This document shows positions 1 through 25,018 of a stretch of DNA of 25,018 nt, in pieces. Numbering within the stretch: position 1 is the stretch's first letter; the number at the start of each line of letters is the position of its first letter. Source of the stretch: Candidatus Blackallbacteria bacterium (lineage in GTDB: Bacteria; Cyanobacteriota; Sericytochromatia; UBA7694); assembly GCA_051715345.1 (NCBI GenBank), contig JBPXJQ010000004.1, forward strand, positions 1-25,018. Direction: 5' to 3'. The notes under the pieces are model-generated. The model made no database searches and was not told the origin of the DNA. It saw only the letters and a list, made by a program, of their open reading frames with translations. The position numbers and the translations under genes are program-made.

Positions 1-168
1 TTGGCAATTTCAAAATCCACCTGAAGAATCTCATTTTTCCATGCACAGCAATCAACATCATGCCTTAAACGAATGGGCGAACCTGCGCAGCCGGGTTTTC
101 AGCATTCAAAATACCACCCACTACTTTTTGCAGCGTTTTTACACGCCCTCTCCGAAAAAAACGACACC

Positions 169-1524
169 ATGAAAACAAAGGCTTTTTCGCTTGTTGTTAT
201 TGTGCTTGCTCTCAGCGCCTGTAGCTCCAATTCTCTCAGTCCAGCGACTACTCCCACAGCCTCTCCCACGGTCGTGCTCTCTCCCAGCGCATCCCCAGCA
301 ACAGTTACACTCACCCGCCTCACCAAAGGCCCTGCCAACCTGCCCCTGCGCGACGACCTGCTGCTCTGGAGCAGCCAATTGCAAAAGCTCGTCCAACTCA
401 CGGGCCTGAGCCCGCCTGCTGCGGCCCGGCTTTACGCCTATGCCGGGATCGCCATGCACCTGGCGCTCAATCCCGAAACCCGTCTGCAAGACAAATTAAT
501 CGGCCTCAAAGCTTTGCCAGAAGCACCAGCGAAGATCGACCCACGCCTGTATTTACACGCGACGCTCAACACGCTTTTGCCCGAAGTCATTTTGGCCACC
601 TCCCGGCAGCGCCAGCTCTTGCAAGAGATCGACTTGGCCCAGCGCAAAGCCCTCGATTTTCAAACCGCCGAAGCCAAACAGGCTTTGGAATCAGGCCAAA
701 AACTGGGGCAGCATTTGGCCCAGTGGGCCCGCGAAGATGGCTATTTACGCACCCGCAGCTTGACGTATACCCCGCCGCCGCGCAGCCAGAATCCCGCCTT
801 TTGGGGCCCAACAGCCCCCAGCCAAAAGGCTTTGGAGCCCTATTGGGGCACATTGCGGCCTTTTGTATTGCCCGAAGCCAAAACCTGCCACACGCCGCCC
901 AAGGTCAGCTTTAGCACGGCTGCGGATTCACCCTTTTTAAAAGAGGCCCGCGAAGTGCTTGAAACCGGGCAAACGAGGACTCCCGAGCAGACGGCCATTG
1001 CACGCTGGTGGGCCGATAATCCGGGTGAATCGCCCACGCCGCCAGGGCATTGGTTGGCACTGGCAGCGCAATTGCTCAAAGAGCGCCAAATCGGGGCCTA
1101 TCAGGCGGCTCAGGTTTTGGCTGTTTTGGGGCTGGCGCTGTCCGATGCCTTTGTCTCTTGCTGGAGCAGCAAATTTGAGGTCAATTTACTCCGGCCCGTG
1201 ACGTATATTCAGCAATACCTCGACAGGCCCCAGTGGAAGCCTCTGCTCACCACGCCCCCTTTCCCCGAATACCCATCGGGGCATTCTGTTGGCTCGGGGG
1301 CCGCAGCTGAGGTTTTAGAAGCCTTGCTGGGCCCTGGCCCGTTTACAGACCAGACCCATGTCTTGCGCGGGCAAAAAGCACGCAGCTTCGCCAGTTTTCG
1401 CGCAGCGGCCGACGAAGCGGGCATTTCACGCTTGTATGGCGGCATTCACTACCGCGATGCCATCGATCAGGGCTTGGCACAGGGGCGCTGTGTGGGGCAG
1501 GCTGTGATGAATCGGCTGGAGTAA
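169..1524 (+). CDS. PAP2-superfamily (acid phosphatase / vanadium-dependent haloperoxidase-like) lipoprotein
   Basis: ORF 73..1524. An internal ATG at 169 gives MKTKAFSLVVIVLALSAC, a classic lipoprotein signal with an LSAC lipobox. PAP2 motifs are present: K-x6-RP (KFEVNLLRP), PSGHS, and SRLYGGIHYRD. I saw no obvious Shine-Dalgarno sequence. Confidence 0.8.
   Translation: MKTKAFSLVVIVLALSACSSNSLSPATTPTASPTVVLSPSASPATVTLTRLTKGPANLPLRDDLLLWSSQLQKLVQLTGLSPPAAARLYAYAGIAMHLALNPETRLQDKLIGLKALPEAPAKIDPRLYLHATLNTLLPEVILATSRQRQLLQEIDLAQRKALDFQTAEAKQALESGQKLGQHLAQWAREDGYLRTRSLTYTPPPRSQNPAFWGPTAPSQKALEPYWGTLRPFVLPEAKTCHTPPKVSFSTAADSPFLKEAREVLETGQTRTPEQTAIARWWADNPGESPTPPGHWLALAAQLLKERQIGAYQAAQVLAVLGLALSDAFVSCWSSKFEVNLLRPVTYIQQYLDRPQWKPLLTTPPFPEYPSGHSVGSGAAAEVLEALLGPGPFTDQTHVLRGQKARSFASFRAAADEAGISRLYGGIHYRDAIDQGLAQGRCVGQAVMNRLE
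1305..1524 (+). repeat. Direct repeat copy A: the 3' 220 bp of the PAP2 CDS, repeated at 3189..3408
   Basis: By eye, this 220-bp block aligns without gaps to 3189..3408 with about 21 mismatches, roughly 90 % identity. Confidence 0.85.
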
Positions 1525-1539
1525 AGTTGAATGCGACAA

Positions 1540-3093
1540 TCAAAGCGCATCCACCAGCACATCAAAACCAACAATATTACGGCTCTCCCGGCTAAATTCG
1601 ATCCCAATCAGGGTGATTTCAATTCCTGGCGCTCTGTATTTTTCGGCGTAGCCTTTGTCAATTAACTGTTGCAACGCTTGGCCCGTGGAACTGCCTTCTA
1701 TGACTTTGAATTCAAACAGGTAAACACGGTTGTCCAATTTGAGGCTGAGGTCAATCCGACCATGGTTCGTGATGTCCTCTGGCTGTGCATCGAGCCCCAG
1801 AGCGGCCAATTGACTATAAAACACGCTGGCATAATGCCCTTCAAATTCCGCTATGGGATTTCGCCGATACCATTCATAGGGAATACTGGCAAACAAAGCA
1901 AAAACGCTCTGTTGTAGGGCCTCCAGATCGTGTGCTTCTAGCGCTGCTTCTAAACGGTTTCGAGCAACAAAAGCAGGTTGGGCTTCTGGCCCATACAAGG
2001 GTAGAATTGAGTCATTTAAAGCCATTTCCACTTCGCGATTGGGATAGCCCAAAATATATGTCCAGGTTCCTGAACGGGATTGTTTAACTTCGTGAAAAGT
2101 CAAATACCCAGCTTGCCACAACACAGCCTCTGGAGCCATATGCTCCACATCAAAACTCGACAGAATCGCTTCATTGGCTTCCCGGCGCATCAAATCTGGC
2201 GTAAACCAATTTTTTCGGGCCAATAACTCAATCAGAAATGTGGGGGAACCTGTTTCAAACCAATGTGATTTAAAGACGCGTTTTTGAAAGAGTAGCAAGA
2301 GATCATATGGGTTGTAGACCGCTTCGCCGGTCCAATTATAGCCATTGTACCAATGCCGAATTTTTTCGCGATTGAGGGCTTTTATTTCAGTTGCAAAGAT
2401 TGTATCTACATCTCTGTCTGTATAGCCACAAATAGCAGAGTATTCTGCATCTACAGTAATATCGTTGAGGTTATTCAGGCCTGAGAATAAACTGAGTTTG
2501 GAGAATTTACTCACGCCCGTGATAAACACAAACTTGATATGAGCATCACTGTCTTTGAGCACCGAATAAAAGCTGCGCAAGGCCTCACGCATCTCACGTG
2601 CAATCTCGGAATGGGTGATATTGTCCAGAATAGGCTTGTCGTATTCGTCAATCAGGACAACCACACGTTGTGCGCTTTGGTGATGAATGTTCTGGATGAG
2701 TCGTTTGAAACGACTGGGAATATCTGGCAAATGTTCGGTGATGTTCCAGGCCGTTTCATACCCCTCCAATTGTTCGTGGATAGCGGCTTCGAGGGCGGAT
2801 AAGTGTTTGTGCACACCGGCTCCAAAACTGAGTCGAATGACAGGGTACTTCACGGACCAGTCCCAGTGATTTTCGGCGTACAGTCCTGCAAACAGAGCAC
2901 GGTTGACCTCAAACAACTCTTTGAGCGTATCCAGAAACAAACTCTTGCCAAAGCGCCGGGGTCGCGACAGAAAATAATGGCTGCCCTCTGCGATTAATTG
3001 CAGGGCCAGTGGGGTTTTGTCTACATAATAACAATTCTCTTCACGCAGTTTGGCGAAGGTTTGAATGCCGATTGGCAATTTTTTGCGCGTCAT
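1540..3093 (-). CDS. AAA-ATPase-like domain protein with a C-terminal PD-(D/E)XK nuclease-fold domain (PF09820 + PF08011-type architecture)
   Basis: 517-aa ORF. The N-terminus IGIQTFAKLREENCYYVDKT is typical of the predicted AAA-ATPase family. A P-loop (RPRRFGKS) and a Walker B motif (VVVLIDEYD) are present. The C-terminus carries GRIDLSL...LFEFK, a D...ExK nuclease motif. The gene is visibly lower in GC (about 37-45 % in sampled 60-mers) than its flanks (about 60-67 %). Confidence 0.75.
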   Translation of the reverse strand: MTRKKLPIGIQTFAKLREENCYYVDKTPLALQLIAEGSHYFLSRPRRFGKSLFLDTLKELFEVNRALFAGLYAENHWDWSVKYPVIRLSFGAGVHKHLSALEAAIHEQLEGYETAWNITEHLPDIPSRFKRLIQNIHHQSAQRVVVLIDEYDKPILDNITHSEIAREMREALRSFYSVLKDSDAHIKFVFITGVSKFSKLSLFSGLNNLNDITVDAEYSAICGYTDRDVDTIFATEIKALNREKIRHWYNGYNWTGEAVYNPYDLLLLFQKRVFKSHWFETGSPTFLIELLARKNWFTPDLMRREANEAILSSFDVEHMAPEAVLWQAGYLTFHEVKQSRSGTWTYILGYPNREVEMALNDSILPLYGPEAQPAFVARNRLEAALEAHDLEALQQSVFALFASIPYEWYRRNPIAEFEGHYASVFYSQLAALGLDAQPEDITNHGRIDLSLKLDNRVYLFEFKVIEGSSTGQALQQLIDKGYAEKYRAPGIEITLIGIEFSRESRNIVGFDVLVDAL

Positions 3094-3188
3094 GGTTTGT
3101 GGTCCTTTGGGGCCGTGGCAGTGGGTTCACAGGGATTGCCCTTATACCGATTATAACAGGGGGTTATCTGGCCAAGACAAAAAAGTGA

Positions 3189-3408
3189 AGCCGAGGTCTT
3201 AGAAGCCTTGCTGGGATCTGGGCAATTTACAGACCAGACCCATGTCTTGCGCGGGCAAAAAGCGCGCAGCTTCGCCAGTTTTCGCGCAGCGGCTGACGAG
3301 GCGGGCATTTCACGCTTATATGGCGGCATTCATTACCGCGATGCCATCGATCAGGGCTTGGCACAGGAGCGCTGTGTGGGGCAGGCTGTGTTCAACCGCT
3401 TAAACTGA
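3189..3408 (+). pseudogene. Orphan 3' fragment of a PAP2 homologue (direct repeat copy B). It encodes the last 66 codons, including the SR-x5-H-x2-D catalytic motif and a stop codon
   Basis: ORF 3208..3408 translates to ...FTDQTHVLRGQKARSFASFRAAADEAGISRLYGGIHYRDAIDQGLAQERCVGQAVFNRLN, against ...QGRCVGQAVMNRLE at 1524. It has no 5' part, no ATG and no RBS. Confidence 0.75.
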
Positions 3409-3428
3409 AACGCTGAAGTATTTAGATC

Positions 3429-3458
3429 TTTACAAGAAACCGGATTAAATGTTAAAAT
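3429..3458 (+). promoter_or_regulatory. Candidate sigma70-like promoter TTTACA-N18-TAAAAT for the rhodanese/P450 pair
   Basis: TTTACA at 3429-3434 and TAAAAT at 3453-3458, about 32 nt upstream of the ATG at 3490. The spacing is inferred by eye. Confidence 0.3.
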
Positions 3459-3466
3459 TATATTAA
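3452..3466 (+). promoter_or_regulatory. Shared 15-mer TTAAAATTATATTAA, copy 1, 23 nt upstream of the rhodanese lipoprotein start
   Basis: Exact 15/15 match to 12444..12458. Confidence 0.5.
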
Positions 3467-3489
3467 ATTCAAGTTAATCCGAGGTTCCC

Positions 3490-3960
3490 ATGTCCTTTTT
3501 AGCCAAAACCCTTTCTGCAGCATTGGCCACTCTGGCCCTGACGGCTTGTGCCTCTCAACCCATGCTGATGCCTTCAGCCAGCCGCATGCCTGCCGCCTTG
3601 CAGTCCATGCGTGCCCAAACCAATTTTAAGCCCCAGGCCGTGGTGACCATTTCTCCCCAAGAGGCCCATGATTGGGTCATGGATCCCCAATCCCAATGGC
3701 TGGTGCTGGATGTGCGTACCCCCGAAGAATTTGCCCAGGGTCGCCTCAAAAATGCCACCTTGATGAATTTTTATGATCCGGATTTTAAAACCAAACTCGA
3801 AGACATGAACCGCCACCAGCCCACGATTTTGTATTGTCGCAGTGGCAATCGCAGCGGCCAGGCCTTGGAAATCATGCGCGCACTGGGCTTTAAAAATGTC
3901 TACGAAGTGCGCGGCGGCATTCTCGCTTGGCAAGCCGCGGGCTTTCCCGTGGTTAAATAA
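3490..3960 (+). CDS. Single-domain rhodanese (sulfurtransferase) lipoprotein
   Basis: The signal and lipobox MSFLAKTLSAALATLALTAC are present. The rhodanese fold includes the active-site Cys loop CRSGNRS. An RBS GAGG lies upstream. Confidence 0.8.
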   Translation: MSFLAKTLSAALATLALTACASQPMLMPSASRMPAALQSMRAQTNFKPQAVVTISPQEAHDWVMDPQSQWLVLDVRTPEEFAQGRLKNATLMNFYDPDFKTKLEDMNRHQPTILYCRSGNRSGQALEIMRALGFKNVYEVRGGILAWQAAGFPVVK

Positions 3961-3983
3961 TTAGAACCTGAAAAAAACCGCCC

Positions 3984-5327
3984 ATGAAAACCATGCGTCC
4001 CCCAGGGCCACCCGCTTGGGAATCGGCCCGGACGCTGCAGCGCTTTCGCAGGAACCGACTTGAATTGTTTTCCTCGTTGGCAGCGGAATACGGGGACCTT
4101 GTCTATTATTATATGGGCACACAGCCCATTTGCCTGGTGACAGACCCGGCCCTGATCAAACAGATTTTGACCGTGGATCACCGCCAATTTAAAAAAGGCC
4201 GCCTGCTGGAATTGGCCAAAGACATGTTGGGAGAGGGCCTGCTCACCAGCGAGGGCGAGTTTCATGCCCGCCAACGCCGGATTATTCAGCCCCTTTTTCA
4301 CCGCCAGATGATTCGGGCCTATGGCGAGACCATGGTCGAGCAGGGCAGCCGTCTGCGCGAGCGCCTGCAAGCGGGCCAGGTGCTGGACATGGCCCAGACC
4401 ATGATGCAATTGACCTTGGCGATTGTCGGCCAAACCCTTTTTGATGCCGATGTCGAAGGGGAGGCCACCGAAGTCGGGGCAGCGATGCACACCGTGCTCG
4501 ACATGATCAATCTGATGGGCAATCCTCTGGCCCTGTTGGCCCGCAAGTTCAATATTCCCAATCCCACCCGCCAGCGTTTTTTGGCCGCCAAAACCCTTTT
4601 GGACAGCACCATCGATGGCATCATTGCCGATCACCGCAGTGGCAAAAGCACCCGCCATGATCTGATCGGAACTTTGCTCACGGCCCGCGACACCGAAGGT
4701 GACGGCCAAGGCATGTCGGATTTGCAAATCCGACACGAAGCGCTCACGTTGTTTATGGCGGGGCATGAGACCACCGCCAATGCCCTGGTCTGGACCTGGT
4801 ACCTGCTCTCTGAGCATCCCAGGGTGGAGGCCCTTTTGCAGCGCGAACTCCAAGCTGTGTTGGGCGATCGCCCGCCCACGGTTGATGACCTGCCCCACTT
4901 GGTTTATACCCGCCAGATCATGACCGAGGCCATGCGTCTCTATCCCCCCGCTTGGATTCTCGGCCGCCGCGTCTTAAATGACTATGCCATCGGCACATAC
5001 ACCCTGCCTGCAAATTGTGTGGTGTTGATCAGTCAACAGATCGTCCACCGCAGCCCGCGTTGGTTTAGCGACCCAGAGCGTTTCTTACCCGAACGCTGGA
5101 ACGACGATCTGCGCCAGCAGATGCCCAAATTTGCCTATTTCCCTTTTGGAGGTGGGCCGCGCAATTGCATTGGCGAGGCCTTTGCCTGGATGGAAGGAAT
5201 GCTCTTGATTGCCACGTTGGCTCAGAAATGGCGCTTTCGGCTGGTGCCGGGCCATCCGGTCGAGCCAGAACCGCTGATCACCCTGCGGCCCAAGTTTGGC
5301 CTGCAGATGCGGATCGAAGCGAATTAG
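3984..5327 (+). CDS. Cytochrome P450 monooxygenase
   Basis: Heme-binding signature FPFGGGPRNCIG, I-helix AGHETT, and ExxR (EAMR). The gene lies 24 bp downstream of the rhodanese gene with no terminator between them. Confidence 0.9.
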   Translation: MKTMRPPGPPAWESARTLQRFRRNRLELFSSLAAEYGDLVYYYMGTQPICLVTDPALIKQILTVDHRQFKKGRLLELAKDMLGEGLLTSEGEFHARQRRIIQPLFHRQMIRAYGETMVEQGSRLRERLQAGQVLDMAQTMMQLTLAIVGQTLFDADVEGEATEVGAAMHTVLDMINLMGNPLALLARKFNIPNPTRQRFLAAKTLLDSTIDGIIADHRSGKSTRHDLIGTLLTARDTEGDGQGMSDLQIRHEALTLFMAGHETTANALVWTWYLLSEHPRVEALLQRELQAVLGDRPPTVDDLPHLVYTRQIMTEAMRLYPPAWILGRRVLNDYAIGTYTLPANCVVLISQQIVHRSPRWFSDPERFLPERWNDDLRQQMPKFAYFPFGGGPRNCIGEAFAWMEGMLLIATLAQKWRFRLVPGHPVEPEPLITLRPKFGLQMRIEAN

Positions 5328-5356
5328 TTAGCGTTTTAGTTAGCGCTTAGTTTAGG
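5325..5356. repeat. Tandem about 12-bp repeat (TAGTTAGCG[T/C]TT, two copies plus a partial one) in the convergent gap
   Basis: The sequence tagttagcgttt tagttagcgctt agtttagg contains stop codons in every frame. It sits between the P450 stop (5327) and the stop of the minus-strand gene (5347). Confidence 0.5.
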
Positions 5357-6258
5357 GGCGAAAGCACAACCATGCGGCGGTAAGTGGGGTCGCCCCCAGC
5401 GGGCAAGCGGGACTCCAGTACTTCGCGTTTGTACTGTTGCATTTGGCTTTGGGCTGTGGTGGTGACCGTTGTGCTCACGCCGTTGTACACCGCTTTCCAA
5501 TTGACATCCACACCCATTTTGCCAGCATCGGCCAAGGCGGCAACCACCACCGCTTGGGTGCCCAGACCGGGCACTTTGGCAGCCACAATCACGGAGGCAC
5601 TGGCAGCCACGAGTCCGAGCCCCATTTTGGTAAAGCTCTTTAAATTGGGGTCGACCCAGAAATTGTGAATGTCTTTTCCGGCAATGGCCACATCCATGGC
5701 GGCAACGCCGACATTTAAGACTGAACCCACACGGCCCAGGGCCTGACTGCCGCGGGTCAAGACAGACCCCGCTTGGCCCACATGTTCCGCCAACAATTTG
5801 CTCAAGGTGCCCACACTGGTGGTGGCACCCTTGGTGCTGTTGATCAGGCCTTTGAGGTTTTCGGGATTGGGATTTTCAAGACTTTTATCCAGGTTTGTGC
5901 CAAACGACTGCACCGAAGCCACAGCCCCCAAAGGGGCACTGACATTGCCCAAGACCTGTTGAACTTGGCCACGGGTCAATTGTTCGCCGAGATCTACAGC
6001 GGCTTTGAGATTGGCCGCATTGACATCCCCTTTGCTCAAGCGGCTGATCTGCTCAATTTTGGCCACGGTGCCCAGGGCTTCTTGGGCTTCAGTGCCTGCC
6101 ACGCCGGTTGACAGCACTTTTTGGGTGGCTGCTTTGGCCTCATTCAGGGCTTTGAGATTTTCTTCGGGCAAGGCCTGAAGATTTTTCACAGGCTGAAAGA
6201 GGGCTCCACTGCGGTGGAGTTGGGTCAGCTCGGAATAATTGTTTGTGATGTTTCCCAT
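5347..6258 (-). CDS. Hypothetical alpha-helical protein with a C-proximal hydrophobic helical hairpin
   Basis: 303 aa with no signal peptide. It has repeated G-x-V/L-G-rich amphipathic segments. Two hydrophobic helices of about 17 aa each, GLGLVAASASVIVAAKVPGLGTQAVVVAALADAG, are separated by a KVPGLG turn. Confidence 0.55.
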   Translation of the reverse strand: MGNITNNYSELTQLHRSGALFQPVKNLQALPEENLKALNEAKAATQKVLSTGVAGTEAQEALGTVAKIEQISRLSKGDVNAANLKAAVDLGEQLTRGQVQQVLGNVSAPLGAVASVQSFGTNLDKSLENPNPENLKGLINSTKGATTSVGTLSKLLAEHVGQAGSVLTRGSQALGRVGSVLNVGVAAMDVAIAGKDIHNFWVDPNLKSFTKMGLGLVAASASVIVAAKVPGLGTQAVVVAALADAGKMGVDVNWKAVYNGVSTTVTTTAQSQMQQYKREVLESRLPAGGDPTYRRMVVLSPLN

Positions 6259-6378
6259 GGTCTCTGTTTTTTGGTCAAATATTGATTGCAGTCTTAGTTT
6301 AAATATATGGCCTGGGTGCCCAAAGCTGACTTAAGAGGACGTTAAGAATGGATTATTTTTTGACAAAATTTAGTTTGG

Positions 6379-6936
6379 TTACAGGCTTTCAGACCATTGG
6401 GCTGTGCGTTTTATTCGCTTTAAATCATACCCTTTGGCCTGAATTCGGCTGAGAATGGCTGAATACTGCACGGGGTCCATCTCTGGCGTGCGGCTGAGGA
6501 TCCAGAGATAATTGCGGCTGGGGTGCCCCACCACGGCATAGCTATAATTGCTGTCGAGATCGATCACCCAATAATCCCCAGCAAAGGGCCCAAAGAATGA
6601 AACTTTAAGTTTGGCCTGATTCGATGAGTCTACCACGGTCGCCCGACCTTCGATCCGCTCGAGGCGATTTTCTTTTGGCAAATAACATTGGTTCCAGACC
6701 TTGACCGATTTGTCGGTATTCAGGGTATAGGTGGCAGTGGTGCCCACACAATCGGGGCTCTGAAAAGGGGCGGAGATACTGGCAATTTCGAACCAGAGGC
6801 CGAGATAAAGAGAGAGATCGACGTTTTCTACGGTTTGCAAATCTTCGCTTTGGGCAAACGCAGGTGAATCTGCCTGCCCAAATGATAAGCCAAGCGTCAA
6901 GCAAAGACAGGCAAGTGCCTGAACAGATCTTTTCAT
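6379..6936 (-). CDS. blc: Outer-membrane lipocalin Blc
   Basis: Signal and lipobox MKRSVQALACLCLTLGLSFGQA. The stretch AKLKVSFFGPFAGDYWVIDLD...NYLWILSRTP closely matches the E. coli Blc core ALKVSFFGPFYGGYNVIALD...DYLWILSRTP. A GxW motif (LGLWFEIA) is present. An RBS GAGG lies 10 nt upstream of the ATG at 6936. Confidence 0.9.
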   Translation of the reverse strand: MKRSVQALACLCLTLGLSFGQADSPAFAQSEDLQTVENVDLSLYLGLWFEIASISAPFQSPDCVGTTATYTLNTDKSVKVWNQCYLPKENRLERIEGRATVVDSSNQAKLKVSFFGPFAGDYWVIDLDSNYSYAVVGHPSRNYLWILSRTPEMDPVQYSAILSRIQAKGYDLKRIKRTAQWSESL

Positions 6937-7023
6937 GGTTGGAACCTCGGTCTGTATTGAGAGCATCAGCATCTCTGTTTGAGTTTTAACACTTGCTTCA
7001 GCTTAAAGGGAAGCCAATTGCCA

Positions 7024-7035
7024 AGGGCATGCCCT
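7024..7035. promoter_or_regulatory. Perfect 12-bp palindrome AGGGCATGCCCT about 90 nt upstream of blc
   Basis: The sequence is self-complementary. It lies in the blc promoter region, just downstream of the stop of the 7067..8095 gene, and has no T-tract. Confidence 0.3.
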
Positions 7036-7066
7036 CTTCTCTAGGCCAAACCCCTAAGCCAGACCG

Positions 7067-8095
7067 CTAGGCCAGTCCGCTTTGCTTGTATCGGCCCGAT
7101 TGGGCCACATAGTCAAAATTGGGCAACGTACTCGGCTCCCCAATCGCTTCACGCAAGAGTCCCAAGACCTGCCCTGAAAGCGGATTGGTTTTGCCCAGGG
7201 CGATGGGGATGTCTTCGCTGCCATAACCAGGCCCGACATTAAAACGGGTGATCAAAAATCCAGTGGCATCATGGCGCATGGCATGGCGCAGGCCAGAGTC
7301 AAAACGGCCCACCAGCGGCACTTCTTTGGCACCGGGGCCCGGAATGCCCCCGGTGGGATTCATGGCCATGGCCTCTTCGGCCGAGATCACCCCACCCGTC
7401 AGCGCTTCGACAATAGCCCCATATTGTTTGTGCTGGTTGCAGCCATAATAGCCCTTTTCAATGGCCAAGGGCAGATCGCGCACGGCCTCTGGGTGTTTAT
7501 ACGCGTTTTCTTTTAAAGTGTGGATTTCTTGGGGGGTCATTTTGGCAAAATCGCTCATCACCAAGACGGCGTCATCTGCCAGGCTGCGGTCAAATTCCGA
7601 TTCTGGCACGGCAATATTGCGTGCGGCCAAGGCTTTAAAATCCGTGAGAATTCCACTTTTTTCAATCGCTGAAGCATCGCGCAGAATGCTTGGGAAACGG
7701 CAGCCATGCACGTCTTCTGAGCGCATCAAAGTTTGAACCAGGGCCTGGTCACTTAAATGCGACAAAGACACACCGCCCGTGGGCCCTGTACCACTGATGA
7801 CTGCCAGAGCATGGGCCAAGCCTCTGGGAATGGGAATTGTTGAGGCGTTTTCAAGCATTTTTTCGGAAGAGGTATTTTCGATTTTGTGGTGAATTTCTGC
7901 ATTTGCAGGCAATGAGTCCTGTTCCGCAGCAGGCGTTGAAAAGGCCTTGGGATTCGCTTTTGCCACTGGGGTCTCACTGGCATGGGCCTGAGGGGCAGCG
8001 GTTTTTTCTGGGCCAGAAGGCGGTTTGATGGCAGGGGGAGCTGAGACGCTGAGGGCCTGAGGAACAGGAGAGGGGGTGCCAGAAACGAGACTCAT
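7067..8095 (-). CDS. Hypothetical protein with a Pro/Ala-rich N-terminal region (about 90 aa) and an unrecognised C-terminal domain
   Basis: 342-aa ORF with no signal peptide and no clear RBS. I recognise no conserved motifs. Confidence 0.55.
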   Translation of the reverse strand: MSLVSGTPSPVPQALSVSAPPAIKPPSGPEKTAAPQAHASETPVAKANPKAFSTPAAEQDSLPANAEIHHKIENTSSEKMLENASTIPIPRGLAHALAVISGTGPTGGVSLSHLSDQALVQTLMRSEDVHGCRFPSILRDASAIEKSGILTDFKALAARNIAVPESEFDRSLADDAVLVMSDFAKMTPQEIHTLKENAYKHPEAVRDLPLAIEKGYYGCNQHKQYGAIVEALTGGVISAEEAMAMNPTGGIPGPGAKEVPLVGRFDSGLRHAMRHDATGFLITRFNVGPGYGSEDIPIALGKTNPLSGQVLGLLREAIGEPSTLPNFDYVAQSGRYKQSGLA

Positions 8096-8163
8096 CTGTG
8101 CATTTTGCTCTTTTTTATTTGTATTTAATTCAACTGATAATTATCTTAGCATTTTGCATGGGC

Positions 8164-8195
8164 AAAATCTATGTTTAAAATCTATGTTTAAAAAA
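8164..8195. repeat. Tandem direct repeat AAAATCTATGTTT x2 between the terminator and the start of the 7067..8095 gene
   Basis: The sequence aaaatctatgttt aaaatctatgttt aaaaaa is a candidate promoter or operator repeat. Confidence 0.5.
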
Positions 8196-8222
8196 CAAGG
8201 CCCGTGAAATAATTCACGGGCC
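8191..8222 (-). terminator. Rho-independent terminator for the minus-strand operon ending at 8245
   Basis: A 10-bp stem GGCCCGTGAA / TTCACGGGCC with loop ATAA lies at 8199-8222. It is followed on the minus strand by TTGTTTTTT. Confidence 0.75.
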
Positions 8223-8244
8223 TCAAAGACAATTAAATCCCTGA

Positions 8245-9258
8245 TTAACTGGGACTGGGTTGGGGTATCATATCCGGTTGAACCGTGGGTTTAAGCGTGG
8301 GTTTGGCCGAAGAACCGCTTTCTGCCGTCGAGGTGGGCGCCGGTGCCTCTTTGGCCGTCTCGGGTATAATCGTGCTAAAGCCGATTCCCACCAGCAGAAT
8401 CACCAGACAGGTCCACTGTAATTTGGAGATATGCTCTTTTAAGATCATGGCAGCAAAGCCCAAAGTCACCAACGGGTAAGCGCCGGTAATCGGAGCCACC
8501 AGCGAGGCCGGACCTGTGCTGGAGGCAATAATCACGCCCAAATCTCCCCCGGCCATCATGGCCATCGGCAAAAACGAATGCAAAAAAGGCGTTTGAGCCA
8601 CCAATTGCACCTGACCATCAGCTGACTTTTTGCTGTGACCTTTGAGCACACCATACAGACCCAGGGTCATCAGGCCGCCCATGGTCGCATATATGGCCAT
8701 ATTCGACTCACTCGCGCCGGGCAAGGAATAAGAATAGCGCAACAGGGTCTGAGCCGCACCCCAACAGGTTAGAGCCGTTAAAGCCAGCGGAATCCAGCGC
8801 CGATTGGTGACTTTGCCATCGGGATCGGGAGGCGAATAAGACAGGCCCAAACAGCCGAAGATCACCATGGCGACGCCCATGTACTGCTGCCCAATTAAGG
8901 ACTCTTTGAGAAAGATCTGGGCAAAGAGCAAGGTCAGCGCCGGGTAAGCGGCTGAGAGTGTGCCCACAATTGTGATTGGGCCGAGTACAATCGACTCAAA
9001 ATAGAGGATCCAGCCCAACCCGTCGAGAATATACGCCAAGATGCCCACCAGCATAAAGCTCATGCCCTCTGCGGTAAATAGCGGTGGATGGGGCATGAAG
9101 ATAAAATAGCCCAAATTGACCACGGTGCGGGCCAAAATGAGAAAGAGGCAGAATTTGGCGGGGGGAACGTCTTCACTCCATTTTTTGACCAAACCCTGGC
9201 CAAAGCCGTAGAGAAAAAGCGTAATAAACGCCGGAATCATCCAGATTGAATTTGTCAT
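8245..9258 (-). CDS. Polytopic membrane protein, EamA/DMT-superfamily-like transporter with a Pro/Ser/Thr-rich C-terminal tail
   Basis: About 10 hydrophobic segments arranged as two repeats. Its start is 7 bp from the ALDH stop, consistent with an operon. Confidence 0.65.
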   Translation of the reverse strand: MTNSIWMIPAFITLFLYGFGQGLVKKWSEDVPPAKFCLFLILARTVVNLGYFIFMPHPPLFTAEGMSFMLVGILAYILDGLGWILYFESIVLGPITIVGTLSAAYPALTLLFAQIFLKESLIGQQYMGVAMVIFGCLGLSYSPPDPDGKVTNRRWIPLALTALTCWGAAQTLLRYSYSLPGASESNMAIYATMGGLMTLGLYGVLKGHSKKSADGQVQLVAQTPFLHSFLPMAMMAGGDLGVIIASSTGPASLVAPITGAYPLVTLGFAAMILKEHISKLQWTCLVILLVGIGFSTIIPETAKEAPAPTSTAESGSSAKPTLKPTVQPDMIPQPSPS

Positions 9259-9265
9259 AGCGGGT

Positions 9266-10747
9266 CTAATACCAGCCCATGGGCCCTTCGGTCAGGTTGA
9301 TATGCAGCTGTTTGGTTTCGAGGAAATTCTCGACGCCATATTTGCCCAATTCACGGCCCGTGCCACTCTGTTTATAACCACCCCAAGGTGCTTCACAATA
9401 GGTGGGCTGCATGTGGTTGACCCAGAAAATCCCCGCCCGCACCGCTTTGGAGACCCGCATCGCTTTGAAGATATCGCGGGTCCAGACAGCCCCCGCCAAG
9501 CCATAAGGGGTGTCATTGGCAATCGCAATGGCCTCTGCCTCGTCTTCAAAGGGGATCACGGCAGCCACCGGCCCAAAGATCTCCTCACGCGCAATGGTCA
9601 TCTGGTTATTGACCTGGGCAAAAATGGCAGGGCTGACAAAAAAGCCCTTGGCCAAATCGCCGCCGAGGCGTTCGCCACCAAAGACCAGTTGAGCGCCTTC
9701 GGCTTTGCCTTTGGCGATATACCCCAGCACGCGGTTGAGATGTTCTTCGCTGACCAAAGCGCCGAGTTTGTTTTCGGGGTTCATGCCCGGACCAACCTGG
9801 ATGGTTTTACATTTTTCGACCATGGCGGCGACAAATTTTTCGTAAATGGATTTTTGCACCAAAATCCGTGAGCCCGCTGAACAGACCTCTCCCTGATTGA
9901 CAAAACAGGCAAAGAGCGCGTTTTCGACTCCGGCTTCAAAGTCGCAATCTTCGAAGAAAATATTGGGCGATTTGCCGCCGAGTTCGAGGCTGACCTTTTT
10001 TAAATTGCTGTCTGCAGCTGCTTTCATGATCAGACGGCCCACTTCGGTCGAACCTGTAAAAGCCACTTTGTCGACCTCGTGATTTTCCGCCAATTCTGCG
10101 CCGACTTCTTCGCCCAGGCCGGTGACAATATTGACCACCCCTTTGGGCAATTCTTCAATGCCATCAAGGATTTTTGCCAATTCCAGCACACTCAATGGGG
10201 TGGTTTCGGCAGGTTTGAGCACCATGGTACAGCCTGCGGCCAGGGCCGGGGCCAATTTCCAGGCAGCCATCAGCAGGGGATAATTCCAGGGCACAATCAA
10301 GCCGCACACACCCACAGGCTCTTTGATCGACATGCTCACCGCATTGTCGGGCACAGGATTGACCTCGCCGTAGATCTTGGTGGCCCAACCACCAAAATAT
10401 TCAAAACAGGTAGCAGCATCCCCCAAATCGTATTCGGATTCAAACAGGGGTTTGCCCATGTTCAGGGTTTCGAGTTCGGCCAGTTCTGCGGCTTTTTCGC
10501 GCAGGGCAGCGGCAATTTTAAACAACACAGTGGCGCGTTGAATGCCTGTGGCCTGTCGCCATTCACCAGAGTCAAACGCTGCACGGGCGGCACTGATGGC
10601 GGACTGCATGTCTTGGCGGGTGGCTTGGGGAACTTGGGCCAGCACCTCTCCATTGGCGGGGTTGATAATATCCATCAACACAGAACCCGCCCCGGTGGTA
10701 AATTCACCCCCAATATACATCGGCACAGTTGTTAGCTCAGTATTCAT
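9266..10747 (-). CDS. NAD(P)+-dependent aldehyde dehydrogenase
   Basis: ALDH Glu active-site motif LELGGKSP, Cys active-site motif FVNQGEVCSAGSR, and FTGSTEVG. I prefer the start at MNTELTT, the ATG at 10745-10747, over the longer ORF starting at 10822. Confidence 0.9.
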   Translation of the reverse strand: MNTELTTVPMYIGGEFTTGAGSVLMDIINPANGEVLAQVPQATRQDMQSAISAARAAFDSGEWRQATGIQRATVLFKIAAALREKAAELAELETLNMGKPLFESEYDLGDAATCFEYFGGWATKIYGEVNPVPDNAVSMSIKEPVGVCGLIVPWNYPLLMAAWKLAPALAAGCTMVLKPAETTPLSVLELAKILDGIEELPKGVVNIVTGLGEEVGAELAENHEVDKVAFTGSTEVGRLIMKAAADSNLKKVSLELGGKSPNIFFEDCDFEAGVENALFACFVNQGEVCSAGSRILVQKSIYEKFVAAMVEKCKTIQVGPGMNPENKLGALVSEEHLNRVLGYIAKGKAEGAQLVFGGERLGGDLAKGFFVSPAIFAQVNNQMTIAREEIFGPVAAVIPFEDEAEAIAIANDTPYGLAGAVWTRDIFKAMRVSKAVRAGIFWVNHMQPTYCEAPWGGYKQSGTGRELGKYGVENFLETKQLHINLTEGPMGWY

Positions 10748-10864
10748 CTCGAAATCCCTCGTTTTAATGTTTTTACACCTATTCATCTTACCGGGGGGCA
10801 GGTGCCTTGTCCATATCCGCAAAAACAGATTATTTAAGCGGAATCAGACGCTTTGAAGCGGCAT

Positions 10865-11869
10865 TTAGGACTTTAATGCATCCAAGAACGCGTCTTCTCG
10901 CTCGGGAGAGAGACCGGTTTGCGGAATCGGCCAGCCCAGCGCCGCATAATAATCGCGACAAATGGCCATACTCTCTGCAAAGGCGGTAAATGCACCCGCA
11001 AAATCCCTTTGCAATTGCGCGTTTTCAAACGTGCGTTCAAAGGGAAGTGTCAGGGGCAAATCCATCCAATAGTGGATTTCCTGTTTTTCCAGCCATTCAG
11101 CACTGACAGGACAGAGCTGCGGAGCAGAAACGTCCGAGGCGCGCATGGCTTCAAAGATCTCAGCCAAAGACAGGGGGGAATGGGTCAGGGCCAAATAGAC
11201 CGCTTCGGGGATGTGGTTTAAAAACAGGGCCGTTTCGAGGACGCGGGCGAAGTCCAGGGCAAAGGTCAGCTGGGAACGCAGGCCCAGAGTATCGGGTACC
11301 AACAGGTTTTGGCGAAGATTCTGGCGCCACAGCCAATAATAGGCCCGGTCAGTTGGGTCGTAAGGCCCATAGATCAGGCCGGGCCGAAAGATCACGGGGT
11401 TGAATTCAGGAAAGGCCTGAACTGCCGCTTCACAGGCAGCTTTGCGTTGGCCATAAGTCAGCATTGAGCGGTCTGTTTCATCGGCTTCGGTCCAGCTCAA
11501 AATCGGGCTTTGGGCTGTGATGGGTTCGTTGGCACTGAAGCTATCCAAGTCATAGACAGAAATCGTCGAGACAAAGATATAGCGCAGATGCTCCTGATTG
11601 TTTTTTTGCAAGGCACTTAAAAAGGCCTGCAGCGAACGCGGATAATAGCCCGAGAAATCGACAATGGCATCCCAATTTTCTTGGGCCAAGGGCAAGAGTC
11701 CTTCCGCTTCGCGGTCCCCATGCACGTGCCGAAACCCAGGAAAGAGACCGGGGTTGGTTTTGCCCCTGTGAAAGAGAGTCACATTGAAATCATCGCGTTT
11801 TTCCAAACGTTCACAGAGATGCCGACCAACAAATTGGGTGCCACCTAAAATTAAGACTTTTTTTTGCAT
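10865..11869 (-). CDS. NAD-dependent epimerase/dehydratase (extended SDR) family protein
   Basis: Rossmann motif MQKKVLILGGTQFVGRHL at the N-terminus. The start is 5 bp from the DUF1801 stop. Confidence 0.8.
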   Translation of the reverse strand: MQKKVLILGGTQFVGRHLCERLEKRDDFNVTLFHRGKTNPGLFPGFRHVHGDREAEGLLPLAQENWDAIVDFSGYYPRSLQAFLSALQKNNQEHLRYIFVSTISVYDLDSFSANEPITAQSPILSWTEADETDRSMLTYGQRKAACEAAVQAFPEFNPVIFRPGLIYGPYDPTDRAYYWLWRQNLRQNLLVPDTLGLRSQLTFALDFARVLETALFLNHIPEAVYLALTHSPLSLAEIFEAMRASDVSAPQLCPVSAEWLEKQEIHYWMDLPLTLPFERTFENAQLQRDFAGAFTAFAESMAICRDYYAALGWPIPQTGLSPEREDAFLDALKS

Positions 11870-11874
11870 TTGCT

Positions 11875-12297
11875 TTACCCTTGTTCTGGATAGCGTTGGG
11901 CCATATAGGCCAAGGATTCCCGGATCAGTTCAGTCAAAACATCCAGATCGACATCTGAAAGGCGGCGCAAATAGAGGCAAGACTTGCCCGTTTTGAATTT
12001 GCCCAATTTTTGCATCAGGGTTTCAAAGCGTTCAAAACCCGGTGTGATATACAGGGTCAATTTTTGCTTTTGGGGGGCAAAACCCACCCGGAAGGCCTTG
12101 CCTGAGTGACCACTTGCATAGTGGTAATGATACACGCCAAATCCGACCATTTTGCCCCAGAGCACAGCCGGTTGCCCCGACAGTTCCGCCATGATTTGCA
12201 TCAGCTGCAATGTGTCTGCATGCTGTTGTGGATCTGGCAAGGCAGCCAAAAAATCGTCAACTGAGTTTTCTGTGGCTTGGGTTTTGAGTTCGGCCAT
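11875..12297 (-). CDS. DUF1801 (YdhG-like) domain protein
   Basis: VDDFLAALPDPQQHADTLQLMQIMAEL... is typical of the YdhG/DUF1801 family, and the 140-aa size fits. It is the first gene of the minus-strand operon. Confidence 0.7.
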   Translation of the reverse strand: MAELKTQATENSVDDFLAALPDPQQHADTLQLMQIMAELSGQPAVLWGKMVGFGVYHYHYASGHSGKAFRVGFAPQKQKLTLYITPGFERFETLMQKLGKFKTGKSCLYLRRLSDVDLDVLTELIRESLAYMAQRYPEQG

Positions 12298-12443
12298 GGC
12301 TGTGACTCCTTAAGTGAATCTTGTTTGAATCAGATTGCAAATCAATACGCCAGTATACATTTTTGCCTGCCAGTTAAAAAGAGCCGTTGTGGGGATTAAA
12401 AAAAATTGTCTGAAAAGGCAAGTTTTCAAAAGTTAAGGATATA

Positions 12444-12458
12444 TTAAAATTATATTAA
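12444..12458 (+). promoter_or_regulatory. Shared 15-mer TTAAAATTATATTAA, copy 2, 29 nt upstream of the lipoprotein start at 12488
   Basis: Exact 15/15 match to 3452..3466. Confidence 0.5.
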
Positions 12459-12487
12459 TTTAAAATAATCCTCTGAGGTCATGTTCC

Positions 12488-13081
12488 ATGTTTCGCCGTC
12501 TTGCTCCCCTTTCATGTCTGCTCTTGACAGCCTGTGCCAGCCAATTGCCGCTGAATCTCGCTTCCCAGTCAAGTTTGCAGGCCCAATCTGCCGTTTCTGT
12601 GAAAAGTACGGCAGGCGCATTGGCTTTGATCGAAGAGATGGCTCATGCACAGCCCCCAGAATATGCGCGGATCGAAGCGGCCTTCCAAATTGAGATCAGC
12701 CGATCCACCCGTCCATCACTCAAAAAGATTTTGGCCCAAGCCGCAGAAAGCATGGTCCACCATCCAATTGCGGATCCCGATCCGCGCAAACATCCCGTCG
12801 CCAAATTGGTGCGTTTGGCATCCTGGCGCTACAATTGGCTGATGGGTGAAAACCTGATCTCGCGTGTATTTGAGCTTTTTGCCTTGGTCTATGCAACGCC
12901 AGAACAGCAGCCCGCTTTGACCCAGGCGTTTGAAATCCGGATTCGCAATACGCCCAAATTGGATGTCAATCTCTTGCTCACAGATTTTAAAGCAGGCTAT
13001 TACGACGATCTGCTGCCCGTCGGCAGTCCACTGCGGGTCAAACTCGAAACCCTCTTGAAAGACCGTTTGGCGGCCCGTTAA
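12488..13081 (+). CDS. Hypothetical lipoprotein
   Basis: MFRRLAPLSCLLLTACAS gives a signal with an LTAC lipobox. An RBS GAGG lies 9 nt upstream. An ATG at 12481 in another frame gives a short ORF with no signal and was not chosen. Confidence 0.65.
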   Translation: MFRRLAPLSCLLLTACASQLPLNLASQSSLQAQSAVSVKSTAGALALIEEMAHAQPPEYARIEAAFQIEISRSTRPSLKKILAQAAESMVHHPIADPDPRKHPVAKLVRLASWRYNWLMGENLISRVFELFALVYATPEQQPALTQAFEIRIRNTPKLDVNLLLTDFKAGYYDDLLPVGSPLRVKLETLLKDRLAAR

Positions 13082-13243
13082 TTCAGCCAAGGCTTTTGAA
13101 GCACTGCATAAAGGGCTGAAGCTGTCTATTCACACTCATTTCCCCATTTTTGACGGCTTGGATTTTTGTGTGATTTCTGCTTGCCCGAGGGGGTTCATGG
13201 TAGAATGATTCACCTGAAAATGGATTTTAAAAGAGGCTCAAAG

Positions 13244-14518
13244 ATGAAAGAGGTTGTTATTGTTGCCGGCCTGCGCACTCCCTTTGTCAAAGCAGGTGGG
13301 GCATTTAAAGATTTGGCGGCCTATGATTTAACCGCCCGGCTGATTCGCGAAATGATGCTCAGATTGGATTTTCCCACTGATACCATCGAAGAAGTGATCA
13401 TTGGCAATGTGATTCAAGGTGTTGAAACTGCCAATATGGCGCGCATTTCAGCCATCTTGGGCGGTCTGCCCAACCATGTGCCCGCTTATACGGTCAACCG
13501 CAACTGCGCATCCGGCATGGAGGCCATCAGCCAGGCCTTCGACAAAATCCGCCATGGCCATGCCAAAGTGATCCTGGCAGGTGGCGCTGAGTCCATGAGC
13601 AGCATTCCCGTTTTCAGCTATAGCTCAGAACTCACAGATATCCTGGTCGGTGCCGCCAAAGCCAAAACCCCGGCCCAGCGCCTGCAATTGCTCTCACAAA
13701 TGCGGCCCCAATTCCTCAAACCCAACGTGATCAACCAAAACGATCCCTTGATTGACATGACCATGGGCCAAACTGCTGAAATCCTGGTGCGCGACTTTGG
13801 CATCACCCGTCAAGAACAAGACGAATTTGCCCTGCGCAGCCACCTGCGCGCGGTGGGAGCCAAAGCCAAATTGGCCGAAGAGATTCTGCCCATTTTAATT
13901 GCCGACAATGGCAAAGGCACAGCAGTGACCGAAGACATTGGCCCCCGTGAAGACGCCAAATTGGAGAGTTTGCTCAAACTCAAACCGGCTTTCGACAAAG
14001 AGTTTGGCTCGGTCACAGCAGGCAATGCCTCACCGATCACCGATGGTGCAGCCGTGGTGCTGGTGATGGAAGCTGAACTGGCCAAATCCATGGGTCTGGA
14101 GCCGCTGGGCTATATCCGCAGTTTTGCCTATGCCGGGCTCGAAGCCCAGCGCATGGGACTCGGCCCCTCGTATGCCACCCCCAAAGCATTGGAATTGGGC
14201 AAAGCAAAATTCTCAGATCTCGAACTCTATGAATTTAACGAGGCTTTTGCCGCCCAAGTAATCGCCAACGAACGGGCCTTCGCCTCAAAAGACTTTGCAG
14301 CCAAACTTGGTCTGAAAGCCCCGATCGGTGAGATTGACCGCGAGCGTTTGAATGTCAATGGCGGAGCCATTGCCTTGGGGCATCCCCTCGGGGCCTCTGG
14401 CGCCCGACTGGTGCTGACCCTGCTCAAAGAAATGGGGCGGCGCGATCTCTCAATGGGCCTGGCCTCGCTCTGTATTGGTGGCGGCCAAGGCGCAGCCTTT
14501 ATTCTGGAGCGGAAATAG
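13244..14518 (+). CDS. fadA: 3-ketoacyl-CoA thiolase / acetyl-CoA acetyltransferase (FadA/FadI-like)
   Basis: Thiolase motifs NRNCASGMEAI, NVNGGAIALGHPLGASGARL and CIGGGQGAAF. The RBS AAGAGG lies before the ATG at 13244. Confidence 0.9.
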   Translation: MKEVVIVAGLRTPFVKAGGAFKDLAAYDLTARLIREMMLRLDFPTDTIEEVIIGNVIQGVETANMARISAILGGLPNHVPAYTVNRNCASGMEAISQAFDKIRHGHAKVILAGGAESMSSIPVFSYSSELTDILVGAAKAKTPAQRLQLLSQMRPQFLKPNVINQNDPLIDMTMGQTAEILVRDFGITRQEQDEFALRSHLRAVGAKAKLAEEILPILIADNGKGTAVTEDIGPREDAKLESLLKLKPAFDKEFGSVTAGNASPITDGAAVVLVMEAELAKSMGLEPLGYIRSFAYAGLEAQRMGLGPSYATPKALELGKAKFSDLELYEFNEAFAAQVIANERAFASKDFAAKLGLKAPIGEIDRERLNVNGGAIALGHPLGASGARLVLTLLKEMGRRDLSMGLASLCIGGGQGAAFILERK

Positions 14519-14528
14519 GAGCAAGCCC

Positions 14529-16958
14529 ATGACTGAAAAAAACACCCCCACCGAGTTGACTGAAAATCCTGTGGAATTACAGGCTGTGGAAGAGACCGCG
14601 ACAGACAAAGAGGCGGCAGCCCCTGCCAAGAAGCCCAAAGCGGCTCCGCGCAAAAGTCCCAAAAAAGTGGCTGAAGACACTGAAACAAATGATGAGTCGT
14701 CATCAGAATCGACTCCCCCATCATCCCCGACAAAGGAAGTTCCGCCCATGACCACAGATCTTCAGGAAAAAGCACCTGTCAGCACCTCCGAAGGCCAATA
14801 CCTCAGCCTGGAACTCAACAGCGACGGGATCGCCACGGTTTGGTTCGATACCCCTGGCAAAAAAGTGAATTTACTCTCCCCGGCCATGTTGGATGCCATT
14901 GAATCCGTGATGGATGAAATTTCAGCCAATCCTGCCATCAAAGCCGTGATCTTTGCCAGCCGCAAAGACGATAATTTTATCGCAGGTGCCGATTTGGCCA
15001 GCATGGTTTCGGGCCATTTTGACCTCGACAAAGCGGTGGCCTTTGGCAATCGCGGCCGCGAAGTCTTTCAGCGCTTGGCTGAATTGGAAGTGGCAACCAT
15101 TGCCTGCATACATGGTTCTTGCCTTGGCGGTGGTTTGGAATTGGCCCTGGCCTGCGATTACCGCTTGGCCTCCAATCACCCCAAAACCAAATTGGGTCTG
15201 CCCGAAGTGCAACTAGGCATTTTGCCTGCCTGGGGCGGTGTTTCTCGCCTGCCGCGGATGTTGCCCCTGCCTGCAGCCCTCGATTTGATGTTGACTGGCA
15301 AACAGGTGCCTGCCAAAAAAGCCCGTTCCTTGGGCTTGGTACACCTGGCTCCGCCGCAAGAAGTGCTCTACCAGACGGCTCACAAATTGGCCAAAGATGT
15401 GCTGGCGGGAGAAATTGGCTATTTAACTGCCAAACAGCCCAAAAGCAGTTTGCTCGACAAGGCCCTGAGCAATTTGGCTGTGGGCCAAAATTTGGTTTTC
15501 AAACAGGCCCGCAAAGGCGTTCTCGATAAAAGCAAAGGCTTTTATCCCTCGCCGCTCAAGATTCTCGAAACAGTGCAAAACAGTCTCAACCTGCCCCTTT
15601 ACGAGGCCTTTAAACTTGAGGGTCAGGCCTTTAAATACCTGCTTGAACGCAGTGAAACTGCCAATTTGATGAATCTCTTCTTCGTTAACCAGGACCTCAA
15701 TAAGGTGCCCGAACTCGAAGGCAAAGACGTTAAAGCCCGCAAGGTCAAAATGATGGGCGTCTTGGGAGCGGGTTATATGGGCGCTGGTATTGCCCAGGTC
15801 TCCAACGCCAAAGACATCGAGATCCGCCTCAAAGACATGAATTACCCCGCGCTCTTGGCTGGCATCAAAGCCATTCAAAAAGGCTATGGTTCGCTGCTCA
15901 AACGCCGCCGGCTGACCGCCAAACAGGTAGCCGACAAAATGCGCCGAGTGACGCCCACCATCGACTATTCAGGCTTTAAACACACCGATCTGGTGATCGA
16001 AGCTGTGGTCGAAAAAATGGAGGTCAAAAAAGCAGTTTTTAGTGAATTGGAACAGCATATTGGCCCCAACACTATTTTGGCAACCAATACCTCGGCCCTG
16101 TCAATCAACGAAATGGCCGCTGCCACAGCCCGCCCTGACCGCTTTATCGGGTTGCATTTCTTTGGCCCTGTGCAAAAAATGCCCCTGGTAGAAGTGATCT
16201 TGGGTGAAAAGACCAGCGACGAGACCCTGGCTACGGTACTTCAATACGTGCGTGGCATTGGCAAAACCCCCGTGGTGATTCGCAAAGACACACCGGGTTT
16301 TGTGGTTAACCGCATTTTGGCAATCTACGGCAACGAAGCCGGTCTGTTGCTCGAAGAAGGGGGCGATATGACCACCATCGATCGCCTGATGACCGACTTT
16401 GGTATGCCAATGGGCATTTTTGAAGTGATTGATCTTGCCGGCGTCGACGTGGCTTGGCATACAGCCCAGAGTGTGCGTCCGCTGTTTGAGTCCCGCCCTG
16501 GATTTCGGATGAGCAAAGTCATGGAGCGCCTCTACACGGATCAGCGCCTGGGCCAGAAAAATGGCAAAGGCTTTTATATCCACGCTGGCAAAGAGGCCGT
16601 GCCGGACCACCGCTATATCCAACAGGTGGTCAATGAACTCAGTCCCGAAAGCGAACGCCGCCAATTGACAGGAGAAGAGATCCGCGATCGCCTCGTGCTC
16701 AGCATTCTGAATGAATCTGCGCTCTGTTTGCAAGAAGGCCTGGTGGCCCGAGCAGGTGAAATCGACATGGCGATGTTGATGGGAACCGGTTTTCCCCCCT
16801 TCCGGGGCGGTCCTCTGCGCCTGATTGATCAACAGGGCATTCAATTTATTGTCAATCAGCTGGAATATTACGCTGAAACCCGTGGTGAACGTTTTGCCCC
16901 CTGCACCCTGCTCAAAGAGATGGCGCAGACTGGCAAGAAGTTCTACCCCTTGTTCTGA
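14529..16958 (+). CDS. fadB: Fatty-acid oxidation multifunctional alpha subunit (enoyl-CoA hydratase plus 3-hydroxyacyl-CoA dehydrogenase) with an N-terminal low-complexity extension
   Basis: Crotonase domain (GIATVWFD...FIAGADL) and HAD domain (MMGVLGAGYMGAGIAQV). GGAG lies 7 nt before the ATG at 14529, directly after the thiolase stop. An alternative start at ATG 14748 (SD AAGGAAG) would remove the roughly 75-aa K/A/P/E/S-rich segment. Confidence 0.85.
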   Translation: MTEKNTPTELTENPVELQAVEETATDKEAAAPAKKPKAAPRKSPKKVAEDTETNDESSSESTPPSSPTKEVPPMTTDLQEKAPVSTSEGQYLSLELNSDGIATVWFDTPGKKVNLLSPAMLDAIESVMDEISANPAIKAVIFASRKDDNFIAGADLASMVSGHFDLDKAVAFGNRGREVFQRLAELEVATIACIHGSCLGGGLELALACDYRLASNHPKTKLGLPEVQLGILPAWGGVSRLPRMLPLPAALDLMLTGKQVPAKKARSLGLVHLAPPQEVLYQTAHKLAKDVLAGEIGYLTAKQPKSSLLDKALSNLAVGQNLVFKQARKGVLDKSKGFYPSPLKILETVQNSLNLPLYEAFKLEGQAFKYLLERSETANLMNLFFVNQDLNKVPELEGKDVKARKVKMMGVLGAGYMGAGIAQVSNAKDIEIRLKDMNYPALLAGIKAIQKGYGSLLKRRRLTAKQVADKMRRVTPTIDYSGFKHTDLVIEAVVEKMEVKKAVFSELEQHIGPNTILATNTSALSINEMAAATARPDRFIGLHFFGPVQKMPLVEVILGEKTSDETLATVLQYVRGIGKTPVVIRKDTPGFVVNRILAIYGNEAGLLLEEGGDMTTIDRLMTDFGMPMGIFEVIDLAGVDVAWHTAQSVRPLFESRPGFRMSKVMERLYTDQRLGQKNGKGFYIHAGKEAVPDHRYIQQVVNELSPESERRQLTGEEIRDRLVLSILNESALCLQEGLVARAGEIDMAMLMGTGFPPFRGGPLRLIDQQGIQFIVNQLEYYAETRGERFAPCTLLKEMAQTGKKFYPLF

Positions 16959-17010
16959 TTTCGCCGTGCAGTCTGGAACCCTAGTCGAGTTTTTGCAAAA
17001 AAGCGACCTG

Positions 17011-18975
17011 ATGGTGGGCGTCTGTATATTGACCAACCCCCAACATGTGCGTATTTTGGCAGAAAACAACAAAGAGCTCAATCTTCACGAACGCAAAATT
17101 TTACATGTGCTCAAACGCACCCTGCCGCCAAGCATGAACCGCATGGATCGCGTGGCTGCTCTCAAAGAGTGGGCGGGTAAGTTTGAAAATGCCCCCAAAC
17201 TCGATTTGCACACACTCTGGGAAGTGCTGGCAGATGAACGCGAGAGTCTGGATTTAGAGACCCTGGCAAGTATGTATTTTTCCGACCCCAGCGATCTCGA
17301 CCGCTCAACGCTTTTGCGGGCCTTGGTAGCGGATCGCATTTACTTCGAACGCAAAGGCGGTGACGAGGGTTTTATCCCCCGCACAACTGAGAATGTGAAC
17401 CAAATTCAGGCCATGATGCGCCGCGAAGAAGAAAAACGGCAGGGCCGCCAGGCTTTGATCCGCTGGATCGCAACTTGCGAAAAAGCACCGGGGCCACCGC
17501 CAGAAGGTGCGCAAGCCACTTTGCCGCTGATTCAAGACGTGGCCGTGATGGGTCGCCGTTCGGGCCATTTTCAGGTGGTCAGCCAATTTTTTGACGAAGC
17601 GGGTGTGGGCGGGGCCTCGCTCGAAGATCGCTGTTTGCGCCTGTTGACACGCTCCGGAATTTGGGACGAAGACATCAACCTGAGTTTGATTGAAATGCAG
17701 GTCCCACTTCAATTTTCACGGGATTTGCTCGAAAGTGTGGCAGAAATTCCCCCTGTCAGCGCAGATTGCCCCAACAACCGCAAAGACCTGCGTTATCTTG
17801 AAACCCTTACGATCGACGATGCTGAGACCACAGATATTGACGATGCCCTGAGTTGGGAAACGACGGAAACCGGCTTTCGGCTTTGGGTGCATATTGCCGA
17901 TGCATCCACGTATGTCGTTCCCGATACCCCTTTGGATCAAGAGGCCTCGCGTCGTTTTACCTCGATCTACCTGTGTGAACGCAAAATTGAAATGCTGCCC
18001 CCGCATTTGTCCCAGAATATTTGCTCGTTGGTGGCAGGAGAGCCCCGTTTGGCCCTTTCGGTGGCCTTTGAACTCAATCCGGCCTTTGAGGTCCAAAAAG
18101 CCAGCATCCACGAAACCCTGATTGAAGTCAAACAGCGCATGAGCTACGATGAAGTCGATCAAAATCTCGATGCTCAGCCTCTGCTTCAGACCCTTTTGCA
18201 ATTGGCAACCCACCACCGCGAACAGCGCTTGGCACGCGGGGCAGTCGAATTCAACCGTCCCGAACTGCGGATCAAGGTCAATGCCGAGAAAGAGATCATC
18301 CTCAAACAAGTTGAACGTGATTCACCCGCCCAATTATTGGTCTCTGAGCTGATGATTCTGGCCAATCACTGGGTTGCCAAATTGTTGGCAGAAGCCCGTG
18401 TGCCTTTGATTTACAAAACCCAGGATGCCCCCACTGAAGAAAATGCCCAAGGTCGCCCTTTGCTCAAACGGGCTGAGATGACCGTCCGTCCTGCTGCCCA
18501 TTATGGTTTGGGTTTGGATGTTTATACCCAATTTACCTCACCGATTCGGCGCTACAACGACCTGATTCTGCACCGCCAGATCAAACATTGGCTGCATACA
18601 CAAACCAATTTGTATAACGAAGAACAAATCCAACAATTGATCGCCCTCTCGGATCAGGCGGTTTTTAGCGCGAATTTTATCCAGCGTGAAAACTACCGCT
18701 ATTGGTTATACAAATACTTTCAGTCTTTGCCCACACCACGCATTTTTAGGGCGCGGGTGGTCTCGATCTCACCCGAAAAGACCTTTGTACACCTGCCCGA
18801 CTTTTGTTTGGACACGCTCTTTCCTGCCGGAGATGCCTTGGATTTACATGAAGGCAGTGAATTTTGGTTGGAAATTTCTCAGGCGATTCCACGCAAAGGA
18901 CTTTTGCAATTGCGCCGAGTCAGTGCCCCGCCTGAGGCAAATCCTGCCGAAATGGCCTCAAGCCAGCCCGTATGA
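17011..18975 (+). CDS. RNB-domain 3'-5' exoribonuclease (RNase II/R family)
   Basis: RNB signature LTIDDAETTDIDDALS and a C-terminal S1-like region. The ORF is open from 16825, overlapping fadB. I chose ATG 17011; the start is uncertain (GTG 16966 is an alternative) and there is no clear SD. Confidence 0.8.
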   Translation: MVGVCILTNPQHVRILAENNKELNLHERKILHVLKRTLPPSMNRMDRVAALKEWAGKFENAPKLDLHTLWEVLADERESLDLETLASMYFSDPSDLDRSTLLRALVADRIYFERKGGDEGFIPRTTENVNQIQAMMRREEEKRQGRQALIRWIATCEKAPGPPPEGAQATLPLIQDVAVMGRRSGHFQVVSQFFDEAGVGGASLEDRCLRLLTRSGIWDEDINLSLIEMQVPLQFSRDLLESVAEIPPVSADCPNNRKDLRYLETLTIDDAETTDIDDALSWETTETGFRLWVHIADASTYVVPDTPLDQEASRRFTSIYLCERKIEMLPPHLSQNICSLVAGEPRLALSVAFELNPAFEVQKASIHETLIEVKQRMSYDEVDQNLDAQPLLQTLLQLATHHREQRLARGAVEFNRPELRIKVNAEKEIILKQVERDSPAQLLVSELMILANHWVAKLLAEARVPLIYKTQDAPTEENAQGRPLLKRAEMTVRPAAHYGLGLDVYTQFTSPIRRYNDLILHRQIKHWLHTQTNLYNEEQIQQLIALSDQAVFSANFIQRENYRYWLYKYFQSLPTPRIFRARVVSISPEKTFVHLPDFCLDTLFPAGDALDLHEGSEFWLEISQAIPRKGLLQLRRVSAPPEANPAEMASSQPV

Positions 18976-20145
18976 TTCTTTGACCTTTTGCATAAAGGCT
19001 TCGATTGCAGGGTTGCGTGAAATTTTCCAGGCCAAATTGAGAAAATAGAGTGAATGATTGAGATCCCGCACCAAACTATAGAGGTAGCCCAGGCCAAAAT
19101 AGGCTTCGTGACGTTCTTTGTGAAGACTAACGGCCTCTAAAAAAACCTCAATCGCCTGCTGCAGAGGACTGGTATTGACAAAGCCCGAATCCACGACTTT
19201 ATCGATACAGGCAAAGCCCAAATCGAGGTATTCCTGATAGGACTTTTTCTCCTGGTTGAGTACAATGCCCATGCTGTTGCGAACCAGCGACTTGCCCGCG
19301 CCCATATCAAAGCGAACTTCCAGTTCTGCCCCAGATTTTTGGGCCGAACTGACCTGGTCAATCGGCTCTTCAATTGGCTCCTCTCTTGGGTCTTTGCGGC
19401 TGGGAGGGAGTTCAAAAGAAATGATCTGAAAACCTTCCTCGGCGGAAGGAGAAAGCGCTGCTTGGGGTTTGCTGGGATCAATCGTGGGCTCTGCAGCCAC
19501 CAGCGCTGGCAAAAAGGGCTGCAAGAGGCGAAGACTCTCTTGCCAGAAGCCTTGCTCTTGAGGCATGACCACGGGTGTGGCTTCTGTCAACTCTTCGGGC
19601 AGGGCCCAGTCGCTGGGAGCAGGAGCCAAGCCCTGTGCCAAACTGCGAAAAGCGTCATACAGAGGTTTTTGCCAACGGCCAAAGCGCTGATTGCGAGAGG
19701 ACTCAAGAAAAACCTGTAAATCTGGGGGATAGAGTCCATACCAGGCATCACTGACACTCTCCCAATTTTCAAGACTGTTGGGCGGGAGTTTAAACAAGCC
19801 GATTAAAGGCGGCCAATGGGGCAACCGCTCTTGGCTTTGGGCCTGTAAAAGAGATAGAGTGACTGTCTGAGCCTGTTTTTGCAGGGCCTTGATCTGATTC
19901 TCAATCCCCTGTCTAAAAACCGGAGAAAGGGTTTGCTGACGTCGGTTTTCGAGCCCCGTCACTTTGGCTTTGAGCTGCTCCAATTGCAGACGCAGGGGAC
20001 GGCTTTTGGAAACCTGAGCAACGGGTCTTTGTAAGGGACGAACAGCTGTGGTAGCGGGTGGTTTAGGCGCTGAGGGAGAGGAGCCGCTTGCAGACACAGG
20101 ACGGGCTGAGCGTATGCTCATCCTTTGCTGCATGGGTTGCTGCAT
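18958..20145 (-). CDS. Hypothetical protein with a low-complexity MQQPMQQ N-terminus, a coiled-coil region and a TPR-like C-terminus
   Basis: The ORF runs to 20232. I chose the start at 20145 (MQQPMQQRM) because AAGGAG lies 9 nt upstream. The 3' end overlaps the convergent RNB gene by 18 bp. Confidence 0.5.
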   Translation of the reverse strand: MQQPMQQRMSIRSARPVSASGSSPSAPKPPATTAVRPLQRPVAQVSKSRPLRLQLEQLKAKVTGLENRRQQTLSPVFRQGIENQIKALQKQAQTVTLSLLQAQSQERLPHWPPLIGLFKLPPNSLENWESVSDAWYGLYPPDLQVFLESSRNQRFGRWQKPLYDAFRSLAQGLAPAPSDWALPEELTEATPVVMPQEQGFWQESLRLLQPFLPALVAAEPTIDPSKPQAALSPSAEEGFQIISFELPPSRKDPREEPIEEPIDQVSSAQKSGAELEVRFDMGAGKSLVRNSMGIVLNQEKKSYQEYLDLGFACIDKVVDSGFVNTSPLQQAIEVFLEAVSLHKERHEAYFGLGYLYSLVRDLNHSLYFLNLAWKISRNPAIEAFMQKVKESYGLA

Positions 20146-20382
20146 GGGTTGATTCTCCTTGGAACTGCTGTCAGCGAAGTGGTGCTTGTTTTCAACAAAA
20201 ACGAGCCAAATACCGCTCATATTCTGCATCATTCTACCACAGATTCAATCTGGCCCTGGAAATTCAACTTTTTGATTAAAGTCACATTTTTACTGTGATA
20301 GGGTAGAGACATCGCGTCCGAAAAAAGATGTTAAAGTAATATTGTTAAGAAAAAAACATGTCAGATTGGCAAGGAGAAAGTT

Positions 20383-21549
20383 ATGAAGTACTCAAAGATG
20401 GCAACCCGGAAAATGTTGGGAGGCTTGGGCCTCGTTTTGTCCCTCAGTTTAAGTGCCTGCGGGGATCTCAGCACCCTGCTCAACAACCCCTCTGTTCAGG
20501 CGGCATTGCAATCACTGCAATTAAACCTCAACCGTGAAATTGATGGTTCTACCGCAGCTGTCACCGCAGCAGATATTCAGCAGGTTTCCGCCAATGGCAA
20601 AGCGCTCACCTACAGCGTTGATGCCAATGGTGAAATGACACTCAGCGATCTGCCCGCAGATGCTTCAGAAATAGAAGTGCAATACAAAGATGCCCCAGAA
20701 CCTGTGATTATGCCGATCGATCCAGCTCAAAGACAAAACGGACGCATGCTGATGCGCGGCGTCTCCCGTTTTAGCAAAGATGCGGATGGTAAATTGGCTT
20801 TTCAAGAAAATGTCGTGGGATTTGACTTTAACCGCGATGGACAATTTGATGATCGTGCCCCCCAATTTGTACACCGTGAAGGAGAAGTCAGCGTTCATGA
20901 TGTGAACAAACAAACAATCCAACGCTTCGAATTCAAACCCGGTGAACGTCCCAACTTTAAGCAGACTCCGAAAGAAATTTTGCAGGGAGATCGGTTTTTT
21001 ATTCCCCAGCCGCCCCAGCGCGCAGGGGTGAAAATGGGTCTGGCCTGCGGCAAAGTCGTGGCCAAAGCAGATGGTTCGATTGACTTCCCCAAACCCAATG
21101 GTGAGAGCCGCACCCTGCAAAAAGGTGAATTTGAGATCAACTTACAAGGCGCTCTTAAAATTATCAAAGCAGGTGAACCCGATACGGGCAAGGCGATTAT
21201 GCCACCCGCCTGTCCCCGCATTCCTGTCGGTTGCCAACCCGGCCAACCTGGTATGATACAGCCCGGCCAACCTGGCATGATGCAGCCCGGCCAACCACCC
21301 AGACCCGGACAAACCCAGCCCCAGCCACCCATGCCTGCTGCTGGAATGCGGATTTCCCAAGCCTCAGAACCCGCACAGCCGCCGAGCATGATGCCCGGTC
21401 AGCCCGGCATGATGCCTGCTGGAGCTGCCATGGCGCAACACCGCTGCGGACCCATGATGCAACCGGGTCAACCGCCGATGACACAACCAGGGAATCAACC
21501 AGGGAATCAGCCTCCAGCCTCTCCTCCACCCGCTACTCCGGCCACTTAA
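20383..21549 (+). CDS. Lipoprotein with a Met/Pro/Gln/Gly-rich repetitive C-terminal tail
   Basis: MKYSKMATRKMLGGLGLVLSLSLSAC gives a signal with an LSAC lipobox. GGAG lies 8 nt upstream. The tail contains PGQPGMIQPGQPGMMQPGQPP...SMMPGQPGMMPAGAAMAQHRCGPMMQPGQPPMTQPGNQPGNQPP. Confidence 0.8.
   Translation: MKYSKMATRKMLGGLGLVLSLSLSACGDLSTLLNNPSVQAALQSLQLNLNREIDGSTAAVTAADIQQVSANGKALTYSVDANGEMTLSDLPADASEIEVQYKDAPEPVIMPIDPAQRQNGRMLMRGVSRFSKDADGKLAFQENVVGFDFNRDGQFDDRAPQFVHREGEVSVHDVNKQTIQRFEFKPGERPNFKQTPKEILQGDRFFIPQPPQRAGVKMGLACGKVVAKADGSIDFPKPNGESRTLQKGEFEINLQGALKIIKAGEPDTGKAIMPPACPRIPVGCQPGQPGMIQPGQPGMMQPGQPPRPGQTQPQPPMPAAGMRISQASEPAQPPSMMPGQPGMMPAGAAMAQHRCGPMMQPGQPPMTQPGNQPGNQPPASPPPATPAT
21236..21300 (+). 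repeat. About 2.5 copies of a 24-bp tandem repeat (CAGCCCGGCCAACCTGGCATGATG) encoding QPGQPGMM
   Basis: Read directly: caacccggccaacctggtatgata cagcccggccaacctggcatgatg cagcccggccaacca. Confidence 0.7.
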
Positions 21550-21570
21550 ATTCGGTCTGACTAAAACAAA

Positions 21571-21600
21571 GGCCCCCTCTTTTGAGGGGGCCTGTTGTTT
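21571..21600. terminator. Bidirectional rho-independent terminator between the convergent lipoprotein gene and pckG
   Basis: A perfect 9-bp GC-rich stem GGCCCCCTC / GAGGGGGCC with loop TTTT is flanked by CTAAAACAAA on one side and TGTTGTTT on the other, giving a T-tract on both strands. Confidence 0.85.
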
Positions 21601-21613
21601 GAACTAATTCGGA

Positions 21614-23488
21614 TTAATGGCCAATATCTACATAGCGCTCGTCGGCCATACGCCAGCGTTCAGGTGAACGCCAGAGACTGGAGAGCAAAAGCTCACGCAT
21701 CAGCAAAAACTCTTTGGGCAGCCGATCATAGAGTTTATCGAAGAGACTCTGGTGAGAGAGCACTTCTTCTTTCCACATCTCGCGGTTGACCGACATGACT
21801 TCATTAAATTGATCGCGGCTGAAATCCAGTCCTTCCCAATCGAGGTCTTCGTATTTGGGCATCCAACCCAGGGGGCTTTCGATCCCGTAGGCTTTGCCGC
21901 GCACACGCTCGACAACCCATTTCAAGACACGCATATTTTCGCCAAATCCAGGCCAGAGAAACTCGCCATTGGGGCCCTTGCGGAACCAATTGACGCAGAA
22001 AATGCGGGGAGGATTGGGCGTGTTGCGGCCCATTTCGAGCCAGTGATTAAAATAATCCCCCATGTGATACCCACAGAAAGGCAGCATGGCCATCGGGTCA
22101 CGGCGCACCAGACCAATCGAAGCTCCTTGGGCAGCAGCAGTGGTCTCAGAACCAATGGTGGCAGCCAGATAGACACCAAAATTCCAGTTGAAGGCCTGAT
22201 AGATCAGTGGCACAGCGGTGGCACGACGCCCCCCAAAGATGAAGGCGCTGATTGGCACACCTTGGGGATTTTCCCATTCGGGATCAACCGATGGACATTG
22301 GTGAGCCGGAGCAGTAAAGCGGGCATTGGGATGAGCCGCTTTGCGGCCACACCCTGGCGTCCAGGCCTGCCCCTGCCAATCGGTCAATTCTGCAGGTTCT
22401 TCTTCAGTCATGCCTTCCCACCAGACATCGCCATCGGGCGTGAGGGCCACATTGGTGAAAATCGAATTGGAGCGAATTGAATCCATGGCATTGGGGTTGG
22501 AGCTGTACGAAGTACCAGGGGCCACGCCAAAATAGCCCGCTTCGGGGTTAATCGCGTAAAGTTTGCCATCTTCACCACGTTTGAGCCAGGCGATATCGTC
22601 CCCGATCGTGGTAACTTTCCAGCCTTTTTCGAGAAAGGATTGGGGCGGAATCAACATGGCAAAATTGGTTTTGCCGCAGGCACTCGGGAAAGCGGCCCCC
22701 ACATAGGTCTTTTTCTGATCGGGGGATTCAATCCCCATGATCAACATATGTTCTGCCAGCCAGCCTTCATCTTGGCCCATGGCAGAGGCAATGCGCAGGG
22801 CAAAACACTTTTTGCCGAGCAAAGCGTTGCCGCCATAGCCACTGCCATACGACCAAATCGCCCGTTCTTCTGGAAAATGGACGATGTATTTCTCTTGGTT
22901 ATTGCAAGGCCAAGCCACGTCGGCTTGACCCGCTTCAAGCGGCATACCCACAGAGTGCAAACAGGGCACAAATTCACCATCTTCACCCAGGATATCAAAC
23001 ACCTTTTTGCCCATGCGGGTCATAATGCGCATATTAACCGCCACATAAGCGGAATCGGAGAGTTCAATCCCAATCTGGGCAATGTTCGAGCCCAAGGGAC
23101 CCATGCTAAATGGCACCACATAAAGGGTGCGGCCTTTCATACAGCCCTGAAAGAGTTTATTGAGAATCCCTTTCATCTCTTTGGGGTCCATCCAATTATT
23201 GGTAGGGCCCGCTTCTTGTTTGCGGCGGCTGCAGATATAGGTTTTGTCTTCGACACGGGCCACATCGCCTGGGTCGGAAAGGGCCAAATAGCTATTGGGT
23301 CTTTTTTCGGGGCTTAGGCGTTTAAATGTACCTTTTTCCACCATTTCTTGGCATAAACTGTCATATTCCTCTTGAGAGCCGTCACACCAGTGAATGGCGT
23401 CGGGCTGACAGAGATTGACCACCTCTTGAATCCAGGCCAAAGCCTGGGCATTGCGGACATAATCGGGAGCTTGTAGATCAATAGTCAT
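21614..23488 (-). CDS. pckG: Phosphoenolpyruvate carboxykinase (GTP)
   Basis: 624 aa. The N-terminal segment and conserved GTP-PEPCK blocks are present ([21 protein letters not shown], the kinase-1a-like P-loop, and [11 protein letters not shown]). Confidence 0.9.
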
Positions 23489-23564
23489 TAACGCGAACCT
23501 CTCTTTTGTTGCTTGGGGTTTGGCAACTCTGCCATTATAGCCCCAAAAAAATTTATTTCAAAAA

Positions 23565-24236
23565 TTAACCAAACCAAGTGACAAATTCCTCCAGAGGCAA
23601 TCTCGGTGGCACATAGCTATTGACCAAAGCCTCTGGGTCGGGATAACCGACAGTCATCCCACTGACCAAAATTCGGCCCTGAAGACCCAAAAAAGCGCGA
23701 ATCGTTTGACTGTAACTGGTCACGCTGAATTGGGGGCAAGAGGCCAAACCACTGCCGACCAAACCCAGCATGAGATTTTGCATAAAAAAGCCCAAATCGA
23801 GAAAATTGCCGCGTTCAGCGTCACTGGGCAAATGAAAAAACAACGCAACTGGAGCGCCAAAGAAGGTGAAATTTTCGCGGTTGTGGGCCAAGCGCATGCG
23901 CCGGTCGTGGCGATCTATCCCTTTGAGCTCAAACAGGCCATAACCACACTCGCGGGCGCGTTGCATGAATGCTGCTGAGAGCGGTTCGTTGTGGTAAATA
24001 TAATCAGGCTCTTCACTTTCACCCAGGTCAAACTTGGCACAGATCAAATCTGACAATTGATGGCGAGCGTTTCCGCTGACCACCGCAACTCCCCAGGGTT
24101 GGGTGTTTTTGGAAGAGGGGGCCTCTCCCGCTGCCATCAAGATGTCTTCCAAGAGTTCTCGGGGAACGGGGGTGTCCAAGTAGGCCCGCTTGCAGTGACG
24201 GGCCCGAATGGTTTCTAAGATTGGATTGTTGGGCAT
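23565..24236 (-). CDS. Nitroreductase-family (NAD(P)H-flavin oxidoreductase-like) protein
   Basis: The N-terminus ILETIRARHCKRAYLDTPVPRELLEDIL is typical of the nitroreductase family. The 223-aa size fits. Confidence 0.75.
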   Translation of the reverse strand: MPNNPILETIRARHCKRAYLDTPVPRELLEDILMAAGEAPSSKNTQPWGVAVVSGNARHQLSDLICAKFDLGESEEPDYIYHNEPLSAAFMQRARECGYGLFELKGIDRHDRRMRLAHNRENFTFFGAPVALFFHLPSDAERGNFLDLGFFMQNLMLGLVGSGLASCPQFSVTSYSQTIRAFLGLQGRILVSGMTVGYPDPEALVNSYVPPRLPLEEFVTWFG

Positions 24237-24334
24237 AACTCAACTTTCTTGTGATTCACTCCATTCATTTTAAAGCGATTTCTTTTCATCTGCGTTGATC
24301 TGGATCAGGGAATTGACTGAGCCTGCTCAGGTGA

Positions 24335-24363
24335 TTGGATTTCAAGCGTGTACCTGTTACTAT
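24335..24363 (+). promoter_or_regulatory. Candidate promoter TTGGAT-N17-TACTAT for the zinc-ribbon gene
   Basis: It lies 35 nt upstream of the ATG at 24398, and GGAG lies 9 nt before the start. A small inverted repeat CTGAGC-ct-GCTCAG (24316-24329) sits just upstream in the divergent gap. Confidence 0.35.
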
Positions 24364-24397
24364 GCTCTTGTTTTCAAATCCAGTCGTTTCTGTGGAG

Positions 24398-25018
24398 ATA
24401 AAGACATGTATTGCCCCAGCTGTAGTGGTGTTTTGCAAGAGGTATCGGTGCCACCTGTGATGGTGGATGTCTGTGTACAGGGCTGTAAAGGCATTTGGTT
24501 TGATCGCGGCGAATTGGAAAAAGTCCTGAAAAAGTCTCCCGATGTCGATCAACTCATGAACAGCACAGGCTGGGAAGTCAAAGACCCCATTGTCGGAGCC
24601 CACAGGGCCTGCCCCCGCTGTGTCGGTACAGGGCTCAAAACATTCCAATGGGGCACGCAATACCCCGTTGAGTTGGATGTCTGCCCTGGCTGTGGGGGCT
24701 ATTGGCTGGATGCTGGCGAATTGCTGTTGGTGTCAGAACAAATGAAACAGGGTGAAAAATTGCCCGAAGTGAAGCCCGTGCTCAAGCCGGGGGTCTCGCT
24801 CGAAAGCCGTGAATATTCGACAGGTGAAATCCTGGCCTGGGAAGTGGCAGCGGATGTCGCACAAACGGCACTTTGGTATGGACCCGATTTGCTTCATGCG
24901 GGATTCCAAGTGGCCGATGCCCTGCCCGCTACAGGAGATATCTTGCCCGCTGCTGGCGAGGTGCTGTTAAGTTCCCCTGGCGCGGTGATGGAAGGGGCTG
25001 CAGCTGTGATGGAAGGGG
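24398..25018 (+). CDS. Tandem zf-TFIIB-type zinc-ribbon protein (partial; continues past the window end)
   Basis: This gene is not in the ORF track because it has no stop within the window. My translation is MYCPSCSGVLQEV...CVQGCKGIWFDRGELEKV then CPRCVGTGLK...CPGCGGYWLDAGELLLV. That gives two C-x2-C...C-x2-C ribbons with the W(F/L)DxGEL signature, followed by an Ala/Gly-rich tail. Confidence 0.7.

Follow-up and report, generated by a model that had tools for sequence, protein, structure and literature searches.

Organization of the locus

The window, by which we mean the whole stretch of DNA analysed (25,018 nucleotides from a metagenome-assembled genome of the Candidatus Sericytochromatia), carries near its left end an intact gene for a PAP2/vanadium-haloperoxidase-like enzyme, followed by a convergent ATPase-nuclease gene of the DUF1703 type, a second copy of the PAP2 gene end and a rhodanese gene (Table 1). 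The three catalytic motifs KxxxxxxRP, PSGH and SRxxxxxHxx(x)D are all present in the full PAP2 gene (KFEVNLLRP at 1171-1197, PSGH at 1273-1284 and SRLYGGIHYRD at 1426-1458). Its true start is likely position 169 (MKTKAFS...); homologues that are 96% identical, and annotated as vanadium-dependent haloperoxidases, begin at MKTK.

The last 220 bp of this gene (copy A) recur 1.9 kb further downstream, beyond the ATPase-nuclease gene, as copy B. The initial annotation had recognized copy A as the in-frame gene end and copy B as a headless fragment with its own stop codon, and both descriptions hold. Copy B ends in TGA and has no coding continuation upstream, where an in-frame stop occurs after 18 codons. 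It keeps SRLYGGIHYRD, as had been noticed, but motifs 1 and 2 (KxxxxxxRP and PSGH) are gone, and it therefore cannot encode an enzyme: it is a fragment, not a gene. The corresponding ORF (3208-3408), whose 66-aa product has no entry in the protein collection, should not be annotated as a gene.

On its right, copy B passes without a break into the resident flank, its untranslated region running into GTATTTAGAT. On its left, the junction 3188/3189 is abrupt, the upstream region of the ATPase gene meeting an internal position of PAP2 with no sequence common across it. Scans with Pfam, tRNA and Rfam models found no recombinase, tRNA or Rfam RNA element at the locus. The DUF1703 gene is the sole coding ORF between the repeats and, in agreement with the initial annotation, no recombinase domain was found in the insert or in the scanned neighbouring genes. 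The insert has neither terminal repeats nor a target-site duplication.

Table 1. Features of the PAP2-DUF1703-rhodanese region (window coordinates).
Feature	Position	Strand	Evidence
PAP2/vanadium-haloperoxidase-like gene, intact	73..1524	+	Pfam PF01569, E=3e-10
Copy A: in-frame final 73 codons of the intact PAP2 gene, ending in GRCVGQAVMNRLE and stop	1305..1524	+	alignment
Spacer of 15 nt between PAP2 stop and cargo	1525..1539	.	comparison with L009 and L082
DUF1703-type ATPase and PD-(D/E)XK nuclease gene (cargo)	1540..3093	-	Pfam PF09820, PF08011
Cargo upstream region, with TATAAT at 3150-3155 (minus strand), ending at junction 3188/3189	3094..3188	-	
Copy B: headless remnant of a second PAP2 copy (its final 73 codons), ending in ERCVGQAVFNRLN and stop	3189..3408	+	alignment
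Copy B 3' UTR (AACGCTGAA) and GTATTTAGAT	3409..3427	+	comparison with L009
Rhodanese promoter-like site (3429-3458) and rhodanese gene (3490-3960)	3428..3960	+	flank syntenic in L007-L010

The DUF1703 gene between the repeats

Membership in the DUF1703 family was assigned to proteins with an N-terminal PF09820 and a C-terminal PF08011 domain, both over the gathering score. The 517-aa cargo product has both, with 228 bits for the first (E=1e-67, cutoff 26) and 74.5 bits for the second (E=7e-21, cutoff 25.5). It is a singleton at 90% identity clustering and belongs to a large multi-paralog family. Its nearest relatives, 75-76% identical, lie elsewhere, in a conserved nadC/amylase locus found in three assemblies without flanking repeats. 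Searches in PADLOC (defence systems), NCBIfam and PDB sequences gave no match, and a fold search with the AF2 model (pLDDT 65) returned weak matches suggestive of STAND/ORC and PD-(D/E)XK folds.

The inserted unit is compact, extending 7 nt after the stop codon and 95 nt before the start codon of the ATPase gene. Upstream of the ORF, the cargo resembles its paralogues at two related loci (L009 and L079) only in a short T-run and GTTATAATC, homology being otherwise restricted to the ORF. The interval 1525-3188 has a GC content of 46.6% (cargo ORF 46.5%, GC3 48%), against 52.9% in the rest of the window and 58.6% in the adjoining PAP2 gene; the GC dip reported initially is real, but its size (40-45% against at least 60%) had been overstated. 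The paralogues in L009 and L079 are also at 48-49% GC. Low GC being a trait of the family, the dip is no sign of a recent foreign origin.

Flanking repeats are absent from all five of the comparable loci that were looked at first (L009, L079 and L083-L085). On plasmid pCALNI01, three of five distant DUF1703 copies, two of them forming a tandem gene pair, have short similar repeats on both sides; these are apparently intergenic, and in no case was a repeat shown to be part of a gene next to it.

Divergence of the two PAP2 ends

Copies A and B align without gaps, are identical at 198 of 220 positions and form the sole repeat of the entire window (BLAST E=1e-84). Their likeness begins abruptly at 1305/3189, at most 1 nt being common before it. 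The 22 mismatches, one more than had been estimated, change 17 codons: 12 synonymously (11 sense codons and the stop, TAA to TGA) and five non-synonymously (from A to B: P to S, P to Q, G to E, M to F and E to N). The initial codon count was exact except for the additional stop change, and all five changes in the central block are indeed synonymous. Mismatches are denser at both ends (seven in the first 37 nt, nine in the last 17), and the middle contains identical runs of 38, 34 and 29 nt.

With the Nei-Gojobori method (Sd=14, S=51.7; Nd=7, N=164.3), dN/dS between the copies is 0.13, and the synonymous bias is significant (Fisher p=1.5e-5; binomial p=4e-5 against neutrality). One copy decaying neutrally after duplication predicts a dN/dS of about 0.55, from which the observed value departs (p=0.005); a duplication in place with subsequent decay of one copy is thereby rejected. 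The synonymous divergence between A and B (pS 0.27) may be set beside that of PAP2 gene bodies between genomes (0.17-0.22).

Comparison with the PAP2 genes of other genomes distributes these differences between the two copies. Thirteen of the 22 are private to A or polymorphic elsewhere, and nearly all of these are synonymous. The nine changes private to copy B comprise six non-synonymous and three synonymous nucleotides, a ratio that would fit relaxed constraint after truncation; six of the nine fall within its last 17 nt. Copy B also has four states (1338G, 1341A, 1434A and 1512C) in common with the PAP2 gene of L009, from another species, and with no other. These L009-like states spread across the whole of copy B, so that no crossover point is visible in it. 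The low dN/dS and the states common to L009 together show that the two ends stem from two functional PAP2 copies with separate ancestries. As had been proposed from the codon pattern, they diverged under protein-level selection rather than by local duplication and decay.

The locus in related genomes

The PAP2 gene is continuous with its relatives right up to the stop codon. In every relative, homology then stops at the stop codon or at most 12 nt from it, and at least four different contexts follow. On this evidence of synteny, the PAP2 stop codon is a breakpoint and a strain-variable recombination hotspot in this clade. The PAP2 genes of all ten close relatives end in the A-type C-terminus, and no full-length PAP2 with the B-type C-terminus was found. 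The 72-aa B peptide matched only short, distant fragments as a query. Two of its matches on long contigs were considered as displaced ends and ruled out, being frameshift pieces in long-read assemblies. A hybrid origin of the odd terminus of copy B, with the 3' end of the 204-aa gene preceding rhodanese in L007, L008 and L010, was likewise discarded for want of any similarity.

The left (PAP2-ATPase) and rightmost junctions of the locus are each found in one other genome. L082 carries copy A, AG(A)TTGAAT, GCGACAA and the same 3' end of the ATPase gene on the minus strand, with 93.6% identity over 832-1647; the ATPase gene is truncated there, and a complete donor was not seen. The linkage between copy A and the ATPase gene, recurring in L082, is thus older than the split between L082 and the window. 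Within the spacer, AGTTGAAT (1525-1532) is common to the window, L009 and L082, and GCGACAA (1533-1539) to L082 only. On the other side, GTATTTAGAT is shared with L009 only and marks a common junction between the PAP2 and rhodanese sides.

Between these same two junctions, L009 carries another DUF1703 paralogue, which shares 68% amino-acid identity with the cargo and lies on the plus strand, and it lacks copy B. That the cassette had simply been inverted in one of the two was rejected, the ATPases being 68% identical and the inner flanks not corresponding; a search for a decayed PAP2 end downstream of the L009 ATPase gene gave nothing significant against shuffled sequences. In L007, L008 and L010, another conserved gene lies upstream of rhodanese and homology to the window begins at 3428. 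Copy B is absent from L009, L007, L008 and L010. None of 11 related loci shows an empty PAP2-rhodanese site, that is, a full-length B-type PAP2 gene directly upstream of rhodanese.

Two alternative 5' heads of the PAP2 gene occur among relatives. The head of the window gene and the sequence upstream of it match L001, not L009. One assembly, MAG_89 (GCA_018780035.1), contains two PAP2 genes, at L001 and L002, whose surroundings differ. In this segment the pair differs at 20 of 219 positions, a distance close to that between A and B (22 of 219).

Origin of the arrangement

We read the locus as a commonplace scar of recombination at a strain-variable hotspot; a new mobile element is not demonstrated. 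Of the origins considered, the best is C-terminal displacement by recombination, without a dedicated mobile element, and we give it an even chance. The resident PAP2 gene (allele B), akin to the one occupying that position in L009, would have stood directly upstream of the rhodanese-p450 block. A diverged PAP2 gene (allele A) would then have arrived, by horizontal transfer or from a paralogue, its stop codon already linked to a convergent DUF1703 gene as in L082. On the left, the incoming DNA would have recombined by homology, within PAP2 or ahead of it, and so taken the place of the resident gene. Its right end, which lies 95 nt before the ATPase start codon, would have been fused to the resident codon 411 by an illegitimate joint (3188/3189). 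The final 72 codons and stop of the resident gene would thus remain as a headless, non-functional remnant whose decay has begun. We infer both this direction of the event and a mechanism resembling homology-facilitated illegitimate recombination. Recombination with a diverged donor, one of the possibilities raised by the initial annotation, comes closest to the data; it needs one illegitimate junction. The 220-bp repeats, with their identical runs, could later allow deletion of the cargo by homologous recombination.

The marks of displacement observed are homology on one side, an abrupt joint lacking homology on the other, and a displaced remnant in which the anchor sequence occurs again. The donor arrangement is independently present in another lineage, L082 having the A-type end, the spacer and the 3' end of the minus-strand ATPase gene, truncated as noted. 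Against displacement, no genome with the empty site was found, nor any donor with a full-length minus-strand ATPase gene downstream of PAP2, and the divergence of the window PAP2 gene from its relatives in sliding 90-nt windows revealed no mosaic breakpoint and no left crossover. The clustering of the changes private to B at its very end is not predicted by simple decay, and in total distance copy B is no nearer to the PAP2 gene of L009 (20 of 219) than to those of L082 or L006. Since the 5' head and the sequence before it match L001 rather than L009, a long tract may have been replaced, or the cause may have been an intragenomic rearrangement.

The latter, which we consider possible though unlikely, needs no horizontal transfer. 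The genome would have had two functional paralogues, one with an L001-type head and the minus-strand ATPase gene and the other (paralogue B) upstream of rhodanese. A deletion or an ectopic rearrangement, running from 95 nt before the ATPase start codon to a point within paralogue B, would have taken away the first 410 codons of B. The PAP2 pair of MAG_89, about as divergent as A and B, the two alternative heads and an A-B pS in the range seen between genomes all favour such a history. However, the MAG_89 copies could reflect a mixture of strains in one bin, no relative has two PAP2 genes on one contig, and the paralogues must have been neighbours unless a larger rearrangement is invoked. Moreover, the head type does not predict the similarity of the gene body, and clear orthology groups of paralogues are therefore not evident.

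More doubtful is a dedicated mobile element, either site-specific and integrative or a homing-type selfish gene, formed by a 1.9-kb unit of replacement PAP2 end and DUF1703 gene. The homing version would have the PD-(D/E)XK nuclease cut the 3' end of PAP2 and the unit copied in with a cleavage-resistant replacement end. Two different DUF1703 paralogues do occupy exactly the same site in two species and in opposite orientations, between AG(A)TTGAAT past the PAP2 stop and GTATTTAGAT, and the cargo is nearer to a paralogue located elsewhere (75%) than to the one found at this site in L009 (68%). The unit is compact, the cargo has a PD-(D/E)XK domain, and the family is multi-copy, horizontally spreading and recombining (PMC6387759). 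Set against these points are the lack of an integrase, of terminal repeats or a target-site duplication, and of any conserved sequence shared by the paralogues beyond the ORF, as well as the L009 locus, which has no duplicated or remnant PAP2 end. The suggestion of an island integrating into the gene 3' end found no recombinase, tRNA, Rfam feature, defined att core or empty site in its favour. That of the ATPase-nuclease as its own mobilizing function fared no better, its nearest paralogues residing in conserved synteny and the five comparable loci lacking flanking repeats; PADLOC, PDB and the literature gave no evidence of DUF1703 mobility. The broader proposition that DUF1703 genes are selfish homing-like cassettes, targeting the 3' end or stop region of host genes in either orientation and bringing a replacement end, we regard as slightly less credible again; if it were true, the PAP2 site would record two independent invasions (window/L082 and L009).

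That the PAP2 end was duplicated locally, in tandem or as a segment (a long target duplication on insertion would be one way), and that its untranslated copy then decayed is very improbable: the direct-repeat geometry and the mostly non-synonymous changes private to B suit it, but the non-synonymous to synonymous ratio is far under the one-copy expectation, and B has synonymous states shared only with L009 while A has states shared with others, a pattern that a local duplicate cannot have unless gene conversion from outside came later. An assembly chimera of two strains or species deserves equally little credence, since no k-mer overlap can create the junction 3188/3189, across which no sequence is common, and the outer junctions are each seen independently in other assemblies, even though the window comes from a MAG in a clade of which several species, about 8-9% apart, were assembled from environmental samples, and A and B share identical runs of up to 38 nt.

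Comparison with known systems

The arrangement bears comparison with insertions into the 3' end of genes. The e14 element and phage 21 integrate in the 3' end of icd and supply a replacement gene end. As there, the window has an intact gene with an alternative, mostly synonymously differing 3' end and the other copy beyond the insert. Those elements, however, are many kilobases long, encode an integrase beside the att site and have an exact core in common at both ends, whereas the insert here is one gene, with neither a recombinase nor a defined core. Genes for free-standing homing endonucleases can also insert with a duplicated host-gene C-terminus, as does the mobile ORF in Allomyces atp6. 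There too, a nuclease gene stands beside a replacement 3' end, the resident 3' end is a downstream pseudogene, and the two versions come from different lineages. Unlike that ORF, the cargo encodes an ATPase-nuclease of 517 aa, belongs to a large family of chromosomal paralogues and lies on the opposite strand, and it is not known to cleave a target or to vary in presence and absence.

Jackson, in 2009, is reported to have described C-terminal displacement and orphan 3' modules at effector loci. Displacement is on record at the effector loci of Rhs, CDI and T6SS systems, where it has been ascribed to homology-facilitated illegitimate recombination (PMC5361080; PMC3150448), and orphan 3' modules occur at Rhs, CdiA and T6SS effector loci (Poole 2011, PMC3150448; Kirchberger 2017, PMC5361080). 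The present locus would resemble these in that a conserved gene offers the homology that anchors the incoming DNA, which brings a new 3' end and downstream gene, the old 3' end being moved downstream, headless and repeating part of the conserved sequence, at a strain-variable locus and with no recombinase. It differs in its host gene, a PAP2/haloperoxidase-like enzyme and not a polymorphic toxin; in its new and old ends, which encode essentially the same tail and leave the function unchanged; in the inserted gene, a convergent DUF1703 ATPase-nuclease instead of an immunity gene; and in its single displaced end, where those loci may hold an array.

The DUF1703 family (AAA-ATPase_like and PDDEXK_9) has 25 paralogues in Cardinium cCpun, divergent and with evidence of horizontal spread and recombination between copies (PMC6387759). 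The same domain architecture and multi-copy, divergent paralogues are found here, in a different phylum (Candidatus Sericytochromatia); displaced host-gene ends are not reported in that study.

Concluding remarks

Comparing the end of a gene, codon by codon, with a headless copy close by is a simple way that can tell recombination between diverged functional copies from local duplication. It did so here in an uncultivated lineage, the Candidatus Sericytochromatia, non-photosynthetic relatives of the Cyanobacteria. The locus also bears witness to a hotspot of recombination placed precisely at a conserved gene's stop codon. The presence of DUF1703 ATPase-nuclease genes at a rearrangement junction in two species also provides a lead on an uncharacterized family, whose members might travel as cargo, favour rearrangement as dispersed repeats, or play a more active part.

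The repeated 3' end of the PAP2 gene

The nearest homologues of ORF 73-1524 are Candidatus Sericytochromatia proteins annotated as vanadium-dependent haloperoxidase. Its 3' end (copy A) is found a second time as copy B beyond a DUF1703 gene, and this pair is the sole repeat detected across the 25-kb window. The copies differ by 22 nucleotides spread over 17 codons of the PAP2 reading frame: the change is silent in 11 sense codons, as it is in the stop codon (TAA>TGA), and five others carry an amino-acid replacement (P>S, P>Q, G>E, M>F, E>N). Both the gapless, mostly synonymous repeat described in the initial annotation and the SR-x5-H-x2-D motif it had read in copy B were confirmed. Since copy B lacks KxxxxxxRP and its first base lies just past PSGH, it cannot produce an enzyme.

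Features of the PAP2-DUF1703 locus (window coordinates)
Feature	Position	Strand	Description
PAP2 / vanadium-haloperoxidase-like ORF	73-1524	+	Pfam PF01569
Copy A	1305-1524	+	last 220 nt of ORF 73-1524
DUF1703 ATPase-nuclease gene	1540-3093	-	517 aa; PF09820 (AAA-ATPase_like) and PF08011 (PDDEXK_9)
3188/3189 junction, ATPase upstream region to copy B	3188-3189		AAAAAAGTGAAGCCGAGGTC
Copy B	3189-3408	+	ungapped alignment to copy A, 198/220 identical
Copy B terminus and adjoining flank			GTGTTCAACCGCTTAAACTGAAACGCTGAAGTATTTAGATCTTTAC

Ancestry of the two copies

A Nei-Gojobori count gave 14 synonymous differences over 51.7 sites and seven non-synonymous over 164.3 sites (dN/dS 0.13; Fisher p=1.5e-5), and neutrality is rejected for this pairwise pattern (p=4e-5). 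Local duplication followed by neutral decay of one copy, with an expected dN/dS of about 0.55, is likewise rejected (p=0.005).

The 22 differences were polarised with six related PAP2 3' ends from other assemblies (loci L082, L006, L001, L002, L003 and L009). Four are private to copy A, three of them synonymous. Nine are polymorphisms also found in other genomes, eight lying within synonymous codon changes and the ninth, at 1341, in the same codon as P>Q. The remaining nine are private to copy B; three of them are silent, and six bring about the four amino-acid changes specific to B. As most of the non-private and A-private differences are synonymous, the synonymous excess is, judged from these alignments, standing divergence between functional lineages; copy B's own branch appears relaxed. 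Among the six ends, only L009 has the copy B state at 1338, 1341, 1434 and 1512, and copy A is closest to L006 (10 differences), then to L082 (13 differences), a pattern of allele sharing and proximity that a local duplicate could not give. The earlier proposal that the copies derive from two functional alleles or orthologues, and not from a local duplicate that decayed, is supported and sharpened.

Six of the nine B-private changes are packed into the final 17 nt (ATG>TTC, CGG>CGC, GAG>AAC, TAA>TGA), with N-R-L kept via synonymous changes. Such clustering at the terminus is not predicted by simple decay. The 9-nt UTR of copy B, which completes this tract (window 3391-3417), matches no sampled allele.

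The locus in related genomes

Alignment of the PAP2 locus, advocated in the initial annotation, revealed an A-type tail at the end of every close relative and no empty site. The relatives' homology to the window breaks off at the PAP2 stop codon. Beyond it, L001 has a peptidase M10 gene, L002-L005 have a 190-aa gene and a Na/H antiporter, and L006 has an NHL protein. With L009 and L082 included, there are at least four downstream contexts, all diverging at the stop codon or at most 12 nt beyond (window 1524-1535). PAP2 is a synteny hinge: its 5' head and upstream context each come in two versions, and homology breaks near window 256. One assembly, MAG_89 (GCA_018780035.1, the source of L001 and L002), holds two PAP2 genes in different contexts whose divergence is about that of A and B. 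Short PAP2 C-terminal-like proteins on long contigs (L080 5714-6222; L081 6001-6342) were considered as displaced ends and discarded as frameshift-split genes of long-read assemblies.

On the other side of the locus, four species-level relatives at about 8-9% DNA divergence came up when the downstream p450 gene was used as query. In loci L007, L008 and L010, a conserved series of rfaE, O-antigen-ligase-like, 248-aa and 204-aa genes lies upstream of the rhodanese-p450 block, and homology with the window starts at 3428, immediately 5' of the rhodanese promoter-like site. L009, from another species, has PAP2 upstream of rhodanese as in the window and shares both outer junctions, AG(A)TTGAAT past the PAP2 stop and GTATTTAGAT preceding CTTTACAAG. 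Its DUF1703 gene, placed between them on the plus strand, is not that of the window (identity 68% in amino acids, 70% in nucleotides); neither copy B nor a detectable remnant was found in L009. The junction of B with the rhodanese flank is common to both. The middle junction at 3188/3189 is the sole one unique to the window.

The edges of the L009 cassette form an imperfect 14-15-nt inverted repeat, GTAAAGATTGAATA / TATTTAGATCTTTAC (about 7666-7682 and 9429-9445), overlapping the stop codon of PAP2 and the -35 box of rhodanese. Its score was matched in 19 of 2000 shuffles, and the window has a weaker version of the repeat, lacking one A. Farther downstream, insertion/deletion variation among relatives surrounds ORF 12488-13081 (197 aa, no Pfam match; window about 12300-13100): some 820 additional nt are present in L009 where the window has 13086-13094, and alignment with L010 is interrupted between 12301 and 13088.

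The order on the 2.9-kb contig L082 is A-type PAP2 end, spacer AGATTGAAT GCGACAA as in the window, last ~36 codons of the window's minus-strand ATPase allele, and unrelated SMI1_KNR4/SUKH genes; homology spans window 832-1647 at 93.6%. From this arrangement, the PAP2(A)-ATPase(-) linkage is evidently older than the split between the window and L082. L082 713-835, a DUF1703 end followed by these immunity-protein-type genes, is a second headless 3' remnant at the hotspot.

The DUF1703 gene and its family

The 1.66 kb separating A and B hold this one gene. The lower GC content reported initially holds for the insert (46.6%), with a smaller contrast than claimed (52.9% for the remaining window, 58.6% for PAP2); the clade's other DUF1703 paralogues have a GC content just as low (48-49%). 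Clustering at 90% identity leaves the protein a singleton; its family is very large, with Sericytochromatia MAGs carrying several copies on a contig. PADLOC, NCBIfam, PDB sequence, Rfam and tRNA scans returned no match, and an AlphaFold model (pLDDT 65) gave weak matches suggestive of STAND/ORC-type ATPase and PD-(D/E)XK folds. DUF1703 has been described as an expanded family of unknown function, subject to horizontal spread and recombination (PMC6387759).

The closest relatives (75-76%) come from three assemblies, where they occupy a stable syntenic position with nadC on one side and a 276-aa / alpha-amylase pair on the other, and have no flanking repeats. Homology between paralogues is limited to the ORF and a short promoter-like TATAAT region, and no terminal repeats were found among them; none of the five comparable DUF1703 loci inspected first (L009, L079, L083-L085) has a flanking duplication. 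Plasmid pCALNI01 of Calditerrivibrio (L087, NC_014749.1; 10990-12777, 37286-40707) bears five distant paralogues, three with similar, apparently intergenic 60-140-nt repeats on each side, two of these copies being a tandem gene pair; none of the repeats was identified as a piece of a neighbouring gene. The TATAAT stands only 8-10 nt 5' of the ATG in L009 (about 7720) and L079 (about 4985), which looks leaderless, and about 57 nt ahead of it in the window (3150-3155, minus strand).

Origin of the arrangement

Every model must include one illegitimate join, of the ATPase upstream region to codon 411 of a PAP2 copy, and two PAP2 copies, each with a functional ancestry of its own. C-terminal displacement is the simplest. 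Incoming DNA carrying PAP2(A) and ATPase(-) would have supplanted the resident PAP2(B) through homology on the left, its right end joining illegitimately within PAP2(B) and leaving copy B stranded beside its native flank. The source of the incoming copy may have been another species or else a paralogous locus of the same genome; bearing on this choice are the two PAP2 genes of MAG_89, the two 5' heads and the lack of a visible left crossover in the window's PAP2 gene.

A dedicated integrative or homing element may instead have been at work, the best argument being two DUF1703 paralogues at one site in opposite orientations (window and L009). Every other hallmark of such an element is missing: there is no recombinase, the relatives show no empty site, the ends are not conserved and other loci of the family have no repeat. 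Neither the island integrating at a gene 3' end nor the self-mobilising ATPase-nuclease proposed initially finds support. An artefactual join by chimeric assembly is unlikely, since nothing is shared in sequence across 3188/3189.

The outcome of C-terminal displacement has been documented at Rhs, CDI and T6SS effector loci and ascribed to homology-facilitated illegitimate recombination (PMC5361080; PMC3150448). The locus is a recombination scar of an already described type, here in an uncultivated lineage, and offers a modest lead in the presence of DUF1703 genes at rearrangement junctions.

Follow-up and report, generated by a model that had tools for sequence, protein, structure and literature searches.

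An intact DUF1703-family ATPase-nuclease gene at a strain-variable site between PAP2 and rhodanese genes, and its possible acquisition by host recombination

The window analysed here, by which we mean the whole stretch of 25,018 nt, includes an ATPase-nuclease gene that separates a PAP2 phosphatase gene from a rhodanese gene, lies on the opposite strand, and is placed between two copies of the PAP2 3' end. Apart from the insert, the gene content is exclusively metabolic. No integrase or transposase was found in the 25 kb, and scans of the window for tRNA and for Rfam elements returned neither. The features on which the analysis bears are the following.

73..1524, + strand: PAP2 / vanadium-haloperoxidase-like phosphatase gene, 483 aa, intact (PF01569); its last 220 nt are repeat copy A
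1305..1524, + strand: repeat copy A, the PAP2 3' end in present use (…VMNRLE*), a direct repeat delimited by alignment
1525..1539, no strand: gap of 15 nt between convergent stop codons, of which 1525-1532 (AGTTGAAT) is native spacer
1540..3093, - strand: DUF1703-family ATPase-nuclease gene (ORF call, 517 aa)
1570..1848, - strand: PDDEXK_9 nuclease domain (aa 416-508; Pfam PF08011)
2044..2448, - strand: AAA+ lid and predicted winged-helix module (aa 216-350)
2485..3075, - strand: AAA-ATPase_like domain (aa 7-203; Pfam PF09820), containing Walker A and Walker B
3094..3188, - strand: upstream region of 95 nt, taken to travel with the gene
3189..3408, + strand: repeat copy B, read as the displaced resident PAP2 3' fragment (…VFNRLN*), without the 5' part
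3409..3489, + strand: native spacer and rhodanese promoter (TTTACA-18-TAAAAT at 3429-3458)

The original prediction had proposed that the protein joins an NTPase to a C-terminal nuclease, and the Pfam profile search confirmed both domains, each scoring far above the curated gathering cutoff. PF09820 matches residues 7-203 over its full profile (1-201) with an E value of 1e-67 and 228.4 bits for a cutoff of 26.1, and PF08011 matches residues 416-508 with an E value of 7e-21 and 74.5 bits for a cutoff of 25.5. The ATPase domain carries the Walker A motif RPRRFGKS at aa 44-51 (nt 2941-2964) and the Walker B motif VVVLIDEYD at aa 144-152 (nt 2638-2664), DEYD itself being aa 149-152. All four nuclease motifs, I to IV, are present (E418, D448, E461-x-K463 and Q476), with D448 lying in GRIDLSL (nt 1741-1761) and E461 and K463 in LFEFK (nt 1705-1719). 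When about 40 homologues with 61 to 76% identity were aligned, Walker A, Walker B, the GRIDLSL and LFEFK motifs (with D448, E461 and K463) and Q476 were invariant, and E418 was at least 90% conserved. Variability among homologues is concentrated in aa 81-140, 301-320 and 361-400, the catalytic cores being nearly fixed.

An AF2 model of the 517-aa protein (pLDDT 78, pTM 0.72) shows a P-loop α/β core at about aa 1-205, a helical lid with a β-hairpin/helix module at about 216-350, which we read as a winged helix, a helical linker at about 353-431, and a βββαβ(β) nuclease core at 435-515. The four modules of the DUF1703 fold, namely the AAA+ core, the small helical domain, the helical linker and the restriction-endonuclease-like core, are thus all found. 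Foldseek agrees with this reading, since Apaf-1 and ORC were recovered, and the nuclease domain resembles those of the Wolbachia CI factors CinB and CidB. By sequence, a PDB search with a 41-sequence profile detected no solved structure. The protein is predicted to consist of an ORC/STAND-like AAA+ module with a winged helix, followed by a C-terminal PD-(D/E)XK nuclease. Judging from fold and motifs, the most likely mechanism is that of an ATP-controlled switch or oligomeriser, equipped with a DNA-binding winged helix, which gates a DNA-cutting domain. The AAA+ module (ORC/Cdc6- or STAND-like), with its winged helix, would bind DNA or a trigger, ATP would make it switch or oligomerise, and this switch would license the PD-(D/E)XK domain for DNA cutting.

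The composition of the gene (GC 0.465, GC3 0.483) sets it apart from the other fourteen genes of the window (GC 0.52-0.59, GC3 0.51-0.70), and the earlier proposal that it is the sole cargo of a compositionally distinct insertion holds, with a GC3 of 0.48 against 0.51-0.70 for its neighbours. The 95-nt non-coding stretch claimed upstream of the gene is likewise there (3094-3188). The gene is convergent with PAP2, as had been described, but the gap between the two stop codons measures 15 nt (1525-1539) and not 16 bp. In the upstream region, an extended -10-like element, TGTTATAAT, lies at + strand positions 3150-3158, 54 nt before the ATG, and may serve as the promoter of the ATPase-nuclease gene; owing to its 19-nt spacer, this element was not called by a consensus promoter scan. 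Close family members have nothing in common beyond the ORF and a TATAAT box, which stands 7-8 nt before the ATG in three of them (L003, L013 and L014) and about 54 nt before it in the window. Similarity between the 95-nt region and the 3' flank of the L003 gene (same locus orientation) was rejected as not significant, its local alignment score of 20 being reached by 31 of 1000 shuffles.

On either side of the insert lies one copy of a direct repeat, formed by the PAP2 3' end, a point absent from the original prediction. Positions 1305-1514 are 92% identical to 3189-3398, and when the repeat is followed in frame up to both stop codons it covers 220 nt at 90% identity. Copy A forms the end of the complete PAP2 ORF (73-1524); copy B is headless and presumably non-functional, with the native spacer and then the rhodanese gene directly downstream. 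The two copies differ at 22 of 220 nt, and among 73 codons 13 show synonymous and 5 non-synonymous differences. This preponderance of synonymous differences indicates that each copy diverged inside a working gene, and duplication of the PAP2 end in situ with later decay was rejected on the ground that synonymous changes account for 13 of the 18 differing codons. Copies A and B are two alleles or paralogues brought together. We found neither terminal inverted repeats nor a short target-site duplication bracketing the insert; the tetranucleotide TGAA is present at both junctions, and is too short to count as a target-site duplication.

Judging from source names and PAP2 relatives, the lineage appears to be Candidatus Sericytochromatia, and the window PAP2 gene is 92 to 94% identical, at the nucleotide level, to the PAP2 genes of Sericytochromatia MAGs L001-L003. 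One relative, L102, has an empty site: the PAP2 end (…VMNRLN*, TGA) is followed by a 30-nt spacer, which includes AACTGAACAGATTCAGCCAGGCCCCTTATTTTGGATCTTTACAGG, and then by the promoter of a rhodanese gene 85% identical to that of the window. L003, which comes from another MAG, matches window positions 3418-9685 (about 6.3 kb) at 92% identity and has the order PAP2, 536-aa family member, rhodanese. Its family member lies on the opposite strand compared with the window gene, to which it is about 70% identical (nt), and no duplicated PAP2 fragment is present; this arrangement is reproduced on three contigs. The site is variable among relatives that are about 90% identical, and the gene is absent at the orthologous site in close relatives.

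Comparison with L003 defines the junctions. Homology on the left runs through AGTTGAAT (window 1525-1532, L003 9435-9443), and the blastn alignment ends at window 1532, that is L003 9443, which places the left junction of the insert at 1532/1533. The right junction of the foreign DNA is at 3188/3189, and homology with L003 resumes at GTATTTAGAT (window 3418, L003 11192). The left junctions of the window and L003 occupants coincide to within about 2 nt. The tail of copy A and the 8 nt past its stop (AGTTGAAT) match L003. Copy B has the RLN*-TGA tail of the empty-site relative L102, together with diagnostic variants common to L003, and on these grounds we take it to be the resident end. Two different family members have thus landed in the same PAP2-rhodanese spacer, and the presence of a diverged member at the same position in L003, in opposite orientation, is the one point that favours some site preference.

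The surroundings of the site are themselves variable. In further relatives (L095-L101), the rhodanese block lies behind a different neighbour and homology starts at 3428, precisely where the -35 box of its promoter begins the shared sequence; the block has three different left neighbours. PAP2 paralogues of the same genus occur in two other contexts, without the ATPase gene (L001, L002). Such shifting neighbours of the PAP2 3' end and of the rhodanese promoter mark the region as a recombination and synteny breakpoint. The identity profile of the window PAP2 gene is itself a mosaic, its first 256 nt matching only the paralogous L001 locus; gene conversion between paralogues, a larger rearrangement or a chimeric join are possible upstream of the insert. 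These complexities of the PAP2 5' part leave the junctions beside the ATPase gene unaffected.

The family to which the gene belongs is large. More than 8,000 close homologues of the 517-aa protein were found, and the family comprises 18,332 50%-identity clusters at E<=1e-3, or 2,679 at E<=1e-30, spread over bacteria and archaea. Members are present on 63 of 72,556 plasmids, several of which carry multiple copies. Genomes differ in how many copies they carry, often having several, and diverged copies are commonly arranged head to tail (up to 5 in 13.5 kb). At the three close Sericytochromatia loci examined (P0002/P0003 and P0005), the surroundings are mainly ordinary metabolic and housekeeping genes, and P0002 and P0003 stably share one orthologous locus. 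As for phages, a BFVD search returned no full-length structural relative and no credible phage genome was found to carry a family member; the only matches were 32 short, unannotated 'Bacteriophage sp.' faecal contigs, which we set aside as an argument for phage origin. The 2007 description of DUF1703 gave this architecture and the RPRRFGKS Walker A motif, and no function (Knizewski et al., PMC1913061). In a Cardinium symbiont, 25 diverged, recombining paralogues were reported and called putative secreted nucleases, with no function assigned (Siozios et al. 2019, PMC6387759). For any family member, the literature searched held no assigned function and no experiment, in agreement with the earlier description of the family as widespread and functionally unassigned.

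It had been suggested that the gene could be a single-gene defence module, and a survey of homologue neighbourhoods for enrichment in defence islands had been proposed as a check. PADLOC, including its candidate systems and even at E<=1, gave no match for the 517-aa protein, nor did any PHROGs or NCBIfam model. Around about 75 homologue loci, the 111 immediate neighbours represent 116 Pfam families, each with at most 3 occurrences, and no conserved partner gene was present among them. These 111 neighbours hit 165 PADLOC families, and 111 control genes at least 3 genes away hit 112, a weak comparison given that the controls come from the same loci and that only families are counted. Matches among the neighbours included a few proteins of the Cas, type I S-subunit, RT and AriA-like kinds; neighbour and control matches were similar in kind, with few Cas or type I R-M in each, those of the neighbours being somewhat more numerous. 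The neighbourhood survey therefore gave no clear enrichment in defence islands (111 neighbours versus 111 controls). With homologue neighbours that resemble controls, a metabolic window and no match in PADLOC, PHROGs or NCBIfam, the proposal of a defence module found no support here.

The patchy distribution, the horizontal arrival, the diversification in tandem and the STAND/ORC-like design of the nuclease together give moderate support to a conflict or defence-like role, despite the absence of a defence-island signature. The distribution of the family fits genetic conflict, such as defence against invading DNA or an addiction-like behaviour, better than housekeeping, and our best guess is that the protein acts as a defence-like, ATP-gated nuclease.

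How could the gene have arrived between PAP2 and rhodanese? The proposal that it forms a mobility module in its own right found no support: terminal inverted repeats, integrase, transposase and tRNA are lacking, and the repeat consists of two PAP2 3' ends. Given that these ends evolved separately, host recombination is indicated and not self-transposition. As read from the anatomy of the locus in one assembly, the simplest route would be as follows. DNA from a related lineage, which already had a family member in minus orientation just past its PAP2 stop, would have recombined homologously within PAP2; the other end of the donor DNA would have been joined illegitimately inside the resident PAP2 gene, at 3188/3189. 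The incoming copy A would now be in use, and the resident copy B would have been pushed downstream as an orphan fragment. Homology-facilitated illegitimate recombination (HFIR) is a documented mechanism (PMC3240628), as is the 'orphaned 3' ends' model at Rhs and T6SS loci (PMC5361080). The predicted donor allele (ATPase gene in minus orientation, without the duplication) was not found, and the window junctions were not seen in any independent assembly. Recent transposition of the family was considered and rejected, as near-identical copies in different contexts were not found; the only pairs above 85% nucleotide identity are L083/L088, which represent the same locus, and a tandem pair within L038. 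Duplication of a flanking host gene was also rejected as a signature of the family, after blastn comparison of left and right flanks at 59 homologue loci; other flanking repeats (L048, L079, L045, L069, L080, L038 and others) proved to be tandem-copy remnants or shared intergenic DNA, and not pieces of neighbouring genes.

Taken together, our preferred reading is that of an intact DUF1703 member, carried by a strain-variable accessory cassette between the PAP2 and rhodanese genes, acquired by recombination and encoding a conflict-type ATP-gated nuclease. We hold it tentatively, at a probability of about 0.45.

Several other explanations should be weighed against it. The gene may be selfish and its product a homing-like nuclease that cuts empty alleles in the spacer between PAP2 and rhodanese, after which repair templated by an occupied allele would copy the gene in and aberrant repair would leave the PAP2 duplication as a by-product. 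The occupation of one spacer position by two diverged members (about 70% nt identity), oppositely oriented in the window and in L003, the recurrence of the L003 arrangement in three contigs and the existence of an empty allele (L102) all speak in its favour, as do the fact that each gene comes with its own -10 box and nothing else, and the multi-copy nature of a family that has expanded in symbionts. Homing endonuclease genes, however, are not known to have an ATPase. Moreover, another flanking host-gene duplication was found in 0 of the 59 testable loci, near-identical copies in different contexts were not seen, P0002 and P0003 are stable at one orthologous locus, and the synonymous bias of the repeat divergence fits ordinary recombination with a foreign allele. 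Only two occupied alleles are at hand, and their coincidence might be that of a hotspot, the rhodanese block having three left neighbours. We consider this explanation unlikely, if worth keeping in view, and retain self-mobility as a putative property only, passive acquisition by recombination being the verdict that the sequence suggests. A slim chance is given to the more general proposal that DUF1703 genes form a large, unrecognised class of nuclease-driven selfish cassettes, in which the ATP-gated nuclease would break preferred intergenic sites, here the spacer past the PAP2 stop, and the gene would be copied in by repair from an occupied allele; if true, it would explain independent occupation of one site by two diverged members in opposite orientations, the displaced host fragment, synteny breakpoints and symbiont expansions.

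A housekeeping or niche factor of DNA metabolism, such as an ORC/Cdc6-like initiator or a repair nuclease merely located here, might account for the similarity of the AAA+ and winged-helix part to ORC/Cdc6, DnaA, clamp loaders and MutS2, and for the strong conservation of catalytic residues. Absence at the orthologous site in close relatives, a variable and often multiple copy number per genome, foreign composition, occurrence on plasmids and the lack of an NCBIfam equivalog all argue against this, and we tend to exclude it as very improbable. We see barely more than a trace of a chance that the duplication and the insertion arose artefactually in the assembly of a MAG with paralogous PAP2 genes. 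It is true that the same or related MAGs have at least 2 PAP2 paralogues that are 92 to 94% identical, that the window PAP2 5' end matches a different locus type and that the window protein is on one contig only, an exact look-up having given no contig. However, 22 of 220 positions distinguish the repeat copies, each of which is joined to unique sequence, assemblers collapse repeats and do not make a diverged, truncated second copy, and the analogous occupied allele of L003 is reproduced in three assemblies. Least probable of all is the role put forward for the expanded Cardinium paralogues, that of an effector nuclease which is secreted or directed at a host: these are described as putative secreted nucleases (PMC6387759) and the nuclease domain resembles CinB and CidB of Wolbachia, but the AAA domain is absent from CI toxins (PMC6387759), the present lineage appears to be a Sericytochromatia MAG from environmental metagenomes, and the N-terminus (MTRKKLPIGIQTF…), read from the sequence, falls inside the ATPase domain (Pfam match from residue 7) and leaves no room for a signal peptide.

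If either a selfish or a defence-like role were shown, thousands of genes annotated as 'ATP-binding protein' would gain a function. DUF1703 is among the larger uncharacterised NTPase-nuclease families, with about 18,000 50%-identity clusters and symbiont expansions of up to 25 copies, and the locus described here provides a clean natural experiment, in which one allele is empty, two have different occupants, and a fragment of the host gene has been displaced. These features jointly define the cassette to the nucleotide, as the ORF with about 95 nt upstream and 7 nt downstream. The empty-site sequence is also a concrete target with which a site-specific (selfish) nuclease could be told from a non-specific (defence-like) one.

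Among known systems, the closest parallel for the arrival of the gene is that of the orphaned 3' ends of Rhs, CDI and T6SS loci, where incoming DNA likewise finds its anchor in a conserved stretch of the resident gene (PMC5361080; PMC3240628), and where a new 3' end arrives with its cargo as the old one shifts downstream. Unlike at these loci, a phosphatase gene instead of a toxin gene provides the anchor here, one unrelated gene on the other strand makes up the whole cargo, and we see a single displacement. Transposons and insertion sequences differ more: the insert has neither terminal inverted repeats nor a short target-site duplication, no transposase or integrase is encoded in the window, and instead of a transposon target duplication the flanking repeat is 220 nt of a host gene that diverged under selection. 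Integrative elements that target tRNA genes or gene 3' ends also duplicate a gene 3' end, as seen here, but no recombinase or tRNA accompanies the single cargo gene. Free-standing homing endonuclease genes resemble the window gene in that each is one nuclease gene, equipped with its own promoter, inserted between conserved genes and polymorphic for presence or absence at one site. They differ from it by its ATPase domain and large size; moreover, the two occupants of the present site are opposite in orientation and about 30% diverged, and site-specific cleavage is here only hypothesised.

As for the protein, Avs and other antiviral STAND or NLR-type ATPases carry a C-terminal TPR, LRR or WD sensor, and Pfam detected no repeat domain here. 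In these proteins the effector is N-terminal, whereas it is C-terminal in the window protein, which is only 517 aa long, has no match to an Avs model in PADLOC and is encoded outside a defence-island context. The RdrA protein of RADAR is reported to carry a PF09820-like ATPase (PMC10952713); however, the window protein has no RdrA match in PADLOC, and its gene is flanked by PAP2 and rhodanese and not by an RdrB adenosine deaminase gene. Archaeal ATPases of the PF01637 type (PDB 2fna, SSO1545; 2qen, PABY2304) and ORC/Cdc6 show only 9 to 13% sequence identity and, unlike the window protein, lack a nuclease domain. With DUF1703, by contrast, the agreement is complete: the same two Pfam domains in about 520 aa, the RPRRFGKS Walker A, the DEYD Walker B and the E…D…ExK…Q motifs are found, the family is multi-copy and horizontally transferred, as here, and no difference was seen at the protein level in any defining feature tested. 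The protein is a straightforward member of a known family, and what is new is the evidence from the locus: an empty/occupied polymorphism resolved to the nucleotide, the end of a host gene displaced by recombination-mediated acquisition, and another, diverged member of the family that occupies this position in the opposite orientation.

The rhodanese-P450 block is preceded by three different left neighbours among relatives that are about 90% identical (window 3409-3460; L095-L101; L003, which carries another DUF1703 member beside PAP2; and L102, with an empty site):
PAP2
PAP2 plus ATPase
a 212-aa/CxxCxxCC/Wzy_C set

With all three, homology starts inside the rhodanese promoter, at its -35 box (TTTACA), and because it does so every time, this is a sharp and recurrent synteny breakpoint.

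The PAP2 gene (window 1-1524), compared with the copies on the Sericytochromatia contigs L001, L002 and L003, is a mosaic: nucleotides 1-256 match the L001-type paralogue only (89-99%, versus less than 55% for the others, in sliding windows up to position 282), and beyond them the best match switches among the three contigs. Such a pattern suggests that PAP2 paralogues have undergone gene conversion with one another, or else that the assembly contains a chimeric join within the central part, which is 98-99% identical.

Three Sericytochromatia members of the DUF1703 family have a TATAAT box 7-8 nt before the ATG:
L003, 9480-9499, TATAAT-box region
L013, 7984-8003, TATAAT-box region
L014, 7984-8003, TATAAT-box region

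So short a distance suggests that their transcripts are leaderless or near-leaderless; in L014, the methyltransferase gene upstream has its stop codon within the box. In the DUF1703 gene of the window, in contrast, TGTTATAAT lies about 54 nt from the ATG.

No Pfam domain was found in four sizeable ORFs (303-424 aa) of the window:
5347-6258, minus strand
7067-8095, minus strand
18958-20232, minus strand
20383-21549, plus strand

The synteny of the 303-aa and 342-aa ORFs is kept in all relatives examined. The mechanical ORF list shows two overlaps, one of about 130 nt between the ORFs of the FadB-like enzyme and RNase II (14475-16958 and 16825-18975), the other of about 44 nt between those of thiolase and FadB; both are probably due to over-extended TTG starts in that list, rather than genuine.

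Among the 111 proteins encoded immediately next to DUF1703 homologues, 2 match Pfam AAA_14. Upstream of the DUF1703 member of L048 lies what appears to be another ATPase gene (2001-3479), to which we linked one of these matches by reading the ORF's sequence; its product may represent a second uncharacterised type of NTPase co-located with DUF1703.

On metagenome contigs, diverged DUF1703 genes frequently occur in head-to-tail tandem arrays, with further examples at L080 and L059:
L070, 5 copies within 13.5 kb
L069, 2930-7509, 3 copies with spacers of about 30 nt
L038, 6001-9125, 2 copies, 92% identical in nucleotides

These arrays are reminiscent of clusters in which receptor or immune genes diversify.

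Follow-up and report, generated by a model that had tools for sequence, protein, structure and literature searches.

The site bound by SphR/PhoB in Synechocystis sp. PCC 6803 consists of at least three tandem 8-bp repeats with the consensus CTTAACCT, separated by 3-bp linkers (PMC1906773). In PhoB/SphR sites the TTAA core is highly conserved, binding is weakened or lost when any one of the three TTAAs is mutated, and such sites have been predicted at 211 promoters (PMC11126600, 2024). In the Alphaproteobacteria, the CtrA box has the form TTAA-N7-TTAA(C), and CtrA, a member of the OmpR family, both activates (from a site at -35) and represses. The WalR/VicR box of the Firmicutes is built from the half-site TGTWAH, two copies of which are spaced by five nucleotides (TGTWAH-N5-TGTWAH). 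The Sericytochromatia are uncultured, non-photosynthetic relatives of the cyanobacteria known from metagenome-assembled genomes only, and nothing on their gene regulation was found in the literature searched.

A stretch of 25,018 nucleotides from a Candidatus Blackallbacteria genome within the Sericytochromatia, hereafter the window, contains two perfect TTAA-N7-TTAA-N7-TTAA arrays (arrays A and B; Table 1). The TTAA cores of array A lie at 3452, 3463 and 3474 and the array ends 9 nt 5' of the ATG of a rhodanese-domain lipoprotein gene, while those of array B lie at 12433, 12444 and 12455 and the array ends 26 nt 5' of the start codon of a second lipoprotein gene, lipo2. These are the only perfect arrays in the window and they coincide with the two sites of an exact 15-mer, with the third core located downstream of it in the rhodanese promoter (3474) and upstream of it in the lipo2 promoter (12433). 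Allowing for up to two mismatches, seven array matches are present in the window, all of them intergenic, and the best after arrays A and B is array C, upstream of the gene hyp303. The two-box form TTAANNNNNNNTTAA (TTAA-N7-TTAA) occurs five times in the window, as compared to an expectation of 0.23.

Table 1 Positions of arrays, promoters and neighbouring genes in the window
Feature	Position	Strand	Remarks
Housekeeping promoter predicted for the rhodanese gene: -35 TTTACA, 18-nt spacer, TG-extended -10 TAAAAT	3429-3458	+	-10 overlaps box 1
Array A: GTTAAAAT tat ATTAAATT caa GTTAATCC	3451-3480	+	Three 8-bp boxes, 3-bp linkers; perfect triple
15-mer copy 1, TTAAAATTATATTAA	3452-3466	+	Boxes 1 and 2 of array A
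Rhodanese-domain lipoprotein gene	3490-3960	+	Domain from Pfam; lipobox LALTAC
Cytochrome P450 gene	3984-5327		Starts 23 nt after the rhodanese gene
hyp303, 303-aa gene	5347-6258	-	Array C upstream
Array C: CTTAACGT cct CTTAAGTC (gene strand), imperfect box before	6331-6356	-	Upstream of hyp303
Array B: GTTAAGGA tat ATTAAAAT tat ATTAATTT	12432-12461	+	Perfect triple
Three overlapping -10-like hexamers of lipo2: TATATT, TAAAAT, TATATT	12440-12445, 12445-12450, 12451-12456	+	Overlap with array B
15-mer copy 2, TTAAAATTATATTAA	12444-12458	+	Boxes 2 and 3 of array B
lipo2, 197-aa lipoprotein gene	12488-13081	+	All-alpha predicted fold

Arrays A and B share with the Pho box its three-box architecture of 8-bp repeats and 3-bp linkers, and do so within the same phylum, the Cyanobacteriota, with a TTAA core in every repeat. 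The letters around the core differ, however, with the boxes here following A/G-TTAA-(A/T/G) as opposed to the oxyphotobacterial CTTAACCT (PyTTAAPyPy(T/A)). In a set of 41 boxes, 32 begin with A or G and 40 have A, T or G as their sixth letter, and only a few fit the Pho consensus (e.g., CTTAACGT in array C, CTTAATTC in locus L088, and CTTAATTT in locus L089). The arrays at the two founding genes, rhodanese and lipo2, additionally overlap the predicted -10 and start site, whereas a Pho box takes the place of the -35, and a Pho-like position upstream of a predicted -10 is seen for array C and for the arrays of two genes at related loci, h604 (L088) and an M28 peptidase lipoprotein (L089). No classical phosphate gene (pst, pho or sphX) is present among the box-bearing genes seen, and the fetched loci hold no pstS, phoA or regulator gene. 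The bipartite TTAA-N7-TTAA core is also that of the CtrA box, with identical spacing, but the CtrA system is alphaproteobacterial and the host here belongs to the Sericytochromatia, the 3' C of TTAAC is absent, and there are often three boxes in place of two. As for the WalR/VicR box, the 11-bp period is the same, TGTTAA fits the half-site, many of the boxes here contain T(G/A)TTAA, and WalR governs cell-wall hydrolases and envelope proteins, with a CHAP-domain gene being among the box-bearing genes in the present collection; most of the boxes nonetheless read TATTAA, AGTTAA or CTTAA, without TGT, and WalRK is a system of the Firmicutes. By analogy with these systems, the arrays would work like a tandem site of the OmpR/PhoB family, which is not a claim that they are Pho boxes. 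Independent arrays (L089 19630, L090 10458, L171 7691, L006 2740, and L088 19930) repeatedly have TTAAGCT for their first box, which hints at a preferred, high-affinity box sequence.

The exact 15-mer TTAAAATTATATTAA had been noted in a preliminary description of the window as occurring on the coding strand of two lipoprotein genes, and its coordinates, its strand and the gaps between its 3' end and the ATG (23 nt to 3490 and 29 nt to 12488) were all reproduced, as was the lipoprotein nature of both genes, with lipoprotein signal peptides predicted for both ORFs 3' of the 15-mers. The same description assumed a GC content of 55-60%, which was measured at 52.4%, and considered a chance recurrence of an exact 15-mer very unlikely. 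For the 25 kb as a whole this does not hold, as at least one exact direct 15-mer repeat is present in 37% of dinucleotide-preserving shuffles of the window, and a second exact pair within the window (AAAGCCCAAATCGAG; 19213-19227 and 23787-23801), located in two unrelated coding regions, is a reminder that 15-mers recur by chance within 25 kb. Among promoters the expectation was sound: when 13 upstream regions of 100 nt were each shuffled separately, a shared exact match of at least 15 nt appeared in 0.34% of trials, such that the match exceeds chance once restricted to promoters. Further, matches to the 15-mer with up to three mismatches number five in the window as compared to 0.25 expected.

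Similarity around the two copies reaches 21 of 24 nt and then ends. That it extends beyond 15 nt, and that the rhodanese promoter adjoins a rearranged region (a 210-nt duplication around an inserted gene), could point to a recent duplication, a short gene conversion, a dispersed repeat or the end of a mobile element, none of them with a regulatory role. Such an origin is very improbable. There are two copies only, terminal inverted repeats are lacking, similarity does not continue past ~24 nt, and both sites are found at orthologous positions in distant lineages with differing spacers, so that they must be old and independent as opposed to recent copies. A dispersed repeat or IS end, the case that the preliminary description had set against its own interpretation, is contradicted by the same copy number, ends, flanks and orthologous positions, and so is a MITE.

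Homologues of both window proteins occur in Candidatus Sericytochromatia assemblies, from which all of the closest relatives derive, while exact-product look-ups for the two proteins found no record. Orthologous, syntenic loci at increasing evolutionary distance were reached through these homologues. For the rhodanese protein, amino acid identity to the window was 96% in L008, 92% in L002/L009, and from 70% down to 57% in L088, L089, L010, L090, and L171; for lipo2, it was 92% in L001, 83% in L002/L009, and from 82% down to 61% in L005, L004, L006, and L007. A scan of a genome collection with the rhodanese alignment returned three Sericytochromatia among 80 loci, the remainder of which served as an out-group control, and a metagenome scan returned one locus that was previously in the set.

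What is fixed in the orthologues is TTAA at positions 1-4 and 12-15 of the 15-mer and a third TTAA 11 nt on, while the spacers vary. At the rhodanese gene the TTAA cores are kept in seven lineages, down to 59% protein identity (the cores of boxes 1 and 2 in all seven and that of box 3 in five), with the spacers aattata, aatttta, aataata, aacttta, aatcagg, and aattaaa in six of the lineages. At lipo2 the cores are likewise kept in seven lineages with spacers that vary to much the same degree, and array B is a perfect triple also in L001, L002/L003, L004, L005, L006, and L008. The boxes of hyp303 are kept in four lineages, forming a perfect triple in L089, and those of the CHAP-domain gene are kept in L090 and L010, the products of which are 50% identical. 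In the closer lineages the entire 75 nt upstream of lipo2 are conserved and the boxes are not singled out, and because the founding arrays overlap -10-like hexamers, part of their conservation could be that of the promoter. The rhodanese leader of L089 (9880-10000) bears a complete TTTACA-18-TGcTAAAAT followed by a degenerate TGTTAAAAC with the TTAA cores of boxes 1 and 2; the presence of these boxes downstream of a separate promoter would make their conservation independent of the -10, which is suggestive only, since the leader there looks partly duplicated.

The 15-mer itself is far less constant than the cores. It is letter-identical to the window in the closest clade only (at both genes in L008 and at lipo2 in L001), and in L002/L009 the rhodanese copy has one change and the lipo2 copy three, so that four positions distinguish the two copies there; the 15-mer as such is therefore not under selection. 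Judged from these orthologues, in which the 7-nt spacer drifts, the 15-mer is not the functional unit, which would instead be the TTAA array. The idea in the preliminary description of a shared cis-regulatory element near the promoter is therefore retained, with the operator among its options fitting the conserved phased arrays best, and is given up as regards the 15-mer as the unit. Estimated from box composition and given a shared TTAA frame, the chance of an identical 7-nt spacer is ~7e-4 per site pair and ~3e-3 over the four possible pairings, and ~0.02-0.03 under the further requirement that TAAAAT be present as a -10 in both promoters. The spacer identity is not a separate signal and is best seen as secondary and clade-specific, two composite promoter-operator sequences having converged in one lineage with some luck, probably because both spacers also hold -10-like hexamers (TAAAAT, TATATT) in this lineage.

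Using 99 kb from seven Sericytochromatia sequences, including the window, it was possible to count TTAA start-to-start distances between 4 and 30 nt. Pairs at 11 nt numbered 19, all of them intergenic, as compared to a median of three over the range, and pairs at 22 nt numbered seven. Controlling for local composition by shuffling 60-nt blocks with dinucleotides preserved yielded ~2.5 pairs at 11 nt, and none of 400 shuffles reached 19. With the window left out, 12 pairs remained as compared to 1.8 in shuffles. As the Sericytochromatia DNA (~110 kb in total) had been fetched via the rhodanese and lipo2 genes, the founding promoters and orthologous duplicates were also removed, after which 11 nt was still the top distance, with seven pairs as compared to 2.24 (two of 300 shuffles reached seven). 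Given how the loci were fetched, the unbiased excess is moderate (7 vs 2.2), and chance should account for ~2-3 of the extra 11-nt sites; two of these additional pairs, located in transcribed spacers of an rRNA operon of L088, may be such cases. The phasing is restricted to TTAA and to this clade. None of the 15 other AT-only 4-mers peaks at a distance of 11, for which reason a general helical phasing of AT-rich DNA was rejected, and 1.28 Mb of by-catch loci from other phyla have no 11-nt TTAA peak (39 pairs against a background of ~50). Perfect triple arrays are present in 12 of the 171 fetched loci, and all 12 are from the Sericytochromatia. The three 11-nt pairs of L129, a metagenome contig of 37% GC, were judged to be chance in AT-rich DNA.

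The promoter predicted for the rhodanese gene has 10 of 12 consensus matches as compared to 0.1 expected, and its TTTAC(A/T) and TAAAAT persist in every lineage that has the boxes (L008, L009, L088, L089, L010, and L171). It thus has all the attributes of a sigma-70 extended -10 promoter (TGnTAnnnT, a -35-like hexamer 16-18 nt upstream, and conservation in orthologues), with TGtTAAAAT at 3450-3458 and TTTACA 18 nt upstream constituting a textbook example. The 15-mer starts 1 nt before the TAAAAT, and the extended -10 accounts for the first seven letters of this one copy only and not for the phased TTAA cores. The lipo2 promoter lacks the TG and has a weak -35, its best candidate (TTTTCA-16-TAAAAT, 9 of 12) is no better than in shuffles, and in orthologues both TATATT hexamers keep TAnnnT while TAAAAT is not conserved. 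TGn-extended -10 elements are also located before an AAA-ATPase gene (TGTTATAAT) and before hyp342 (TGCTAAGAT), a 342-aa gene at 7067-8095 on the minus strand. Between a terminator-like hairpin and the TGCTAAGAT element, positions 8164-8189 consist of an exact tandem repeat of 13 nt (AAAATCTATGTTT x2). The alternative sigma factor proposed in the preliminary description, taken here as ECF-type, was rejected: the sequences upstream of the two 15-mers share no -35 (TTTACA-18 vs TTTTCA-16 or none), the rhodanese promoter is of the housekeeping type, and TGn-extended -10 elements occur at genes that do not encode lipoproteins.

Several of these observations would suit a simpler account, rather unlikely on the whole, in which the genes have ordinary housekeeping promoters and AT-rich DNA around the -10 and the start became identical by chance, without a dedicated regulator. 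The rhodanese copy begins 1 nt before an extended -10 of the TG type that is paired with a good -35, the best lipo2 candidate has the same TAAAAT, extended -10 elements are present at the AAA-ATPase gene and hyp342, exact 15-mer repeats are frequent in shuffles of the window and one chance pair lies in its coding DNA, and chance would explain why the copies are exactly identical in the closest clade only. Left unexplained by this account are the recurrence of TTAA at 11 and 22 nt in this clade only and in intergenic DNA only, the conservation of boxes 2 and 3 downstream of the -10, and the arrays that precede -10 hexamers by 20-30 nt in the promoters of other genes. Additionally, lipo2 orthologues turn TAAAAT into TAAATA, which is not a -10, and keep the TTAA cores.

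The placement of the arrays relative to the predicted promoters falls into two patterns. At h398 (L171) the array overlaps the promoter in the same manner as at the founding genes, while the last perfect box precedes a -10-like hexamer by 20 nt at hyp303 (TATATT, downstream of array C in an activator-type geometry), 29 nt at h604, and 29 nt at the M28 peptidase gene, with the array upstream, over the -35 region. Overlap of the -10 as opposed to a place over the -35 region suggests two classes of sites, in a repressor-type and an activator-type position, for transcription starts that are themselves predictions.

Phased TTAA cores could in principle be read by more than one type of protein. TTAA is self-complementary, so that TTAA-N7-TTAA can be regarded as either an inverted or a direct repeat, and the 15-mer is self-complementary at 12 of its 15 positions. 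It also matches the PerR-type 7-1-7 consensus, TTATAATnATTATAA, at 11 of 14 positions. The binder might accordingly be a dimeric HTH or Fur-family repressor acting on the 7-1-7 near-palindrome TTAAAAT-T-ATATTAA, or else a nucleoid-associated protein with a preference for phased, flexible TTAA steps. This is unlikely, as the orthologues keep the TTAA cores only and lose the symmetry of the inner half-sites, many sites have GC-containing spacers (e.g., TTAAGAGGACGTTAA and TTAAGCTGTCTTTAA), and a register of 11 nt in which three and at times four boxes follow one another is typically produced by tandem binding of winged-helix proteins and not by a single dimer. A Fur/PerR box in the strict sense (inner AAT-n-ATT with dyad symmetry), considered on account of the 12 of 15 self-complementarity, was rejected in view of the free variation at the inner positions among orthologues and the GC-rich spacers at other sites.

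The arrays at both founding genes are probably transcribed in part, given how shortly before the start codons they end, and might instead serve in the mRNA leader as a structure or as a binding site for a small RNA or protein. This carries the lowest probability of the explanations considered: the window has no hit in Rfam, both leaders are predicted to fold no better than their shuffles (z ~ -0.5), and the arrays at other genes are upstream of the -10.

The explanation favoured here, with a confidence somewhat above even, is that a winged-helix response regulator from the OmpR/PhoB family would bind the arrays, which overlap the core promoters at the founding genes. The site would comprise three TTAA-centred 8-bp boxes with 3-bp linkers, two thirds of which are covered by each 15-mer, and the resulting 11-bp phase would place all boxes on one side of the helix, where a regulator of this type could bind as tandem protomers. 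The arrays, their conservation and their clade-specific excess are observed directly, and from the sequences we infer binding by a protein, along with its identity and the direction of regulation. The regulator would most likely be the Sericytochromatia counterpart of cyanobacterial SphR/PhoB, though a paralogue that recognises the same core is another possibility. At rhodanese and lipo2, the array would reach from the -10 region across the likely transcription start into the first part of the leader, with boxes 2 and 3 of array A probably covering the start site and leader, such that a bound regulator would compete with RNA polymerase and repress. At hyp303, h604, and the M28 peptidase gene, an array ~20-30 nt upstream of the -10 hexamer would have the position typical of activation.

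The shared 15-mer sites probably mark co-regulated genes. Downstream of array A, the cytochrome P450 gene is probably co-transcribed with the rhodanese gene; its coding region contains a perfect 22-nt palindrome, TGTCGGATTTGCAAATCCGACA, at 4714-4735. The structural model of lipo2 is confident and all-alpha over residues 40-197 (mean pLDDT, 79), but the protein belongs to no Pfam or NCBIfam family, the model has no significant match among solved structures, and the family has so far been seen in the Sericytochromatia only. Upstream of the rhodanese gene, a 210-nt direct repeat of 92% identity (1305-1514 and 3189-3398) corresponds to the 3' end of a PAP2 lipoprotein gene, the second copy being a non-coding remnant just 5' of the rhodanese promoter. 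The copies flank a gene of lower GC content (45-48%) at 1540-3093 that encodes an AAA-ATPase_like/PDDEXK_9 protein, and the arrangement looks like an insertion that duplicated its target. L008 and L009 have other neighbours upstream of the rhodanese gene.

Further box-bearing promoters belong to hyp303, the CHAP-domain gene (L090, L010), h604 (L088), the M28 peptidase lipoprotein (L089), and h398 (L171), a probable lipoprotein. Outside of the two founding families, lipoproteins account for two of the five box-bearing genes (M28 and h398) compared to ~3 of 80 other genes, tiny numbers from which a link between arrays and lipoproteins is suggestive. A restriction of the element to lipoprotein genes, as implied by the preliminary description, is likewise no more than suggestive: three box-bearing genes have no signal peptide, and a third lipoprotein gene, lipo3, has no array; for the PAP2 lipoprotein gene, the upstream region is cut off by the start of the window. 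Several box-bearing genes encode proteins without a signal peptide that start with MGN(I/L)(T/S/N), namely hyp303 (5347-6258, minus strand) and its orthologue (L089 11799-12710, minus strand) and two orthologous CHAP proteins (L090 10564-11658 and L010 2465-3592), and apart from this start the 303-aa protein and the CHAP proteins are unrelated.

A third site upstream of lipo3, TTAAAGTAATATT at 20331-20343, had been regarded as a relative of the 15-mer, and its match at 11 of 13 positions was confirmed. Its TTAA cores are 14 nt apart and not 11, however, and being out of phase it is not part of the motif. The lipo3 promoter (20329-20348) has TGTTAA twice, 14 nt apart and conserved in L001 and L002, and is thus box-like and out of the 11-nt phase. 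In the same divergent intergenic region between hyp424 and lipo3, an inverted repeat, TCACA-N7-TGTGA (20282-20298), also conserved in L001 and L002, may be the site of a dimeric regulator, with CRP-like half-sites in reversed order.

In place of a phosphate regulon, the arrays could serve as the operator for a global regulator of the OmpR family that occurs in the Sericytochromatia only. This regulator would have about a hundred or more sites per genome, and would repress one set of exported-lipoprotein genes from the -10 and start site and activate others from the -35 region. This alternative is possible, though on the doubtful side; if true, it would represent a cell-envelope regulon with CtrA- or WalR-like logic in a lineage without any described regulon. 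Under either reading, the path from the 15-mer to the arrays illustrates that the observation of an exact repeat can lead to a real motif whose functional unit differs from the repeat. A conserved operator that is specific to the clade and built like the cyanobacterial PhoB site would offer a motif that can be scanned across existing genomes to define the regulon, and a comparison with the PhoB regulon of the photosynthetic cyanobacteria would address whether the regulatory code is older than the divergence of the two classes.
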